NCBI GenBank assembly: GCA_050950285.1 | Contig: JBMNHG010000003.1 | Coordinates: 186,001 to 250,000, forward strand | DNA length: 64,000 nucleotides | From: Kiritimatiellia bacterium | GTDB lineage: Bacteria > Verrucomicrobiota > Kiritimatiellia > RFP12 > JBMNHG01 | Direction: 5' to 3' | Shown here: positions 1 through 64,000 of the stretch, piece by piece | Layout: each line of letters begins with the position of its first letter | How positions within the stretch are numbered: position 1 is the first letter of the stretch | Made by a program: the position numbers and the translations under genes | The notes under the pieces: model-generated | Database searches by the model: none | The model's input: the letters and a program-made list of their open reading frames with translations, nothing else | What the model was told of the DNA's origin: nothing

Positions 1-547
1 AGCTCGGCCAGGATTTCATCCAGCCCCTTGAGCCGGTAGCGCTTGCAGGTGGCGCGGATATCGTCGATGTCCGCATCCGGATTGCGCCCGAGCAGTTCAA
101 GGATGTCGGCTTTGGACTTTACGCCGCCCGCATAGAGCTTCAAGGCCACCAGTTGCGGCAGGGGAACCAGTTTCAGGGAACTGCCCGGACGCACGACCAT
201 GGTGGCGCTCACGGGCGCCATCCTCGATCACTGCCGGGAAACGCCCGCCGAAGTTCACGATCTGCAGCAGGCCGAAGCTGCCGGAGATGTCGATGACGCC
301 GCCAAGCGGATCGGCGCCGTCAGGCTCATGAAGCTCCGCCGTGAAACCGGCCTCGCGGAGCGCGGCCAGCACCCGTCTCAGGGTGGCCAGATCGGCGCTG
401 ACGCCAAGGTCGATGTCGCGGGTGTGGCGGACATAATTATGGGCGGCGAGCGCAACCGCGCCGATCACAACCGCCTCGACCTGCTGCTCGCTTGAGAATA
501 TCGGCCACCTGCTCGGCCGCACGCAGAATGGGGGCGGGCGGCTTCAT
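1..547 (-). pseudogene. Nucleotidyltransferase-fold (AbiEii/DUF6036-like) toxin-type gene; two apparent +1 frameshifts; runs off window edge
   Basis: Joining three frames gives MKPPAPILRAAEQVADILK / EQQVEAVVIGAVALAAHNYVRHTRDIDL...AVIEDGA / ATMVVRPGSSLKLVPLPQLVALKLYAGGVKSKADILELL. The IGA.A...R.TRDID and LxxLKL motifs are typical of this family. Shifts fall near 490 and 210. Confidence 0.65.
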
Positions 548-550
548 GGA

Positions 551-760
551 TCACTCATCCTTCGTTATTGCGGTGGGCTCCAGCCAGGAGAACTCCTCGC
601 TCATGGTGAGGGCCTCCATGATGCGCTCCTCCACGGACATGCCGCGGAGGCGCGCCAATTCCCGCTCGAAAGACTTGCGGGCACAGGCACTGGCAACCGC
701 CTGCGGGAATTGCTCCCGCGGCGGTGCGGTACGCCCGCGTCCATGTTCAGCCCGTTTCAT
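551..760 (-). CDS. Small (69 aa) hypothetical protein, probable antitoxin/partner of the nucleotidyltransferase
   Basis: MKRAEHGRG...ERELARLRGMSVEERIMEAL; stop lies 3 nt before the next ATG (547). The MSxEER motif is common in such partners. Confidence 0.5.
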   Translation of the reverse strand: MKRAEHGRGRTAPPREQFPQAVASACARKSFERELARLRGMSVEERIMEALTMSEEFSWLEPTAITKDE

Positions 761-832
761 GCCGCTATTGTGCCGCATGAGCGGGTATTTGGCAAGTGGC
801 CTGCGATTACTGCGGGTTGTTTTTGACAGGAT

Positions 833-954
833 GAGGCGCTTGCAAAACCCCTTGCCCCTGGGGACCGCCGTCCCCGGCGGGCCGGATGGATTGGCTGGCT
901 GGCTGGCTGGAGGGACGACCTCCGTATCGTCCGTCCGGGTTTTGCAAGCGCCTC
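833..954. mobile_element. 122-bp MITE with perfect 18-bp terminal inverted repeats and internal REP-like hairpins
   Basis: GAGGCGCTTGCAAAACCC (833-850) and its reverse complement GGGTTTTGCAAGCGCCTC (937-954); the left 50 bp recur at 8619-8668. Confidence 0.7.
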
Positions 955-1082
955 TGCGGAGAAATTGCGAAGCCCGGAGCCGCCCCGGGGTTCCCAGTAG
1001 CCACGGGTGAAGAGAAGCGGGGCGGTGGAGTGAGTCCGGCGCAAGCCGGGCTAGACTGGCGGCAGAGGCACGCGCCCCGGAG

Positions 1083-1337
1083 GCGTGGGCGGAGCCGTGC
1101 GTCTGGACGAAGCGCATGTTGGCGACCCTGGGAACAGGGGTGAAGGGAGGCGAACGCCTTCTTCACGGAGCATGGGCTGTTCTCCTGCGTTGCAGCCCGT
1201 GCGCAAGCCGTCAACCCGTGCGAACGGCAACGCCATCGACTGGAGAGCCGTATGCGGGAGATCCGCCTGTACGGTTCGGAGGGAGGGGCGGCGCAACTCA
1301 ATGCGCCGTCCCTGCCCCTGCGCCGTCCCTGCCCTAT
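1083..1337 (+). mobile_element. Group II intron remnant: RT N-terminus fused to RT C-terminus, then domains V-VI
   Basis: AWAEPCVWTKRMLATLGTGVKGG (1083-1151) is joined to NAFFTEHGLFS (from 1153). Domain V GAGAGCCGTATGCGGGAGATCCGCCTGTACGGTTC lies at about 1243-1277, followed by a D6 stem and terminal CCCTAT (1337). Confidence 0.8.
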
Positions 1338-1408
1338 CTTTCCCAACTCCACATTCCAGCTCCCAATGCCTGAATCTCCGCGCGCAGCGCGATTTGTAGC
1401 CGGGCTAG
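1338..1408 (+). repeat. Right half of the MITE found intact at 31114-31267
   Basis: CTTTCCCAACTCCACATTCCAGCTCCCAATGCCTGAATCTCCGCGCGCAGCGCGATTTGTAGCCGGGCTAG aligns without gaps to 31195-31265. Confidence 0.75.
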
Positions 1409-1624
1409 CAACGCCCTTTGGTTTCATCGCCCTTGCTATCGGGATCGGGCGATAACGCGAACAGGCGCCCAAAGGACGAAAGCATACGGGGACGACGGTC
1501 CCCATTTTTCGTCAGATTGATGTGCAAGGAAGGGTTGTGGTAAACTTCGGTTCGAAACGGCCCCCTGAAAGCCAGACATGTTGAACGGCTCACATAGACC
1601 GGAACACACCAGGAAGGGATTGCA

Positions 1625-2818
1625 ATGGCGAAAAAGTCGTTGAACCGCAGCCTGCACGCCGCAAAGGCAGCCAAGCAGGACGAGTTCTACACCCAGTACA
1701 TCGACATCCAGAAGGAGGTCGAGGCCTATCTGGAGTTCGACCCGGACACCTTCCGCGGCAAGGTCGTCTACTGCAACTGTGACGACCCCTTCGAGAGCAA
1801 TTTCTTCAAGTACTTCGCCACCAACTTCAACAAGCTCGGACTGAAGAAGCTTATCGCGACCAGCTACGACGGCTCCCCCATCGCCGGACAGATGACGCTC
1901 TTCCCGGAGTACGATGAGGGCAACGGCGGGCGGCAAAAACCCAAGGCCTTGGCCGTGACGCTCGACCATGTGAAGGACGAAGACGGCGACGGCGCGGCGA
2001 ACCTCGACGATGTGAAGCTCTTCCTCAAGCGCAACAAGGCGGCGCGGGAGCCCCTGAACGGAGGTGGTGACTTCCGTAGCGCAGAATGCATCGAGTTCCT
2101 GGAAGAAGCGGACATCGTGGTCACCAACCCGCCCTTCTCCCTCTTCCGCGAGTACGTGGCACAGCTTGTGGAACACGAAAAGAAGTTCCTGATCATCGGA
2201 AACCAGAATGCGGTCACCTACAAGGAGATTTTTCCTCTCATCAAAGCCGACAAACTCTGGATGGGAGCCACCATTCATAGCGGCGACCGCGAGTTCCGTG
2301 TTCCAGACCACTATCCACTCAAGGCGGCTGGCTGGCGCATTGATGAATACGGCGTTAAGTATATCCGCGTCAAGGGTGTTCGATGGTGGACCAATCTGGA
2401 TCACGGACGCCGCCATGAGAAGTTGCCCCTCATGACCATGGCCGACAATCTGAAATTCAGCAAGCACAAGGAGATCAAGGGCAGGGCAGGCTACGACCGA
2501 TACGACAACTACGACGCGATCGAGGTGCCGTTCACCGATGCGATTCCCAGCGACTACGACGGTGTCATGGGGGTGCCGATCACCTTTCTGGACAAGTACA
2601 ATCCCGATCAGTTCGAGATCGTCGGCACGACGGAATCGAACGATCCAGACAACGCCTTCAGAACCCGGGTCTACACTTCGGAGGAGTGCCGTAATGCGTA
2701 CGAGAAACGATTCGGCAAGCCGGGTGTCTACGACCTCAACGCTTCGGGCGTCGTGGGCGGCGTCAAAGTTTTCAAGCGCGTCCTCATCCGTCACCGTCAC
2801 GCAAAAGGAAAGAAATAA
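1625..2818 (+). CDS. Adenine-specific DNA methyltransferase, EcoRI family
   Basis: DEFYT, VVYCNCDDP, GDFRSAEC and DIVVTNPPFSLFREY (catalytic NPPF) motifs; C-terminal GVMGVPITFLDKYNPDQF. Confidence 0.9.
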   Translation: MAKKSLNRSLHAAKAAKQDEFYTQYIDIQKEVEAYLEFDPDTFRGKVVYCNCDDPFESNFFKYFATNFNKLGLKKLIATSYDGSPIAGQMTLFPEYDEGNGGRQKPKALAVTLDHVKDEDGDGAANLDDVKLFLKRNKAAREPLNGGGDFRSAECIEFLEEADIVVTNPPFSLFREYVAQLVEHEKKFLIIGNQNAVTYKEIFPLIKADKLWMGATIHSGDREFRVPDHYPLKAAGWRIDEYGVKYIRVKGVRWWTNLDHGRRHEKLPLMTMADNLKFSKHKEIKGRAGYDRYDNYDAIEVPFTDAIPSDYDGVMGVPITFLDKYNPDQFEIVGTTESNDPDNAFRTRVYTSEECRNAYEKRFGKPGVYDLNASGVVGGVKVFKRVLIRHRHAKGKK

Positions 2819-3984
2819 TGGAAACCACTCTCAGGACCGACATCACGGTCGCCGACATCTGCGACGGATTTGTGTACAACGAACTGGAGGGCAAGGGGCT
2901 CTTCGGTCTGGGCGGGAAGCTGACCATCCAGCCGGAATACCAACGCAACTACATTTACGCCGACGGCGGCGGAAAGAAAGAGCAAGCGGTCATCCACTCG
3001 CTGCTCAAAAGATATCCGCTCGGGCTGATCTACTTCAACAAGGTCGCGGCGGACAAATTCGAGGTGCTCGACGGCCAGCAGCGGATCACCAGCATCGGGC
3101 GGTTCGTCACGAACAAGTTCGCGATCCTGGACGGCGGCAATCCCAAGAACTTCGACAGTCTGCCGGCCGACCAGCGCAACCGGATCTTGGAGTCGCGACT
3201 GCTGGTCTACGAATGCGAGGGCACGGAAACCGAGATCAAGCAGTGGTTCGAGACCATCAACATCGTGGGCGTGCCGCTCAACTCCCAGGAACTCTTGAAT
3301 GCCATCTACTCGGGCCCCTTCGTGACGCTGGCGAAGGCCGAGTTCAGCAACAGCCAAAACGCCAACATCCAGAAGTGGAGCGCCTACATCAAGGGCAGCG
3401 CCAACCGGCAGGATTTTTTGGAGAGGGCGCTGGATTGGGTAAGCAAGGGCGACATCGGCGGCTACATGAGCGCCCACCGCACCGACACCGACATTGCCGG
3501 GTTGAAGGCCTATTTCAACAGCGTGATCGACTGGGTCTCTACCGTGTTTATCGACGTCCTCCCCGAGATGCGCGGTCTGGAATGGGGCAGGCTCTACGAG
3601 GAGCACCACGCCAAGGCCTACGATCCGAAGAAGATGCAAGCCGACGTGCACCGGCTCTTCGCCGACGACTACGTTACGAGTCGCAAAGGCATCTTCGAGT
3701 ATCTCCTGGGCGGTTCGACCGAAAAGAAGTTGCTGGCCGTGCGGGTGTTCGACGAGAAGACCAAGCGGGTCACGTACAACAAGCAGACGCAGGCCGCAAA
3801 GGCCAAAAGCAAGTCCAACTGCCCGCTGTGCGCCGTCGGCGAGAACGCCAACCAAGGCAGAATCTACCGGCTCGACGAGATGGACGCCGACCACGTCACC
3901 GCGTGGAGCAAGGGCGGCGACAGTTCGGCCAAAAACTGCCAGATGCTCTGCATCACCCATAACCGGGCCAAAGGGAATCGATAG
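2818..3984 (+). CDS. DUF262 (GmrS-like) domain plus C-terminal HNH endonuclease
   Basis: IQPEYQRNY and EVLDGQQR DUF262 motifs; CPLC...ADHVTAWSKGG...NCQMLCITHN HNH; TAATG overlap with the methylase. Confidence 0.88.
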   Translation: METTLRTDITVADICDGFVYNELEGKGLFGLGGKLTIQPEYQRNYIYADGGGKKEQAVIHSLLKRYPLGLIYFNKVAADKFEVLDGQQRITSIGRFVTNKFAILDGGNPKNFDSLPADQRNRILESRLLVYECEGTETEIKQWFETINIVGVPLNSQELLNAIYSGPFVTLAKAEFSNSQNANIQKWSAYIKGSANRQDFLERALDWVSKGDIGGYMSAHRTDTDIAGLKAYFNSVIDWVSTVFIDVLPEMRGLEWGRLYEEHHAKAYDPKKMQADVHRLFADDYVTSRKGIFEYLLGGSTEKKLLAVRVFDEKTKRVTYNKQTQAAKAKSKSNCPLCAVGENANQGRIYRLDEMDADHVTAWSKGGDSSAKNCQMLCITHNRAKGNR

Positions 3985-4075
3985 GGGCGCAAACGTCAAA
4001 AGTCCGACTTGCGCAGTCCGGGCATAACTGGTAAGATTCGTTGCCGGTTAAGGCGAAAACCGGAAAGGGATATGC

Positions 4076-5389
4076 ATGGACAGACCTTTGCGCAGACTCT
4101 TGGCGGAACTGATCGCGGACTTCCAGGCCGCGCTGATCGAGGCCGGGTTCGACCGTGCCCTGCGCCTCCAGACCGCCCCCCGCAAGGCCGCCGTCTGCAT
4201 CGGCGTCCGCCGCTGCGGCAAAACCACCGTCCTTTTCCAGCACATCCGGCGTCTGCTCGACAGCGGCGTCCCGATGGAGAACATCGTCTACTTGAACTTC
4301 TTCGACGACCGGCTGCGGTCGCTGGACCGCGACACCCTCGACACGGTCGGCGAGGCGTATTTCGGGATGTTCCCGGAAAAGAAGGGCACGGAGAAGGTCT
4401 ATTTCTTCCTCGACGAGATTCAATGCGTTCCGGGATGGGAACCCTATGTGGACCGGTTGCTGCGGACCGAAAAATGCGAGGTCTTCCTCTCCGGCTCCTC
4501 CGCCAAGCTGCTGTCCACGGAAGTCGCCACCCAGATGCGGGGACGCTCGCTGTCGTGGGAACTCTTCCCGTTCTCCTTCGGCGAATTCGTCCGCGCGCGC
4601 GGCATGAACCCGGAGGGGCCGCCGACCTCCAAGCGCCGCCTGACGCTCGCCAAGCACTTCGATGCGTATTGGCGGACCGGAGGCTTCCCCGAGGTATTGG
4701 ACGCCACCGACAAGATCCGGGTGATGACACATCAGGAATACCTGAACGCGATCCTGTTCCGCGATGTGATCGAACGGCATAACGTCGCGCATCCCCGCGC
4801 CGTGGCGGATCTCGCCGCCTGGCTCATCGACAACACGGCCTCGACCTACTCGATCAACAGGCTGACCGGATACCTCTCCGCGCTGGGGCACCGGATACCC
4901 AAGAACACCGTCGGCGATCTTTTGGACTGGTTTGAGGACGCCTATTTCCTGTTCACCGTGCGGATCTTCGATGCCTCCCTTGCCCGATCCAATACGAATC
5001 CCAAGAAAATCTACTGCATCGACCATGCCCTGGTGCGCTCCACCTCCTCCGGCGTCTTGGTCAATGACGGGCATCTGCTTGAAAACATCGTTTTCCTCGC
5101 CTTGCGCCGTTCCGGGGCAAAAATCTACTACCACCGCACGAAGGGCGGGCGGGAGGTTGATTTTGCCGTGCCGGGCAAGAACGGCGTCGAACTGGTGCAA
5201 GTCTGCGAATCCCTGAAGGCGGCGGAGACCCGCGAACGCGAACTCCGCGCCTTGGGCGAAGCCATGCTCGAACTGGACGTGAAGGACGGGACGGTCGTCA
5301 CGCGCTCGGAGGAAGGGGTTGAACAGACCGACGCCGGCGAGATTTCGATTCGACCCGCCTGGCGCTGGTTGCTGTCGCGGGAAACATGA
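4076..5389 (+). CDS. AAA_14 / DUF4143 ATP-binding protein
   Basis: Walker A GVRRCGKT, Walker B FFLDEIQ, SGSS, GGFPE, PKKIYCID, C-terminal REVDF...LVQV. Confidence 0.9.
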   Translation: MDRPLRRLLAELIADFQAALIEAGFDRALRLQTAPRKAAVCIGVRRCGKTTVLFQHIRRLLDSGVPMENIVYLNFFDDRLRSLDRDTLDTVGEAYFGMFPEKKGTEKVYFFLDEIQCVPGWEPYVDRLLRTEKCEVFLSGSSAKLLSTEVATQMRGRSLSWELFPFSFGEFVRARGMNPEGPPTSKRRLTLAKHFDAYWRTGGFPEVLDATDKIRVMTHQEYLNAILFRDVIERHNVAHPRAVADLAAWLIDNTASTYSINRLTGYLSALGHRIPKNTVGDLLDWFEDAYFLFTVRIFDASLARSNTNPKKIYCIDHALVRSTSSGVLVNDGHLLENIVFLALRRSGAKIYYHRTKGGREVDFAVPGKNGVELVQVCESLKAAETRERELRALGEAMLELDVKDGTVVTRSEEGVEQTDAGEISIRPAWRWLLSRET

Positions 5390-5416
5390 CCAGCGTGGGC
5401 GTCCCCGCGGGATGGC

Positions 5417-5440
5417 CCGCCGGGGACGGCGGTCCCCAGT
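5417..5440 (-). repeat. REP-like palindrome (GGGGAC-cgcc-GTCCCC family)
   Basis: Reverse complement of CTGGGGACCGCCGTCCCCGGCGGG seen at 858-881 and 8644-8667; a variant lies at 1488-1504. Confidence 0.65.
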
Positions 5441-5570
5441 GAGCAGGTCGCCCGCGTTGCGTCAGAAAAAAGCGCGAAGCCTGGAGCCCGCAGTCTCTGC
5501 GGGGAAGGCTAAAGATCCCCTCGCCAGCGGATATCCGGATGGCTTCAACGGGCGCCCGCACTCGCTCGGT

Positions 5571-5628
5571 GGGCAATAATGATCAATCGTTGAGTAATAA
5601 TGCCCAGTCATTGAGTATTTTGTTGCCC
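5571..5628. promoter_or_regulatory. AT-rich imperfect inverted/direct repeat, putative operator upstream of the second ATPase
   Basis: GGGCAATAATGATCAA ... TTGAGTATTTTGTTGCCC, with TTGAGTA occurring twice. Confidence 0.4.
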
Positions 5629-5658
5629 GGGTGCGGTGCGCATGGTAAACTCCGGAGC

Positions 5659-6846
5659 ATGAATTACGAACGTCCTCTCGTTGATGTGCTGCGCAAGGCC
5701 CTGGACAAGAGGCCGGGGGTCATGCATGTGGTGGTCGGGCCGCGGCAGGTGGGCAAGACCACGGCGGTTCGGCAGGTGTGCGGACATCTCGACTATCCCA
5801 GCCACTGGGCCTCCGCCGATGCGCCCGTGCCGCCGGGCGCGGAGTGGATCGAGAGCCATTGGCGTCTGGCGGGAACAGATGCGGCCAGAAGCGGCAAGCC
5901 GGTTCTGCTGGTGCTGGACGAGATCCAGAAGGTCAGGGGCTGGAGCGAGACCGTCAAGCGGCTGTGGGACGAGACGCTGGCCACCGGCGTGCCGTTGCGC
6001 GTGGTGCTGCTTGGCTCGTCCGCCCTGCTGGTCCAGGCCGGCCTGACGGAGAGCCTGACGGGACGCTTCTTCCTGCACCGCTGCATGCACTGGGGGTGGC
6101 CGGAGTGCCGGACGGCCTTCGGGTGGGATCTGGACGACTGGCTCTACTTCGGCGGGTACCCCGGTGCCGCCGCCTTTGCCGACGACGAGCAGGCCTGGCG
6201 GCAGTATGTCTCGGACGCGATGGTCGAGACCGTCCTGTCGCGGGATGTCTTCCAGCTCGCGAACATCGCGAAGCCCGTGCTCATGCGCCACCTCTTCGGC
6301 CTGGCCGCGCAGTATCCCGCGCAGATCGTCTCCTATACCAAGCTGATGGGCCAGTTGCAGGACGCGGGCAACACCACCACGCTGGCCCACTACCTGCGCC
6401 TGCTCGAATCCGCCTTCCTCGTCTCGGGGCTGGAACAGTATTCCGTCGGACAGATCCGGAAACGCGGCAGCAGCCCCAAGCTGGTCTTCTGGAACAATGC
6501 CCTGATCCACGCCATGAGCGGACGGACCCGGCGCACCACGTTCGGGGACGGGGCGTGGATGGGACGGATCGTGGAGAATGCCATCGGCGCGCAGCTCCTG
6601 AACCGGCTCCAGGGGGCGGAGTGGTCGGTCGCCTACTGGCGCGATGGGAACAAGGAGGTGGATTTCGTGGTGCGGCGCGGGGCGCGGCTCTGGGGCATCG
6701 AGGTGAAGAGCGGCCGCCCGGGGAAGCTTTCGGGAATGGAGGCCTTCCGACGCCGTTACCCCAAGGCCGGGGCCTGGCTCATCGGCGCGGAGGGGATCGC
6801 GCTCGAAACCTTCTTCGCCCGCGACCCCGCAACCTTTTTCGAATAA
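5659..6846 (+). CDS. AAA_14 / DUF4143 ATP-binding protein
   Basis: GPRQVGKT, LVLDEIQ, LGSS, GGYP, SPKL, YWRDGNKEVDFVV...IEVKSG; start taken at MNYERP. Confidence 0.9.
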   Translation: MNYERPLVDVLRKALDKRPGVMHVVVGPRQVGKTTAVRQVCGHLDYPSHWASADAPVPPGAEWIESHWRLAGTDAARSGKPVLLVLDEIQKVRGWSETVKRLWDETLATGVPLRVVLLGSSALLVQAGLTESLTGRFFLHRCMHWGWPECRTAFGWDLDDWLYFGGYPGAAAFADDEQAWRQYVSDAMVETVLSRDVFQLANIAKPVLMRHLFGLAAQYPAQIVSYTKLMGQLQDAGNTTTLAHYLRLLESAFLVSGLEQYSVGQIRKRGSSPKLVFWNNALIHAMSGRTRRTTFGDGAWMGRIVENAIGAQLLNRLQGAEWSVAYWRDGNKEVDFVVRRGARLWGIEVKSGRPGKLSGMEAFRRRYPKAGAWLIGAEGIALETFFARDPATFFE

Positions 6847-7105
6847 AAAAAACCACCTAGCCGTACCTTGTTGCAGTGATAAACCTGCCATCCGCCACTC
6901 GGGTACCGGGTACCGGAACACGGGGCCGATTCGTTCGGCCGGAGAATGGAATACGATCTGCCGCCAGCACGCCAATCAATCATCCGGTTGCCGGGAACGG
7001 CCAAGTGGCAGCACGATGCCATGCCCTTCGAGACAAGGGAACCGCTCTTCCCAAGACTCGTACATGGGTGCAGCGTATTTGCCGTGTTGCAACTGCAACG
7101 ATGTA

Positions 7106-8461
7106 CTAGAGGATGATCGAACCGCCGGCCGCCAGCAGCTCGCGCGTTTCCGCGGCATCGACCTGGGGCATCGGGATGGCGTGCGTGAGCGCCTGGAAGG
7201 CGGCCACGCCGGCGGCCTCGCCGCACTGGTTCAGGTTGACCATGACCCGGATGGCGCCGAACGCCTCGCGGTCGACGCCGGCCATGCGGCCCGCGCAAAT
7301 CAGGTTTTGGGAGTTTTCGGGGATCAGGCAGCCCAGCGTGAACTGGTAGAAGGGGAGGCACTCGCCCTCCGGCAGCCAGCGCGAGGTGCTGACCGGCTTG
7401 TCGCCGCGGTAGGTGACGCACGAGCCGTCCAGGCGCTTGAAGGTGATGGCGGAGTCGCTGTCGCTGTGGATGTCGACCGGATAGGTGCCGTTGCCGATGG
7501 CGTCGGGGAAGCGGGTCCCCTGGAGCATGGCCTCCCCCGCGAGCAGGCGGAGCGGGACGATGTGCCGCCCTTCGCGGATGCCGATGGCGGAGGGCAGCGC
7601 CTGGAGCGTCAGGGTATTGCCGGGACGCGCGACGCGCAGCATGTCCATCAGGGCGCGGATCTGCCGGCGCGACGCGAACTCGGCCTGCGTGATGGCGTCG
7701 GCATCGTCGCAGTCGCAATGGAGGACGCGCGTGCCGGCCAGCATGTGGATCCGGCTGGAAGGGGTCCACATGCCCCAGCCGTAGCCGCAGGGAAGATCCG
7801 GGAAGCGGTCGCGGTACGCGTCGCACAGCTCCTGCAGCCGGAATTCGCCCAGGGAGTCCCAGTTCTCAAACCGCGCGCAGGCGGAGGGCGGCTGGGGGTG
7901 CGGCGGGCGGACCATCGCCATCCCCGCGTCGCGGCAGAGGACGCCGTCGCCGGAAGCGTCGACGAAGACCTTGGCCCGGATGGCGGAGCGCCCCGATTTG
8001 TTCTGGATGACGATGGCGGAGACAGCCCCGTCGTCGTCCTGCAGCACATGGGTGTAGGCGGTCTGGAACCACGTCCGGATGCGGGGTTGCCCGCAGACCA
8101 GGGCATCGAGCTCGAGCGTCAGCTCCTCGGTGTTGAAGCGGATGCCCTGCCCATTGCTGACGGCGGGGTCGCGGAATTCGGAGACCGCCTGGCGCTTCTC
8201 GAGCCGCTGCACCGTCTCGAAGGTGAGGCCGCCGATGATCTGCCGCCGCCCGGTGAAGTCGTGCAGCGAATGCCACATGCCGACCAGGCCGCAGGTGGCC
8301 ACGCCGCCGAAGCGGTTCTGCTTCTCGACCAGCGCCACGCGGGCGCCGAGGCGGGCCGCCCGCAAGGCGGCGAACACCCCCGTGCAACTTCCGCCGACGA
8401 CGCAGATGTCGGCCTCCATGGCCACGGGGACACGTTCGGCGGGGATGAGGATTTCGGACAT
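7106..8461 (-). CDS. FAD-dependent oxidoreductase (FAD_oxidored family)
   Basis: DICVVGGSCTGVFAALRAARLGARVALVEK...GGVAT, VFVDASGDG, GIREGR, NLICAGR, GEAAG. Confidence 0.88.
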   Translation of the reverse strand: MSEILIPAERVPVAMEADICVVGGSCTGVFAALRAARLGARVALVEKQNRFGGVATCGLVGMWHSLHDFTGRRQIIGGLTFETVQRLEKRQAVSEFRDPAVSNGQGIRFNTEELTLELDALVCGQPRIRTWFQTAYTHVLQDDDGAVSAIVIQNKSGRSAIRAKVFVDASGDGVLCRDAGMAMVRPPHPQPPSACARFENWDSLGEFRLQELCDAYRDRFPDLPCGYGWGMWTPSSRIHMLAGTRVLHCDCDDADAITQAEFASRRQIRALMDMLRVARPGNTLTLQALPSAIGIREGRHIVPLRLLAGEAMLQGTRFPDAIGNGTYPVDIHSDSDSAITFKRLDGSCVTYRGDKPVSTSRWLPEGECLPFYQFTLGCLIPENSQNLICAGRMAGVDREAFGAIRVMVNLNQCGEAAGVAAFQALTHAIPMPQVDAAETRELLAAGGSIIL

Positions 8462-8618
8462 GGCGGACTCCCGGCTGACGGTGGGCAGGAACCTCGATGC
8501 CGCCGCTCTCCCGAAGGATCGCAACGGCCTGGAAGGACGGCGGGTCGTGGCAGCAATCCATGCCGCCACACACAGTATCCCCCAATGCCACCGGTTTGTC
8601 TACCTTCCCTGACAACAC

Positions 8619-8668
8619 GAGGCGCCTGCAAAACCCCTTGCCCCTGGGGACCGCCGTCCCCGGCGGGC
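8619..8668 (+). repeat. Left half of the 833-954 MITE
   Basis: 50 bp matching 833-882 with one mismatch. Confidence 0.8.
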
Positions 8669-8703
8669 TGGGCGCCGGATCAACGCGCCATGACTTTTTG
8701 GGA

Positions 8704-8732
8704 TTGAATCCTTCGGGCCGTCGCGGTACGAT
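8704..8732 (+). promoter_or_regulatory. Sigma70-type promoter for rpsT
   Basis: TTGAAT-N17-TACGAT; AAGGAG RBS before ATG 8784. Confidence 0.55.
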
Positions 8733-8783
8733 GTTCCGATCAATCTTGACCGAGATCGTTTCCCGTTAAGGAGTCCGTCCCCC

Positions 8784-9047
8784 ATGCCCAACATCAAGAG
8801 CGCGATCAAGCGCGTCCGCCAGTCCGCCGCGAACCGTGCCGAGAACCGTGCCGTGAAGAGCTCGGTGGCCACCAGCCGCCGCAAGCTGATTGCGGCGGTC
8901 GAGTCGGGCGACAAGGCCCAGGCCGCCGCCGGTCTTGCCGACTACACGTCGCAGCTGGACAAGGCCGCCAAGAAGGGCGTCATCGCGAAGAACAACGCCG
9001 CCCGCAAGAAGTCGCGTGTCGCCCAGCGTGTCGCGAAGATGGCGTAA
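8784..9047 (+). CDS. rpsT: 30S ribosomal protein S20
   Basis: MPNIKSAIKRVRQS...LDKAAKKGVIAKNNAARKKSR. Confidence 0.97.
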   Translation: MPNIKSAIKRVRQSAANRAENRAVKSSVATSRRKLIAAVESGDKAQAAAGLADYTSQLDKAAKKGVIAKNNAARKKSRVAQRVAKMA

Positions 9048-9142
9048 GGCGCCCTTCCTCCCTGTAGACCCTGATGAATTGCAATCCGTGCGCGGGGCGG
9101 GCGTGTGCTCGTCCCGCGCACGGATTTTATGAGCAGACGGCC

Positions 9143-11647
9143 ATGGCCACCGAAAAACTCACCCCGATGATGCGCCAGTACCGGCGGATCCAGGCCGAGT
9201 TGCCGCCCGGGACGATTCTGATGTTCCGTCTTGGCGACTTCTACGAGATGTTTTTCGACGATGCCCGGGAGGTCGCACCGATCCTTGGCGTGGCGCTCAC
9301 CCGGCGGCAGGGCGTCCCCATGTGCGGCGTGCCGTACCATGCGCTCGACGGCTACCTCGCGAAGCTCGTCCGCGCCGGCCGCAAGGCCGCCATCTGCGAC
9401 CAGGTGGAAGATCCCGCCACGGCCAAAGGCATCGTGCGCCGCGAGGTCACCCGGGTGGTCACGCCGGGCACCATCACCGAGGAATCCATCCTCGACGCCG
9501 CGAGCAACAACTACCTCGCCGCGGTCCACGCCGAGCCGTCGGGGCGCCACGGCCTGGCCTTGCTCGACCTTTCGACCGGCGAGTTCATCCTCGAGGCCTG
9601 CCCCTGCGCCGGAGACCTGAGGGCCGCCCTTCTCCGCGTCCATCCGAGCGAGGTACTGGTTGCGGAATCGGCGAACGGGCCCGGCGGCGCGATGGCCGTG
9701 CTGCTGGCGGATGCCGGGATAGGGAACGTCACGGCGGTGGACGACTGGACGGCCTCCTACGACGCCGCCTACGACACGCTTGCGCGCCACTACGGCGTGC
9801 ACTCGCTGGAGGGGTTCGGGTGCGAGGGCGATGCCGCGTTGGTCTGTCCTGCGGGCGCGCTGCTGCATCATGTCGCGCAGACGCTTCGCCACACCCTTTC
9901 GCACGTTCGCGCCCCGGCGGTCCGCGATGCCGGCGACTATCTCGCGCTCGATGAATCCACCTGCGCGAACCTGGATCTTCTCCCCGTCCGCGGGCGCCCT
10001 GTCGGCGCCACGCTTCTGGGCGTGCTCGACGCCACGGAGACCCCGATGGGCGCGCGTCTTCTCCGCAACTGGATCGCGCGCCCCCTCCGGAAGGCCGATG
10101 CCATCAACCGCCGCCTCGACGCGGTGGAGTTCCTCGTGCGCCAGCGCCACGAACTCAACGCCCTGCGCGACGCCCTTGGCGGGGTGCGCGACATCGAGCG
10201 CACCATCGCGCGCCTTGGCACCGAGCGCGCCACCGCCCGCGACCTGCAGGCCCTCGCCGCTTCGTTGCGGCCTGTCCCCGGCCTGCGCGACCGCCTGGCC
10301 GCATGCGGGGAGGCCGCGCTGGCGGAGATCGCTTCCCGACTCGTGGAACAGCCCGCCTTGCTGGACCACATCGACCGTGCCATCGTCGATTCCCCGCCCG
10401 CCGGCGTGAAAGACGGCGACCTCATCCGCCCCGGCTATTCCGCCGACCTCGACGAGCTCCGTCGGCTGGCTTCCGAAGGACACCAATGGATTGCCGGATA
10501 CCAGGCGCGCGAGCAGGGGCGCACCGGCATCAAGACGCTCAAGGTGCGCCACAACCGCGTCTTCGGCTTCTACATCGAAATCTCGAAAGGGCAGGCCGCC
10601 CTTGCGCCGCCGGAGTACGAGCGCCGCCAGACCCTCGCCTCCGCCGAGCGCTTCACGACCCCCGAGCTCAAAGAATACGAGCGGAAGATCTTCGGCGCGC
10701 AGGACAGGGCCGTCGCCCTCGAGTACGACCTCTTCTGCCGCCTGCGCGACGAAGCCGCGGCCCTCACCGCCCCCATCCAGGCCACGGCGGACGCGCTCGC
10801 CCGCCTCGACGTGCTGGCTTCGCTCGCGGACCGGGCGCTCGCCCTCGGCTACGTCCGGCCGGAGGTGTTCGACGGCGACACGCTGGAGATCGTCGAAGGG
10901 CGCCATCCGATCGTCGAGCAGCTGCCCGGAGCCGAACGCTTTGTGCCGAACGACACCCGCCTCGACCCCCGCGCCGGCCAGATCGCCATCATCACCGGGC
11001 CCAACATGGCCGGGAAATCCACCTACATCCGACAGGTCGCGCTGATCGTGATCCTGGCGCAGCTTGGGTCGTTCGTGCCCGTCCGGCGCGCCCGCATCGG
11101 CGTCGTGGATCGCGTCTTCACGCGCGTCGGCGCCGGGGACGACATCGCGCGCGGCCGGTCCACGTTCCTCGTGGAGATGCAGGAGACCGCCAACATCCTG
11201 AACAACGCCACCCCGCGCTCGCTCATCGTGCTGGACGAGATCGGCCGCGGAACCTCCACCTTCGACGGCATCTCCATCGCCTGGGCCGTGGCCGAATACC
11301 TCCACAACAACCCGCGCGTGAAGGCCAAGACCCTCTTCGCCACCCACTACCACGAACTCACCGACCTCGCGCTCACCCTCCCGGGCGTCCGCAACTACAC
11401 CGTGACCGTCCGCGAAAGCGGCGACCAAATCGCCTTCCTCCGCCGCATCCAGCCCGGAACGGCGGACAAGTCGTACGGCATCCATGTGGCGCGCCTTGCC
11501 GGCCTTCCCGCGGAGGTGGTCGCCCGCGCCCGCGAAATCCTCGGCAACCTGGAGGAAGGCGAGCTCGACGAGGGCCTGCCCGCGCTCGCGAAGCGATCCC
11601 GCCGCCGCGACCACGGCGATCCCTCCGGCCAACTCACCCTCTTCTGA
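9143..11647 (+). CDS. mutS: DNA mismatch repair protein MutS
   Basis: LTPMMRQY, FRLGDFYEMF, MCGVPYH, ITGPNMAGKST, LDEIGRGTST, FATHYHEL, SYGIHVA. Confidence 0.97.
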   Translation: MATEKLTPMMRQYRRIQAELPPGTILMFRLGDFYEMFFDDAREVAPILGVALTRRQGVPMCGVPYHALDGYLAKLVRAGRKAAICDQVEDPATAKGIVRREVTRVVTPGTITEESILDAASNNYLAAVHAEPSGRHGLALLDLSTGEFILEACPCAGDLRAALLRVHPSEVLVAESANGPGGAMAVLLADAGIGNVTAVDDWTASYDAAYDTLARHYGVHSLEGFGCEGDAALVCPAGALLHHVAQTLRHTLSHVRAPAVRDAGDYLALDESTCANLDLLPVRGRPVGATLLGVLDATETPMGARLLRNWIARPLRKADAINRRLDAVEFLVRQRHELNALRDALGGVRDIERTIARLGTERATARDLQALAASLRPVPGLRDRLAACGEAALAEIASRLVEQPALLDHIDRAIVDSPPAGVKDGDLIRPGYSADLDELRRLASEGHQWIAGYQAREQGRTGIKTLKVRHNRVFGFYIEISKGQAALAPPEYERRQTLASAERFTTPELKEYERKIFGAQDRAVALEYDLFCRLRDEAAALTAPIQATADALARLDVLASLADRALALGYVRPEVFDGDTLEIVEGRHPIVEQLPGAERFVPNDTRLDPRAGQIAIITGPNMAGKSTYIRQVALIVILAQLGSFVPVRRARIGVVDRVFTRVGAGDDIARGRSTFLVEMQETANILNNATPRSLIVLDEIGRGTSTFDGISIAWAVAEYLHNNPRVKAKTLFATHYHELTDLALTLPGVRNYTVTVRESGDQIAFLRRIQPGTADKSYGIHVARLAGLPAEVVARAREILGNLEEGELDEGLPALAKRSRRRDHGDPSGQLTLF

Positions 11648-11668
11648 ACGGCGGGAGCACGCCGCCCC

Positions 11669-13801
11669 ATGCCTTCCACCCCCTCCACCCGCCCCCCGTC
11701 CCCCGCGAGCGACCCCCCCCGCGCGCGCTTCGAGGTGGTGTCGGACTACACCCCCACCGGCGACCAGCCCGAGGCCATCTCCCGCCTCGCGAAGGGGCTC
11801 GAGGAGGGCAGGCGGCGCCTCGTGCTGGAGGGCGTGACCGGCTCCGGAAAGACCTTCACCGCCGCGAACATCATCGCCGCCTACGGCCGTCCCACGCTGG
11901 TCATCTCCCACAACAAGACCCTTGCCGCCCAGCTCTACTCGGAACTCAAGGCCTTCCTGCCCCACAACGCCGTCGGCTATTTCATCAGCTACTACGACTA
12001 CTACCAGCCCGAGGCGTACATCCCGCAGACCGACACCTACATCGAGAAAGACGCCGCGATCAACGAGGAGATCGAGCGCCGCCGCCTCGAAGCCACCAAC
12101 ATGCTCCTCGGCCGGCGCGACGTCGTCATCGTCGCCTCCGTCTCCTGCATCTACGGCCTCGGATCGCCCGAAGACTACCGCGACATGCTCGTGGAACTCC
12201 GCGAGGGGAGCACGTTCGAGCGCGACGACCTCCTCGCGCGCCTTGTGTCCATCCAATACGAGCGCAACGACTACGCCCCTTCGCCCGGCAATTTCCGCGT
12301 CCGCGGCGACATCGTGGACATCTTCCCGTCGTACAGCGAGCAGGGGTTGCGCATCGAGTTCTTCGGCGACGAAATCGATGCCGTGCGCGAGCTGGACCCC
12401 GTCACCGGGCGCGCCGGCGAGTCGATCGGCCATGCCTTCGTCTCCCCCGCCAAACACTTCGTGATGCCCCGGGAAAAGATGCGGCCCGCCGTGGACCGGA
12501 TCCGCGACGAGCTCCGGGAGTGCGTCGCCCGCTTCGAGCAGGACGGCCGGCTCCTCGAGGCCCAGCGCCTCCAGCAACGCACGGAGTTCGACCTGGAGAT
12601 GCTTCGCGAACTCGGCTATTGCAACGGGATCGAGAACTACTCGCGCCACCTGAGCGGCCGCGGGGAAGGCCAGCCGCCCGCCTGCCTGCTCGACTACTTC
12701 CCCGACGATTTCCTCACCATCGTCGACGAATCGCACGTGACCCTCCCCCAAATCCGCGGGATGTTCAACGGCGACCAGGCCCGCAAGCGTACCCTCGTCG
12801 AACACGGCTTCCGCCTCCCTTCGGCGTTGGACAACCGCCCCCTGAGCTTCCACGAGTTCATCCGCCGCATCGGGCCCATGCTCTGCCTTTCCGCCACGCC
12901 CGGCGCCTACGAGCGCGCCGAGGCCGATTGCGTGGCCGAGCAGGTCGTCCGTCCCACCGGCCTGCTCGATCCGCCCGTGGAGATGCGCCCCCTCCAGAAC
13001 CAGATCGACGACCTCATCGAAGAGGTGCGCCGCACCGCCGAACAGGGCGACCGCACGCTGGTCACCACCCTCACCAAACGGACCGCCGAGGATCTTTCGG
13101 GCTACCTCCGCGAAACCGGCCTCCGCGTGGAGTACCTGCATTCGGACATCGACGCCCTGGAGCGCGTCCGCATCCTCGCCCGGCTCCGCGAAGGGAAGTT
13201 CGACTGCCTCGTCGGCATCAACCTCCTCCGCGAAGGGCTCGACCTCCCCGAAGTCGCCCTCGTGGCCGTGCTGGACGCGGACAAAGAGGGCTTCCTCCGC
13301 TCCGGGACCTCGCTCATCCAGACGGCGGGCCGCGCGGCGCGCCACGAGCGGGGCCGCGTGATCCTCTACGCCGACGTGCGCACCGCCGCCATCGACGACC
13401 TGATCCGCACCACCGAGTCGCGCCGCGCGCGCCAGCGGCGCTACAACGAAGAGCATGGCATCGTCCCGCACGGCGTGACCAAGCCCGCCGCCTCCTCCCT
13501 GGGCCATTTCGCGCCCGGCGGGGAGGACGAAGCCTCCGCCATCGCCCGCCGTGCCGTGGCGGAATCCCCCGCGGAATACGACGTGCGCCTCGTGGAGGAG
13601 CAGCTCGAACAGGAGATGATGGAAGCCGCCGCCGCCCTGGAATTCGAACGGGCCGCCGCCTTGCGCGACGAACTCCGGGAATTGCGGTCCCTCCTGGCGG
13701 AGCCCGCCTCCGGCGGCGCCCCCCCTCCCAAGAGCCGGAAACGTCCCGCCCGAAGCTCCAAAGGGAAACCCCGGAAGCCCGGCAAAGCCCGCGGAAAATA
13801 G
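11669..13801 (+). CDS. uvrB: Excinuclease ABC subunit B
   Basis: PTGDQP, GVTGSGKT, SYYDYYQPEAY, DESH, GFRLPSALDNRPL, GINLLREGLDLPEV, C-terminal LEFERAAALRD. Confidence 0.97.
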   Translation: MPSTPSTRPPSPASDPPRARFEVVSDYTPTGDQPEAISRLAKGLEEGRRRLVLEGVTGSGKTFTAANIIAAYGRPTLVISHNKTLAAQLYSELKAFLPHNAVGYFISYYDYYQPEAYIPQTDTYIEKDAAINEEIERRRLEATNMLLGRRDVVIVASVSCIYGLGSPEDYRDMLVELREGSTFERDDLLARLVSIQYERNDYAPSPGNFRVRGDIVDIFPSYSEQGLRIEFFGDEIDAVRELDPVTGRAGESIGHAFVSPAKHFVMPREKMRPAVDRIRDELRECVARFEQDGRLLEAQRLQQRTEFDLEMLRELGYCNGIENYSRHLSGRGEGQPPACLLDYFPDDFLTIVDESHVTLPQIRGMFNGDQARKRTLVEHGFRLPSALDNRPLSFHEFIRRIGPMLCLSATPGAYERAEADCVAEQVVRPTGLLDPPVEMRPLQNQIDDLIEEVRRTAEQGDRTLVTTLTKRTAEDLSGYLRETGLRVEYLHSDIDALERVRILARLREGKFDCLVGINLLREGLDLPEVALVAVLDADKEGFLRSGTSLIQTAGRAARHERGRVILYADVRTAAIDDLIRTTESRRARQRRYNEEHGIVPHGVTKPAASSLGHFAPGGEDEASAIARRAVAESPAEYDVRLVEEQLEQEMMEAAAALEFERAAALRDELRELRSLLAEPASGGAPPPKSRKRPARSSKGKPRKPGKARGK

Positions 13802-13990
13802 GCCCGGACCCTGCCGCCGGACGAGGCGCGGGCATGGCCCCCTTCCCCGTCCCAACCGGCGCTCCCGGCCCGTTTTTGGTGGTGGGATGGCATGGCCTTT
13901 GCTACTCTGGCCAAAACCTCTTTTCCGCCGCCGCCCGGGGCCAAGGGCACCGGGATGGACTGGTTTTCCCCTCCTCGAGGACGTTCCCGC

Positions 13991-16555
13991 ATGTCGTCGA
14001 ACCCGAAACCGCGATACGAGCCCGGACTGACGCTGAAGGGCACCCTGGCCTGCATCCTGGGCCTTCTGATCTCCGCCATCCTCACCCAGTACTGGGACGT
14101 GGTGCTGGGCGTCCCCTTCGCCTCGGAGCACACCATCGCGCTCCCGGCGGTGTGGGCGATGCTGGCCATTGGCCTGGTGGGGGTGCTGGGGAGAATCTGT
14201 TTCCGGACGAAGATCTTCACCCGCTCCGAACTGCTGTGCGCCGCCTTCGTGATGATGATGGCGGTGCCGCTGATGACGCAGGGGTTCTGGCACCGCATCA
14301 TCAGCGTGATCGCGACGAACCCGCGGATGGCGGACTTCGCGAAGCTCGACGTCACCAACGACGCCCTCTGGCCCCATGGCAGGAATCTCGTGAAGGGGGT
14401 GTGGCTGGTCGACGACGCCGATGCCGCGGCGAAGCTTTCGACGAGCGGCACGGTGTCCTGGGCCGAGACGGACGTGGAAGAAGGCGCGACCGCCCGCTGC
14501 CCCGTGCTGGAGAACACGCAGGACGGCGAGATTTCCAGCGTCCGCCTGCGCCTTCCCGTGTGCGACCGGCCGACGGACGGGCAGGTGCTGCCGGGCGAGC
14601 CCTACCTCGTGAGCGTGAAGGCGCGCGCCACCCGGCTGGGCGGCCACAGTTCCTACTACTGCCGCGCGTGGAGCGACGACGAGGCCTACACGGAGATCTT
14701 CACCACGTCGCAGGGCTGCTCCACCACCTGCGTGAACCGCACCGGCTTCGTGCGCGTCGGCACCTACGGCGCGAAGTTCGAAACCGCCGATCGCGGCTTC
14801 ATCGAACTCGAGTTCGGCCTCTCGGGCCCCGGGCGCCTCGAACTGCACGACCCCGTGCTGATGAGCGTGAACACCCTCGAAACCATCTACCGGGGCCGGC
14901 GCATCGTGACCCGGGCGGAGTACGACGCCGCGCCCGTCGAGTCGCGCGCCGGACTGATCGTGCGCCCCGACAGCCTGTGGAGCCCGAAGGGCGTGGCCTT
15001 CCTGCTGGGAGGCTACATCCCGTGGAAAGACTGGGCCACGCCGATGACGGTCTGGACCGTCTTGATCGTGCTGATCCTGGCGGCGGCCTTCGCGGTGAAC
15101 GTGATCATGCGCCGGCAATGGATGGACAACGAGCGCTTCCAGCTGCCGGTGGCGCGCATCCCCGTGGCGTTGATCGACGACAGGCCGGAAGAGGGTTCCA
15201 TCTGGAAGAACCGCCTGATGTGGATCGGCTTCGCCGCGGTGCTTGCCTGGGATCTGCTGAAGGCGTGGGCGGCGGTCAATCCCAAGGTGCCGAACCTGGC
15301 CATCAGCGTGCGCTTCGACGAATACTTCACCGATCCCGCCATGCAGGCCTTCTTCTCCCGCGTCCGTTTCCAGGTGGACGGCATCTTCCTGGCGATGTGC
15401 CTTTTCATGGAGCTGAACGTGCTGCTGAGCCTCGTGGTGGGCTACTTCGCGTTCTACCGGAGCCAGGCGTGGATCGGCGAAGTGGCGGGATGGAGCTCCA
15501 ATCCCAGCTATCCCTGGGCCGACTACCAGGCGATGGGCGCCTTCCTGGGCTACGGCCTGGTGGTGATCTTCTTCGCCCGCAAATACCTGTGGCGGGTGAT
15601 CAAGGCGGCCTGGAAGGGCGACCGGAAGGCCTCCGAGGGCGAATCGCTATCCTATCGCGGCGCGCTGTTGTTGTTCCTCTTCTCCTTCGCGGGGGCGATG
15701 GCGTGGGCCCGCTGGATGGGCATGCAGATGGGGAGCGTGGCCATCTTCTTCGGACTGATGGCGCTTTGCTCGCTGGTGAGTTCGCGCATCCGCACGGAAT
15801 GCGGCACGCCGTGGGGCTACTTCACGCCCGGCAACATGACGCCCCTGCTGCTGTTGCTGGGAGGGATCTCGGTGTTCGGCGCGCAATCGATGCTCTTCTT
15901 CTTCACGATCAGCTTCCTGGTGGCGCCGACGGTCTTCTTCCTGATCCCCGGCGCCCAGATGGAGCTGCTGGAGTACGGCCGCCGCTGGCGCGTGCGCCCG
16001 TCCCACCTCTGGATGGCGGCGCTGCTGGGCGCGGTGGGCGGCATGGTGGTGGGCGGCTGGGTGTTCCTCTCCAACGCCTACGCGCTGGGCGGCGAGACGC
16101 TCCGCTACGCATGGGCCTTCGACTCGAAGTGGTGGTACTTCTTCCCCTACAACCAGGACATGAACGCGGCCACGCTGGACATGCTCGGCACCGGGGCGCC
16201 CAAGCCCGAGGGCCTCGATCCCGCGTGGATCGCCTTCGGCGCGGCCGGGCTGGTCTCCATCGTCCTGGCGACGCTTCGCCAGCTGTTCGCGGGCTTCTCC
16301 TTCCACCCCGTGGGCTACGTGCTCTCCTATTCCGGCTTCATCTCCTACATCTGGGGCAGCGCCCTCGTGGCGTGGGTGGTCCGCGCCCTCGTGCTCTGGA
16401 TGGGCGGCGCCGCCGCCGTCCGCAACAAGCTCCGCCCCATCGCCGTGGGCATCTTCCTCGGCGAGGCCGTGGCCTACCTGCTGCTGGGCTTCCACACCAT
16501 CTACATGAAGAGTATCGGAGTGGATACCGTCTACGGAATCCTGACACCGCCATGA
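13991..16555 (+). CDS. Polytopic membrane protein, DUF6785/DUF6784-like putative transporter with an inserted soluble domain
   Basis: Many TM segments; IPWKDWATP...IMRRQWMDNERFQLP and C-terminal FHPVGY...GIFLGE motifs; about 200-aa hydrophilic insert. Confidence 0.7.
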   Translation: MSSNPKPRYEPGLTLKGTLACILGLLISAILTQYWDVVLGVPFASEHTIALPAVWAMLAIGLVGVLGRICFRTKIFTRSELLCAAFVMMMAVPLMTQGFWHRIISVIATNPRMADFAKLDVTNDALWPHGRNLVKGVWLVDDADAAAKLSTSGTVSWAETDVEEGATARCPVLENTQDGEISSVRLRLPVCDRPTDGQVLPGEPYLVSVKARATRLGGHSSYYCRAWSDDEAYTEIFTTSQGCSTTCVNRTGFVRVGTYGAKFETADRGFIELEFGLSGPGRLELHDPVLMSVNTLETIYRGRRIVTRAEYDAAPVESRAGLIVRPDSLWSPKGVAFLLGGYIPWKDWATPMTVWTVLIVLILAAAFAVNVIMRRQWMDNERFQLPVARIPVALIDDRPEEGSIWKNRLMWIGFAAVLAWDLLKAWAAVNPKVPNLAISVRFDEYFTDPAMQAFFSRVRFQVDGIFLAMCLFMELNVLLSLVVGYFAFYRSQAWIGEVAGWSSNPSYPWADYQAMGAFLGYGLVVIFFARKYLWRVIKAAWKGDRKASEGESLSYRGALLLFLFSFAGAMAWARWMGMQMGSVAIFFGLMALCSLVSSRIRTECGTPWGYFTPGNMTPLLLLLGGISVFGAQSMLFFFTISFLVAPTVFFLIPGAQMELLEYGRRWRVRPSHLWMAALLGAVGGMVVGGWVFLSNAYALGGETLRYAWAFDSKWWYFFPYNQDMNAATLDMLGTGAPKPEGLDPAWIAFGAAGLVSIVLATLRQLFAGFSFHPVGYVLSYSGFISYIWGSALVAWVVRALVLWMGGAAAVRNKLRPIAVGIFLGEAVAYLLLGFHTIYMKSIGVDTVYGILTPP

Positions 16556-19500
16556 GTACCGCAAGCCCCCCCTCCCGCTGGCGCCATGCGGGCATCGCAG
16601 CCCTGCTGCTGGTCCTGATCGCCGCCACCGGCATCGCCTTCCTGCGCTTCTTCGCCCCGCACCCGCCGCCCGAGCAGGTCCGCCCCTTCGAGGGATACGA
16701 CCGCGCCGCGATGGACGCCGCCATGGCCACGGACGCCGTGGCCCGCGTGCAGGCCGACATCCTCGCCTTCGGATCGCGCCTGCCCGGACAGCCCGGCCAG
16801 CAGGCCACCGAGGAGTACCTCCGCGCCGCCCTCCGGGAACTCGGGGCCGAACTCATCGAGTACCCGGTGTCCATGCCGGTGCCTCGGACCGACCTCTGCC
16901 GCATCGTGGACGCCTCGGGCGCCGACCTGGCGGACGTCGAAATCCACCCCTTCCTGCCGAACCACTTCCAGCCGATGAACACGCCGGAGGAAGGCCTCGC
17001 CGGCACCCTCGTGCGCGTCACGGACGACGTGCTCCTCGAACGCGACCGCTTCGACGACTGCATCGCCGTGGTGGACGAAGACGACGCCCCCGCCTCCTAC
17101 GCGGTGAACTGGAACCGCTACGCGCAGCTCGGCTTCCGGGCGCTCATCGTCACGGACACGAACTCGTGGGATTCCCTCGAGTCTTCCGTGCACGCCAGCA
17201 TCCCCGTCAACTACGTGCGGCTCGCCGCGTCGCCCGGCATCCTCGCCCACGACGGCGAACGGGTGGCGCTCCACGTCCGCACGCGCTGGGTGGACGCCGC
17301 CACCACCACCCTCGTGGCGCGGATCCGCGCCCCCGAAGCCACGGCGGACGGCGCCCGCGAGGCGTTGGCCATCGCCTGCTGCACCGACGCCTGCGGCATC
17401 GTGCCGGACCGCGCGTTCGGCGCCCTGGGGGCCTCGTCCGTGGCCGAGGCCCTGCAGACCTTCCGCGGCCTCGTCGCCAACCGCGCGACCCTCCGCCGCG
17501 ACCTCTACTTCTTCGCCTACGCCTCGCAGTTCATGGCGCAGGCCGGGGCCGACCGCCTGTCGTCGGTTCTCGGCCCGGCCTACGAACATGGCGAGACCCG
17601 CCGCGCCCACCTCGAGGCCTCCATCCGGGAGAATGCCGCCGCCCTCGACTCCGTCCGCAAGGCCGCCGCCGCCTTCGATGCCGCCCCCGGCGCCCTCGTG
17701 GACCCCGCCGCCACGCGCGCCCTGGTGAACGGCATGGATCCCGATACCCGCGAGTTCTTCGCCGGGCAACTCGCCTACACGCTGAACACGCTGGTGATGG
17801 AACTCTCGGAGGTGTCGCTCGACGCGCGCATCGACTTCCTCCGCACCGGCGAGGACGACTCCGATCCCGCCTTCGAGATCTATCGCAAGGCCAAGGAGCG
17901 CTACGACGGGGCGATGAAAGTGGCCGGCTACCCCGCCGTGAAGCTCGCGGACACCCGCGCCGCCTTCGTCGAGGAGCACAATGTTCCCGCGCGCCTCGCC
18001 GCCCGCCTGGCCGAGTTGCAGGCCTACCACGCCTCCCGCGCCTCCGAACTCGAGGCCTGCCTCCGCATCAACCGCGACGTCGCCGGATACGGGCGCCTCG
18101 TCGTGCTCTCCCCCATGCTGACGCCCGCCGACCCCCGCCAGGCCGCCTCCGGCGAAAGCGTCGGCTTCACGATGGGCTACGACATCGAGAGCATGCGGGA
18201 GCTCCAGGGGCCCGCCTTCGCCGGCCTCGCCACCTTCGTCCGCCAACGGCTCGCCTCCGAGTTCCGCCATGGCGAAGCGGGCGCCCTCGACGATTCCGCG
18301 CTCACCCTCGACCCCTATCGCCGCCGCGGCCACAACAACGCCGTGTACAGCCTCGCGGGCTCCCTCACCCAGAGCGTCTTCCACTTCAACTCCCACGGCT
18401 ACCCTTCCGCCACCCTGGTGAACACCGACCGCCGCCACGCCTACGCCCTCGCCGGCACGCCCGCCGTGCGGGAGTGGATGACGGACTTCCGCGGCATCGC
18501 CGGCTCCCTCCGCTTCCTCGGGCGTTTCGCGCTCTCCCTCGCCCACGGCGACGGACGCTTCGAGCCGCCGGCCAAGCCCACCAACGTGGGAACCGTCGGC
18601 GGGCGCGTCTACGTCGCGAACATCGGCCAGTCCATCGTGCCGAACTACCCGCTTGCCGGCGCGCTCTTCGGCCACAAGGGCACCTCCACCAGCTACGCCT
18701 ACCCCGGCTACTACCCCAACGCCTTCCAGTTCACCGACGTCTACGGACGCTACGCCTTCCCCTTCACCACCGCAAGCATCCGCCCCGGCGAGCTGGGCGG
18801 CGGCTATTCGCCCGAGGCCTGCTGCCACGGCCGCGACGGCATCATCGCCTACATCAAGGACGAAGGCGCCACCGGGCAGTCGGTCTACCGCTCCATGAAC
18901 CTCGGCTGGGACAAGTCGCGCGGCAACGTGAACATCGTGGTCTTCCGCGCTACGCCCGTGGCGATCCTGGACACGGTGAACCCGCAGAACCTCAAGGCCT
19001 TCACCGGCTTCGGGCTCCTCACCCGGGAGGGCCTCGCCCCCGTCGCCAAGCAGAACCTCTTCGCCGGCGTGAACGACACCGTCTGCGCCTTCCTCGAGCC
19101 CGACCGCCGCTTCTACCTCACCCTCAAGGCCGGCTCGGCGGACAACGAACTCGTGCAGACCACCCGCGCCTTCGCGCTGGGCCTCCCGCCCGCCGACCTG
19201 AAGCTCGACCTCGACGCGGAATACGAATCCGAGATCGAGGGCGAGGGCTATCTCGCCGCCGACGTCCCCTTCCTCTACGAGATGCCCGCGCAAATCGCCC
19301 ACGCGATGCTCACCGTGAACGGCCGCCGGCTCGATCTCCAGAAGCGCCACGGCATGGCGGACGAACGCGAACTGCAGTTCCACGACCAAGGCGTGAAGCT
19401 CCTGGAGGAGGCGCCCCGGAACACCACCTTCCAGGCCGTCGCCAACCAGGAGCGCGAGGCCGCCACCTACGCCATCCTCAACCATCCCGTCCTCCGCGAA

Positions 19501-21663
19501 TCCATCTGGGAGGCCGTCGTGGGCGTGCTGTGGTACCTCGGCCTGCTCGTCCCCTTCGTGTTCTTCTTCGAAAAACTGGTCTTCGGCTTCTCCGACATCC
19601 GCCGCCAGCTCGCCGCCGAGGCCGCCATCTTCCTCGTGGTCTTCGTGCTCCTGCGCCTGCTGCACCCGGCCTTCGCGATGATCCGCTCTTCGCTGATGAT
19701 CCTCCTCGGATTCGTCATCCTGCTCATCTCCGGCGGCATCACCATCCTCTTCTTCGGCAAGTTCCAGGAGAACCTCGAAGAACTCCGCTCCAGCCGGGGC
19801 CAGGTCGCCGCCGCCGAAATCAACAAGATGGGCGTGCTCGGCACCGCCTTCGCCCTTGGCCTGAACAACATGCACCGCCGCGCCGTCCGCACCGGCCTCA
19901 CCTGCGCCACGCTCGTGCTGCTCACCTTCGCCATGATCTGCTTCACCTCCGTCCACGACGACGTGCACAACGTGGCCACCGCCATCGGCCGGGCCCCCTA
20001 CCAGGGCCTCCTCCTCCGCGGAAAGGACTACAAGCCCATCCAGGAAAGCGAGCTCTTCGCCTTCGACACCCGCTACGGCGCCGACTACAAGGTCGCCGAG
20101 CGCCGCATGACCGTGGGCGTCTTCACCTGGGACCAGATGCGGTACAACCCATCCATCGAAATCGTCTACGAACCCGGCGACGGACCCGCCCGCCGCGCTT
20201 CCGCCACCTCCATCCTCCAGTTCAGCGAGAACGAACCCCTGCGCAGCCATATCGAGGTCACCCACGGCCGGAAATGGGTCGCCACCAAGGCCGAGGACGG
20301 CGACCTCCCCGCCGTCCTCTTCCCCGAGACGCTCCTGATGGAGCTGGGCATCCCCCCCGCCGCCGTCGACGACCCGGACCACCCCGTCAAGGTCAGCATC
20401 GCCGGCAACATGGTGCGCGTCGCAGGCGTCTTTACCGCCTCGTCCCTCGCGGATCTCCGCGACCTCGACGGCCGCGACCTCCTCCCCTTCGACGTCGTGG
20501 GGATGCGCACGATGCGCATGGAGGGCAACCATGTGCTCGCGACCGACGACGACCCCCGCCTCGACGCCGCCGGCATGGTGATCGCCCCGGTCTACCACGC
20601 CTTCAGCGGCATCTCCCGAGGATCCTCCCGCCTCGTCTCCATCGCCGTCGACCTCGGCGACGAGATCCCGTACAAGCAGGCCCGCGAGCTCATCGACCGC
20701 TACCTCGAACAGTCCGGCCATGCCGCCTACTACGGCATCGACGGCGTGGCCTACTTCGGCAAGCGCACCCGCGAGCGCAGCATGGCCGGCCTCCTCGACT
20801 TGCTCATCCCGCTCGCCATCGCGGCCATGACGGTGCTCAACACCATGCGCGGCTCCGTGTACGAACGAAAGGACGAGATCTTCGTGTACAACGCCGTCGG
20901 CATCGCCCCGAAGTACATCTTCGCCATGTTCTTCAGCGAAGCCTTCGTCTACTCCGTGGTCGGCTCCGTCCTCGGCTTCATCCTCAGCCAGGGTACCGGC
21001 ATGTTCCTCTCCGCCATCGGCTTCACCGGCGGGTTGAAGATGACCTTCACCTCGCTGAACACCATCTACGCCTCGCTCGCCATCATGGCGGCCGTCTTCC
21101 TCTCCACCCTCTTCCCCGCCCTTTCCGCGATGGAGATCGCCGCCCCCGCCGAAGAGTCCGGCTGGAAGATGCCCGAACCCGAGGGAGACCGCACCCGCAT
21201 GGTGCTGCCCTTCACCTTCGACAAGCGCGACCGCGTGGCCGTGATCGAGTTCTTCTTCCGCTTCTTCGCCGACCACGGCGAAGGCTCCTCCGGACCCTTC
21301 TTCGCCGGCCCGCCCGTCGTGGGCGTGACCGGGGAGGGCAAGGAAGCCATCCCCCACCTCGACATCCAGGTGTGGCTCAAGCCCTTCGACCTGGGCGTCT
21401 CGCAACAGATTCGCATCGACCTTCCGCACGACCCCGAAACCGGCGAATTCCTCGCCTGGGTCACCATGGAACGCCTCTCCGGAAGCCGGGAGTCCTGGAT
21501 CCGCCTGAACAAGCCCTTCGTGAGACGCCTGCGCCGCCAGTTCCTCTACTGGCGCGCCGTGACGCCGCCCGAACGCCAGGATCTCTTCGAGGCAGCCCGC
21601 GAACGCATCCTGGCCCGCTTCGCTTCCACCCCTTCCACCGCCTCTTCCAGCACACGGAGTTGA
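16552..21663 (+). CDS. Giant (1703 aa) FtsX-like permease family protein with N-terminal peptidase M28/PA-like region
   Basis: ATGA overlap with the upstream gene; N-terminal TM then FGSRLPGQPG; FtsX motifs NMHRRAVRTGLT and VLNTMRGSVYERKDEIFVYNAVGIAP...FFSEA. Confidence 0.78.
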   Translation: MSTASPPSRWRHAGIAALLLVLIAATGIAFLRFFAPHPPPEQVRPFEGYDRAAMDAAMATDAVARVQADILAFGSRLPGQPGQQATEEYLRAALRELGAELIEYPVSMPVPRTDLCRIVDASGADLADVEIHPFLPNHFQPMNTPEEGLAGTLVRVTDDVLLERDRFDDCIAVVDEDDAPASYAVNWNRYAQLGFRALIVTDTNSWDSLESSVHASIPVNYVRLAASPGILAHDGERVALHVRTRWVDAATTTLVARIRAPEATADGAREALAIACCTDACGIVPDRAFGALGASSVAEALQTFRGLVANRATLRRDLYFFAYASQFMAQAGADRLSSVLGPAYEHGETRRAHLEASIRENAAALDSVRKAAAAFDAAPGALVDPAATRALVNGMDPDTREFFAGQLAYTLNTLVMELSEVSLDARIDFLRTGEDDSDPAFEIYRKAKERYDGAMKVAGYPAVKLADTRAAFVEEHNVPARLAARLAELQAYHASRASELEACLRINRDVAGYGRLVVLSPMLTPADPRQAASGESVGFTMGYDIESMRELQGPAFAGLATFVRQRLASEFRHGEAGALDDSALTLDPYRRRGHNNAVYSLAGSLTQSVFHFNSHGYPSATLVNTDRRHAYALAGTPAVREWMTDFRGIAGSLRFLGRFALSLAHGDGRFEPPAKPTNVGTVGGRVYVANIGQSIVPNYPLAGALFGHKGTSTSYAYPGYYPNAFQFTDVYGRYAFPFTTASIRPGELGGGYSPEACCHGRDGIIAYIKDEGATGQSVYRSMNLGWDKSRGNVNIVVFRATPVAILDTVNPQNLKAFTGFGLLTREGLAPVAKQNLFAGVNDTVCAFLEPDRRFYLTLKAGSADNELVQTTRAFALGLPPADLKLDLDAEYESEIEGEGYLAADVPFLYEMPAQIAHAMLTVNGRRLDLQKRHGMADERELQFHDQGVKLLEEAPRNTTFQAVANQEREAATYAILNHPVLRESIWEAVVGVLWYLGLLVPFVFFFEKLVFGFSDIRRQLAAEAAIFLVVFVLLRLLHPAFAMIRSSLMILLGFVILLISGGITILFFGKFQENLEELRSSRGQVAAAEINKMGVLGTAFALGLNNMHRRAVRTGLTCATLVLLTFAMICFTSVHDDVHNVATAIGRAPYQGLLLRGKDYKPIQESELFAFDTRYGADYKVAERRMTVGVFTWDQMRYNPSIEIVYEPGDGPARRASATSILQFSENEPLRSHIEVTHGRKWVATKAEDGDLPAVLFPETLLMELGIPPAAVDDPDHPVKVSIAGNMVRVAGVFTASSLADLRDLDGRDLLPFDVVGMRTMRMEGNHVLATDDDPRLDAAGMVIAPVYHAFSGISRGSSRLVSIAVDLGDEIPYKQARELIDRYLEQSGHAAYYGIDGVAYFGKRTRERSMAGLLDLLIPLAIAAMTVLNTMRGSVYERKDEIFVYNAVGIAPKYIFAMFFSEAFVYSVVGSVLGFILSQGTGMFLSAIGFTGGLKMTFTSLNTIYASLAIMAAVFLSTLFPALSAMEIAAPAEESGWKMPEPEGDRTRMVLPFTFDKRDRVAVIEFFFRFFADHGEGSSGPFFAGPPVVGVTGEGKEAIPHLDIQVWLKPFDLGVSQQIRIDLPHDPETGEFLAWVTMERLSGSRESWIRLNKPFVRRLRRQFLYWRAVTPPERQDLFEAARERILARFASTPSTASSSTRS

Positions 21664-21664
21664 A

Positions 21665-23776
21665 ATGGCCCGCGCAAAAACCGGCGACAGCGAACTGACC
21701 CTGTACCGAAACCTGCTCGAGACCCCCACGGAGTTCAAGGACGGGTTCGGCTGGTCCACGGTCATCGGCATCCTCTTCTGCGGCTTCGTGATGATGCCCG
21801 GCGCCATCTACCTCGGCCTCATGACCGGCGGCAGCCTCGGCGCGGCCGCCACGTGGGTGACGCTCATCCTCTTCGGGGAGGTCTCCCGCCGCGCCCTCAA
21901 GAGCATGTCCAAGCAAGAGCTGATCGTCCTCCTGCACGCCGCCGGCGGCATCATGGGAGGCCAGGCGCTCTTCGGCACGCTCGTCTATCGCGCCTACTTC
22001 GTCACCAGCGAGGCCGTGCGCGACGCCGGGATGCGCGGCTGCTTCCCGTCGTGGTACGCCCCGGCGCCCGACAGCGCCGCCATCCTCGAACGCAACCTGT
22101 TCCATGCGGACTGGACCGTGCCGATCATCATCGTCGCGGCCCTGATGGTGATGTCGACCCTCAACCGCTACACGCTGGGCTATTTCTTCTTCCGCCTCAC
22201 CTCCGACATCGAGAAGCTGCCCTTCCCCATGGCCCCCATCTCCGCCCAGGGCGCGATGGCCATGGCCGAGGCCGACGAAAGCCGCGGCGCCCAAACCTCC
22301 GGCAACGACTCGGCGGAGGGCGCCGCGGCGCTCCTCGCCATGAAACGGGGCGAGAGAAAGAAGTCCGACCGCTGGCGCATCTTCTCCATCGGCACCACCA
22401 TCGGCATCGCCTTCGGCCTGCTCCAGGTGGGCGTCCCCGCCATCTCCGGCCTCTTCCTGGACAAGCCCTTCTACCTGATCCCCCAGCCCTTCGTCGACAC
22501 CACGACGCTCACGGAGTCGATCCTCCCCGCCACCCCCACCGGCATCACCATCGACCTCGGCCTCATGCTTACCGGCATGGTCCTCCCCTTCTGGGCCGTG
22601 ATGGGCAGCGCCTGCGCCGTGATCGGCACCATGATCGTGAACCCCTCGCTCCACCACTTCGGGGTTCTCGCCCGCTGGCAGCCCGGCATGAACGCCGTGA
22701 ACGCCTCCTACGCGAACAACGTCGACTTCTGGATGAGCTTCGGCATCGGCTCCGCCTTCGCCATCGCCGTGGTCTCCATCTTCCAGACCCTCCGCGACGT
22801 CCGCCGCCGGTCGAAGGAGCTCAAGGCCCAGCGCGCCGAAAACCCCGGCGCCCCGAGCGAAAGCATCTGGGATACGCCCCAGACCGGACGCGGCGACTGG
22901 CCCATGTGGCTCGCCCTCGGCGGCTATGTCGCCATCTCCATCGTGCAGGTGCTCTTCTGCTTCTTCGTCCTCCGCGACACCGGCACCTCCATGCACGTGC
23001 TGCTGGTCTTCCTGGTGGTCTTCATCTTCATCTACAACCCCTTCATCTCCTATGTGAACGCCCGCCTGCTCGGCATCTCCGGGCAGTCGGTCGACATCCC
23101 GTTCGTGAAGGAGACCGCCTTCATCCTCTCCGGGGCAAAGGGCGTGGAGATCTGGCTCGCCCCCATCCCCATCGCCAACTACGGCGGCCAGGCCCAGTCG
23201 TTCCGCGTGAACGAGCTCACCGGCGTGTCGTTCCGCTCGCTCTTCAAGGCCGACCTCGTCGTCCTCCCGGTGATGTTCCTGCTCTCCTGGTTCTTCTGGG
23301 GCTTCATCTGGAAGGGCAACGCCATCCCGTCGGACGTCTTCCCCACCGCCCAGATCAACTGGGAGCTCCAGTCGAAGACCGAGGCGCTGCTCTACAGCTC
23401 GACCTTCACCCCCCCGGGCGCCACCGAGCACTCCATCCTCGACTCGGAGTTCATCCAGGCGGTCCACCCCGGCGTCATCGGAACGGCCTTCCTGCTGATC
23501 CTCACCCTCTTCGGCGTTCTGCAGTCCATGGGATGGCCCACGCTGTTCGTGTACGGCCTCATCCGCGGGTTCGGCTCGTGGCCCCACAACATGCTCTTCG
23601 AACTCTCGGGCTGCCTCCTCGGGCGCTACGTCTTCCAGAAGAAGTTCGGCCGCGAAAACTTCCTGCGCATGGTGCCCATCATCCTCGCCGGATATTTCAC
23701 CGGCGTGGGCTTGATCTCCATGGCCACCATCGCCCTGCGGCTCATCCAGTCCGCCGTCTCCTCCGCCCCGTTCTAG
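21665..23776 (+). CDS. OPT-like 'peptide transporter' membrane protein
   Basis: YRNLLETPTEFKDGF, MMPGAIYLGL, SDIEKLPFPMAP motifs; many TM segments; 1 nt after the previous stop. Confidence 0.75.
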   Translation: MARAKTGDSELTLYRNLLETPTEFKDGFGWSTVIGILFCGFVMMPGAIYLGLMTGGSLGAAATWVTLILFGEVSRRALKSMSKQELIVLLHAAGGIMGGQALFGTLVYRAYFVTSEAVRDAGMRGCFPSWYAPAPDSAAILERNLFHADWTVPIIIVAALMVMSTLNRYTLGYFFFRLTSDIEKLPFPMAPISAQGAMAMAEADESRGAQTSGNDSAEGAAALLAMKRGERKKSDRWRIFSIGTTIGIAFGLLQVGVPAISGLFLDKPFYLIPQPFVDTTTLTESILPATPTGITIDLGLMLTGMVLPFWAVMGSACAVIGTMIVNPSLHHFGVLARWQPGMNAVNASYANNVDFWMSFGIGSAFAIAVVSIFQTLRDVRRRSKELKAQRAENPGAPSESIWDTPQTGRGDWPMWLALGGYVAISIVQVLFCFFVLRDTGTSMHVLLVFLVVFIFIYNPFISYVNARLLGISGQSVDIPFVKETAFILSGAKGVEIWLAPIPIANYGGQAQSFRVNELTGVSFRSLFKADLVVLPVMFLLSWFFWGFIWKGNAIPSDVFPTAQINWELQSKTEALLYSSTFTPPGATEHSILDSEFIQAVHPGVIGTAFLLILTLFGVLQSMGWPTLFVYGLIRGFGSWPHNMLFELSGCLLGRYVFQKKFGRENFLRMVPIILAGYFTGVGLISMATIALRLIQSAVSSAPF

Positions 23777-23819
23777 CGGCACGCCCCCCCGGCGGGGGCG
23801 GCCGCCCGCACCGGGCCTT

Positions 23820-25745
23820 TCACTCCTCGACGCGGCGGAAGCCGAGGGTCCACTCGATCACGGGGATGCCGAGTTCTTTGGCCGTGTCGAGGATGAACTT
23901 CCGGCGGCCGGAGGGGATTTGCTCGGTGATGATCAGGAGCCCGATGCGCTGCTCTTTCGCCACCCATGGGAGATCCTCGAAGGTGCCGAACACCGGATGC
24001 CCCACCAGGAAGCGATGGCGCAGGATGAGGGTGTCCTGGAGGATGCCCACGATCACGATGCGGTCCCGCCCGCGCAGACGCAGCTGTTCGCGGTAGAGCT
24101 GCTGGAATCGCGCCCCGCCGCAGCAGGCCAGCGCGCGGATCGCCTTCGGGTTCGCCAGGGAGCGGCGCCTCTCCAGGACGTACCGGGCTTCTTTCCCCAG
24201 GATGGGAAGGGTGCGGAAGCCCACCACGAAGAGGCTGGCGAGCGAAGCGTAGAAGAAGAGACGGGAGTCGATGCCGGACTGGTGGCCGTAGAGGACGTAC
24301 AGCAGCGATCCGGAGGCCAGGGCCCCCAGGAAGAGCACGGCGACAAGCCAGACGAAGGCGATCAGGGAGGCCTGGCTCCAGACGCGCCGGTATCCCTTCG
24401 CGAAAGCGATCGCCAGGAAGGAGGGACCGATCACGCAGAGGGTCGTGGTGCGGAGGGTGACGGAGGTGAAGGAGGCGCGGGTGGCGGCGTGGGCGAGCCA
24501 CCAGGCCGTCACGAGGGACAGCGCATCCCAGGCGATGAGGATGAGGAAGCGGAGGCGCTGGGTGATGCGGTCGCGCCGGATCGACGTCGAGAGCAGCCGG
24601 CCCGTGTCCCAGAGCTCCACGCTGTCCAGGCGCCGCGCAACCACGGAGGCCATCACCAGGAAGGCGAGCAGGAAGACGCCGCTGGCGCGGTTGTGGTGGC
24701 TGGCGAAGATGGCGACGAAACCGACCAGCACGAGCAGGGCCGTGATGCCGTAGAGGATCCCGGCGACCTTGCGCTGCGAGAAGCCGGCGTCGAGAAAGCG
24801 GTGGTGGAGGTGCGACCGGTCCGGTTGCATCACGCCCTTGATGCCCGTGCCGATGTTCTCGGGAAGGGCGGCCCGCACGGATCGGCGCCACAGCGCGAGG
24901 AAGGTGTCGAAAATCGGCACGCCCAGCGCAAGCAATGGCACGAGGAGCGACGCCACCAGCTCGTTGCGGGAAGCGGTGAGGATGGGCAGCGTGGCGAGGG
25001 CGAGGCCGAGGAACATCGACCCGCAGTCGCCCAGGATCACGGAGGCGGGGTGGAAGTTGTAGCGGAGGAAGCCGGCGCAGGCTCCCGCCAGGGCGAGGTA
25101 GGGGACTGCGTAGCCCGGGGAGCCGCGCAGGAAGAGCGACCCGGCCAGGCCGAGGGAGGCGATGAGGGCCAGCCCCGACGCCAGGCCGTCCATGCCGTCG
25201 ATGAGGTTCATCGCGTTGATCGCGCCGACGAACCAGAGCAGGGTGAGGGCGTAGTTCAGCCAGAGGGGCGTGTCGAAGGGCAGAAAACCGCCGAAGCGAA
25301 TCCCGAAGAGGAAAAGGAAGGTCGCCGTGATCGCCTGGCATGCGAGCTTGACGATGGGATTCAGGTCGAAGACGTCGTCCCACAGGCCGACGAGCGCGAG
25401 GAAGGTGGAGGCGATGGCGAAGGCCGCCAGCTTGCGGGTGTCGGGAAGGATCGGGGAGGCGTCGCCCGCGATCAGGGGGTACACGGCGAGCGCAAGGTGG
25501 AAGGCCAGGAAAAGCGCGATGCCTCCGCCGCGCGTGAGCGGCGTCTTGTTGATGCGGCGCCCCCCCGGCTGGTCCTCCACGCCGAAGTGGTGGAGAATGG
25601 CGCGCGCCAGGGGGGTGAGCGCGAGCGCGAACAGGAGCGCCGAGGCGAAGGGGAGCACGAGCCGCCAGAAGCTGGCGGATGACAGGAAGCGGAAGGGCGC
25701 TTCCAGCGTGCTCGTGGCCGAGGCGGCAAGAAAAAGACTGCTCAT
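23820..25745 (-). CDS. MraY/WecA-family (GT4) undecaprenyl-phosphate sugar-1-P transferase with C-terminal membrane plus Rossmann-like extension
   Basis: GGGIALF, VGLWDD, INAMNLIDGMDGLA, YNFHPASVILGDCGS, VPIFDT, DRSHLHHR motifs. Confidence 0.88.
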   Translation of the reverse strand: MSSLFLAASATSTLEAPFRFLSSASFWRLVLPFASALLFALALTPLARAILHHFGVEDQPGGRRINKTPLTRGGGIALFLAFHLALAVYPLIAGDASPILPDTRKLAAFAIASTFLALVGLWDDVFDLNPIVKLACQAITATFLFLFGIRFGGFLPFDTPLWLNYALTLLWFVGAINAMNLIDGMDGLASGLALIASLGLAGSLFLRGSPGYAVPYLALAGACAGFLRYNFHPASVILGDCGSMFLGLALATLPILTASRNELVASLLVPLLALGVPIFDTFLALWRRSVRAALPENIGTGIKGVMQPDRSHLHHRFLDAGFSQRKVAGILYGITALLVLVGFVAIFASHHNRASGVFLLAFLVMASVVARRLDSVELWDTGRLLSTSIRRDRITQRLRFLILIAWDALSLVTAWWLAHAATRASFTSVTLRTTTLCVIGPSFLAIAFAKGYRRVWSQASLIAFVWLVAVLFLGALASGSLLYVLYGHQSGIDSRLFFYASLASLFVVGFRTLPILGKEARYVLERRRSLANPKAIRALACCGGARFQQLYREQLRLRGRDRIVIVGILQDTLILRHRFLVGHPVFGTFEDLPWVAKEQRIGLLIITEQIPSGRRKFILDTAKELGIPVIEWTLGFRRVEE

Positions 25746-26596
25746 AGTTCGTCCTTGAGGACCTGCAGGCGGTCCCATTCCTCGACGTACCTTTCGAGGA
25801 ACCGGGTTTCGGGGGCCTCGCAAAGCGTTTCGAGCATCTCGTGCACGCGATCCTGTTCGATCTCGTACCGGGCGGCGTCGAAGAAGCCTCCCAGATGGGC
25901 GAGGCGGAGCCACACGAGATAGGTGGTCAGGGCGTCGAAGCAGTTGTACTGGACGATGTCGCGCCACCGCCCGTCAAGCCACATCCGGGCGATGTCGTCG
26001 CCGCGCGCGTCGATCTTTCCGGGGATGCCGGAGAGGGTCGCGGCCTCGTGGAGCGAGACGGCGCCGCGCGCGCCGAAGCCGCCAAGGATGTCCATCAGAT
26101 CCACGTGCCATTCGTTGTCGCGGGCGAAGTAGTCGCACCCCTCCCACGGCTTGTCGGGCCGGCGGCAGAAGCCGGGCGCGGAGACTCCGTTCACGAAGGC
26201 GCGCTGCAGGAGGATCTTCAGGTCGGCATTGCGCGAGTTGTATCCCACCAGTTGCGGCTGGCGCCGGCCCACCGCCTGGAGGAAGCGGTCGATCAGGGCG
26301 GCCTCCGCGTTCTGGGCGGGGTCGGCGGGGTCGCGGGGCATCCATATCAGGTTCAACTTCGCGTCGTCCCCGCGCCCCAGGCGATGCACGGCCGCGATCG
26401 AGACGATGCGGCACTGCACGGTGCGCAGGTAGGGGCGCGGATCCTCGGCGGTGGCCCCGCCGTTCTCCCAAAGCGCCTCCATCGCCTCGAGGTCGGTGGC
26501 CTCGGGGTCGGTCTCCAGCAGGAGCTTCGCGGCGGCGGGATCGGGGACCCACTCGCAATCGAAGGCCCACACCTCGTTCTGGATGGTCTTGAACAT
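25742..26596 (-). CDS. PolB-related 3'-5' exonuclease (WlaX-like)
   Basis: AFDCEWVPD (ExoI), LVGYNSRNADL (ExoII), HVDLMD, GIPGK, YNCFDALTTY (ExoIII). Confidence 0.85.
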   Translation of the reverse strand: MFKTIQNEVWAFDCEWVPDPAAAKLLLETDPEATDLEAMEALWENGGATAEDPRPYLRTVQCRIVSIAAVHRLGRGDDAKLNLIWMPRDPADPAQNAEAALIDRFLQAVGRRQPQLVGYNSRNADLKILLQRAFVNGVSAPGFCRRPDKPWEGCDYFARDNEWHVDLMDILGGFGARGAVSLHEAATLSGIPGKIDARGDDIARMWLDGRWRDIVQYNCFDALTTYLVWLRLAHLGGFFDAARYEIEQDRVHEMLETLCEAPETRFLERYVEEWDRLQVLKDEL

Positions 26597-26616
26597 GGCG
26601 TTTCGAAAGGAGGACG

Positions 26617-27465
26617 CTAGAAGAGGATCTGGCACCGCGGCAGGGCGGCGCGCAAGCGGTCTCGCTCCGCCTGCGGAACCCGGCATCCCATGAGGTTGAG
26701 GGTCTGGAGCGAGGCAAGCGGCGACAGATCGGCGGGAAGCTCCTGGATCGGATTGTTGCGCAGTTCCAGGGTGCGCAGACGGGCGAAGCCCGAGAGATCC
26801 TCCGGAAGCGCCGCGATCTGGTTGCCGCCCAGAAGAAGTTCGCGCAACGACGGGAGGGACAGTACGACGGGCGGGAGTTCCTTCAGGCCGTTCGACCGCA
26901 GGTAGAGCGCCTCGAGCGCGGTCAACTCCGCAAAGGAGGCGGGCAGCGTGGAAATCCGGTTCTCGTTCAGCCGCAGCCAGCGGAGCGAGGCCATCGCGCC
27001 GATGTCGTCCGGAAGCGCCGGAATCGCGTTGCGGTCGAGGTTCAGATAGCGGAGGCCCGCCAGGGACGTCACGCCGGCGGGGACCTCCGCCAGGGCGTTG
27101 TCGGAGGCATACAGTTCCTCGAGGCTCTCCAGGCCGCCGAGCCCCGCGCCGAAGTCCGCCATGCCCGTCTCGGAAAGGTCGAGATGGTGAAGCCGGTCGA
27201 GGCGCGCCACCACCGCGGGCAGGGCGTCGCGGCGCTGCCCGCGCAGGCTCAGGCGCACCAGCCCTTCGCAATCGGCCAGCGCGTCCGGAAGCTCCGACAC
27301 CGGCGCCCCGCAGAGATCCAGGAACGATCGCTCCGACGGATTCGCCACCATGTCGGCAGGATCGGTGCGCCGGACCAGGCGGTCGGGCGCCTCGCGATGG
27401 TCGAAGCACCCCGCCACGAGAAGGGCGCCGAGAAGAGGGAGGGAGAAAGCAATGCGCATGTGCAT
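26617..27465 (-). CDS. Leucine-rich-repeat lipoprotein
   Basis: Lipobox LVAG-C; repeated LxxLxLxxNxLxxLP units. Confidence 0.85.
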   Translation of the reverse strand: MHMRIAFSLPLLGALLVAGCFDHREAPDRLVRRTDPADMVANPSERSFLDLCGAPVSELPDALADCEGLVRLSLRGQRRDALPAVVARLDRLHHLDLSETGMADFGAGLGGLESLEELYASDNALAEVPAGVTSLAGLRYLNLDRNAIPALPDDIGAMASLRWLRLNENRISTLPASFAELTALEALYLRSNGLKELPPVVLSLPSLRELLLGGNQIAALPEDLSGFARLRTLELRNNPIQELPADLSPLASLQTLNLMGCRVPQAERDRLRAALPRCQILF

Positions 27466-27585
27466 GGAAAAGTTCCTTGCGTTCCTGTCCCGTTTCGGTA
27501 GCATAATGGGCATGCTGAAATCGGGCATGGGATCAAGTATACCCCAACTTCAGCCAGAACTTCAACCGTCAAGGAAGACCATCCG

Positions 27586-28317
27586 ATGAACATGAAGAGC
27601 GTTTTGACCGTCGCGGCCCTCTGCGCCGCTTGCCTGACCCTCCCGGCCGTCGCGGCACCGCGTGTCTCCGACTCCTGTGGAATGGACTACCTCGTGGCCG
27701 CCCAGAATCTCTCTCCGTGGTACGCGGGCGCCTTCTTCCGCAACCACGACCGCGACATCACCCTCGACAACGGCATCCGCCACAGGTTCAACACCGACCG
27801 CGCCGGCGGCTTCGTGGCCTTCGACATCACCCGCTGGCTCACCGTGTACGGCATGGCCGCCTGCACCTGGAACAACTTCGACGACGTGAGCCACCGCCAG
27901 GATACCTCCACCTTCTACGGCGCCGGCCTCTGGTTCAACATCCTCGATCACGACCTCCTCGACGGCCTGATGCTCGAGAACCGCTTCCGCCTCGACGCCT
28001 GCGCCCAGTTCATGATGGGCGACACCGAGATCGTCGGCGAGGATCTCTCCTACGTGGAGTTCTACGGCTCCCTCACCGCCAGCATCGTGAACGAAATCGT
28101 CGGCGACAAGTCCATGTGGCCCGAGGCCATCGGCGTCTTCTTCGGCCCCTCCGTCACCTCGTGGGACAGCAGCGACTTCGATGCCGACCACGAGGACCTC
28201 GGCTTCGCCGTGGGCCTGGACGTGTACCTCACCCGCCGCACCATCCTGAGCGCCGCCTTCGAAATCTACGAAAAGGGCGAAAACGCCACCGGCATAACCC
28301 TCGGCACCCGCTTCTGA
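27586..28317 (+). CDS. Outer-membrane beta-barrel protein
   Basis: Signal peptide, alternating amphipathic strands, C-terminal ...GITLGTRF. Confidence 0.7.
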   Translation: MNMKSVLTVAALCAACLTLPAVAAPRVSDSCGMDYLVAAQNLSPWYAGAFFRNHDRDITLDNGIRHRFNTDRAGGFVAFDITRWLTVYGMAACTWNNFDDVSHRQDTSTFYGAGLWFNILDHDLLDGLMLENRFRLDACAQFMMGDTEIVGEDLSYVEFYGSLTASIVNEIVGDKSMWPEAIGVFFGPSVTSWDSSDFDADHEDLGFAVGLDVYLTRRTILSAAFEIYEKGENATGITLGTRF

Positions 28318-28344
28318 TCCCCCCCTCCCATTGCTCCGTGCCCC

Positions 28345-28383
28345 AAACGGCGCGCCGCAGAAAAAGCGGCGCGCCGTTTTTTT
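28345..28383 (+). terminator. Rho-independent terminator
   Basis: AAACGGCGCGCCGC-agaaaaa-GCGGCGCGCCGTTT followed by a T-run. Confidence 0.8.
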
Positions 28384-28385
28384 CG

Positions 28386-28414
28386 TTCCACCCCGCGCAT
28401 CCGCTTGGTATGAT
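28386..28414 (+). promoter_or_regulatory. Putative sigma70 promoter for the sugar kinase
   Basis: TTCCAC-N17-TATGAT with TG extended -10. Confidence 0.45.
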
Positions 28415-28460
28415 GCCGGTATCCGCACACGTGTCGAAACTTCGTATTCCAGGGTATGTC

Positions 28461-29981
28461 ATGGCAGAGAAAAAACTGTTTGCAGTCGATCTGGGCGCCT
28501 CGGGCGGCAAGTGCTTCGTGGGGTTCTTCGGGGATGACGGCTCCTTCCGCATGGAGGAAATCCACCGCTTCGCCCACGAGGGCGTCCCCTTCTTCCTCGC
28601 GGACCGCACCGGCGAGGTCACCGAACGGACCTACTGGGACGACACGGCGATCTACCAGCAGATCCTGCGCGGCCTGCAGGCCTATCGCCGCACCCATGGG
28701 CCGCACCTCGATGGCATCGGCATCGACACCTGGGGCGCCGACGGCATGGTGGTCTCCAAGGACGGCGACCAGCTTGGCAAGGTCTACTGCTACCGCGACC
28801 ATCGCCTCGACAATATGGTCGAGGAGGTGAAGAGCCTGGTCGATCCCGCCGAGATCTACACGATCACCGGCATCCACTTCCAGCCCTTCAACCTCAACAA
28901 CCAGCTCCGCTGGTTCTGCACCCGACGCCCGGATTTGCTGAAGGTGGGCGCGAAGTTCCTCCCGATTCCCACGCTCTTCTACTACTACCTCGGCGGATGC
29001 ACGCAGGTGGACTCCACCTTCGCCAGCATCACCCAGCTGATGGACGCCCGCAGGCGCGTCTGGTCCCGCAAAATCCTGAAGAAGCTCGGCATCCCCGCGC
29101 GCCTGCTGCCCGAGATCGTCGATCCGGGCACCACCCTCGGCGCCCTGCGTCCCGAACTCGCCTCCATGCTCGGCCTGAACGAGGCGCCGCTTTTCGCCGT
29201 GGGCTCGCACGACACCGCGAGCGCCTTCGCCGCCGCCCCGGTGAAAAACACCCGCAAGGCGCTCGTCATCAGCTCCGGGACCTGGTCGCTCGTCGGCCGG
29301 CTCGTGCGGAAGCCCATCACGAACGACGCCGCCTTCGCCGCCAACGCCAGCAACGAGGGCGGCATCGGCAACATCCGCTTCCTTCGCAATTGCATGGGCA
29401 CCTGGATCGTCCAGGAACTCCTCCGCGTGTGGGAAATCGCCGACGGCAGGCGCATGGAGTGGGAGGAGGTCGATACCATCACCCCCGCCGCCCGGCCCTT
29501 CGCCGGCTTCATCGATCCGGACGACGCCCGCTTCTTCAATCCGGCCAACATGGAGGAGGCCGTCTGCGGGTATCTCGCCGAGACGAACCAGCCCGTCCCC
29601 GCCGGCCGCGGCGAGCTCCTCCGCATCGTGTACGAATCGCTCGCCCTCGCCTATCGCCGCGTGGACGAGCTCCTCGCCGCCGCCATCGGCCGCCCGACGG
29701 ACGTCTGCCACATCGTGGGCGGCGGCAGCAGCAATGTCCTGTTGAACCAGTTCACCGCGAACGCCCTCGGGAAGAAGGTCCTCGCCGGTCCGAAGGAAGG
29801 TACCGCCGTGGGGAACCTGATGGTGCAGGCCGTCGCCGCCGGCATCCTGCCCTCCATCGCCGACGCCCAGCCTCTCATCCGTGCGGCCTTCCCCATCCGC
29901 GAGTTCAAGCCCCGGGACACCGGGGCCTGGGATGCCGCCTACGCGAAGTTCATGTCCGCTGCCGCCCTCGCCGCCCGCTAG
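28461..29981 (+). CDS. rhaB: Rhamnulokinase/fuculokinase (FGGY family)
   Basis: AVDLGASGG, GIDTWGAD, YRDHR, GSHDTASA, SSGTWSLVG, NEGG, YESLA, IVGGGS, GNLMVQ. Confidence 0.82.
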   Translation: MAEKKLFAVDLGASGGKCFVGFFGDDGSFRMEEIHRFAHEGVPFFLADRTGEVTERTYWDDTAIYQQILRGLQAYRRTHGPHLDGIGIDTWGADGMVVSKDGDQLGKVYCYRDHRLDNMVEEVKSLVDPAEIYTITGIHFQPFNLNNQLRWFCTRRPDLLKVGAKFLPIPTLFYYYLGGCTQVDSTFASITQLMDARRRVWSRKILKKLGIPARLLPEIVDPGTTLGALRPELASMLGLNEAPLFAVGSHDTASAFAAAPVKNTRKALVISSGTWSLVGRLVRKPITNDAAFAANASNEGGIGNIRFLRNCMGTWIVQELLRVWEIADGRRMEWEEVDTITPAARPFAGFIDPDDARFFNPANMEEAVCGYLAETNQPVPAGRGELLRIVYESLALAYRRVDELLAAAIGRPTDVCHIVGGGSSNVLLNQFTANALGKKVLAGPKEGTAVGNLMVQAVAAGILPSIADAQPLIRAAFPIREFKPRDTGAWDAAYAKFMSAAALAAR

Positions 29982-30007
29982 CCCGGCGCATCCCGTCCCG
30001 TCCGGCG

Positions 30008-30844
30008 TCAGGCCATGCCGAACAGCCTTTGGGCATTGCGGCGGGTGATGGCGGCGATGCCGGAGGGGTCGGTACGCCGCTCGCGGGCGAGGCAGGCCGC
30101 GGTGTGGACGACGAAGGCCGGCTCGTTCGGACGCCCGCGCAACGGCACGGGCGCGAGGTAGGGGCTGTCGGTCTCGATCAGAAGCCGGTCGTCCGGAACG
30201 CGCCGCGCCACGTCGCGCAGCGCGTCCGCATTGCGGAAGGTGACAATCCCGCTGAAGCTCACGAAGAAGCCCAGTTCCACGCATGCCTCCGCCATCGCCG
30301 CCGTGCCCGTGAAGCAGTGGATGACGCCCGGTCGGCCTTCGGCGGCCAGCCCTCCCGCTCCGCCCATGATATGCTCGCGCAACAGGGAAAGGGTGTCTTC
30401 CTCCGCCTCACGCGTATGCACGATTGCCGGAAGCGCGTGCTCCGCGGCCAATGCCAGCATCCGCGCGAAGAGACGCCGCTGCTCCGCCCGGCCCGCCCCG
30501 TCATGGTAGTAGTCGAGGCCTATCTCCCCCACGGCGCGGAGCGGGAAGGCATCGTCGCGCACGGTGTCCGCCACCTCCGCCTCGAAGCGCGCCATCTCGT
30601 CTCCCGGCATCCCCGCGCAGGAGCGATCCAGCCCCAGCGCCGCGCCCAGCGACGGCATCTGGCTCGACTCGGACGAACGATCCGCTGCCAGGCCCACGGC
30701 GCGCCGCACCCCGGCGTTGAGCACGGGGTTCCCACCCACCGCCATCACGTGCGTCACCCCCGCCGCACGGGCCCGCACCAGCAGCCGCGCCGTGTCGCTT
30801 CCCTCGAAATGGGCGTGACTGTCGAAATATCCGCATTCGTCCAT
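30008..30844 (-). CDS. tatD: TatD-family hydrolase
   Basis: FDSHAH, GEIGLDY, IVHTREA, GVIHCFTG, SFSGIVTF, LIETDSPYLAP. Confidence 0.93.
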   Translation of the reverse strand: MDECGYFDSHAHFEGSDTARLLVRARAAGVTHVMAVGGNPVLNAGVRRAVGLAADRSSESSQMPSLGAALGLDRSCAGMPGDEMARFEAEVADTVRDDAFPLRAVGEIGLDYYHDGAGRAEQRRLFARMLALAAEHALPAIVHTREAEEDTLSLLREHIMGGAGGLAAEGRPGVIHCFTGTAAMAEACVELGFFVSFSGIVTFRNADALRDVARRVPDDRLLIETDSPYLAPVPLRGRPNEPAFVVHTAACLARERRTDPSGIAAITRRNAQRLFGMA

Positions 30845-30872
30845 GAAACCCACGATAGGACATTCCCCCCGA

Positions 30873-30979
30873 AACATCAACCATCCCGGAAGCCCTCCCG
30901 GGAAAACGAATTCCCATGCGCCTGCAGGTTGCAGGCGGACGCCTCCGACGCCGACGCTTTCCCCCGAATTTCAAGGCTG
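30873..30979 (+). repeat. 107-bp direct repeat copy 1 (probable solo IS end)
   Basis: Matches 33467-33573 with about 7 mismatches; contains CCCCGAATTTCAAGG near its end. Confidence 0.8.
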
Positions 30980-31113
30980 GCTTCGCGCTCTTCACGTCGC
31001 GCGAAAACGGGTCGAAGTCCTGTGCGGCATGTACAAGACCGGCATGCCGTTCAGCCTTCAAGCTGCGGGAGGCGTAACTTGTCGACAACCTCGCCATTTT
31101 GCGCTTTACTTGC

Positions 31114-31267
31114 TACTAACTCGGCCACAATTCATACTGCAAAACAGGGGCACGGGTTTTCCAACCCGTGACACGGACAGGAATGTCCGTGCCCCTTTCC
31201 CAGCTCCAAATTCCAGCTCCCCATGCCTCAATCTTCGTGCGCAGCGCTATTTGTGGCCGGGTTAGTA
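31114..31267. mobile_element. 154-bp MITE (TA-flanked, IS630-like ends) carrying a REP doublet
   Basis: TACTAACTCGGCCACAA (31114-31130) and TTGTGGCCGGGTTAGTA (31251-31267) form a 17-bp IR with 1 mismatch; internal hairpins CACGGG-TTTTCCAA-CCCGTG and CACGGACA-GGAA-TGTCCGTG. Confidence 0.7.
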
Positions 31268-31484
31268 ATAGCTTGTCCTCCTGCTTCCTCGTTCTCGGGC
31301 CAACACTGGCCCTCTACGAGATACATGCCCGGCGGCGGGCCAAAGTGGCGGACGGTTGGCGAAAAAAGTTGGCGCGGCCGAATCCATGCTTGACGGTTTC
31401 GCCACGACCGATGTACAAGATTCCCGTACTCGATCATGCGAGCGTGTGCCTCTGTGCGCTCGTCATGTCGGAGAGACGCATTCG

Positions 31485-32209
31485 ATGCGTTACCTGCTCA
31501 AATCGTGGCGATTCTGGCTGCTGCCCCTTGCCCTTGCAATGTTTTTACCGGTCAGAATGCGACGTTTGGCGTCAACACCACACCTTCCGGAATCACCCTT
31601 CCCGAGGGTCTTCTAACGTGGGGCGGTCTTGCATCGGGGACCGCACCAGAAGCGGACGTCACGTTCAACACCCCCAATTTTCTGGAGGTCGTTTCCGTTA
31701 CATGTGGAGGAAAGACAAAGACGGCTTTGGTTGCCATCAGAGATCAGCCATCTGGCATAGGCGAAACAGCCTATGCCTCGTTACATGCTGTTTATACAGC
31801 GATAGCTATGGCAAACAACCTTATTGGGACCGATGCAACAACGCTGGAACCATTTATTTGAGCAAATTCCACCTATCCTGGAATCCAACACAACACGGTT
31901 GCTGATGCTGCCCGCCATGCCTACTGGACGTGCTTACTCACCAGATACACCGTTGCAGGATACGCGGAAGGCCTGAGTACTCAACACGAAGTATCAAGCC
32001 CAGGCCCATCTACCGAGACGGTCATGGACCTTCACAACAACCTGATTGGCATTTCAATTGCGGGCGGACACACGCACACCTCCGGGCTGGCATGTTGTCG
32101 GTCCGCTGTTCAGGGCGCAGTTTCAGAAGGGGATCTGTGGTATCTCGATTCGTCCTACGAGGCCGTAAATACGGCAGAGGATGCGCTTCTCCAGTCCACC
32201 AACAAGTAA
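31485..32209 (+). pseudogene. Decayed secreted toxin gene with DUF6973-like C-terminal domain
   Basis: Signal-peptide-like start MRYLLKSWRFWLLPLALAM is out of frame with the body; in-frame TGA at 31859; continuation has DAARHAYW...QHE...MDLHNNLIG. Confidence 0.65.
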
Positions 32210-32223
32210 CGAGGGGCATCGGA

Positions 32224-32862
32224 ATGCGAACAGTGATTGCAGTTGGACTCATAATCCTTTGCGGCTCGAATATCCGGGCCGCAGATTCCGATCTGTTCCC
32301 GCTTCAAGGGCTGAGACTCGGAATGACGTCAAGCGATTTGCTGAAAGCTTATCCACATGCCAAAACGGCATTCGTCAAAAAAGACGGTGCAGGCCAATTG
32401 ACTGAAGGATTACTGCTCTGCGAGATAGCCAATAGTGCTTATTGGGACTCTGCTCTGATCAGGGTGCAGGAAGGGGAGGTGCAGTCGTGGTCTTACGTCC
32501 GCACAAAGGATTTTGACAGCGCAAGCAGAAGTGTGGGGGCGATCCATAAGGCACTCGTGGAGACTGTGGGCGGCACGTCCGAGAAGAAGGTAGCTTACCA
32601 TCTCTTGAAGCAAGGCAAAGTCCGGTCTCCCGTGTTTGTTTGGAAATTCGGCGATGTTCTTGCCGCGTTTACCCACAGTCCCGTTAAGGAACATCAATCC
32701 GGCGAGCCGTTCATCTGCCAACTCACGATTTTCCGCGATATCAAGGGTCTACAAAGCCTGTTTGATGTGGCTACAGATGAAAAGGACAAGGACTCCGAGT
32801 TGTTCTTGGAAGTAACGAGTGGAAGTGAAGTAACGAGTGGAGATGCGAACGCGGGCAAGTAA
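32224..32862 (+). CDS. Exported hypothetical protein, putative immunity protein
   Basis: GAGGGG RBS; signal peptide MRTVIAVGLIILCGSNIRA; low GC; directly follows the toxin remnant. Confidence 0.65.
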   Translation: MRTVIAVGLIILCGSNIRAADSDLFPLQGLRLGMTSSDLLKAYPHAKTAFVKKDGAGQLTEGLLLCEIANSAYWDSALIRVQEGEVQSWSYVRTKDFDSASRSVGAIHKALVETVGGTSEKKVAYHLLKQGKVRSPVFVWKFGDVLAAFTHSPVKEHQSGEPFICQLTIFRDIKGLQSLFDVATDEKDKDSELFLEVTSGSEVTSGDANAGK

Positions 32863-33205
32863 CACGATAGCAGCGATTATAGCTCTGGTCTTGGTCACCT
32901 GCGCCTTCTGGGTGTATTTGAATTGCCAAGGCCACTCTATTACGGTCGTAAATTCCGGGATGAAGCCAATCAGCGCTCTTGTAGTGACCGTTTGTGGCGC
33001 GGATTATTCGTTTCAGAATGTTCCCCCTGGCGGTCAGAGTCATCAGGCGTTTTTGATCACCGGAGATAGCGGCTTTCTTGTTCGAGGGCAATTTGAAGAT
33101 GGAGTTGCTATCCATGGTGGCTTTGGTTACGTCACCAAGAATGTCTCGCGACAGCATGTGGTAGTAGTTGTTCACGATAACGGGTCCGTGATCGGCAAGC
33201 AGTGA
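32843..33205 (+). CDS. Small membrane-anchored hypothetical protein, putative immunity protein
   Basis: N-terminal TM IAAIIALVLVTCAFWVYL then a beta-rich domain; low GC. Confidence 0.55.
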   Translation: MRTRASNTIAAIIALVLVTCAFWVYLNCQGHSITVVNSGMKPISALVVTVCGADYSFQNVPPGGQSHQAFLITGDSGFLVRGQFEDGVAIHGGFGYVTKNVSRQHVVVVVHDNGSVIGKQ

Positions 33206-33373
33206 TCTTCTTCCGGATCAGCGTCTGCTCTCGCAAGCTCGTGCCATCGCAACCGCTCCGCGTCCGCACACGGCATCTGTCCACGCACATGCCGCTCCAG
33301 TTTCTGGTCACCTCGCGTCAACCACGCCGCCTCCCAGCGAAACGCCGCCTTTTTCAGACGGGTAAGCTGCTGC

Positions 33374-33466
33374 GACGAGATGTTTTCCTCGAACATCGTC
33401 GTGGAGGTGCGGAACAACATCCTGGCAAGGGGCATACCGGAGCTGTCGTTCCCGATTGGATATACG
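33374..33466 (+). pseudogene. Fragment of a further hydrolase-toxin C-terminal variant
   Basis: [29 protein letters not shown] aligns with [27 protein letters not shown] and TMFTNTIPVAHRNELLAKAIPALSPSAG. Confidence 0.65.
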
Positions 33467-33573
33467 AACATCAACCATCCCGGAAGCCGTCCCGGGGAAA
33501 CGAATTTCCATGCGCCTGCAGGTCGCAGGCGGACGCCTCCGACGCCGGCGCTTTTCCCCGAATTTCAGGGCTG
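33467..33573 (+). repeat. 107-bp direct repeat copy 2
   Basis: See 30873-30979. Confidence 0.8.
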
Positions 33574-33656
33574 ACTTTTTTCCCCCCGCCCCGCATACTG
33601 TGTGTCGCCATGGGATCCGGCGGGTCGCCGGCCTGCCCCATGGGATGGCAGTGGAT

Positions 33657-36600
33657 ATGAACAAGCGCATCGCGATCGTCGCGGCGGCTCTTGTGCCGGT
33701 GGCGTCCCTGCAGGCGCAGGCGGGCTTCCCCTCTCCGGGATTTGCGGGCGAGCCGCACAACAAGACGGATCTGGCGCTGGCGTACGAACGGGGGCAGGCG
33801 TCGGGCGTCGGGCTGTTCTTCCCCGTGACGAACCGCGCCCTCACGGTGTGGGGCGGGACGGTCGACCGGACGGCGGCCGCCACGAACGGATTCGGCGCGG
33901 GGTTCCTGGACGGGCTCGCGGCGACGAATTTCGGCGGGGTCGAGATCTTCCCCGTCACGCTGCGCACGGACGACGCGAGCGGCGTCATCGGCTTCCACGA
34001 CGCGGGCGGCTCCCCGTTCGACGCGCTGCCGCCGCTGTCCGGCGCGGGCTACGCCCCGGACTGGATCGCGGAGCTGCACGGCGTGCCGGACGCGCCGACG
34101 AACGGCCTCTCCCAGTCCGCGCTGGACTTCACGCGCCTGCTGCTGCTGCCGTCGCACGTCGAGATGGAGTGGCATTTCGTCGACGCGACCAACCTCGGCG
34201 CCTACGCGGAGGCGCGGCGGAGCTTCTGGAACCCGCCGGGCGGAGGCGGGACGGGCGGGACGAACGGGCTGCGGTTCACGGGCATCCGGGTGGACTCCAA
34301 CGCCGTGCAGATCGCCCTGGCATGGCCGGAGAACCATCCGCTGCCGGGGAGCCGGCTGGACATCCTCTGCGCGCCGCGCCTCGACGCGACGAACGCGGCG
34401 GGCGGCGTCGCGTGGCATCCGCTGGCGCAGATCCCGGTCGAGCCGTCCGGGGGCTCCGCGTCCAACTCGATCCCCTTGAACCTGCTCCCGCCCGCGCAGC
34501 AGGCGGATCCCGACGGGCCGGCCGTCACGAACACGGCGGACTCCCTCTATGTCTCCGGCGTGGCCTACACCAACGTCGCCGCGCCGTTCGATGCGGAGGC
34601 GTCCGCCTCCGCGTTCTTCCGCGCCGCTTCGCTCGTCGACGCGGACGGCGACGGCCTTTCCGACGCGCTGGAGACCTGGGTCCATCTCACCGACCCCGAC
34701 GACGACGACACGGACGACGACGGCCGCCACGACGGCGCGGAGATCGCGCTGGGGCTGGATCCGCTCGACGGGAGCGACGGCCCCGACGCCGACCCCGACG
34801 GCGACGGGCTTCCGAACGCCCTGGAGGCCGCGCTGGGGACGGATCCGCGCGACGGCGACAGCGACGGCGACGGCCTCACGGACGGGGAGGAATACGGCCC
34901 GCCGTCGGTCGCGGCGACGGCCTTCCGGTGGTTCGACGCGTCGGGCGGGACGGATCTGACCGCGCGGTTCGCGTCCAACATGGACAATGGCTGCGCGGAG
35001 GGGGCGCTCCCGTTCCCGCTCTTCTTCGGAGGGCGGGCCCTGACCAGCCTGTCGGCCAACGCGAACGGGATCGCCGGGTTTTTCCCGGGCGCCGGGACGA
35101 TCGGCGCCGGGCGGTACGCCAATGGCGACATGGGCCGTGCGCACATGCCGTCCGGCTGCGGCCTGCTCGCCGCCGGGTTCTGGGACGACCTGTGCCTCTA
35201 TCCCGCGCTGGGTCCCGCCGTCACGCTGGCGGATGTCGCGACAAACGGCCACCGCCATTGCGTCGTCGAATACAAAAACGCGGGCTTCTATTCCGGCGGC
35301 GCGACCACGAACAACCTCGTCTCGTTCCAGCTGGTCTTCGAGGAGGGCGTCTCGAACCGCTTCCGCGTGTTCTACCGGGACGCCAACGGCCGCGGCGACG
35401 GGCGCTCGGCCACGCTGGGGGCGCGGACGGTCCCGCAGTCGCTCCAGTTTTCATGCGACACGGCGTCCGTCGCGGACGGCCTCGCGCTGGAATACCGCTT
35501 CGGGATCGGCACCGGCCCGCTCGACCCCGATACCGACGACGACGGGCTGGACGACGGCGCGGAGCTTGCCCTCGGCACCGACCCGTTTGGTTACGACACC
35601 GACGGCGACGGTCTTCGGGACGGCGAGGAGGCGGAGGCCGGCACCGACCCGCTCGACCCCGACACCGACGGCGACGGGCTGGGCGACTACTGGGAGTTCT
35701 GGAACATGCCGGAGTTCGACCCGCTCGACCCGTCCGACGGCCTCTCGGACTGCGACGGCGACGGCCTCTCCTTCGCGGAGGAATATCTCGGGACTCGCGG
35801 GCACGCCTCGAATCCCAACGACTGGGACACGGACGGCGACGGCCTCTCGGACGGCGCGGAGGCCGCGCTCGGGACCGATCCCTACCACCGCGATTCGGAC
35901 CGGGACGGGCTGGACGACCATGACGAGATTCCCGCCGGAACGAATCCGCTGAAGGCCGACACCGACAACGACGGCATGCCGGACGGGTGGGAGGCCGCGC
36001 ACGGCTTCGACCCGTCCGACCCGTCCGACGGCCCCGCCGACGCCGACGGAGACGGGCTGTCCAACAAAAACGAGCGTTATAAAGGCACCGACCCGCGCGA
36101 CCCCGACACCGACGGCGACGGGCGCACGGACGGCGCGGAGGTCGGCGGCTCCCCGACTTCCGACCCGCTGGACCCCGACACGGACGGCGACGGGCTGAAC
36201 GACGGCGAGGAGATCGCGCGCGGGACCAATCCCCGGAAACAAGACACGGACGGCGACGGCATGAAGGACGGGTGGGAGGACGTGCATGGCTTCGACCCGC
36301 TCGACGCCGCCGACCCCGACCCCGGCGCCGACCCCGACGGCGACCACATCCCCAACCTGCGCGAGGCCGCGCTGGGCACCTCCCCGCACTTGGCGGACAC
36401 CGACGGCGACGGCCTCGGCGACCACGGGGAAGCGGGGTGGATCGGCGCGGGGCTGCCGCCGCTGGCCGTCCCCGGCGGCACGAACGTCCTCGCGCTGATG
36501 GGCGACCCCGACTCCGGCCAGGCCGTCCTGCCGCTGCCCTTCCCGGTCGAGATCCAGGGCTCCGCCTGCTCCAACGTCTGCGTCGGGATCGACGGCTTCG

Positions 36601-39566
36601 TCGAACTGGGCCGGTCGGCCGCAGGCGGACGCCTTTCGGACAGCGTCCTGCGACTGGATGCCTTCCGCGACAACCTGAAGGCCTATCCCGCCGGGCTCGG
36701 CTCATCGGTCACGCTCGCGGACATCGCGACCAACGGCGCGCGGTACTGCGTCGTTGAATACAAAAACATGGGGTTCCATTCCGGCGGCGCGACCACGAAC
36801 CACCTCGTCTCGTTCCAGGTCGTCTTCCAGGAGGGCGTCCCGGATCGCGCCGACGTCGTCTTCCCCGCCGCCGCCGGGCGCGGCGACGGGCGCAACGCAC
36901 GGCTGGAGGCCCGAGCCCCGTACACCACGCTCGCCTATTCCAGGCACCAGCCCGCCGTCTCCCCCGGCCTCTCCATCGCCTACCATTTCGGCACCGGCAC
37001 CGACCCGCTCCGCGCCGACAGCGACGCCGACGGGATCGGCGACGCCGACGAGATTGCCGCCGGGCTCGACCCTCTCGCCTCGGACACCGACGGCGACGGC
37101 CTCTCCGACGCCTTCGAGCTCGCCAGCGGCATGAGCCCGTTCGTCCACAACGACACCGACGGCATCGCCGGCAACGGCGCGGACGAAGACCCCGACGGCG
37201 ACGGGCTGGCGAATTCCGAAGAATACCTGAACGGCACCGACCCCTTCAACCCCGACAGCGACGGCGACGGCGTCCCGGACGGCGACGAGATCGGCCAGGG
37301 CTCCGACCCGCTCGACGACTTGGACAGCCAGCCCCGCGAGGTCGTCCCCTTCACGATCCTCTTCGGCGACGAGAGCGGCAGCCACTCCGAAAAATACCGC
37401 CTGACGGTCACTCCGGTATCCGGCGACACCCGCCCCGGCTGGACGCTGGTGAACCGCGCGTTCGGCCAGCCCGACCCGCTCACCGTCAGGCTTGCCGCCG
37501 GGGCGACCTACGAGGTCGCGCTCGGGCACGCCGCCACCGACCCCGACTACGACGGCGCCCCCCGCCCCGACTACGACTACACGCTCGAGTTCTCCCCGGA
37601 CGCCTCCGCGCCCGGCATGGCCGTCCTCGCCGACGACCCCGACGGCATCCTCGGCTTCCATGACGAGAGCGACACCTTCTACGCCGCCGGGAAGACCGCC
37701 CGGCTCACCGTCGTCCGCGCCGGCCTCGTCCCCGACTACAACCGCGACCGGACGATCTCCTCCGCCGAAGCGTCCGGGGCCACCTTCCGCCTCTGGCTCA
37801 ACGACGACGCGGACGAGGGCGATGTCGCGGAAGGTGGAAGCGACCTCCCCGGCCAGTTCTCCGGCTGGCTGGCCAAGGCCAACTTCGGGGACAGGCGCGT
37901 CAACGGCCGCGCCGACCTGCCGGACTTCTTCCCCGTGTGGCTGGACATCGGCGAAGCCCTCGCCCACCTCGACGCGACGCCCGGCGGCGAGATCGAGGTC
38001 AGGCTGAGCCAGAAAAACACTGCGCTCGCCTATGTCCCGACCGCGCTCTCCACCAACGACGCCGGCGCCTTCCTCGTTTCGGACGTCGCGGGCCTCGCCT
38101 CCGCCGCCACGCGCAAGATCACCAACGCCGGCGTGGCGATCCCCGGTTCCTTCGTCGATGCCGTCCGCGCCGACCCGTCCAAGGGCGTCATCCTCGTCGA
38201 GGGCCGCGCGGCGACCTCCGAGCCCCTCGTCGCCGAGATCTGGCGCAATGGCAGGAAGATCGTCAGGATGGAGCTCCCCCTGCGCGTCACGCCCGTGGAG
38301 CAGATGTACACCCGCGTCAACCTGCGCAACGGCGCCGCCGTCGTGACGCCGGGCTCCGTCTTCCTGCCTGCCAGCGGCAAGAATGTTGTCTTTGTGCACG
38401 GCTTCAACGTGACCGAGGACGAGGCTCGTGGCTGGCACAGCGAGATGTTCAAGCGCCTGTGGCAGTCCGGCTCCAACGCCCGCTTCCATGCGGTGACGTG
38501 GAAGGGTGACATCGGATGGCCCAATGCCCTTCACTACCACGAGGATGTGGCCAGTGCCTTCCAGACCGCGCCGCACCTCAAGAATTACGTCAATGGCTTG
38601 TCCGGCGGGAAAATCATGATGGCCCAGAGCCTCGGCAACCTGGTCGTCTCCTCGGCCATCGCCGACCACGGCATGGGCGTGGACAAGTTTTTCATGTTCC
38701 ACGCCGCCGTCGCAGCGGAGGCGTTCGACATGTCGCAATGGAACACCGACGCAATGTATCAGGTAATGGTGCCCGGCGAATGGTATCCTTACCCGTCGTC
38801 AAGCTGGAGTGCGAAATGGCATGGGCACTTTCTGTTCGCCGGGCATCCGAATGACGACCGTGGATACCTGACGTGGAAGAACCGCCTCTTGTCCGTATCA
38901 TCCGCGACCACTCTCTACAACTATTATTCGTCCGGGGATGAGGTCCTCGAACTGTTTTCCGAGGCACCCGACAACAACGAGGGAATGGTGCCCTCTGACA
39001 CGTTGACATGGGGACGCTACGCATGGCACAAACAGGAGACGCACAAGGGGTGCGGCGCTCTCGACCCGTCCGGCACCTCGTGGGCGGGGTGGGGGTTTGC
39101 CGACCCGCCCCGTATGCGCGTGTTCAGCGGCACGGGGCCGACGGGAAACATCCTCTACGATTACGTTCCCAATACGGCCACGAACAAAGCCGCCATGCTG
39201 GCCTATCTGGCGGGAGACCCTATCCTACCACTGGACTTCTTCGAGGAGAACGTGATTTTTAAAGACAATCCGCCTGAAATCTTCCTGCCGGAAATCCCGG
39301 CGGACACGCGGAACGAAATCCTCGCCAAAGGCATTCCCGCACTGTCTGGTCCGACAGGAAGGCAAAGTGTCGGTATCAGGGATGGGGCCGGCAATTTGCT
39401 TCCTGGCAGAAACATCGACATGAATGAGGTTGAACGTCCCAATGGTTGGGGACGGACGAATCAACATTTTGTACAACGCTGGTTGCATGGTGATTTGAAA
39501 GCCATGGCGTTCTTCTATAACTTTAAGCTCTATGAAGATGTGGTTTCCAAAGGAGGCTTGAAATGA
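33657..39566 (+). CDS. 1969-aa secreted protein: signal peptide, thrombospondin type-3-like DxDxDG repeats, duplicated beta-domain, C-terminal alpha/beta-hydrolase (DUF900/lipase-like); putative polymorphic toxin
   Basis: [22 protein letters not shown]; many DTDGDGLxDGxE repeats; VVFVHGFNV oxyanion motif, AQSLG nucleophile elbow, [15 protein letters not shown] drops in the last ~800 bp. Confidence 0.85.
39033..39100 (+). repeat. Cassette junction repeat copy 1 (QETHKG..LDP.GT.WAG.GF)
   Basis: CAGGAGACGCACAAGGGG... recurs at 40756 and 43083. Confidence 0.85.
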
Positions 39567-40738
39567 AAAGGAAAATGTATGTGTTTGCCGCGCTGTTGAC
39601 CATAGCGCTTGTTGGCCTCTTCATTCGGAGACCTGAAAAGCAAGGAACAGACGCCCCCAAACACAAGCAACACGATTCGCCGGAACAATCTTCCCCGATT
39701 GCGCTCGTTGAGGCAGATAATGCGGAGTCAAGCGGGACAGGCCGCGGAAAAATGCCTCTTCCCGGTCGCAGAGTGTACAAGCCGACAAGTCTTCAGGTCG
39801 GGCAGGGAGGGGCGACGGTAATCGAGATTGACCACGGGTTAAGATTGGTGGACAGGTTCAAGGGGGAACGCTATTCGGATGATGTTGAAAATGGGAAAAG
39901 AAAAGGCGCAATGGGAGCCATCACGTTACGAGTGGTTGACTCGACAGGAGTTCCGGTCGAGGGTGCGGAACTGTTCGGCGGTTTCTGGACTAACAATCCC
40001 GATGATACGCCCGTGACAGGTATAAGTGACGAAAACGGGAATATATCAGTAGAACATCTCTGTACTGGAGACTTTAACTTTTCGATCACTAAGAATGGCT
40101 ATTACAGGACAACGTTGAGATATTGGTTTTTCAAGACGGGGTTTGATTGTGCCAAGGACGGACGCTGGCTGCCGTGGAATCCCACTGTGGAAGTCACGCT
40201 AAAAGAGAAGCGGAATCCAATTTCGATGGCTGGCGTGAACCGCCTGCTGTTTGCGTTCCCGATACGCCAAAAGGCGGGTTTTGATTTCGAGATTGGAGAT
40301 TTGGTTGAACCGTTTGGCAACGGGAAGACTCCCGATATTTCATTCTGGTATGATTCATGGCAAGACATTACCCCGTACTGTTATTCCAATCGTTTTGTTG
40401 TGGCGGTTGAGGATGGCGGAGCTATAGCAACAATGCGCAAGGATTCATTCAGCGATTTCAAGTTCGCCTATGCGCCGCCGGATTCAGGGTGGGTCTCCGG
40501 CTTAGCACTCGGCATGGTCCGAACAGAGGACCAGATATTGAGTAATGTCGCTCTCGCCAAAGAGGAATACTGGGTGATTGCCGTGCGGAGAGGAGAGATA
40601 AAGCGGTTTGCAGTGGTCAGCGATTTTGAGTTCGGCGGCTCTGAGCGTGGGACTAATTTCTGCGGTGTGCTACTATCGTATTATCTGAATCCGAACGCGG
40701 GAGATACCAACCTTGAGATCAAGGGACATTATCCGTGA
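39563..40738 (+). CDS. Membrane-anchored carboxypeptidase-regulatory-like domain protein; putative immunity protein 1
   Basis: ATGA overlap with the toxin; N-terminal [38 protein letters not shown]-terminal [13 protein letters not shown]; low GC. Confidence 0.75.
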
Positions 40739-41232
40739 TGAAGTACCGTCAGAAGCAGGAGACGCACAAGGGGCGCGGCGGCCTCGACCCGGCCGGCACC
40801 TCATGGGCCGGCTGGGGTTTCGCGGAACATGCGGAACTGGTAAATATGTATCCGCCATCCTATGTGATGATCCGCGACTACACACTCGCGGAAGCCAACT
40901 CCGCCACCCCCGGCCAGTTGCGCGACAGTCCCGTCTTCCGCCACGACCCTTCCACCATGTTCACCAACACGATCCCCGTCGCGCACCGCAACGAGCTGCT
41001 GGCGAAGGCAATCCCCGCGCTCTCACCCTCGGCAGGGGGAGTTATGCTCCCGCAACTTACGAGTTCTAGGAATTTCGACATGAACACCGACTTCAAGCCT
41101 GATGGCGGAGTGTGGGGGCGGGATCATGGCGACTACGGCAAGCGCTGGCTGCATAACGACATGAGGGAGATGGCCTTCTTCTATACACACAAGCTCTTCA
41201 AGCATCTGGTCGTGCAGGGGGATTTGCAATGA
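40735..41232 (+). CDS. Orphan alternative C-terminal tip of the hydrolase toxin
   Basis: Begins [24 protein letters not shown] and contains RNELLAKAIPALS, NFDMN and RWLHNDMREMAFFY; collinear with the last ~175 aa of 33657-39566 but divergent. Confidence 0.8.
   Translation: MMKYRQKQETHKGRGGLDPAGTSWAGWGFAEHAELVNMYPPSYVMIRDYTLAEANSATPGQLRDSPVFRHDPSTMFTNTIPVAHRNELLAKAIPALSPSAGGVMLPQLTSSRNFDMNTDFKPDGGVWGRDHGDYGKRWLHNDMREMAFFYTHKLFKHLVVQGDLQ
40756..40823 (+). repeat. Cassette junction repeat copy 2
   Basis: Similar to 39033-39100. Confidence 0.85.
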
Positions 41233-42437
41233 GAAATACCAGACTTGTTCTAGTTCTTGCCGTTGCCGTCTGCGCCGTCATCATTGCCGTGCTGCTGCTG
41301 CGCCGTGATGACCGTGGAATACGGCACCCGACAAGCGGTGCTGGCGGCACTTCTAATGTGGTACAATCAGCCGCGGTCGTCGCGCACCACGTCGAAGGAG
41401 CACCCGAATGGGAAGATGCGTCGGCAGAGCGAGTTGCAACGCGCTTGGCAACACAGATAAGCGATAGCGAACTGGTCCGCCTTGAACCGGGGCACCCCAA
41501 ACCCGCGCATATCACCAGGGCACAGGAGGAGGGTGCGCGGGCCAGAATCACCTTCCTTGTGGTTGACGACCGTGGGCGTCCGGTTCCGGATGCCACGGTC
41601 GCCGGCGGGTTCTACAACCACGGGCGGGGCGACCACAGCTTCTCGCGCCAGACGCGGAGCGACGGGACGGTCGAGCTTGAGGATCTCTGTGTATGGGAGA
41701 TAAACTACCATGTCGAGAAGCCAGGCTATTATGAGACGCGGGATCGCTATGATTTCTACAAGATTGGGTTCGACTGCGTTAAAAACGGACGCTGGATACC
41801 CTGGAACCCGACAGTCGAGGTTGTTCTCAAACGCAAGATTAATCCGATCGCAATGTATGTTCGCCGAGGCAAGCTCAACAGAGTGGCGCTACCGAAACTC
41901 GACGATTGGACTGGGTTTGATTTGGAGTGTTCTGACTGGCTTCAACCGTATGGCAATGGCAAACGTGAAGATTTTCAGGTGTTTTTCCGGCGTGGAGAAA
42001 CGAATCACATGGGGGTGTTTAATCAGTTTTCACTGTCGTTCCGATTTTGCAAGCCTTTTGACGGGGCATACCTGTCTCATAAAGACAATACAGGCAGCCA
42101 ACTTCAATGCGTCTATGAGGCTGACACAAACCGTCTCTACGATACTAAAATGGAGTTTTCTTATGAAAGATTGACTGATCTGGCGAATGGTCGTGTTGTA
42201 GTCAACAACAAATTGCTGGGGGAAGAGGAGTATTTGGTGCTAAGGGTCAGGAGCGAGTCGGATGCTGATGGCAGACTAATTAAGGCAAACTATGCAAAAA
42301 TCTGTCCGCCGCTATTTGCGGCTTTTTATGGATTCCAGATGACGACCTACTTCAATCCCAACGAAAATGACCCGAATCTTGAGGCCGACACGAGTAGGAA
42401 CCTTCTCAATCCTAGCGACCTGGGTTTTGCACCATGA
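41229..42437 (+). CDS. Paralogous membrane-anchored putative immunity protein 2
   Basis: ATGA overlap with the orphan tip; TM anchor; [47 protein letters not shown]. Confidence 0.75.
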   Translation: MRNTRLVLVLAVAVCAVIIAVLLLRRDDRGIRHPTSGAGGTSNVVQSAAVVAHHVEGAPEWEDASAERVATRLATQISDSELVRLEPGHPKPAHITRAQEEGARARITFLVVDDRGRPVPDATVAGGFYNHGRGDHSFSRQTRSDGTVELEDLCVWEINYHVEKPGYYETRDRYDFYKIGFDCVKNGRWIPWNPTVEVVLKRKINPIAMYVRRGKLNRVALPKLDDWTGFDLECSDWLQPYGNGKREDFQVFFRRGETNHMGVFNQFSLSFRFCKPFDGAYLSHKDNTGSQLQCVYEADTNRLYDTKMEFSYERLTDLANGRVVVNNKLLGEEEYLVLRVRSESDADGRLIKANYAKICPPLFAAFYGFQMTTYFNPNENDPNLEADTSRNLLNPSDLGFAP

Positions 42438-42460
42438 TGCAGCGCTTCAGCAATGAGCCC

Positions 42461-42541
42461 CACAACGACATGAGGAAGATGGCCTTCTTCTATAACTTCA
42501 AGCTCTATGAAGATGTGGTTTCCAAAGGAGGCTTGAAATGA
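42461..42541 (+). pseudogene. Chimeric extreme C-terminal toxin remnant
   Basis: HNDMRKMAFFY (orphan-type) followed by [15 protein letters not shown] (identical to the main toxin end). Confidence 0.8.
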
Positions 42542-43065
42542 AAAGGAAAATGTATGTGTTTGCCGCGCTGTTGACCATAGCGCTTGTTGGCCTCTTCATT
42601 CGGAGACCTGAAAAGCAAGGAACAGACGCCCCCAAACACAAGCAGCACGATTCACCGGAACAATCTTCCCGGATTGCGCTCGTTGAGGCAGATAATGCGG
42701 AGTCAAACGGGACAGGCCGCGAAAAAATGCCTCTTCCCGGTCGCAGAGTGTGCAAGCCGACAAGTCTTCAGGTCGGGCAGGGGGGGCGACGGTAATCGAG
42801 ATTGACCACGGGTTAAGATTGGTAGACAGGTTTAAAGGGGAGCGCTATTCGGATGATGTTGAAAAGGGGAAAAGACAAGGCGCAATGGGAGCCATCACGT
42901 TACGAGTGGTTGACACGACAGGAACTCCGGTTGAGGGGGCGGAACTGTTCGGCGGTTTCTGGACTAATAATCCCGATGATACGCCCGTGACAGGTATAAG
43001 TGACGAATTACCTGAACCCGAATCCGGATGATACTAACCTTGAGATCAAGGGACGTTATCCCTGA
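42538..43065 (+). pseudogene. Duplicated immunity-1 gene with a 1-bp frameshift and ~650-bp internal deletion
   Basis: Near-identical to 39563-40033 and then to 40681-40738; GGGAGGGG collapsed to G7 near 42780. Confidence 0.88.
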
Positions 43066-43232
43066 TGAAGCACCGCCAGAAGCAGGAGACGCACAAGGGG
43101 TGCGGCGCTCTCGACCCGTACGGCACCACATGGGCGGGCCGGGGGTTCTGGGAGCGGGCCTTGCCGCTTGTGGGCAACGTCTACAGCAAGAACGCCGCCT
43201 TCCTGCACGACTCGGGAATCGCGCGCGTATAG
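43065..43232 (+). pseudogene. Third, truncated orphan toxin tip (contains junction repeat copy 3 at 43083-43148)
   Basis: [28 protein letters not shown] then diverges (WERALPLVGNVYSKNAAF...). Confidence 0.75.
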
Positions 43233-43280
43233 CAACAGGGGACAGACATGCATTCCATCTGCAACGATGGAGGTTCATCT

Positions 43281-43868
43281 ATGAACGCCAAGATATCCAA
43301 TCCGCTGATACTCCGCTGTATTTTGGGGTTGATCTTCACCCTTGTGTTCTATGCGATGGCGATTTCCATTGCGGGGGGGGGTGATATACTTGGCTTTGAC
43401 AGGTGCCGTGAATGAAATACGAACGACAGGAAGCCTCCATCTCTCCTGGATATTGCTTGTCATTGCGGCGCTTCGTTGATCTCTCATCCTTGGGAAAGCC
43501 AGAAATTCCAGTGCGGCGATTCTCCCGTTCAACCCCTATTGTTTCTATTGCAATGGGCTTGTGGCGAGTTTGCGCAAGAGCAATGGGACACGGTGTGTTC
43601 CTGGAAGAACCTTGGAGATGTCGAGATTGGCGGAGCCCTCCAACAAGCATGTGAACAGGTCATCAAGGATGCGCAAGACAGGGCGCTTGCAGAAGCGGAC
43701 AGGAGTCATCCGGAAGCCGACAAGCGATCAACGGTCATTCTGCGGCCGGCGAACGGGGAAAAAACGATCGTTACCTGTAGATGCGGGTGCAAGATGAGGG
43801 TTTTGCGTCGCGGCAAAATGCGTAGCGTTCGGTGCCCCAAGTGTCGTACCCTGGTTTCACTTCCATGA
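43281..43868 (+). pseudogene. Degraded low-GC membrane-protein gene with C-terminal Zn-ribbon
   Basis: GGAGG RBS, MNAKISNPLILRCILGLIFTLVFYAMAISIAGG broken at a G9 run (43373-43381); a distal frame ends CRCG...CPKC. Confidence 0.4.
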
Positions 43869-45934
43869 ATGCAAGGGCTGAGGACAGGGACATCAGAGCG
43901 AAGCAATTTCGCTGCGGGAAGCGGCGCGGGGTTGTTTCGCGGGAGGTGCTGGCGATGGGCCTCCTCTTCGCCGTACTGCCTTCGTGCGCCGAGGCCCCGC
44001 GGCTCTCCCGCGGCGTGCCGCAATCCGGGTCGAACGCTCCTTGGGTGTTGGAGGCAATCCGCACGGCGGACCAGGTCCTCGCCGCCGGCGGCGTGCAGGT
44101 GCCGGAGGAGGCGGGCGACTGGATCTTCTACTACTCCTGCCCCGACCACGACCGCGAACTCGAACGACGCGGCGGTGAAAACGTCTGCCCCGTCTGCGGG
44201 AAGACCTACGACACCGCGAAGGTTCGCGGCGCCTGGGCCACGCGCCGCCACGACCTTGCGAACGAGCAGTGCCTCGCCCTGGCCCGAGCCTGGCGGGCCA
44301 CCTCGAATCCCGCCTATGCCGAATGCGTTTGGCACGCGCTGCTCCTCTATGCGGAGCGAATGCCGGACTGGGGACGCCACGACCGCTGGGGCCGCAAGGG
44401 GCTGCTCGCCGTCGGCGGCGGACGCCGCTACGCGCAAAGCCTCGACGACTCGTGCGGGATCATCGCCCTCGCCCGCGCCTTCGACATGGTTCGCGACTCT
44501 CCCGCCGCGCAATCCGAGGCGGAACGCGAACGCATCGTCGAGGGCCTCCTCCGCGAAACCGCCGGCAGCATCTATGCGCTCTATCCGCTGTACGAGGCGC
44601 GCGACAACCACATGGCCTGGTTCAACGCCGCCGCGGCCGTCGTCGGCGCCGTCATCGGCGACGATTCGCTTGTCGCCCGCGCTCTCGACGGATCGAAGGG
44701 GCTGCGCTGGCAACTGGAAAACAGCGTCACGAAGGACGGCGTCTGGTACGAGGGCGCAACGGGCTACCACTACTACGCGCTCGACGCGATTGTCCATGCC
44801 ATCGAGGCCGCCCGCGCCGCCGGCTTCGACGTAGACGATGCCGCGGAAACGGCCGAGAAGATGTTCCTCGCGCCCGCCCGCCTCTGCTATCCGGACAACA
44901 CCATCCCCGCCGTGAACGATTCCTACAAGTGGACCTTCCCGCACAACGACCCCCGCCTGCGCGATGCGGCGGAGGTCCTCGATTCCCCCGGACTGCGAGA
45001 CATCGCCGCAAACGGCTTCGACCCTTCCCGCCTCGACCTCCCCAGCGAAGCGCTCGAAGGTGCGGGGCTGGTCTTCCTCCGCACCCCCGCCGACGCGCCC
45101 GGAGGACAAGCCGTGGCGGTCCTCGATTTCGGCGAACACGGCGACTGGCACGGCCATCCCGACAAGATGAACCTCCTCTACTTCGCGGCGGGCCGCGAGG
45201 TCTTCACCGACATCGGCTGGATCTCCTACCGCTGCCCCGAATACAAAACGTGGGCGCGGACCACCATCGCCCACAACACGGTCACCCTCGACGGCGCAAA
45301 CCAATCGCCCGACAACGGCTCGCTGCCCGCCTTCGAAGACCGCATGCGCGACGAAGGCGGCTTCGCCTTCGCGATCGGCGAAAGCCGTGGCGCGTATCCC
45401 GGCGCGACATTGCGCCGGGCGCTCGTGCTCTTCGCGGACGGCACGCTCGTCGACCTCTTCCGGGTCGAATCGGAAAAGCCGCGAACCATGGACTGGGCGC
45501 TGCATACGACAGGCTCGCTGTCCGTCCCCGAGGCAGGCGGGGAATGCGGGAAACTGGGCGACGATGAAGACCACGGCTACCCGCGCATGCGCGAAGAAAG
45601 GCGGCACGCCGCTTTTTCCGACGTGCTGTGGACGGCCCTGGACGGGGACGCCCCCGTCGAGACGCGGCTGCTGGCTCCGGACGGCGTGCCGGAAACGCTC
45701 TACACCGCGATCGGCGTGGGCCATCGCCTCGACGAACGCGCCCCCATGCTCGTCCGCCGCCGGGAAGCCGCCGCCACGACCGTCTTCGCGGCCGTCCATT
45801 CCCCCGCTCCCGGAAGAGCCGCCACCTGGAGCGCCACATCCGAAGATCCGGAGCGGATTTCCCTGCAAGGATCGGCCGGAGACCGCACCGTCTCCGTCGA
45901 ATGGGACGGCGCGAGCACCTTGACCGTCCGATGA
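43865..45934 (+). CDS. Heparinase II/III / alginate-lyase-type polysaccharide lyase
   Basis: DNHMAWFNAA, DGVWYEGATGYHYY, HGHPDK, AHNTVTLDG; N-terminal CPDH...CPVC; start uncertain. Confidence 0.85.
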   Translation: MNARAEDRDIRAKQFRCGKRRGVVSREVLAMGLLFAVLPSCAEAPRLSRGVPQSGSNAPWVLEAIRTADQVLAAGGVQVPEEAGDWIFYYSCPDHDRELERRGGENVCPVCGKTYDTAKVRGAWATRRHDLANEQCLALARAWRATSNPAYAECVWHALLLYAERMPDWGRHDRWGRKGLLAVGGGRRYAQSLDDSCGIIALARAFDMVRDSPAAQSEAERERIVEGLLRETAGSIYALYPLYEARDNHMAWFNAAAAVVGAVIGDDSLVARALDGSKGLRWQLENSVTKDGVWYEGATGYHYYALDAIVHAIEAARAAGFDVDDAAETAEKMFLAPARLCYPDNTIPAVNDSYKWTFPHNDPRLRDAAEVLDSPGLRDIAANGFDPSRLDLPSEALEGAGLVFLRTPADAPGGQAVAVLDFGEHGDWHGHPDKMNLLYFAAGREVFTDIGWISYRCPEYKTWARTTIAHNTVTLDGANQSPDNGSLPAFEDRMRDEGGFAFAIGESRGAYPGATLRRALVLFADGTLVDLFRVESEKPRTMDWALHTTGSLSVPEAGGECGKLGDDEDHGYPRMREERRHAAFSDVLWTALDGDAPVETRLLAPDGVPETLYTAIGVGHRLDERAPMLVRRREAAATTVFAAVHSPAPGRAATWSATSEDPERISLQGSAGDRTVSVEWDGASTLTVR

Positions 45935-45967
45935 CCGCAAGGGCGGGGGAGAAGCGTTGGGGGGGCA

Positions 45968-46010
45968 AAAAAGAACGAAGGGCCATCCCGTTTCCGGGAC
46001 GGCCCTTTCT
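45968..46010 (-). terminator. Rho-independent terminator after rplT
   Basis: AAGGGCCATCCCG-tttc-CGGGACGGCCCTT stem with a nearby A-run on the + strand. Confidence 0.6.
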
Positions 46011-46030
46011 CATGGGCGAACCGCAGCGGC

Positions 46031-46387
46031 TCAGGCCAGTGCGGCCTTGGCGCGCTCGGCGATCGCCGTGAAGCCTTCGGGATCGTGGATGGCGATCTCG
46101 GAGAGCATCTTGCGGTTGAGGATCACGCCTGCCTTGGTGAGGCCCTCGATCAGCCGGCTGTAGGTGAGGCCATTGGCGCGGCTGGCGGCGTTGACGCGGG
46201 CGATCCAGAGCTGGCGGAACTCCCTCTTGCGGCGTTTGCGGTGCTCCGTCGCCATGCTCATCGCCCGGTTGACGGACTCGGTGGCTTGGCGGATGAGCTT
46301 GCTGCGGGAGCCGCGGAAACCGGCGGCTTGCTTCAGGATCCGGCGGCGGCGAGCGCGCGAGGCCGGCGCATTGGTGGTTCTAGGCAT
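46031..46387 (-). CDS. rplT: 50S ribosomal protein L20
   Basis: MPRTTNAPASRARRRRILKQAAGFRG...REFRQLWIARVNAA...LNRKMLSEIA. Confidence 0.97.
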   Translation of the reverse strand: MPRTTNAPASRARRRRILKQAAGFRGSRSKLIRQATESVNRAMSMATEHRKRRKREFRQLWIARVNAASRANGLTYSRLIEGLTKAGVILNRKMLSEIAIHDPEGFTAIAERAKAALA

Positions 46388-46415
46388 GGTCTATTCTCCG
46401 TAGTGTCCGGGATGA

Positions 46416-46613
46416 TCAGTATGTGGAGAGCATGCGGCTCGCGGTCGCATGCATTGTCTCGTTCACAACTTTGGTTCCACGGAGGTTGCGTTTGCGCTTG
46501 CGAGTCTTGCAGGAGTTGAGGTGCCTCTTCCCCGCTTGCGTTCGCATGACCTTGCCCGTGGCCGACATTTTAAGGCGCTTGGTAGCGGACCTTTTCGTTT
46601 TCTGTTTTGGCAT
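46416..46613 (-). CDS. rpmI: 50S ribosomal protein L35
   Basis: MPKQKTKRSATKRLKMSATGKV...GKRHL...KRKRNLR. Confidence 0.96.
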   Translation of the reverse strand: MPKQKTKRSATKRLKMSATGKVMRTQAGKRHLNSCKTRKRKRNLRGTKVVNETMHATASRMLSTY

Positions 46614-46782
46614 GTGCTGCCCTTTCCGGCGACATCCCGCGTTTTGCGCGCCACAAGGCATGCTCCGGCGGAACATCCGCAGAGGCGTCGCAATCCAACC
46701 CGCCGGGCAGTCAGCCGAACGGCCCGGGCAAGCAAGCGGAGCGCCCCTGCGCACGAACCCCATCGGGTCCGTGAAAAGCGAC

Positions 46783-46811
46783 ACCATACCCCACTTCCCG
46801 CGCCCTGTCCA
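46783..46811 (-). promoter_or_regulatory. Putative sigma70 promoter for rpmI-rplT
   Basis: TGGACA-N17-TATGGT on the minus strand. Confidence 0.5.
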
Positions 46812-47002
46812 TCCGAAAAGCCCCGTTTGTGAGACCGCAGCCGCGGGCCGGGGTCCCCGGCGGCGCCTGGATCTGGCTCATCAACGGTTCTTTTCAGGGT
46901 GAATCGCGAGGCGGCGCACGGTGGCTGGCATGCGCAGTCCGGAGATTGGGGATTGCCCGGCGTGCGGGGTTCCGTGTATGATCCTGGTTTGCGGCATCCT
47001 GT

Positions 47003-47090
<88 letters not shown>

Positions 47091-47151
47091 AACCGCGTGG
47101 CCGCGTGTTCGCCCATCGCGGCGCGCCGTTTTTTTTGGGGGGGCTCCGGGG

Positions 47152-48165
47152 TCAGGAGGGGTCGAGGACGGCGCGGGTCATCGCGAAGTATTTTTCGTCC
47201 GGGATGTATTCGGGCACGCTGTTTCCGGTTCCGAGGGCGTAGCCGCCCCGGGCGCCCATGGCGACGAGGCGGGAGGCGCGGGCGGTGATTTCCTCTTCGG
47301 TCGAGCGGAGGATGAAGTCCACATCGAGTCCGCCGAGGATGGCGATGCGCGATCCCCAGCAGGCGTAGGCCTCCTCCACGGGCTGGATGACGTCCTCGAA
47401 GGAGTGTTTCCCGTCGTAGCGCATGTCGTCGACGATGTCGTCCATCACGTCGCCGACGTAGCCGCAGGAGTGGAGGACGGCGGGGATTCCGGCGTTGTGG
47501 GCGACTTCGACGATCCGCTTGTGCCAGGGGAAGACGAACCGTCGCATGTCTGCGGGGGAGAGCATGGTTTGGGTCTTGAAGCCCCAGTCGTCGTTCGACA
47601 TGAGGAGGCCGATGGAGCGGCTTTGCACCGAGCGGCGGTAGTAGGTCACGAGGCGGGAGCCGACGGCCTCGAAGATGTCGTAGACGAGGGCCGGGTCGTC
47701 GGCGACGAGGAAGCAGAGGTTGTCGTAGCCGACGAGCGAGATGACGTTCTCGAGTACGCCTCCGGGGCCGGCGACCATGAGTTTCATGCCGCGGAGGTCG
47801 TCGCCGACGGCGTCGAACGACGAGTAGTCGTCGGCATCGGGATTGGGCCAGGGGTATCGGTCGAACGATGCGCGGCCGGTGATGACGGCGCCGTCGTTGA
47901 GGGAGACGGTTTGCGCGCGGGCTCGTTCCTTTCCGGGGAAGGACATGGGGGCGTGGACGGTGGCGTAGTCGTAGCCGGCGGCGCGGAAGGCGCGGATGGC
48001 GAGGCGATGTGCGTCGGGGCGGCTGCAGGAGGCGATGGTGTCCCAGTCCGGGCCGACGAGCCGGCGGTAGAGGCGCGGGTTCAGGAAGAACTCGAAGAGG
48101 GCGGGGCTGTCCGGCGTTTCGCGACGGAGGACCTTGAGGATCCGGGTGAAATCCGCGTTTCGCAT
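47152..48165 (-). CDS. Uroporphyrinogen decarboxylase-family (MtaA/CmuA-like) protein
   Basis: NDDWGFKTQTMLSP, LHSCG, ILGGLDVD, GYALGTGNSVP. Confidence 0.88.
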   Translation of the reverse strand: MRNADFTRILKVLRRETPDSPALFEFFLNPRLYRRLVGPDWDTIASCSRPDAHRLAIRAFRAAGYDYATVHAPMSFPGKERARAQTVSLNDGAVITGRASFDRYPWPNPDADDYSSFDAVGDDLRGMKLMVAGPGGVLENVISLVGYDNLCFLVADDPALVYDIFEAVGSRLVTYYRRSVQSRSIGLLMSNDDWGFKTQTMLSPADMRRFVFPWHKRIVEVAHNAGIPAVLHSCGYVGDVMDDIVDDMRYDGKHSFEDVIQPVEEAYACWGSRIAILGGLDVDFILRSTEEEITARASRLVAMGARGGYALGTGNSVPEYIPDEKYFAMTRAVLDPS

Positions 48166-48208
48166 GGGGGCGCTCCTGGGGTTGCCGAGGCGTGTGGGCG
48201 GAGGGGGA

Positions 48209-49441
48209 TCAGTCGATCAGGTGGCCCATTTTGACGCGTTTTGTCTCGAGGTAGCGGCGGTCGTGGTCTTGGGCGGGGATTTCGATCGGGACGCGTTCCG
48301 TGATTTCGAGCCCGTGGCCTTCGAGTCCGACGATTTTGCGCGGGTTGTTGGTGAGGAGGCGGAGGCGGCGGATGCCGAGGTCGGCGAGGATTTGTGCGCC
48401 GATGCCGTAGTCGCGGAGGTCGGCGGGGAATCCGAGTTGTTCGTTGGCCTCGACGGTATCGAGCCCTTGTTCCTGGAGGGCGTAGGCGTGGAGTTTGTTC
48501 GCGAGGCCGATGCCGCGGCCTTCCTGGCGCATGTAGACGATGGCGCCGCGTCCTTCGGCGTCGACCATGCGCATGGCGGCGTGGAGCTGGTCGCCGCAGT
48601 CGCAGCGCGCGGAGCCGAAGGTGTCGCCGGTGAGGCATTCGCTGTGGACGCGCACGAGGGGTGGGGCGGGGTCGTCCGCGGAGAGGTCCCCCTGGAGAAG
48701 CGCGAGGTGTTCCAGTCCGTCGGTGAGGGCCCGGTACATCCGCAGCCGGAAGTGTCCGTATGCGGTGGGGAGGTCCACTTCGCGCACCATTTCGATGAGG
48801 CGTTCGCGGGAGGACCGGTAGGCGATGAGGCTGGCGATGGAGACGAGCTTGAGGCCGTGGGTGCGGGCGAAGGCGATGATGTCGGGCAGGCGCGCCATGC
48901 GTCCGTCGTCGCGCATGATTTCGCAGCAGAGGCCGCACGGCTTGAGCCCGGCGAGGCGGCAGAGGTCCACGGTGGCCTCGGTGTGGCCGGCGCGCCGGAG
49001 CACGCCGCCGGCGCGGGCTTCGAGGGGGAACATGTGGCCCGGGCGGCGGAATTCCGAGGGGACGGCGCCGTCGCGCACGCACTGGCGGGCGGTGACGGCG
49101 CGTTCTTCGGCGGAGATGCCGGTGGTGGTGGTGGCGTGGTCGATGGAGACGGTGAAGGCGGTGGAGTGGGTGTCGGTGTTGGCCTCGACCATCTGGGGGA
49201 GGCCGAGGGACCGGGTGAGGCTCGCGTCCATCGGCATGCAGATGAGGCCCCTGGCGTGGGTGGCCATGAAGTTCACCGACTCCGTGGTGGCGAACTGGGC
49301 GGCCTGGACGAGGTCGCCCTCGTTTTCGCGGTGCGCGTCGTCGGTGACAACCACCATGCGCCCGGCGCGGAGCTCCGCGAGGGCCTCTTCGACGGTGTCG
49401 AAGGCGTCCTGCGGGAGGATCTCGTTCCCGGAATCGTCCAT
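48209..49441 (-). CDS. ribBA: Bifunctional DHBP synthase / GTP cyclohydrolase II
   Basis: DDAHRENEGD, TAFTVSID, RPGH, RAGHTEA, VRVHSECLTGD..RCDCG, QEGRGIGL, LLTNNPRK. Confidence 0.96.
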   Translation of the reverse strand: MDDSGNEILPQDAFDTVEEALAELRAGRMVVVTDDAHRENEGDLVQAAQFATTESVNFMATHARGLICMPMDASLTRSLGLPQMVEANTDTHSTAFTVSIDHATTTTGISAEERAVTARQCVRDGAVPSEFRRPGHMFPLEARAGGVLRRAGHTEATVDLCRLAGLKPCGLCCEIMRDDGRMARLPDIIAFARTHGLKLVSIASLIAYRSSRERLIEMVREVDLPTAYGHFRLRMYRALTDGLEHLALLQGDLSADDPAPPLVRVHSECLTGDTFGSARCDCGDQLHAAMRMVDAEGRGAIVYMRQEGRGIGLANKLHAYALQEQGLDTVEANEQLGFPADLRDYGIGAQILADLGIRRLRLLTNNPRKIVGLEGHGLEITERVPIEIPAQDHDRRYLETKRVKMGHLID

Positions 49442-49442
49442 G

Positions 49443-50675
49443 CTAGATTTGTCCGGCGCGTGCCATCGCGCGTGCCTCGACGCTCTGGATTTCGGCGAAG
49501 CCCTGGGAGGAGACGGGGTTCAGGCCTTCGCTGGCCTCCATCGAGGAGTCGGCCTCGTTGTAGAGGGAGGCGGCGCATCCGGCGAGCGACTGGAAGAAGA
49601 CGTTGCCCTTGTAGAGGCCGACTTCGACGGTCCCGGTGGCCTGCGCGGCGAAGACGCCGATGGCGGCGCGGGCGGCGCGGGTGGCGGGGTCGTAGTAGCG
49701 GCCGTCGTAGATTTGGTCGGCGACGAGCTTCGAGAGGTGGTGGAAGAGCAGCATGGCGCGGCGGTCCATGGTGGCCTGATAGAGGTAGCGGAGGGCGCAC
49801 CCGAGGAGTTCCATGCCGGGGGCTTCGTAGACGCCGCGGCTCTTGGTGCCGACGATGCGGTTTTCGAGGGCGTGCTTCATGCCGAGGCCGTTGCGGCCGC
49901 CGATGGCGTTCGCGAGGACCATGGCTTCGAGCGGGGAGACGTCCTTGCCGTCGATCTGGACGCAGCGGGCCTTCTCGAAGCGGATGGAGACGGTTTCGGG
50001 GCGGTCGGGGGCCTGGAAGGGCCAGACGCCCATCGTGGGCTCCACGATGGTCATCGGGGTCCCCATGTCCTCGAGGTCCTCGGCTTCGTGGGAGAGGCCG
50101 GCGAGGTTGCCGTCGGTGGAGTACTTCTTCCTGCCGCCGACGAAGGCGACGATGCCGAAGCGGGCGAGGTAGTCGACCATCTGGGTGCGGCCGGGGAACT
50201 GCCGGAGGAGGGCGCCGTCGCGCCAGGGGGCGTAGACGGTCAGGTCGGGGTCGAGCACGTTGGTGTAGCGCTCGAAGCGCATTTGGTCGTTGCCGCGGCC
50301 GGTGGCGCCGTGGGAGAGCACGTTGCAGCCGCGCTTGCGGAGTTCGGGGACGAGGCCGCGCACGGTGACGGCGCGGGCGATGCCGGTGGAGTTCCAGTAG
50401 CCGCCGTCGTACATGGCCTGGGCTTCGACCACTTCGAAGCAGGCTTCGGCCATCTCGTCCTTGAGGTCGACGATGATGGTGTCCACGCCGCAGGGCGCCA
50501 TGCGGCGGGCCACGTCGCGGATGTCGGTCTCGTCGGGCTGGCCGATGTCCGCGGTGAAGGCGAGGGTGTCGATGCCTTCCTCGGCGAAGCGTTTGGCGAT
50601 GGTCTTGCTGTCGAGTCCGCCGGAAACGCAGACGCCGATTTTGCGCCCGTGGAGATCGCTGAGGGTGAGAGCCAT
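49443..50675 (-). CDS. argG: Argininosuccinate synthase
   Basis: SGGLDS, ADIGQ, HGATGRGNDQMRF, APWRD, YSTDGN, ENRIVGTKSRGVYEAPG. Confidence 0.93.
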   Translation of the reverse strand: MALTLSDLHGRKIGVCVSGGLDSKTIAKRFAEEGIDTLAFTADIGQPDETDIRDVARRMAPCGVDTIIVDLKDEMAEACFEVVEAQAMYDGGYWNSTGIARAVTVRGLVPELRKRGCNVLSHGATGRGNDQMRFERYTNVLDPDLTVYAPWRDGALLRQFPGRTQMVDYLARFGIVAFVGGRKKYSTDGNLAGLSHEAEDLEDMGTPMTIVEPTMGVWPFQAPDRPETVSIRFEKARCVQIDGKDVSPLEAMVLANAIGGRNGLGMKHALENRIVGTKSRGVYEAPGMELLGCALRYLYQATMDRRAMLLFHHLSKLVADQIYDGRYYDPATRAARAAIGVFAAQATGTVEVGLYKGNVFFQSLAGCAASLYNEADSSMEASEGLNPVSSQGFAEIQSVEARAMARAGQI

Positions 50676-50755
50676 GGTGGGGAGCCTTTGGTTGGGGTGG
50701 GAAAGTGGATACAGGAAGGTATCACACTCCGCGGGGTGCGGTCAACGCGCAGGGT

Positions 50756-50954
50756 TGCGGGAGATTTGGCACGGGAGCGCTTCGAAGGGCCGGGAGCACG
50801 GTTTGACGGCTGTCGGAAGGGGAATCGAGGGCGCCGACTCACCTTGCGACGCCCTGTCCATGTCTTTTCAGGCGTTTCCAGCCCTGGGGAAGGCGTCGGA
50901 CGCCCTTCCGGGCAAAACCCAGGCAGGCTCCGCCGCGACCGGGCTGTCGCCCGT
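50756..50954 (-). mobile_element. Diverged solo 3' (right) end of the IS1380-family element
   Basis: Aligns to 56499-56698 and its second copy; lacks the outermost bases of the IR and has no transposase. Confidence 0.8.
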
Positions 50955-52180
50955 TGAATATTCAATACAAGCATTCAATTTCTCCATCAATTCCTCCTTT
51001 TTGTCTTCTATCGTGTTGATACCCTTTAATATTACGGCGATTTCTTCACGGCCAGGCAAATCAATACCATTCACCGCATGGTTGTTGATATATGCCAGAA
51101 TGTTCCGATCTGTATCCTCCAGCACATCCCGGCTCATCCACCTGCCGATGTCTGGTCGGTACTTTCGCATCTGGTATTCGCTGAACCCCGTGACCGTACA
51201 CCACGGCTTGGTGGAGAACCGGTGGGTGAAGGTGTCGGCGAGAGGGCCGGTCGATACGACGATCTCGCCGAAGGGGGAGTAGTCGTAGTGGGCGGCGACG
51301 GCGCCATTCGTGGCGACGTATTCGCTGACGTTGCCGTTGACATCGTAGGTCGGCAGATATACGCCATCGTCTTTGACGACGGCGAGGAGTCCGTCGACGC
51401 CGCCCGCGCCCTGCAGCGTGCCGCTCAAATCGAGGCCCCAGACGTTGCGGGTGACAGTAGTCGCGAGACCGGAGACGCGGGTTTCGCGGACGATGTTCCA
51501 GCCGTCCCAGGTGTAGGCGAGGCTCACGGGGTCGCCGTCCGTGCGGGCGATCCGCTTCTGGACCATCTCGCCGCGCTCGTCGTAGAGGTAGGTCGTGGCG
51601 GGCTGTCCGGTCGTTTCCGAGCGAACCAGGCGCGAGGTCGCGCCGTCGTAGGCGTTCGAGGTGACGAGCCAGGCGCCTGCGGCGCCGGGCCTCAGCGTCG
51701 CCACCGTCCGCCCGAGGAAGTCGCCGTGGGCGATTTGATTCGTGATCGCGCCCGGCGAATCCGACGCCTCGGTGACGGAGAAGGCGCGCCGCGTCCCGTC
51801 GGCGGCGTAGTCAATCCAGGAGGTTTCGCGCGTCCAGCCGCCGTCCCAGCTTCGGATGGCGATGGAACGCCCGTTCCGGTAGGCGATGTTCGTGCTCGCC
51901 ACGACGCAAACGTCGGGGTTCGCCGGCGAGAACGTCAGGGTGACGCTCTCCTCGCGGTCGGCGTGCGACGTGCGCGTCGTGACCGTGCGAACCCCGCGCC
52001 GATCGACGTGGACAACGTGGTCGCCGGTGCCGTCGGGGTACGTCGTCGTTTCGGAAGCCGTGAAGCCAAGCGTCCCGCAACCGGGGGTGGCGGCGCTTCC
52101 GGGCTCGCCGACCGCCGTCACGACGGTGTTGGTCTCCCTGCCGAGGGCGTCCATGAAATGCGGGGTGGTGACAAACTGAT
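50955..52180 (-). pseudogene. Orphan Rhs fragment (internally deleted, toxin tip truncated)
   Basis: YD repeats; WGLDLSGTLQGAGGVDGLL, YDYSPFG, HRFSTK, GRWMSRD, degenerate IDLPG; tail cut by the IS-end remnant. Confidence 0.85.
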
Positions 52181-52499
52181 GGTTCATATAATGTAGAAAT
52201 CGACCGCAACCGAAATCCGCATCTGTGCAAGGTGCAATACATCTTGCACTTGTTTCTTGGTTTTTGATAATATGCTCCCGTAAACGCATAAGTTATGCGT
52301 CGGTCTTTGACGCATTCGACTATGCTGCTTTGCTGGCGCCAAGAAACTATGTCCGCGAAAATGCATACTTCGGTCTTCACAAAACATGCTAACAGAGCAG
52401 TGGCAACGGGATGTCTCCGACGTGCTGCTGACTCTTTGGGCATGAACAACACATGCCGCATGCTTGTCGTGATCCTGTTTTTGCCAATTCTGTTAAAAG

Positions 52500-53929
52500 C
52501 GAACACGAATGTCTGTTGGGTTTCATATAACGATAGGAGTGAAATATCAAGGTTTGTTTGCGGAACACTCGATGTGTCGTGGGAATATGATCAAATGGGT
52601 AATCGTATTCGCTCGATGAAACCAAATGTTACAAATTATTATACCTCAAATTCTAGGAATCAATACGTTGCTATCTCAAACAATCTCGGCGGTACGGTAA
52701 ATATTGAATACGATGCTGACGGAAATCTAATCAAAGATCATCGGTTGAACTATCGATGGGATGGGGAAAACCGTCTGGTTGCTACATGGCCTGTTTTTTT
52801 TACCAACGGCGGAATTGTAGTAAAGAATTCTTATGACTATTTGCATCGAAGAGTCAAAAAAGAAGTTCAACAGTTGGTTGATTTTGATCACACTCAACCG
52901 TCATCGCCAACAAACGGCAGATTGATATCTCTATATTCTTCGGTGTTCTTCTACGACCGCAATAGGATCGTTCTTGAATTAACAACATTTGCCAATGGCA
53001 GCCAAAGCACAAACCAATACGTTTGGGGGCGAGACCTTTCCGGCACACTTGATGGTGCCGCAGGCATAGGTGGTCTGCTTGCCGTTCAGTCCGATGATAA
53101 CTGGTATTTTCCGTTCTATGACGGGAGCGGGAACATTACGGCATATGTGGATGAAAGTGGTTCGATGGTCGCCCAATACTACTACGATCCATTTGGTGAA
53201 TCCATATTTGAGCAGGGAACACACAAGGACATCTTCCATTTTCGATTTTCAACAAAGTATCTAGACGATGAAACCGGGTTGTACAATTTCGGTCGGCGGT
53301 TTTATGATCCATGGCTTGGACGTTGGTTGAGCCCTGATCCAATAGGTGAAAACGGTGGTCTCAACACTTATTGTTTTGTGGTAAACGATCCAATAAACAA
53401 TGTGGACGCGTTAGGCCTTTATACGCTTGATGATGCCAAAACAAGTCTGGAGACCAACGGAGTTCCAAAAACTGGATCAATATTTGGTATTCCGGTCTAT
53501 TCCGACAAACAAGTTTTTGATGAATGGCTGCGTTTGGAACACAAGAACGGCTCATGGTGGACTTCGCTGCCGAAATGTCCGGCAAGTATTTGCATTGACA
53601 AAAAAGGCAAACCTCGTAACCCAGACAAAGATAAATGGGATGACCCCAAAAAGGGAGGTGTTATCTTGGCAAAATACCATCCGGGAGGTACGTATGAAAT
53701 GAGGACAAGCAAGTCGGCTTCTGGTGATCCCCACGGGAATCAATGCATATATGACAAGAAGGGCAATTTGTTGACCCTGTATCCTGCTGCGGGAAGCGCG
53801 GATTTATACAGTCCAACTCGCGGTCTTGCCAATTTTAATAGACATCAATCGCATGATGTTGACACCTATGAGTTGGCTCGAAAATTGTCTCGCATCGCGG
53901 ACTATTATTCAGTTCGTCCTGTTTGGTGA
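52500..53929 (+). CDS. Orphan Rhs core plus C-terminal toxin domain (AMOP-like), low GC; true start unclear
   Basis: YDQMGNR, YDADGNL, WGRDLSGTLDGAAGIGGLL, YDPFG, GRWLSPDPIGENGG, VDALGL; CT spans 53420-53929. Confidence 0.88.
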
Positions 53930-53934
53930 GCATT

Positions 53935-54216
53935 ATGGGGAACATAAACATGGGCAGTCGTTTCTTTAAGGCGGTATTACTTCTGTCTGGGGTTTCTCTG
54001 CTTGATATGTATTTGATTATGGGAATTGTTGCCCGTTATTGGATGTTCAATTATAATGATTTTCTTGTGGCTTGCCTTTATGCCCTTCCCATTGGGTTAA
54101 TTAGTTCCATTCCGCTGCTTTTTACGTTTAAGCGCAATTTGTTTGTTTCGCTGACGCTTGCCATTGTCATCACCTCGCTAATTTTTATTCCTCTTGCGAC
54201 TGGAGCATCATGCTAA
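53935..54216 (+). CDS. Small 3-TM membrane protein, putative cognate immunity
   Basis: Directly downstream of the Rhs CT; three hydrophobic segments; low GC. Confidence 0.65.
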   Translation: MGNINMGSRFFKAVLLLSGVSLLDMYLIMGIVARYWMFNYNDFLVACLYALPIGLISSIPLLFTFKRNLFVSLTLAIVITSLIFIPLATGASC

Positions 54217-54217
54217 A

Positions 54218-56234
54218 CCGAAGTTCCAGCGGCTCTTTCAGGCCCGAAACGGCCATATTTCCTTGATTTAGCGGCATTCCGGCACCCCTAAGGCAGCAAA
54301 ATCCGTTCCATTTGCGCCCATGTAATTGTTAATAACTTTTTTGACGAAACACCATTTTTACGCTTGCATGAGACTGAAAGGTCTGCTAAATTGAGCCCAT
54401 GTACATTGACATCGTGCCGAACCGCAAATCCCCGCCCGCAATCCTGCTGCGCGAGAGCTGCCGCGAGGGCGGGCGCACCGTCAAGCGCACGCTTGCCAAC
54501 CTGTCGATGCTGCCGCCCGAGGCGGTGGCGGCGCTGCGCGCCGCGCTCAAGGGCGAACATCTTGTGGAGGCCGACAGCCTTTTCGAGATCGAGCGATCCC
54601 TGCCATGCGGCCACGTCAGGGCCGTCCGCACGGCAATGAGCCGGCTCGGCATGCGGGATCTGGTGTCGTCCAAGCCCTGCCCGGAGCGCGACATCGTGCT
54701 GGCGATGATAGCCCAGCGCATAATAGAGCCGGGCTCGAAGCTGGAGACGGTCTCCCTGTTCGGGGACTCCACGCTCGCGCAGGAGTTCGGCGTGCAGGAC
54801 GTGGACGAGAACGACCTTTATGCGGCGATGGACTGGCTCGCGGCCCGCCAGCCCTTCATCGAGCGCAAGCTGGCCGGGCGGCACCTTGCCGAGGGGGCGA
54901 CAGTCCTGTACGACGTATCGAGCAGCTCCTACTACGGCAAGCAATGCCCCCTGGCAAAGCGCGGATACAACCGCGACGGCCTCAAGCTGCCCGGCATCGT
55001 CTACGGGCTTATGACCGATACCGACGGCAGGCCGGTCGCGGTGCGGGTGTATCCCGGCGACACCGCCGACCCGGTGACGGTGCCGGACCAGATCGACCGG
55101 CTGCGCGGGGGCTTCGGCATAGCGCGGTTCGTCTTCGTGGGTGACCGCGGCATGCTGACGAACACGCAGATCGACCGCCTGCGGAAGCAGGAGGGCTGCG
55201 GCTGGATATCCTGCCTGCGAAGCTCGGACATCCGCAGGCTGCTGGAGACACGCGATCCCTCCGGTGCGCCGCTGTTCACGCAGGGCAACCTGGCCGAGAT
55301 CATCCATCCCGACTTCCCCGGCGAACGGCTGGTGGCCTGCTACAACCCGCTGCTGGCGATGGACCGCGCCCGCATGCGCGGCGAGCTGCTGGAGTCCACC
55401 GAGAAGGATCTCGTCAAGCTGCGCGACCATGTGGGGCGCCGGAGGAGGAAACCCCTGACGGCAGCCGGGATCGGCGTCAGGGCGGGACGCGTGATCAACC
55501 GCTACAAGGTCGCCAAGCACTTCAGGCTGGACATCGCCGACAACCACTTCGGCTGGGAGCGCGACACGGAATCCATCGCCCGCGAGGCCGCCCTGGACGG
55601 CATCTGCGTCGTGCGCACCAGCGAGACGCCCGAGTCGCTTTCCGCAGAGGACGCGGTGCGCGCCTACAAGAGCCTGGGCGACGTCGAGCAGGCCTTCAGA
55701 ACATTCAAGGGCGTCGACCTGCTCGTCCGCCCGATCTACCACCGCCTGGAGGACCGCGTGCGCGCGCACGTGCTGCTGTGCATGCTCGCCTATTACGTGG
55801 AATGGCACATGCGCCAGGCCCTGGCCCCGCTGCTCTACGCCGACGAGGAACTGGAAGCCGCCCGCGCCAGCCGCGATCCCGTCGCCAAGGCGCAGCCCTC
55901 GGAAAACCTCAAGCGCAAGCGCGCCCGGAAACGCACCACTGACGGACTGCGGCTCCGGCGCTGGGACGGGCTGCTTGGCGCGCTATCGACACAGGTGCGC
56001 AACACATGCTGTTTCGGAGAAGGCAGAACCGCCGTGCGCTTTACCCGCGACACGATGCCGAACGCCTTCCAGGCCAAAGCCTTCCAACTGCTCGAGGCGG
56101 ACCACGCCTGCTGGCGGAACAACAAGGGCGTTTCCATGTAAGCGGAACGGGAAAATGGCGCCAGAAAGCGCGTAGAATGCTTGCCTGCAAGGGTTTGCGA
56201 ATGAGCAGGCTGTTGGGAATCGCTGGAACTTCGG
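54218..56234 (+). mobile_element. IS1634-family insertion sequence
   Basis: 14-bp perfect IR CCGAAGTTCCAGCG / CGCTGGAACTTCGG flanking the transposase; no matching target duplication. Confidence 0.9.
54399..56141 (+). CDS. IS1634-family DDE transposase
   Basis: ILLRESCREGGRTVKRTLANLS, LYDVSSSYY, GYNRDG, VGDRGM, YKSLGDVEQAFR, VRPIYH, RVRAHVLLCMLAY. Confidence 0.92.
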   Translation: MYIDIVPNRKSPPAILLRESCREGGRTVKRTLANLSMLPPEAVAALRAALKGEHLVEADSLFEIERSLPCGHVRAVRTAMSRLGMRDLVSSKPCPERDIVLAMIAQRIIEPGSKLETVSLFGDSTLAQEFGVQDVDENDLYAAMDWLAARQPFIERKLAGRHLAEGATVLYDVSSSSYYGKQCPLAKRGYNRDGLKLPGIVYGLMTDTDGRPVAVRVYPGDTADPVTVPDQIDRLRGGFGIARFVFVGDRGMLTNTQIDRLRKQEGCGWISCLRSSDIRRLLETRDPSGAPLFTQGNLAEIIHPDFPGERLVACYNPLLAMDRARMRGELLESTEKDLVKLRDHVGRRRRKPLTAAGIGVRAGRVINRYKVAKHFRLDIADNHFGWERDTESIAREAALDGICVVRTSETPESLSAEDAVRAYKSLGDVEQAFRTFKGVDLLVRPIYHRLEDRVRAHVLLCMLAYYVEWHMRQALAPLLYADEELEAARASRDPVAKAQPSENLKRKRARKRTTDGLRLRRWDGLLGALSTQVRNTCCFGEGRTAVRFTRDTMPNAFQAKAFQLLEADHACWRNNKGVSM

Positions 56235-56490
56235 ATTAATCTGTCACTGTTCTTCGGCAATCCATTGGAAATTTTTAACCTAAAAAGAGCAGTTGGGTGT
56301 GCGGATTTTGAGCAAAGGCCTGTAAACACTGGCTTTCGTTGAGATTCGCGCCGCACCTATTTGGTGCAAAACGCAACGGTGCGCCCTATACTTCTAATTG
56401 AACCTAAAAAAGGAGTACAGGATGAACGACACCGTTGCGTATGGGAATGATGGCACAGGGGCGCTTCTGGATCAAGCGGAGATCCGCAGG

Positions 56491-58301
56491 CCCTAAACTG
56501 CGGGAGATTTGGCGCGAGGGCGTTTCGAAGGGCCGGGAGCACGGTTTGACGGCTGTCGGGAGGGGGATCGAAGGGTGCCGGCTCTCCGTCGACGCCCTGC
56601 TTGTTCCTTTTCCAGGCGTTTCCAGCCTTGGGGAGGGCGTCGGGCGCCCTTCCAGGCGAAATCCAGGCAGGCTCCGCCGCGGCCGGGCTGTCGCCCGTCC
56701 GTCCGGAGCCGTCCGGTTCCGGCTTTTGCCTCGCGCTACGTCGATTCGGTGGGCTGCACCCGGCAGGGGAACGCCTCGAGCAGCTCCAGGACGCGCTTCA
56801 CCCACTCCTTCGGGGCGGCGAAGCGCAGGACGATCTTGCGGCTGAGCCGCGAAAGGCGCGCGCCGGCCGTCAGCACGTGGAAGCGCACGCCGCGCACGCG
56901 CCGCACGCGGTTCTCCGGCTCCGGGTCGGCCGCCCGGAGCGCGGCGGCCATGTTGTAGGCCACCGCGTTGAGCGCGAACCAGGCCGCGTTGGCCCCGAAC
57001 TTCTGGCTCGGCGGGCGGGCCGCCGCCAGGTCGTTCTTCATTTCGTCGTGGACGTGCTCGACCGTGCCCGCCTTCCCGCGGTGCCATTCGACGACCTTTT
57101 CGCCCGACTCCGCCCGGTTGGTCGCCACGGCGAAGTGCTTGCGGTCGTTCCCGTCGTCGAAGAGCTCGCCCTGGGGCTTGAGGAAGCGGAGCCCGATGCA
57201 GCGCCGGGGGCGCGCATGCTTGTTCTCGGAGCGCAGGCCGGGGACGTAGTCGAGCTCGGCCCACTGCTTGAGCGTGCCGTCCGGTTCGCGGTCGAACGTC
57301 TTCCACGCATCTTCGGGGACGCGGCGCGCGGCGGCCGCCACTTCCGGGACCATCCGGACGCTGATCGCGTAGTCGATCCTGCCCCGCGGGCCGCCCTCGC
57401 GCTCCGGATCCTCGAGCCAGCCGTACAGGTCGTTGTTGTCGCAGGCGCTGTCGCCGCGAAAGCCGAACACGCGCACGCTCGGGGGGAGTTCGGCGAACGC
57501 CAGGCGCGCGCAGCGGAGGGGGTCCTTGGAGGCGGGCACGTTGCCGTCGCGGAACTCGGTGGCCAGCACCACGCCCGCCTCGGCCCAGACCGCGACCACC
57601 GGCTGGTAGCCCCGCTCCCCCGTGTAGGCGACCGTCGCCGAGCGCTTGTTGCTCTCCACGATCGTCGCGTCCAGGTCGACCGTCGCCACCGCGGGGCTCC
57701 CCCCGGGCTGGCGCGCCGCCGCGGCGCGCGCCGAAACCCCCACGACCGCCTGCAGGCCGCGAAGCCCCTCCGTGGGCTCGGGCACGCTCGACTTCAAGTC
57801 CAGCTCGAGCGCCCGCTCCCGCGCCCGCGCCACCGCCTCCGCGTCGTGGAAGCGCTCGAGCCAGTCGCGAAGGGCGCGGGAGCCCGGCGCCTGGAAGCCC
57901 AGCATCTTCGACACCGCCGGATCCCCGCGCAGCCGGTCCACGTCCTCCACGCATCCCGCGCCGAGCATCAGCGCGCACGCCGCCGACTCGACGAACTCGC
58001 CCGCCGTGAAGCCGAGCCTGATGCGGCGCAGGGCGCCGAGGTTCGCGTCGCACGCCCCGGGAAGCCCCATGCCGCGGAAGACGCGGGAGGCCACCGCCAT
58101 GCCGCCAAGGCCGGTCACGGTGCCGGGAACGGGGTCCGGGGAGATTTCGTAGGGGATTTTCCATTGGGTAGGGGTTTTCGGTCTCATGGGCGCATATTCT
58201 ATCAAGACAGCCTTGATGAAACAAGCGGGAAATTATCGCCGTTTTCCCGCTCCATTCCAGCACTTCGGAGACCCTCGCAAAAAATCTCCCGCAAAACAGG
58301 G
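56491..58301 (-). mobile_element. IS1380-family element B (inner), copy 1
   Basis: Imperfect 19-bp IR CCCTAAACTGCGGGAGATT / AATCTCCCGCAAAACAGGG; 6-bp TSD CGCAGG (56485-56490, 58302-58307). Confidence 0.92.
56736..58187 (-). CDS. IS1380-family transposase of element B
   Basis: TGLGG, VDLDAT, GYQP, EFRDGNV, FRGDSA, HRGKAGTVEHVHDEMK, FGANAAW. Confidence 0.9.
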   Translation of the reverse strand: MRPKTPTQWKIPYEISPDPVPGTVTGLGGMAVASRVFRGMGLPGACDANLGALRRIRLGFTAGEFVESAACALMLGAGCVEDVDRLRGDPAVSKMLGFQAPGSRALRDWLERFHDAEAVARARERALELDLKSSVPEPTEGLRGLQAVVGVSARAAAARQPGGSPAVATVDLDATIVESNKRSATVAYTGERGYQPVVAVWAEAGVVLATEFRDGNVPASKDPLRCARLAFAELPPSVRVFGFRGDSACDNNDLYGWLEDPEREGGPRGRIDYAISVRMVPEVAAAARRVPEDAWKTFDREPDGTLKQWAELDYVPGLRSENKHARPRRCIGLRFLKPQGELFDDGNDRKHFAVATNRAESGEKVVEWHRGKAGTVEHVHDEMKNDLAAARPPSQKFGANAAWFALNAVAYNMAAALRAADPEPENRVRRVRGVRFHVLTAGARLSRLSRKIVLRFAAPKEWVKRVLELLEAFPCRVQPTEST

Positions 58302-59884
58302 CGCAGGCTGCTGGTCCGCGGGGGCGGCGGATGCTTCGAAGTGGAGTGGGACGCCGACGCGAAAGTGACGCCGACGGGCTCCGTCGTGTTCTTCGCCCAG
58401 TACCTTAAGACCGGCGGCCTGCTGGATCGTTTCTGCGACTCCTCGCCGCTGGAGTACAAGAGCAACAATGCCCCCGCCGCGCGCGACGTGATGGGGACGC
58501 TGCTGCTTTCCGTCCTCAACGGGCAGACGCGTTACGCCCACATCAACGCGCTGCGTTCCGACCGCGTCGGGGCCGAGGTCCTGGGGCTTGGCAAGGTGGT
58601 GTCCGAAGACAGCGTCCGCAGGGCGCTGGGCCGCGGGACGGAAGAGGCCTGGGACACGTGGCTGGCGGGGCTGGAGCGGACGGTCGTCGAGCCGCTGCTC
58701 GCCGAGGCGTACGTCCTGGACATCGACAGCACGGTCAAGCCGCTCTACGGCCATCAGGAGGGCGCGGAGCTGGGTTACAACCCCAAGAAGCCGGGGCGGC
58801 CCAGTCACAACTGCCACACGTACTTCATCGGCGCGCTGCGCCTCGTGCTGGGCGTCGACGTGCAGCCCGGGAAGCAGCACTCGGGGGGTTGCGGCATGCC
58901 CGGCCTGTGGAAGCTCATCGACTCGCTTCCGCCCGGGTGCCGCCCGCGGCTGATACGCGGGGACGTGGGCTACGGCAGCGAGAAGGTCATGGCGCAGGCC
59001 GAGGCGCGCGGGCAGCCCTACCTGTTCAAGCTGAGGCGCTCGCCGAAGATCAAGTCGCGGCTCCGGGAGCTGGCGGCGCCCGGCCGGGCGTGGACCGACG
59101 CCGGCGAGGGCTGGCAGGCGTCCGAGAGCCGCCTGAAGCTGGCCGGCTGGACAGCCGAGCGACGGTGCGTGTTCCTGCGCCGCCCCGCGCGCGCGGAGCC
59201 GCCCCGCCCCTCCGGGCCGGAGTTCGCCTTCGCCCCGGAGGTCACGGACGCGCGGACATGGGACTATGCCGTGCTGGTGACCAACGACGGAACCCTGGAC
59301 GCCATGGCCCTGTCCCAGTTGTACAGGGACCGGGCGGACTGCGAGAACGTGTTCGACGAGATCAAGAACCAGTGGGGCTGGGGCGGCTTCGTGACCCGCG
59401 ACCTGCGGCGCTGCCGCATCATCGCCCGCATCGTCGCCCTGGTCTACAACTGGTGGAACATCTTCACGCGCCTCGCCCGGCCCGACAGCCACATGGAGGC
59501 GGTCACATCCCGGCCCCTGCTGCTCCACGCGGTCGGCCGGCTGGTCACCACCGGCCGCCGGAAGATCGTGCGCCTGACCTCGACGCACGCCCTGGGCGGA
59601 CAGGTCCGCCTCGTCCTGGACAGGATCGGCAGGTTCATGAACAACCTCGCGGCAATTGCGGAGCAGTTGAGCGCCGGGCAGGTCTGGGCGATCATTTTGT
59701 CGGCGGCGTTCGTCAAATGGCTGCGCGGAAGGGTGCTCTACCCAGTCTCAGAAGGCGACCAAATGATGCTCCGGCTGATAACTTGAAAGTTCAACTGCTC
59801 TTTTTAGGTTTAAAATATTCGGGCCAGAATAGAGCGACCACTTATATCGATTTCTGTAGCGTCCAAAGTCGTAACTTGTTCCGT

Positions 59885-62630
59885 TTACGTGTATCCCAAT
59901 GTGCCCGTCTTATATGTGTGCAAATAAAGATCAAACAACCCGAGAAAATCAACTTCATTAACTCCGTTGTTCCCGCAGAACGCATACAGATTCACCCCGC
60001 CGACTTCATTGATGGAATCGCGGTTGAGCCAGCGGTGGAGGGCCGGGTCATAGAAACGGTAGCCGTAGTAGTAAAGCCCCGTTTCAGTGTCGTAATATTT
60101 TGTGCTGAAGCGGTGGTGGAAGGTGTCGCTTATCGAGCCTGTGGCGGTAATTGTTGAGCCGAAGGCATCGTAAATGTATTCTGCCACGATCACGCCTTGC
60201 TCGTCGATGTAGGCGGTGATGTTGCCGTTGTTGTCAACGCAGGGCAGGTAGAACTGCCCGTTGATGGAAACGGCCAGCAAGCCGCCGACGCCACCCGCGC
60301 CTTGGAGCGTACCGGAGAGGTCAGGCCCCCAGAAGTACTGGATTTCCGAAACGTCGCCGTTGCCCGCCGTCACGGTTTCGTGGATCAAGTTCCAGCCGTC
60401 ATAGACGAAGGCGTGAACCGCCTCGGGCGTGGCCTTCAGGACGCGGCGGGAAAGATAGTCGTAGGCGTTGGAAACGACGCAGACGTTGTTTGAGGACACC
60501 GTGACAAGCCGATTCTCGCAATCCCACGTGTAAGACCAAACGCCATTGGTCAGCATGTTTCCATCGAGGTCATGGACAGGATTACAGGATTGGACAAGAT
60601 TTGAGAAGGATGTGTATTGGTTCAGGGCATTCGCCGTGTAAGCCGTCGTGGCAGAGTTAACGGATGAAGTCGTATGATTTCCGATGTGGTCGTAGGCGTA
60701 GGCGTATTCGTTGGATGCGACGGTGGCGGAAACGACTTCCGAACGGGCGTTGTAGCCGAAGGCGTCGGCGTTGCGGGCGGCGAGGCGGTCGAGCGCATCG
60801 AACGTGTGCGCGTATCGGCTGACCTCCACGCCGTCGAACGCATGGACAATGGAGGTGACGCGGTTCGGGCGGTAGGCGTCGCGCGCGAGCGTCCGCGTGA
60901 AGACCGCGCCGGAGGGCAGTTCGACCGAATGACCAAACGAGCGCCCGGCAAAGTTGGTGTAGGCGGCCACAAGCCCGCGCCCCTGGGCGTTGGTGGCGGC
61001 GACCTGCGCCAGCCTGCCCGAGTCCGCATAGGCATGCCACGTTCCGCCTCGCGGTGCGCCGCTGACGCGCAAGGTCGTGGAGACCGAGCGGCCGTTGGCG
61101 TCGAGGATTCGGGCGATGGCGTTCGTGGCGGAGTCCGCGGCGGCGGTCTCGTTCGTCGGCGAGGCGGCGGAAGCGCCGTAGGCGTAGCCGTGGCGGCGTC
61201 CGGCGGCGTCGGCCACGGCGACGAGCCGCCCGAAGGCGTCGTAGGACAATTCATGGCCCGGCGTGCCGGGGTCGGAGTACGAGACGGCGGCGGGAAGCCG
61301 CCGGTCGTTGTACGCGACATGACGCCATGCGCCGCGCACCCAGGTGGTGCGCTCCGGCAGGCCGTCGGCCGTCCAGCCATGCGCAAGCGTGGAGCCGTCG
61401 GCATGGACCTTGTTGGTGACCAGCCCCGTGGCGGGGTCGTAGTTCCACTGCGTGACGTCCCACGTTGCGCCGTCGCGGGTGGTGAAGAGGGACTTCAGGC
61501 GCCCCGTCGCGTCGTAGCCGTAGCCCACCGGATGGACGGCGCCGAAGCGCACGGCGAGGCGTCCGGCGGAGTCGAAGAGCGAATAGGCGATGCATCCCAT
61601 TTCGTTGGTGGAGGCGACGAGGTTGCCGCGCGCGTCGAAGCCGTTGAACCGGGCGACGTTGTTCCAGTGCGGGGTGCCGCCGATGAAGCGGGCGGAGGCG
61701 TAGACGTCGCCGACGCTGTCGCGCATGGCGAGGGTGCGCCAGTGGAAGCGTTCGCCCGTGAACTCCCGCGTGAGGTAGACGCGGCCGTAGGGGTCGAAGT
61801 AGTTGTAGCGGGTGACGCCGTCGGCGTCCGTCGCCTCGATCTCCCGCCCGAACATGCGCTTGCGCGTCGTGGTCGCCATGCCGGTGCGTTCGAGGGTGTC
61901 GGTGGACACCTTGGCGACCGGGTCGAACGACGTGGCGACGCGCGTGGTCGCGCCGTCGGCCTCGGTTTCGACGCAGGAGCGCAGGGCGTTGGAAAGCCCC
62001 GTCAGGCGCGTGCGGGACACGGAAAGCCCGTTGGTCCGGCCGTCGGCCGTCAGGAAGGAGGTCGCGACGCGCCACCAGACGTTGGAGCGCAGTTCGTAGG
62101 TGGTGAGCGACATCGACGCCACGCCGTCGGCCACGCTTCCGATGGCGTCGCCGAGTTCGTCGTAGAGGGGCGTCGCGACGCTTCCGGAGCGGATTTCCGT
62201 TTCCGACGCGATGCGGCGCGAACTGCCGTGGTAGGCGTATTCCGTTCGGGAGAGCGGCGTTTCGGAAGCGGCGATGCGCCCGAGGAAGTCGTATTCCACC
62301 ACGCTGTTTGTGACCGTGGGAGCGTCGGACGTGGCGAGGGTGGCGATTTCGATTCGCCGCCCGTCCGGGGCGAACGTGGTGGTGGTGCTTGCTTCCGTCC
62401 ATTCGCCGTCCCATTCCCGGCGGGTGGTGGAACCGCCGCCGCGCACGGTGCGCGAGGTGGTGCGCATCAGAAGCGCGGAGCCGTCGAAGGTGTCCGTCGT
62501 CCGGATGGTTTCAGCGGGGGTTTGGGTGAACGCGGTTTGGGTGACGAGTCCCCGCGCGTCGGTGTGGACTTGGAAGTCGGATATGCCATGGGGATAGCTC
62601 GTGGTTTCCGACGCTTCCCATCCGTAGCTG
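59885..62630 (-). pseudogene. Large orphan Rhs fragment (N-terminally truncated; toxin tip frameshifted and IS-interrupted)
   Basis: Numerous YD repeats; FWGPDLSGTLQGAGGVGGLL, YDAFG, HRFSTK, YYYGYRFYDP, RWLNRD, VDFLGL. Confidence 0.88.
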
Positions 62631-62740
62631 GTTTTGCGAAGCGTTGCGATGTCAATCGATCGCATGAAGTTTATTGCGAATTTTCGCACAACCAAAGCAA
62701 CACGTGAAAGTGCTGAAAAAAGCTTAAAAAGTTTAATTTT

Positions 62741-63023
62741 CATTTCTCAACCTCCTTAATCAGTCGCGAGCCTTTCCTGCTAATGGTTGAGACATTCTTC
62801 AAGATGGTATTGCGGCGAAGCTTCACAATCGCAAACTCCCCATTTTTTCATATACAGCGAAACACGAACAATGTCTGAATGTCCGTCAAATGTCGCTTCT
62901 GACTGATCGGGAAGTTTTACGCGCCGACGAACTCCCAATTCACCTATTACCCAGATAAGGCTATTGGTTGGGACGGCATCAACGGGCAGAATTATTCCAC
63001 GTCTGTCAACAAGAATGGGGGCG
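62741..63023 (-). pseudogene. 3' end of a low-GC gene cut by IS1380-B copy 2, coupled to a truncated downstream gene start at 62743
   Basis: Open frame ILVDRRGIILPVD...RLIKEVEK* ends in ATGA, overlapping MKIKLFKLF (AAGGAGG RBS). Confidence 0.5.
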
Positions 63024-64000
63024 CCCTAAACTGCGGGAGATTTGGCGCGAGGGCGTTTCGAAGGGCCGGGAGCACGGTTTGACGGCTGTCGGGAGGGGGA
63101 TCGAAGGGTGCCGGCTCTCCGTCGACGCCCTGCTTGTTCCTTTTCCAGGCGTTTCCAGCCTTGGGGAGGGCGTCGGGCGCCCTTCCAGGCGAAATCCAGG
63201 CAGGCTCCGCCGCGGCCGGGCTGTCGCCCGTCCGTCCGGAGCCGTCCGGTTCCGGCTTTTGCCTCGCGCTACGTCGATTCGGTGGGCTGCACCCGGCAGG
63301 GGAACGCCTCGAGCAGCTCCAGGACGCGCTTCACCCACTCCTTCGGGGCGGCGAAGCGCAGGACGATCTTGCGGCTGAGCCGCGAAAGGCGCGCGCCGGC
63401 CGTCAGCACGTGGAAGCGCACGCCGCGCACGCGCCGCACGCGGTTCTCCGGCTCCGGGTCGGCCGCCCGGAGCGCGGCGGCCATGTTGTAGGCCACCGCG
63501 TTGAGCGCGAACCAGGCCGCGTTGGCCCCGAACTTCTGGCTCGGCGGGCGGGCCGCCGCCAGGTCGTTCTTCATTTCGTCGTGGACGTGCTCGACCGTGC
63601 CCGCCTTCCCGCGGTGCCATTCGACGACCTTTTCGCCCGACTCCGCCCGGTTGGTCGCCACGGCGAAGTGCTTGCGGTCGTTCCCGTCGTCGAAGAGCTC
63701 GCCCTGGGGCTTGAGGAAGCGGAGCCCGATGCAGCGCCGGGGGCGCGCATGCTTGTTCTCGGAGCGCAGGCCGGGGACGTAGTCGAGCTCGGCCCACTGC
63801 TTGAGCGTGCCGTCCGGTTCGCGGTCGAACGTCTTCCACGCATCTTCGGGGACGCGGCGCGCGGCGGCCGCCACTTCCGGGACCATCCGGACGCTGATCG
63901 CGTAGTCGATCCTGCCCCGCGGGCCGCCCTCGCGCTCCGGATCCTCGAGCCAGCCGTACAGGTCGTTGTTGTCGCAGGCGCTGTCGCCGCGAAAGCCGAA
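63024..64000 (-). mobile_element. IS1380-family element B, copy 2 (runs off window)
   Basis: Appears identical to 56491 onward (offset 6533); transposase stop at 63269. Confidence 0.93.

Follow-up and report, generated by a model that had tools for sequence, protein, structure and literature searches.

What is the function of a giant secreted protein whose gene is trailed by partial copies of its own 3′ end, interleaved with copies of the gene next to it? This question is raised by the window, i.e., the 64,000-nucleotide stretch of a Kiritimatiellia genome analyzed here, in which such a locus occupies the following positions.

33338..33493, forward strand: upstream tip fragment (a fourth tip piece) that abuts the leader repeat; tip HMM positions 68–117, E 7.9e-6
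33467..33656, forward strand: conserved 5′ leader of three paralogous giant genes, recognized by nucleotide identity
33657..39566, forward strand: giant gene (P0001), a 1969-aa ORF
37689..38366, forward strand: companion domain (aa 1345–1570, ~225 aa), which always accompanies the hydrolase
38373..38987, forward strand: hydrolase core (HGFN strand; elbow AQSLG with the predicted Ser; SSGDEVL with the predicted Asp); core HMM E 9.7e-86
39006..39563, forward strand: tip 1 (cap insertion, last strand, predicted catalytic His in WLHGD, C-terminal helix); tip HMM E 1.2e-48
39563..40738, forward strand: partner 1, 391 aa, putative immunity gene; immunity HMM E 1.9e-120, ATGA overlap, AGGAGG upstream
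40735..41232, forward strand: orphan tip 2, 165 aa, starting from the KQETHKG junction, WLHND kept; tip HMM positions 10–170, E 2.1e-49
41229..42437, forward strand: partner 2, 402 aa, putative immunity gene cognate to tip 2; immunity HMM E 1.9e-96, ATGA overlap
42458..42541, forward strand: chimeric 3′ tip remnant; tip HMM positions 144–170, E 6.8e-8
42538..43064, forward strand: decayed copy of partner 1; nucleotide repeats of 97%, 94%, and 85%
43065..43232, forward strand: tip 3 stub, 55 aa; tip HMM positions 10–37, E 0.0018

The reading we consider likely is that this locus represents a Sec-dependent polymorphic lipase toxin and immunity system with presumed toxicity and protection, built as a new variation on an established logic. 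Such a system appears to be undescribed so far, and common in this bacterial group.

The giant protein (~200 kDa) is ordered as a signal peptide (judged by eye), an N-terminal domain, TSP3 repeats interrupted by two internal domains of ~190 aa, a carrier beta domain, the companion domain, and an alpha/beta hydrolase. TSP3_bac (E 8.7e-62, 10 stretches) was the sole Pfam family on this protein, which therefore carries none of the Rhs, FHA, MafB, LXG, VgrG, or PAAR domains, and no Hcp domain. The preliminary description had set the carrier apart from these systems, and rightly so in terms of Pfam content. The RHS/YD, TPS/FHA, DUF1020, and LXG families were also absent from 30 long homologues searched against Pfam. 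NCBIfam matches of the giant protein to CglD, MtsD, and Amuc_1099 were set aside as repeat-driven and far under the cut-offs. When compared to the PDB, the N-terminal 640 aa matched nothing except a biofilm protein, over a calcium-binding stretch (E 0.003). The companion domain had no sequence match in Pfam or the PDB; the segment 37305–38366, which covers this domain and the end of the carrier beta domain, gave nothing at E ≤ 10 in the PDB, and aa 1240–1570 had no usable match in the protein Atlas. Across the hydrolase family, alignments start around aa 1345 in at least 100 of 150 representatives, and the hydrolase core was present in 17/17 further proteins with a companion domain.

Upstream of the giant gene, the leader connects the window to two further loci of the same genome, B and C. 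Positions 33527–33660 are 98.5% identical to the region upstream of locus C, positions 33553–33659 are 99% identical to the region upstream of locus B, and 111 nt (33467–33577) are copied at 30873–30983 with 93% identity. The leader was the sole similarity in the surroundings of the three loci, which have no linked transporter gene in common. Promoter and terminator scans at the locus were at chance level or uninformative, and an Rfam search over 28000–46000 returned nothing relevant. Since the ORFs of an upstream low-GC island had no Pfam match, and neither the genome nor the fetched loci contained a relative of them, no tie between this island and the toxin system was made.

The AlphaFold model of the hydrolase (~400 aa, pLDDT 86.7, pTM 0.89) displayed a central sheet with Ser, Asp, and His in the canonical order of this fold (DSSP), after strand 5, strand 7, and the last strand, respectively. 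Ser118 sits at a strand–helix elbow (strand 111–117, then helix 120–131), the acid Asp follows strand 212–217, and His404 follows strand 379–381. Ser, His, and Asp are conserved in 72/72 hydrolase units, as are the His and Asp of the WLHxD motif in the tip. The residue before the Ser is Gln in the window protein (AQSLG) vs. His (AHSLG) in 69/72 units. Tip 1 corresponds to the elements from H249–255 through H412–426, i.e., in the model, the swappable tip is the cap, His loop, and last helix of the alpha/beta hydrolase. Modeling had been proposed as a check in the preliminary description, and its outcome was favorable both for this domain, with the triad in canonical places, and for the partner, predicted as a TM segment with two beta domains.

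Structural and profile comparisons point to a lipase-like enzyme. By VIA-align, the model (residues 1–429) was closest to the lipases BlEst2 (Z 13.8, rmsd 4.6, 188 aligned) and Lip_vut1 (Z 13.6, rmsd 2.7, 163 aligned), the best 50 matches all being generic alpha/beta hydrolases with Z from 13.8 to 11.6. Because these fold matches are generic and Foldseek TM-scores were low (only ~0.2), a lipid substrate can only be presumed. A single-sequence PDB search with the hydrolase domain gave nothing at E ≤ 1. With a family profile, the best PDB match was pancreatic lipase-related protein 2 (PLRP2, E 0.0032 / 0.0037), with PLRP1 at E 0.011, both restricted to ~105–120 residues around the elbow. DUF900 (PF05990) matched the window domain below the Pfam cut-off (15.7 bits, E 0.011; cut-off 20.5 bits), and was detected at E ≤ 0.001 in 10 of 30 homologues, nine of which reached at least 20.5 bits. 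The hydrolase module is probably a phospholipase or esterase damaging the membranes of competitors.

Partner 1 and partner 2 share 32% identity. The model of partner 1 (pLDDT 87.4) includes a TM anchor (residues 2–21), a linker, a transthyretin-like domain (residues 118–217, VIA-align Z 9.0), and an HmuY-like beta domain (residues 220–385, VIA-align Z 11.6), and a hydrophobic N-terminal segment was found in 71/75 partner homologues. In the protein Atlas, the partner matched only unnamed look-alike clusters.

Downstream of the giant gene, the locus reads as a series of silent tip and partner cassettes. Overlaps of the ATGA type were read directly at 39563, 41229, and 42538, and partner 1 meets tip 2 at GTGATG. 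Tip 2 is 40% identical to tip 1. A 77-nt junction encoding KQETHKG..WAGWGF recurs at 39027, 40750, and 43077 with 84–86% identity, and the tip 3 stub is homologous in this junction motif only. In the tip remnant, the first ~34 nt are tip 2-like and the rest is tip 1-like, with the change at the AFFY codons; judged by this nucleotide pattern, the remnant is the record of a crossover between tip 2 and tip 1. The decayed copy of partner 1 (42538–43031) is 97% and 94% identical to 39504–40033, with an offset that shifts from 2975 to 2974, hence a 1-nt frameshift. It has no equivalent of 40034–40676 (a deletion of ~643 nt), and now consists of two ORF pieces, 42538–42795 and 42750–43031. In the upstream tip fragment, positions 33373–33468 are 92% identical to C3:676140-676235 and C3:677692-677787, both inside orphan tips of locus B. 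Along this locus, GC content falls from 0.68–0.74 at 33500–38499 to 0.46–0.58 at 38500–43999.

This layout is largely the one proposed from an initial inspection of the DNA. The signal-peptide giant with calcium repeats and a C-terminal hydrolase (HGFN, AQSLG) was recovered as an ORF with its repeats and motifs, and the immunity-like gene 1, orphan tip, paralogous gene 2, tip remnant, and decayed gene 1 copy were all found at or near the positions first given for them. The three ATGA overlaps, the drop in GC across the variable part, and the fourth tip fragment upstream likewise held up. The proposed third tip is present as such, although reduced to a stub with homology over a short part of the tip profile.

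If the tips are exchanged, related giant proteins should differ mostly at their ends, and this is the pattern observed. The three paralogous giants of this genome are 86–100% identical per 50-aa window up to ~aa 1540, and 2–50% identical beyond. Orthologues from relatives (P0249, P0248, and P0159) are ~70–93% identical up to ~aa 1675, then 29–53%. Locus B includes a full-hydrolase orphan with a partner, then another orphan tip that lacks a downstream partner gene, and locus C is cut off after the junction motif.

We then evaluated how general this arrangement is. The hydrolase family comprises 1969 cluster representatives, in which the module is always C-terminal on very different carriers: TSP3 repeats were found in 24/30, alongside RCC1, beta-helix, PMP, Big_1, PKD, cadherin-like, and LamG domains. 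The hydrolase module is thus the constant part across genomes, while the carriers vary. Since only one enzyme family is found in the module across genomes, the “polymorphism” here consists of allelic variation within one fold, not of a choice between toxin activities. Three distant relatives of the carrier appear to end instead in CHAP-like, HExxH (reprolysin-like), and trypsin-like domains, as suggested by Pfam matches that do not reach the cut-off (E 0.0023, 0.0016, and 0.23); the CHAP-like module comes with an envelope partner of its own, and there too the genes overlap by ATGA.

In species-representative genomes, confirmation was obtained for 279 out of 291 candidate stretches, from which we retained 78 loci of PVC genomes. 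These included 80 full hydrolase units, 70 of which had at least 1200 nt of downstream sequence and were assessable. A partner-family gene was found within 450 nt downstream on the same strand for 69 of these 70 units, the exception being L005. Orphan tips are common among the loci, and where their 3′ end was intact and assessable (n = 8), a partner gene came next in seven cases. Long partner genes outnumbered hydrolase units in 21/78 loci, and partner copies sharing a locus had diverged: over 31 pairs, the median identity was 38%, and no pair reached 90%. The distribution is patchy: of the 401 genomes sampled in the phylum, 69 carry the family, as do 48 of 185 genera.

Distances between tips, cores, and partners were all highly correlated (0.74–0.88) due to shared ancestry. 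The partial correlation between tip and partner given core was 0.36, vs. 0.23 between core and partner given tip, both modest. With core distances ≤0.10, pairs with tip distances ≤0.06 had partner distances ≤0.15 (5 pairs), while pairs with tip distances ≥0.17 had partner distances ≥0.34 (6 pairs). Loci L047 and L056 are 85–100% identical at the nucleotide level over >2 kb, up to ~225 nt inside the tip, then ~50% identical through the partner. The same pattern is seen between L039 and L040, and for L063 and L069 identity resumes past the partner gene. The tip tree reproduces 27 of the 50 supported clades of partners, and the core tree 20. Taken together, these distances and trees support a partner that appears to follow the tip rather than the hydrolase core. 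Two expectations of the preliminary description were thus borne out, i.e., a conserved N-terminus with variable tips, in the three paralogues as well as in the orthologues of relatives, and partners that co-vary with these tips in homologous PVC loci.

Public read data, available as short Logan contigs only, may provide a glimpse of such a change in a relative of this organism, which is present in digester and bioreactor metagenomes according to run labels. In a 1297-nt contig (X13), core-like sequence (38711) is linked with the junction of tip 2 (40750; the side being 53 letters long, and what lies between not known), and the contig goes on with tip 2-like (39 other letters over 40909–41366) and partner 2-like sequence; another contig (X14) is similar. 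This hints at a relative whose complete hydrolase ends in a tip 2-like sequence, which falls short of proof of switching. A joint from 40982 to 42524 (X10) was disregarded, as its side is only 20 letters long. Contigs from an RNA library (X17) cover 41104–41673 and 41955–42493, and such libraries may contain DNA.

Under the toxin and immunity reading, the giant would be exported via its signal peptide and probably leave the cell through a secretin-type pathway, with a calcium-binding TSP3 stalk presenting the C-terminal companion and lipase-like module. The partner, anchored in the inner membrane with its two beta domains in the periplasm, would bind and block the variable end of the hydrolase (cap, His loop, and last helix). 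This block may protect the producer during export as well as against the same toxin from neighbors. Recombination between the expressed gene and the silent downstream tip and partner cassettes would take place at motifs conserved within the hydrolase: ahead of the domain, behind the SLGN elbow, in KQExxKG..WAGWGF, and close to PVF. Toxin specificity and immunity would change jointly with every exchange, and extra partner genes may protect against foreign variants.

Under a second hypothesis, which we regard as unlikely, the giant would be a lipase or esterase secreted for digestion or directed at a host, equipped with a dedicated accessory protein for self-protection or export. It would be uninvolved in bacterial competition, and its variation would reflect adaptation to substrate or environment. 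Phospholipase and accessory-protein pairs do exist, the fold seen here is a generic lipase/esterase one, and an enzyme that crosses the periplasm could make use of an inhibitor there. The near-invariant enzyme and partner unit (69/70) and the digester and bioreactor labels fit this hypothesis as well. However, it leaves the silent tip and partner cassettes unexplained, and does not account for arrays of divergent enzyme-less partners (21/78 loci, median 38% identity), for three paralogues that differ solely in their enzyme end, for joint tip and partner switches on near-identical cores, or for the patchy distribution.

The silent partial cassettes with conserved recombination junctions, together with a giant protein built of adhesin-like calcium-binding repeats, could instead evoke a surface adhesin or fiber, whose C-terminal end would be varied against phages or predators in a pilE/pilS-like manner, with an incidental or inactive hydrolase fold. 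The CglD and MtsD matches would go in the same direction, although repeat-driven and far under the cut-offs. We consider this very improbable: Ser, His, and Asp are kept in 72/72 units, orphan tips retain WLHxD, and a co-varying envelope partner for each cassette would be needless for antigenic variation. We give still less credence to a lipase with a downstream steric chaperone (Lif-type foldase). Lipase foldases are encoded next to their lipase and membrane-anchored, as is the partner here, downstream of the hydrolase, yet Lif foldases are helical while the partner model is all-beta beyond its TM anchor (transthyretin-like and HmuY-like). No Pfam foldase family was matched, and extra partner genes and orphan cassettes would be unexpected for a foldase.

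The toxin and immunity reading, if true, would add a large unnamed family to bacterial conflict systems, and would extend the orphan-cassette principle known from Rhs, CdiA, and MafB to Sec-dependent TSP3-repeat carriers. Our literature search found no description of this system, in line with the initial impression that it is undescribed, and no interbacterial toxin system for the Kiritimatiellia, Lentisphaerota, and Verrucomicrobiota of guts, rumens, and digesters. The same reading would also imply that pieces of one enzyme fold can be reshuffled by recombination along with the inhibitor, so that nature offers a set of chimeric lipases, each with its matched inhibitor, and would provide a testable role for many “hypothetical” giant proteins and the “Ig-like domain-containing” proteins that adjoin them. 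More tentatively, and with some doubt, PVC bacteria (Kiritimatiellia, Lentisphaerota, and Verrucomicrobiota) may possess their own widespread T6SS-free weapon, in which a Sec-exported giant and its obligate companion domain would carry the lipase module to the periplasmic side of related cells, with specificity reset by the exchange of part of the catalytic fold (cap, catalytic His, and last helix) and of an immunity protein of a new, transthyretin/HmuY-like class rather than by a whole-domain swap.

Among known systems, colicins and S-type pyocins are, in the available portion of the source, modular released toxins with a C-terminal killing domain and an immunity gene downstream, sometimes several (PMC4436062). 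Orphan modules are absent from colicin loci according to the same review (PMC4436062), while the loci studied here are chromosomal and include orphan modules, with no lysis gene seen and a lipase-like domain in place of a nuclease or pore-former. Another parallel is cinquedea, a secreted archaeal alpha/beta hydrolase that, according to the accessible part of its paper, is a bactericidal phospholipase killing bacteria from outside through this activity (bioRxiv 10.64898/2026.06.10.730825). The two share a secreted hydrolase near DUF900, which is found in 69% of archaeal cinquedea homologues, an xHSLG-type elbow, and a Ser-Asp-His triad. However, cinquedea is described there as a 260-aa single-domain, Tat-exported, single-gene unit, and “immunity” is absent from its text (bioRxiv 10.64898/2026.06.10.730825), whereas the enzyme in the window ends a giant protein that includes a companion domain, and its locus has a partner gene as well as cassettes.

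T6SS Tle/Tli pairs similarly combine an alpha/beta-hydrolase toxin with a Ser nucleophile and an envelope-located partner, and Tle3 (Tle3/Tli3 structure 8boz) aligned to our model with Z 12.6 (rmsd 4.1, 220 aligned), tied with many hydrolases. Unlike Tle/Tli, the protein described here has a Sec signal, with the enzyme as the last part of a repeat protein of 1969 aa lacking VgrG, PAAR, and Hcp domains, and its locus includes orphan sub-domain cassettes. For the T6SS sheath gene TssC (VipB/TssC, PF05943), no match was found in the organism's own genome, which is 99.35% complete.

The closest likeness is to polymorphic toxins, defined in the available sections of two sources as multidomain secreted proteins with a conserved N-terminal and a variable C-terminal region, a partner downstream that specifically neutralizes the toxic C-terminal domain, and orphan modules, in which one toxin domain occurs on distinct N-terminal regions and one N-terminal region with distinct toxin domains (PMC4436062, PMC3482391). 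The system described here displays a conserved N-terminal and a variable C-terminal part, a partner immediately downstream, and orphan modules with a homologous junction, and its hydrolase module is found on distinct N-terminal regions. As in Rhs, CdiA, and MafB, to the extent covered by these sections (PMC3482391, PMC4436062), a large secreted protein ends in a variable, presumably toxic, C-terminal part, the partner gene lies directly downstream, orphan end and partner cassettes have a short junction of homologous sequence in common, a genome has several such loci, and the same end is found on different carriers. Unlike these systems, the carrier consists of a Sec signal and TSP3 repeats with no YD/RHS, TPS/FHA, or DUF1020 domains, a single enzyme family provides all the ends, the partners form an unnamed family, and what is exchanged is often less than the whole catalytic domain (cap, His loop, and last helix), since several breakpoints lie within the fold.

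Window G000:C3:186001–250000, from a 4.05-Mb genome with ~66% GC, holds a giant gene followed by an array of tips (the last, exchangeable part of the hydrolase) and partners (putative immunity genes 3′ of a tip). Altogether, tblastn and ORF reading placed three giant-gene loci in this genome. Array elements were delimited by ORF calls, HMMs, and repeat comparison.

Features of the array (window coordinates) and the paralogous giant genes (contig coordinates)
33338–33493, plus strand: upstream tip fragment (HMM E 7.9e-6)
33657–39566, plus strand: giant gene, stop-free frame of 1969 aa
39563–40738, plus strand: partner 1
40735–41232, plus strand: orphan tip 2
41229–42437, plus strand: partner 2
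42458–42541 (42461–42544 in repeat family D13), plus strand: chimeric 3′ tip remnant
42538–43064, plus strand: decayed partner 1 copy, 97% and 94% nucleotide identity to the original
43065–43232, plus strand: tip stub of 55 aa (the "third tip")
C3:~668.3–674.19 kb: second giant (locus B)
C11:264071–258315, minus strand: third giant (locus C)

The giant protein starts with 22 residues judged by eye to be a signal peptide, and HGFN and AQSLG motifs lie in its C-terminal region. With E ≤ 0.01 as the limit, Pfam recognised nothing on it except TSP3_bac repeats (E 8.7e-62, 10 stretches). ATGA overlaps were read directly at 39563, 41229, and 42538, and GC content falls from about 0.70–0.74 to 0.46–0.58 at about 38500, recovering at 44000. 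The decayed partner copy contains a 1-nt frameshift and a ~643-nt internal deletion, and the upstream tip fragment is 92% identical (nucleotide) to the orphan tips of locus B. The initial ~34 nt of the tip remnant resemble tip 2 and the remainder tip 1, with a crossover at conserved AFFY codons; judged from this mosaic, the remnant is the fossil of a real recombination event. The preliminary description had reported the signal-peptide repeat protein with its HGFN/AQSLG hydrolase, the three overlaps, the GC fall in the variable part, and a fourth tip fragment upstream, all of which were recovered here. Its list of downstream elements held for both partners, tip 2, the remnant, and the decayed copy, but its third tip is only a stub.

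Within the repeat stalk, two ~190-aa non-TSP3 domains (35203–35425 and 36691–36913) share 78% nucleotide identity over 223 nt, and the one scanned had no Pfam match. Directly 3′ of the array, a heparinase II/III-like or alginate-lyase-like gene (43832–45934, Hepar_II_III_C E 2.7e-20) marks where normal GC resumes. Between a tatD-like gene and the giant gene lies a low-GC island (30873–33577, 0.51–0.57) flanked by 111-nt direct repeats (30873–30983 and 33467–33577, 93% identity), possibly what is left of a former locus copy; for its ORFs (31436–31861, 31930–32862, and 32837–33205), Pfam gave no match, and neither the genome nor the fetched loci contained a relative. A ~155-nt interspersed repeat at 31112–31268 recurs in dozens of copies (90–97% identity) on at least six contigs, partly in tandem arrays (e.g., C2:967621–968164 and C6:189004–189609). 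Rfam gave no hit to it at E ≤ 0.1, and it could be MITE-like or REP-like. Finally, 33150–33375 is 93% identical (nucleotide) to C11:18270–18499, and since a nearby fragment (C11:12429–12563) resembles the CHAP-like toxin end of the related carrier P0253 (E 2.5e-6), C11 may hold relics of another toxin locus.

Comparison of the three giants revealed 86–100% identity per 50-aa window to about aa 1540, then 2–50%, and orthologues from related organisms (P0249, P0248, and P0159) were about 70–93% identical to about aa 1675, then 29–53%. Locus B reads giant, partner, full-hydrolase orphan, second partner, and orphan tip. The third giant ends early, right after the junction motif, through a frame change just past KQALFKG. 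The full-hydrolase orphan of locus B (C3:675133–676452) and the hydrolase of this third giant are almost the same, pointing to recent copying or exchange between the two loci. Common flanking sequence was limited to a ~110–130-nt leader 5′ of the start codon, and thus no shared transporter gene is linked to the three loci.

We next evaluated homologous loci, using one genome per species: 291 candidate stretches yielded 279 confirmed, of which 78 loci were kept and scanned with HMMs for core (the preceding hydrolase part with HGFN and AQSLG), tip, and partner. By record title, 26 were Kiritimatiell*/Pontiellaceae, 18 Lentisphaerota (Spyradenecus placement checked), 17 Verrucomicrobi* and allies, and 11 unclassified, with six bearing other labels that we take to be mis-binned contigs. 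These loci included 80 full hydrolase units, 70 with ≥1200 nt of downstream sequence, and a same-strand partner-family gene followed within 450 nt in 69 of these 70. The exception, L005, encodes (7206–9182) a minimal 658-aa form composed of an N-terminal hydrophobic segment, companion domain (the ~225 aa preceding the hydrolase), and hydrolase, without repeats. Tip pieces outside full units occurred in 14 loci and core pieces in 12, and among orphan tips that kept their 3′ end intact, 8 were assessable and 7 had a partner gene after them. Long partner genes outnumbered hydrolase units in 21 of the 78 loci, and partner copies sharing a locus had diverged to a median identity of 38% (28–86%, 31 pairs).

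Across 72 units, pairwise distances were correlated between tip and partner (0.77), core and partner (0.74), and core and tip (0.88), strong values throughout, as expected from kinship. With core held constant, tip and partner retained a partial correlation of 0.36, more than the 0.23 left between core and partner with tip held constant. The highest partial correlations belonged to the final ~90 aa of the tip (0.34) and, on the partner side, to its transthyretin-like domain (0.46). The partner evolves fastest (mean distance 0.71, against 0.63 for tip and 0.52 for core). Tree congruence modestly favours a tip–partner linkage, as the tip tree recovers 27 of 50 supported partner clades and the core tree 20. 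More can be learned from discordant pairs than from these overall correlations: at core distance ≤0.10, five pairs with tip distance ≤0.06 had partner distance ≤0.15, and six pairs with tip distance ≥0.17 had partner distance ≥0.34. Such low-core-distance pairs represent about four independent cases (L047 vs the L032/L056/L077 group, L039/L040, L063/L069, and L028/L036), and in two others (L040/L041, and L029 vs the L032 group) the reverse was seen, tip and partner being closer than core. L047 and L056 share 85–100% nucleotide identity over >2 kb, up to a point about 225 nt inside the tip, and roughly 50% from there across the partner; L039/L040 behave similarly, and in L063/L069 identity returned to 80–96% past the partner gene. 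Breakpoint positions thus differ: before the hydrolase in source-genome paralogues, after the SLGN elbow in orthologues, at KQExxKG..WAGWGF in window orphans, and near a PVF motif in relatives. The anticipated conserved N-terminus with variable tips and co-varying partners was thus borne out.

In the hydrolase model (pLDDT 86.7, pTM 0.89, 33-row alignment), Ser118 sits between strand 111–117 and helix 120–131, the SSGDEVL Asp after strand 212–217, and His404 after strand 379–381 and before the final helix 412–426; all three are conserved in 72/72 units. A large insertion spans residues ~218–378, with low confidence at 278–305. The KQETHKG motif that starts orphan tips forms helix 249–255, so that a tip comprises cap, last strand, catalytic His, and C-terminal helix. 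Against 48,161 chains, the 50 best VIA-align rows were alpha/beta hydrolases (Z 13.8 to 11.6, jointly spanning residues 1–429), including the lipases BlEst2 (Z 13.8, rmsd 4.6, 188 aligned) and Lip_vut1 (Z 13.6, rmsd 2.7, 163 aligned), PGAP1 (Z 12.7), T6SS effector Tle3 (Z 12.6, rmsd 4.1, 220 aligned), and lysosomal phospholipase A2 (Z 12.2); as these rows are effectively tied, the comparison establishes no more than the fold and a lipase/esterase character. Foldseek agreed weakly (best match lipase B, E 3.7e-4, TM about 0.2), and the top PDB sequence match of the family profile was pancreatic lipase-related protein 2 (E 0.0032 and 0.0037). The partner model (pLDDT 87.4) consists of a TM helix (residues 2–21), a disordered linker, and two beta domains, one transthyretin-like (118–217, Z 9.0 to carboxypeptidase D) and one like BfrB and HmuY (220–385, Z 11.6 and 9.9); an N-terminal hydrophobic segment was found in 71/75 partner homologues.

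With the C-terminal 429 aa of the giant protein as query, a search of 1.84 billion cluster representatives returned 1969 proteins at E ≤ 0.001 (698 at E ≤ 1e-30), and in the best 150 of these the match was nearly always C-terminal (protein lengths 179–3407 aa). When the phylum was sampled evenly, the family appeared in 69 of 401 genomes and in 48 of 185 genera, many positive genomes having several copies and tip-only fragments beside a full copy. Among 30 long representatives, Pfam identified TSP3_bac on 24, others carrying RCC1, beta-helix, PMP, MAM or PA14 domains, and Rhs, FHA, LXG, PAAR, and VgrG families on none, consistent with the earlier proposal of a carrier outside these classes. DUF900 matched 10 of the 30 at E ≤ 0.001 (9 reaching the cut-off); the window hydrolase domain scored 15.7 bits against a cut-off of 20.5. 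Homology with most representatives starts at about aa 1345, ahead of the hydrolase, and 17 further proteins with the companion domain, on Big_1, PKD, cadherin-like or LamG carriers, all (17/17) have the hydrolase core. In three metagenomic proteins (P0269–P0271), the companion and hydrolase module is N-terminal (aa ~27–696), upstream of nucleoside hydrolase, choloylglycine hydrolase or amidohydrolase domains, an arrangement that may reflect uncommon fusions or gene calls run together. A word-indexed search found 77 partner relatives in Kiritimatiellae and Hydrogenedentes records, named "hypothetical" or "Ig-like domain-containing".

No TssC was detected in the source genome (99.35% complete), which has six secretin genes; together, this suggests export through Sec plus an outer-membrane step. 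The carrier N-terminal domain (aa 24–330) was found in only 11 proteins, and three distant carriers (31–37% identity), two of which (P0252 and P0253) share a beta domain at aa 1137–1359, have different C-terminal ends, all below Pfam cut-offs: HExxH reprolysin-like (E 0.0023), CHAP-like (E 0.0016), and trypsin-like (E 0.23, AAHF and GDSGNP motifs being recognised by eye). The CHAP-like module, present in 7/401 sampled genomes, overlaps by ATGA with the next gene, which encodes a signal-plus-TM protein from a different family (L093 and L095); this fits the polymorphic-toxin pattern, though as weaker evidence.

Overall, the array is a genuine feature, well outside what chance would produce, and a toxin/immunity interpretation is supported, with toxicity, a lipid substrate, partner binding, protection, and delivery as inferences. 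By its gene content and variation, the locus appears to agree on every computationally testable point with the general definition of polymorphic toxin systems in the examined text of Jamet & Nassif 2015 (PMC4436062) and Zhang et al. 2012 (PMC3482391). The latter describes a Sec/T2SS class and Tox-ABhydrolase-1, -2, and -3, to one of which the window family may correspond; "thrombospondin" and "DUF900" are absent from the 300,000 characters of its text that were examined. As for secreted hydrolases, a 2026 preprint (bioRxiv 10.64898/2026.06.10.730825) shows the archaeal alpha/beta hydrolase cinquedea to be a bactericidal phospholipase, with DUF900 in 69% of its archaeal homologues. In line with the preliminary description, which recognised no described system, the literature searched (most subscription journals being outside coverage) contained no TSP3–hydrolase–partner system. 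The locus follows the same logic as Rhs, CdiA, and MafB, and its putative weapon resembles that of Tle/Tli, but it differs in its carrier, its T6SS-independent Sec route, its obligate companion domain, its partner fold, and its exchange of part of the catalytic domain.

Follow-up and report, generated by a model that had tools for sequence, protein, structure and literature searches.

Does a short stretch of DNA that occurs three times in one bacterial locus mark the point at which an enzyme exchanges its C-terminal tip, and would such exchange set the locus apart from other variable toxins? The window, a 64,000-nucleotide stretch of a Kiritimatiellia genome, holds exactly three occurrences of the 18-mer CAGGAGACGCACAAGGGG, all on the + strand (39033, 40756 and 43083), with a mean chance expectation of 0.09 matches and none of 100 dinucleotide shuffles reaching three. 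A repeat search extends the 18-mer to a 77-nt family of 84–86% identity (pairwise 65/77, 66/77 and 66/77), one copy lying in a main gene and the others in two 5'-cut orphan tips downstream of it (Table 1). Outside this island identity drops: ungapped comparison of the 77 nt on the 3' side gives 19/77, 31/77 and 17/77, and over the 77 nt on the 5' side the main gene matches the two orphans at 18/77 and 17/77 positions. The orphans match each other there at 62/77 positions, since both are preceded by the common 3' end of a partner gene. The observation of a preliminary description, three copies with differing continuations, is confirmed; its interpretation is partly supported, as set out below.

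Table 1. Features of the hydrolase locus, in window coordinates
Feature	Position	Strand	Remark
Tip relic, 96 nt	33373..33468	+	just 5' of main gene; 92% identical to tips of the second C3 locus
Constant region	33527..38480	+	96–97% nt identity to two paralogues in this genome (blastn)
Main gene, 1969 aa	33657..39566	+	ATG at 33657; ORF and translation
Hydrolase domain P0004, 438 aa	38250..39563	+	motifs, model, structure matches
AQSLG, nucleophile Ser127	38622-38636	+	motif starts at residue 125
YSSGD, Asp230	38925-38939	+	motif starts at residue 226
Junction copy 1	39027..39103	+	within main gene, residues 260–285, motif WHKQETHKG...GWGF
WLHGD, His413	39480-39494	+	motif starts at residue 411
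Partner 1, 391 aa	39563..40738	+	start overlaps main-gene stop (ATGA)
Orphan tip 1, 165 aa	40735..41232	+	ATG overlaps partner 1 stop (TGATG)
Junction copy 2	40750..40826	+	5' end of orphan tip 1
Partner 2, 402 aa	41229..42437	+	34% identity to partner 1
Tip remnant, last ~35 codons	42437..42541	+	repeat family D16; HMM match to positions 413–438
Decayed partner 1 copy	42538..43064	+	repeat families D6, D8, D15
Orphan tip 3	43065..43232	+	shortened, ends after 55 codons; includes junction copy 3
Junction copy 3	43077..43153	+	within orphan tip 3

The main protein begins with what by eye is a Sec-type signal peptide, continues with bacterial TSP3 repeats and ends in an α/β hydrolase. Pfam at E ≤ 0.1 returns TSP3_bac (E 8.7e-62), DUF900 (PF05990) and nothing further on its 1969 residues; trafficking domains, those of Rhs and CdiA included, were not found. 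The nearest Pfam family is DUF900, which the window domain matches with 15.6 bits, under the gathering cut-off of 20.5 bits that some relatives exceed (P0018 and P0028, 27.9 bits; P0111, 26.7 bits). Three paralogues in the source genome are 96–99% identical over the 5' 4.8 kb, with hydrolase domains just 41–45% identical. Across the three loci, blastn identity of the constant region extends to 38309 in comparison with the C11 copy and to 38480 with the second C3 copy.

An AlphaFold2 model of the hydrolase domain (pLDDT 88.9, pTM 0.90) shows a lipase-like α/β hydrolase folded as one compact domain. A 172-residue minimal lipase, 6nkc_B (Z 14.7), aligns over model residues 41..436, the range over which many α/β hydrolases match at Z 12–14.7, and the HG...AHSLG region (HG at residues 50–51) matches pancreatic lipase-related proteins at their nucleophile elbow (E 0.005; AHSLG against GHSLG). 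Model, structure matches and invariance agree on a canonical strand order with a nucleophile elbow after strand β5, and Ser, Asp and His appear in the canonical order: Ser127, Gly129 and His413 are invariant in the family, Asp415 is conserved in at least 90% and Asp230 in at least 80%. From topology and invariance, His413 would adjoin Ser127. The model places core strands at residues 44–49, 78–83, 120–126, 146–150 and 221–226 on the N-terminal side of the junction, and a core strand (388–390) and helix (421–435) on its C-terminal side. Because the junction sits within a single-domain hydrolase, the tip is not a separate domain. The preliminary description had placed the junction inside the enzyme fold, after AQSLG and YSSGD and before the WLHxD motif of the tip with its catalytic-type His, and this arrangement holds (residues 125, 226, 259 and 411), His413 belonging to the predicted triad. 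The island encodes the family-invariant residues W259, E263, K266, G267, G280 and W281, and junction helix 258–264 fits the description of an extra helix after strand β7 that buries the active site in DUF900 (PMC11878206). Conservation of the junction motif is largely explained by protein function.

The hydrolase domain has 1984 relatives at E ≤ 0.001. Among the 150 relatives listed, proteins are 277–3407 aa long, and in 132 the match starts no later than residue 60 and reaches at least residue 425; of 116 full-domain matches re-listed from the surveyed loci, all except one end at the protein terminus or a few residues from it. It is the C-terminal domain of carriers of very different length, whose repeats and domains include RCC1, β-helix and LamG. 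In 79 surveyed loci of Kiritimatiellia, Lentisphaerae and Verrucomicrobia, a partner gene follows within 300 nt 3' of the full-length hydrolase in 68/70, tandem extra partner genes are present, and 26 of 32 hydrolase fragments lie directly behind a partner gene. Judged by its sequences, this large family without a name looks like a toxin/immunity system. Partner divergence best tracks the last 70 hydrolase residues, which physical linkage of the DNA could by itself also explain; the tip may bear an immunity-binding surface.

In partner 1, a disordered linker connects an N-terminal membrane helix to a transthyretin-like domain, which an HmuY-like β domain follows; the partner model is all-β after the N-terminal helix (transthyretin-like 116–217; HmuY-like 220–385, Z 11.5 to 8b6a_B). 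A lipase-specific foldase (Lif) is a membrane-anchored, mostly helical periplasmic protein, and this identity was rejected for the all-β partner. The hydrolases might nevertheless have no part in a toxin system, being secreted or surface esterases or lipases for feeding or surface remodelling, with the partner as a dedicated helper (an anchor, a folding or export aid, or a regulator) and the arrays as ordinary paralogue turnover. Such a role would suit the Sec signal and adhesin-like repeats (TSP3 here; RCC1, β-helix and LamG in relatives), as well as carbohydrate-binding-like and HmuY-like partner folds that match no known immunity family in Pfam; toxicity, moreover, is itself a prediction. 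Polymorphic toxins are defined as secreted multi-domain proteins whose N-terminal part is constant and whose C-terminal toxin varies, with an immunity gene immediately 3' of the toxin, orphan cassettes and immunity genes nearby, and toxicity to competitors that the cognate immunity protein neutralises (PMC3482391, PMC4436062). The first of these hallmarks, the defining architecture, is found here, as are orphan cassettes near partners; together with the tight coupling to a small exported partner, the tandem spare partners, the 5'-cut enzyme fragments, a fall in G+C from ~0.72 to 0.46–0.61 across the cassettes, and an all-β partner unlike helical foldases, they make a purely enzymatic role for feeding or remodelling quite improbable.

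Behind partner 1 lies the intact orphan tip 1, from which no conserved tip motif, WLHND among them, is missing. The tip remnant is orphan tip 1-like in its first part and identical to the main-tip end in its last. The decayed second copy of partner 1 is 94–97% identical to 39563–40033 over its 5' 470 nt, carries a frameshift and has an internal deletion, beyond which ~60 nt from the 3' end of a partner gene follow; metagenome contigs with a 647-nt skip bear on this feature too. Metagenome contigs X13 and X15 pair an orphan-1-like tip with partner-2-like sequence, differing from the window at 39 letters, with 12 gaps, across 458 nt, and their sequence before position 40750 differs from the 3' end of partner 1.

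All of these pieces could be debris, the decaying leftovers of tandem duplication or past displacement, with the island kept just for the active-site helix and no exchange today. The motif is invariant family-wide at the protein level, and orphan tip 3, the tip remnant and the second partner 1 copy are all broken. The preliminary description had suggested looking for joints between main gene and orphan tips; contigs of four metagenome runs contain no such deletion joint between junction copies, which is weak evidence because contigs lose rare variants. Against mere decay stands the intact orphan tip 1, and codon usage points the same way: where main tip and orphan tip 1 share a residue, they use the same codon at 10/11 positions within residues 259–274 versus 18/56 in the rest (Fisher p 0.0004). 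Orphans begin at the junction three times in the source genome and in three other genomes; independent examples, starting at positions 250–273, come from loci L051, L092 and L035. Five fragments and window orphan 3 start at HMM positions 240–273, a modest enrichment (6/33, p 0.04) among partly non-independent events. The C11 paralogue, truncated behind the junction and lacking a partner gene, is 99.3% identical to orphan 2-1 up to exactly the junction, where homology stops; the second C3 locus contains two orphans. With intact natural mosaics broken elsewhere within the fold, we consider debris as the sole explanation unlikely.

These mosaics also show that the junction is, by sequence comparison, one of several intra-fold breakpoints. 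When intact genes of other genomes are compared, breakpoints are strongest around residues 141–163 and 366–377, and of 98 flagged pairs just one breaks near residue 280, a count that also favours debris, as does the scatter of orphan 5' ends over positions 53–413. Genes L094 and L106 are 0.97–1.00 identical up to residue 366 and 0.53 thereafter, with partners at 0.46–0.52; L072 and L079 are 0.97 identical up to residue 160 and 0.44–0.52 thereafter, with partners at 0.33. The full-length P0156 combines an orphan-1-like end (0.83, residues 367–438) with a main-like block at 41–160 (0.79). Crossovers of this kind therefore yield surviving genes. In the source genome, the three full-length paralogues diverge at hydrolase residues ~21, ~27 and ~78 (blastn), which would amount to nearly whole-domain replacement. 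Exchange confined to the last ~165–175 residues, as previously proposed, is thus not borne out, with breakpoints also at ~21–78, 141–163 and 366–377, and the contrast drawn with Rhs/CdiA was overstated, given several breakpoints within the fold and orphan starts from 53 to 413. What stands is the junction as a candidate exchange point at which orphans start and the C11/orphan 2-1 homology ends; it is neither the sole nor a special one.

In our view the locus probably forms a polymorphic toxin/immunity-type array, with variants arising through homologous crossover within the hydrolase fold. A giant Sec-exported TSP3-repeat protein would bear the lipase-like hydrolase at its C terminus, translationally coupled to an exported partner of two β-sandwich domains that would serve as periplasmic immunity protein. 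As all toxin-domain variants are homologous, new ones could arise by crossover inside the fold, besides in front of it, with conserved active-site motifs supplying islands of nucleotide identity and displaced 3' parts persisting further downstream as orphans with partners of their own. One such island would be the three-copy junction, which encodes the conserved helix after strand β7; crossover there between main gene and orphan would remove the tip and partner in between, leaving the main gene joined to the orphan tip (strand β8, catalytic His and last helix) and to the partner of that tip. Observed here are the locus anatomy, a single-domain fold, hydrolase–partner pairing across the family, orphan arrays and natural mosaics; toxicity, immunity, the route of delivery and continuing crossover are inferred. 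The main gene and orphan 3 share an exact 37-nt match; exact identity of the main gene with orphan 1 extends over just 18 nt, which is little for RecA-type recombination and counts against this explanation, as do the decay of orphan 3 and several other pieces, the truncation of the C11 paralogue, and the failure to find a T6SS sheath gene, a trafficking domain or any other delivery apparatus.

More tentatively, and with some doubt, the toxin domain may be built of ~4 exchangeable blocks (~1–160, 161–258, 259–366, and 367–438 joined with the partner gene), separated by conserved active-site motifs (AAVAxEAxD, WxKQExxKG..GWGF and LAxGIPALS) that would double as crossover sites, so that one enzyme fold would be shuffled piecewise, exon-like. 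If so, the last block (strand β8, His loop and final helix) would set partner specificity, and orphan arrays would be libraries of 3' blocks graded in length. Less likely still, a gene copy that lacks its tip, as at C11, might pair with orphan tips translated on their own to make up a split enzyme; the orphan-tip ATG overlapping the partner stop is invoked for such separate translation.

Among known systems, the T6SS lipase effectors Tle1–4 are paired with periplasmic Tli immunity proteins, and the window likewise combines a lipase-type α/β hydrolase with an exported partner of 300–400 aa. Tle3 (8boz_A, from the Tle3/Tli3 structure) aligns with the hydrolase model at Z 12.6 over 224 residues (rmsd 4.2), unremarkable beside ~50 other α/β hydrolases at Z 11.6–14.7. 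No Tle Pfam family matches at E ≤ 0.1, however, and no T6SS was found in the source genome. A T6SS-delivered Tle/Tli pair (PMC13133936) was rejected on the N-terminal signal peptide and on finding no match to the sheath gene VipB/TssC (PF05943) in this 99.35% complete genome. In Vibrio cholerae T6SS arrays, incoming modules push older immunity genes, sometimes with a partial 3' effector, downstream, and spare immunity-gene arrays go with homologous recombination without fixed sites (PMC5361080). Spare partner genes and partial 3' hydrolase pieces lie downstream in the window as well; here, however, no sheath gene was found, the putative effector carries a Sec signal, and its partial pieces occur often and share breakpoints inside the fold. 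Tox-ABhydrolase-1/2/3 domains (Zhang et al. 2012) are toxin C-termini, some listed for Verrucomicrobia, and the Tox-ABhydrolase-2 signature includes HSxG, D and H (PMC3482391), resembling by description the AHSLG, D and H of the window family; the Imm-SUKH, Imm66 and Imm69 listed in the consulted part of that source are absent from the window partners (Pfam), and TSP3-type carriers are absent from that part. Cinquedea is a secreted bactericidal phospholipase of a haloarchaeon, 69% of whose homologues carry DUF900 (bioRxiv 10.64898/2026.06.10.730825). The consulted part of its description presents a single-gene unit without a partner gene, whereas the window hydrolase has one.

In Rhs and CdiA, a constant N-terminal delivery region precedes a C-terminal toxin that varies, the immunity gene comes right after it, arrays hold 5'-cut orphan toxins with their own immunity genes, and a short conserved stretch lets recombination switch the toxin, unrelated toxin domains being joined at one motif before the domain. 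An orphan switch in Salmonella Rhs, by Koskiniemi et al., is cited in PMC5361080. The window locus has the same constant/variable layout, 5'-cut orphans with their own partners and a shared short stretch. Membership was rejected, as Pfam gives just TSP3_bac and weak DUF900, and the main protein is without RHS/YD, FHA or VENN elements (Pfam). Unlike the unrelated toxins of Rhs/CdiA, the orphans of the window are homologous pieces of one enzyme fold, cut at various internal sites.

The N-terminus of the main protein (22 residues) resembles a Sec signal as judged by eye, and Pfam recognises bacterial TSP3 repeats in 12 stretches (E 8.7e-62) as well as a C-terminal, sub-threshold match to the DUF900 alpha/beta-hydrolases. 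This hydrolase domain (P0004, 438 residues, 38250-39563) provides the residue numbering used here. Behind it lie genes for exported proteins, the putative immunity partners, and 5'-cut hydrolase pieces, the orphans. Partner 2 is 34% identical to partner 1. Orphan tip 1 starts four codons 5' of KQETHKG and is intact through to WLHND...GDLQ. The stretch 3' of partner 2 has decayed; in the remnant at its start, the first half is like tip 1 and the second half is exactly the main tip's end. Beside this decay stands the alternative that the cassettes are debris without present function, which we regard as unlikely. G+C is about 0.72 in the main-gene body, drops to 0.61 in the initial portion of the hydrolase, and reaches 0.46-0.60 in the cassettes.

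Features of the main gene, its cassettes and associated repeats
Feature	Position	Size	Remarks
Main gene	33657-39566	1969 aa	from ATG
Partner 1	39563-40738	391 aa	ATG overlaps main gene's stop
Orphan tip 1	40735-41232	165 aa	ATG overlaps partner 1 stop
Partner 2	41229-42437	402 aa	ATG overlaps orphan tip 1 stop
Tip-end remnant	42437-42541	35 codons	
Partner 1 copy	42538-43064		frameshift and internal deletion; 94-97% identical over 470 nt
Orphan tip 3	43065-43232		stop after 55 codons
Junction repeat	39027-39103, 40750-40826, 43077-43153	77 nt	
Linker repeat	40677-40826, 43004-43153	150 nt	85% identical
Upstream direct repeat	30873-30983, 33467-33577	111 nt	93% identical
Upstream ORF	31930-32862	310 aa	signal-like start
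Upstream ORF	32837-33205	122 aa	membrane helix
Tip relic	33373-33468	96 nt	
Repeat inside main gene	35203-35425, 36691-36913	223 nt	78% identical

Several further features accompany the array. The hydrolase end residues (GGLK or GDLQ) encode a Shine-Dalgarno-like GGAGG or GGGGGA 7 nt 5' of the partner ATG, and such ends with overlapping stop and start (ATGA) are found at 39540-39566, 41205-41232, and 42515-42541. By its sequence, the hydrolase's conserved GG(L)K terminus encodes the partner gene's ribosome-binding site, and short tip-end remnants before spare partner genes of many loci (eight fragments, HMM positions 383-413) may be kept for this site. Directly upstream of the main gene, the 111-nt repeats flank a 2.5-kb segment of low G+C (0.50-0.57) that contains two ORFs and, at its right end, the tip relic; this segment may represent an older cassette array, now decayed, or else DNA inserted into a duplicated leader. 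Inside the main gene, the 223-nt repeat marks a duplicated module of about 500 aa between TSP3 blocks. The module before the hydrolase (about 37500-38250, residues about 1290-1530 in the numbering of P0005) is conserved in family members, with motifs like WLNDDxDxG, DxPG, and VNGxxDLxDFFP, then PLxL...VExMYRxxNLR. The module has no Pfam match, and residues 1270-1550 of P0005 gave no usable ESM Atlas match; it could serve release or targeting.

The preliminary description had located a cassette exchange point at an 18-mer present in three copies. This 18-mer indeed occurs at 39033, 40756, and 43083 and at no other site in the window; shuffled sequence yielded a mean of 0.09 matches, and three matches in 0 of 100 shuffles. 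It is part of a 77-nt island with pairwise identities of 65-66/77, behind which the sequences differ as described, the next 77 nt being just 17-31/77 identical. Ahead of the island, main gene and orphans agree at 17-18/77 positions, which is chance level, and the orphans agree with each other at 62/77, because both adjoin the 3' end of a partner gene. The 150-nt linker comprises the conserved C-terminal partner motif YY(L/F)NP..D.NLE plus the junction. Where the main tip and orphan tip 1 have an identical residue, its codon is also identical at 10 of 11 positions in the stretch 259-274 and at 18 of 56 in the rest of the tip (Fisher p 0.0004). Exact identity extends over 37 nt between main gene and orphan 3 and over 18 nt only between main gene and orphan 1. 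Codon agreement and exact matches together point to gene conversion or crossover at the island's 5' half, and the main gene has just a short homology arm in common with the single orphan that is intact.

Within P0004, the motifs follow one another in the order initially proposed, starting at residues 125 (AQSLG), 226 (YSSGD), 259 (junction motif), and 411 (WLHGD). Across 65 aligned members, H50, G51, S127, G129, W259, E263, K266, G267, G280, W281, G370, and H413 are invariant. An AlphaFold2 model built from this alignment (pLDDT 88.9, pTM 0.90) has strands at residues 44-49, 78-83, 120-126, 146-150, and 221-226 before the junction, and a strand at 388-390 and a final helix at 421-435 after it; only residues 287-309, directly behind the junction, are poorly defined. 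VIA-align superimposes the model on many alpha/beta hydrolases with Z 12-14.7, covering the whole core over model residues 41 to 436, including the 172-residue lipase 6nkc_B (162 residues aligned, rmsd 2.6). Foldseek against the PDB returned weak, partial alpha/beta-hydrolase matches only (best E 2.5e-4, 136 columns), the whole core becoming visible just with VIA-align, and a single-sequence search of solved structures with P0004 no match at E<=1. In a profile search, HGF...AHSLGN aligns with the oxyanion/nucleophile region of pancreatic lipase-related proteins (E 0.005), and neither NCBIfam nor PADLOC has a family for P0004, P0001, P0002, or P0003. A core strand and helix thus follow the junction in model and structural alignment, placing the proposed exchange point inside the enzyme fold as anticipated. 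The tip is not a separate domain: it holds the core elements strand 388-390 and helix 421-435, and the structural alignment is core-wide. According to the model, the tip provides strand beta8, the His loop, and the last core helix; topology and invariance, rather than model coordinates, would put His413 beside Ser127. In PMC11878206, DUF900 proteins are described with an active site buried under an extra helix after strand beta7, a description that the P0004 junction helix (258-264) fits.

The whole genome was searched with P0004. In a second array on the same contig (C3:666367-678000), a 2607-aa main gene and a partner are followed by a 447-aa orphan, another partner, and an orphan tip, the 447-aa orphan being nearly a whole hydrolase from residue about 53. 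A third main gene is found on contig C11 (258318-264155, minus strand). Over about 4.8 kb, identity among the three main genes is 96-99%; it breaks off at window positions 38309 and 38480 and at a site equivalent to residue 27, which puts the divergence at hydrolase residues about 21, 27, and 78. The contrast originally drawn with Rhs/CdiA, where a whole toxin domain is replaced, is too strong here, since paralogue divergence at about 21-78 approaches whole-domain replacement. After about 106 diverged nt, the C11 gene is 99.3% identical over 686 nt to orphan 2-1 of the second array; this identity stops at the junction, and the gene ends 44 codons on with no partner gene. Between orphans 2-1 and 2-2, identity is 0.92-0.95 in the stretch from the junction up to residue 366 and 0.54 beyond. 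Paralogue and orphan comparisons therefore reveal breakpoints at residues about 21-78, 259-283, about 366, and about 410-420, all in one genome. The junction thus stands as one breakpoint, and not as the sole exchange point, given the several others in the same genome.

Two side observations concern this genome. About 23 nt past the junction, a 39-nt stretch of the C11 gene matches the 5' edge of orphan 2-1 (C3:675290-675328) with 97% identity, and the gene then ends without tip or partner; relative to the C3 locus (C3:675290-676011 compared), the order is permuted, as would be expected of a piece that went through a circular or tandemly duplicated intermediate. Moreover, contigs C9 (5854 nt, 34% G+C) and C12 (18291 nt, 58%) deviate from the rest of the assembly (63-67%), which may indicate a foreign element, a plasmid, or misbinning.

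Natural mosaics among intact genes were sought with a one-change-point fit to every pairing among 80 full-domain genes in which core or tip is at least 55% identical. This flagged 98 pairs, which are not independent, yet comprise at least 10 different locus pairs. Breakpoints fall at residues 40-79 in 46 of them, mostly in the variable lead-in to the domain, at 140-179 in 33, and at 360-379 in 11, with one each near residues 237 and 280.

Identity by hydrolase segment and partner in three mosaic locus pairs
Pair	41-160	161-258	259-285	286-366	367-438	Partner
L072 vs L079	0.97	0.44	0.63	0.52	0.48	0.33
L094 vs L106	0.97	1.00	1.00	0.98	0.53	0.46-0.52
L061 vs L065	0.96	0.98	1.00	0.96	0.52	0.44-0.52

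Over 3160 pairs, the best predictor of partner identity is the last block (standardised coefficient 0.37; remaining segments 0.17, 0.22, 0.01, and 0.10), and r reaches 0.77 in 180 close pairs. Partial correlations are 0.36 for partner and tip given the core, and 0.24 for partner and core given the tip. Kinship and plain DNA linkage could be the source of this pattern, so for the last block as partner-binding surface it is a lead, not proof. Among full-length relatives of orphan tip 1, P0156 (683 aa) ranks best, with 73% identity to the tip and 0.83 over residues 367-438; to the main gene, its identity is 0.79 over 41-160 and just 0.48 over 161-258. The closest outside relative, a Kiritimatiellia MAG locus (L029, 93-8599; 59% identical), is arranged as main hydrolase, partner, whole-domain orphan (544-aa ORF), partner, and a 30-residue tip end. 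Its orphan is 0.84-0.95 identical to its own main gene up to residue 160 and 0.29-0.59 beyond; the shared arm there is therefore the first block, not the junction.

Relatives of P0004 number 1984 at E<=0.001 and 716 at E<=1e-30 among 1.84 billion cluster representatives. The best 150 of the 1984 are 277-3407 aa long; the match spans residue <=60 to >=425 in 132 of these 150 and stops short of 425 in 13. Pfam detected TSP3 repeats in 16 of 20 relatives scanned, other modules being RCC1, beta-helix, Chlam_PMP, LamG, and MAM, and some of the 20 exceed the DUF900 cut-off. Matches are present in 20 of 41 genomes searched from the same order, our genome included, and absent from the only same-genus genome (92% complete). 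Scanning a single genome per species yielded 79 loci, mostly Kiritimatiellia, Lentisphaerae, and Verrucomicrobia MAGs by title, where every full-domain match but one reaches the protein's C-terminus or stops a few residues short of it.

To count pairings, HMMs numbered as P0004 were run on every stop-to-stop ORF in these 79 loci and our genome. A partner homologue lies within 300 nt downstream of 68 of 70 full-length hydrolases, many loci having two to five tandem partner genes, and nearly all partner proteins start with a signal or lipoprotein-like peptide. Hydrolase fragments (n=32, of which two lie at the edge of a locus and a few are the second part of a frameshifted gene) stand directly behind a partner gene in 26 cases. 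They begin at HMM positions 35-413, or 53-413 without the two at locus ends. Five start at 240-273 (window orphan 1, orphan 2-2, and fragments in L092, L051, and L035), window orphan 3 being a sixth, and eight at 383-413 (binomial p 0.04 and 0.002, respectively, for events that are not all independent). In the model of partner 1, a membrane helix and a disordered linker precede two domains, one transthyretin-like (Z 9.3 to 5aq0_B) and the other an HmuY-like beta domain (Z 11.5 to 8b6a_B). A complex prediction of the hydrolase with partner 1 (100-391), run without controls, is neutral on binding (ipSAE 0.00/0.01, mark 0.32). That the pair is instead a non-toxin secreted esterase with a helper protein appears quite improbable to us.

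At least 13 digester, bioreactor, or landfill metagenome runs contain at least half of the sampled words of 38300-42400; in RNA-labelled runs the shares are just small. Contigs of four runs (X1, X13, X14, and X15) were compared with 38000-42440; the comparison stops short of 42441-43400, which repeats 530 nt of partner 1, and of the orphan 3 joints therein. These contigs mirror the window's own arrangement, including the third decayed copy. The predicted main/orphan joint between 39033-39103 and 40750-40826 was not found in them, some bins lacking coverage in X13 and X14. A 647-nt skip (40032 to 40680) and a joint going back 2937 were rejected as rearrangements, as they represent the window's third, decayed copy. 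High-depth contigs of another organism in X13 and X15 match 40909-41366 and 41459-41673, apart from 39 letters that differ and 12 gaps. They combine an orphan-1-like tip and partner-2-like sequence with other sequence in front at 40750, which in frame ends in ...RYTW, in agreement with the family consensus ahead of KQE; one X13 contig has a further 53-nt match at 38659-38711. These contigs would belong to a full-length gene elsewhere with an orphan-1-like tip.

Taken together, we favor as probable a polymorphic toxin/immunity-type system. Because its toxin variants would all be homologous, crossovers would fall inside the fold at conserved motifs, leaving 3' orphans of graded length; the three-copy junction would be the motif used at the window locus, and the 150-nt linker a possible second homology arm. 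If this holds, homologous pieces of one catalytic fold are traded, a toxin diversification unlike textbook domain swapping, and chemistry would therefore be kept while the partner-linked part changes. It would also add, for the Planctomycetes-Verrucomicrobia-Chlamydiae (PVC) superphylum (Kiritimatiellia, Lentisphaerae, Verrucomicrobia), an unnamed toxin/partner family of large size, with about 2000 clusters at 50% identity and including digester, rumen, and gut bacteria, and make testable which enzyme-toxin segment decides immunity-protein recognition, residues 367-438 being the candidate marked by natural chimeras. As a natural data set on cut points tolerated by the alpha/beta-hydrolase fold, the family is of interest for protein engineering.

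In the literature covered, which excludes subscription journals, we found no description of the hydrolase/partner family or of exchange inside toxin domains, and the genome revealed no T6SS sheath gene. Alpha/beta-hydrolase toxins are already a recognised class (PMC3482391), and bioRxiv 10.64898/2026.06.10.730825 reports an archaeal DUF900-type secreted bactericidal phospholipase. The window array follows the same logic as Rhs/CdiA orphans and Vibrio cholerae displacement arrays (PMC5361080). Unlike these systems, it has a carrier with a Sec signal and TSP3 repeats and an unnamed partner family, and the pieces apparently exchanged belong to a single catalytic fold with several recurrent breakpoints.
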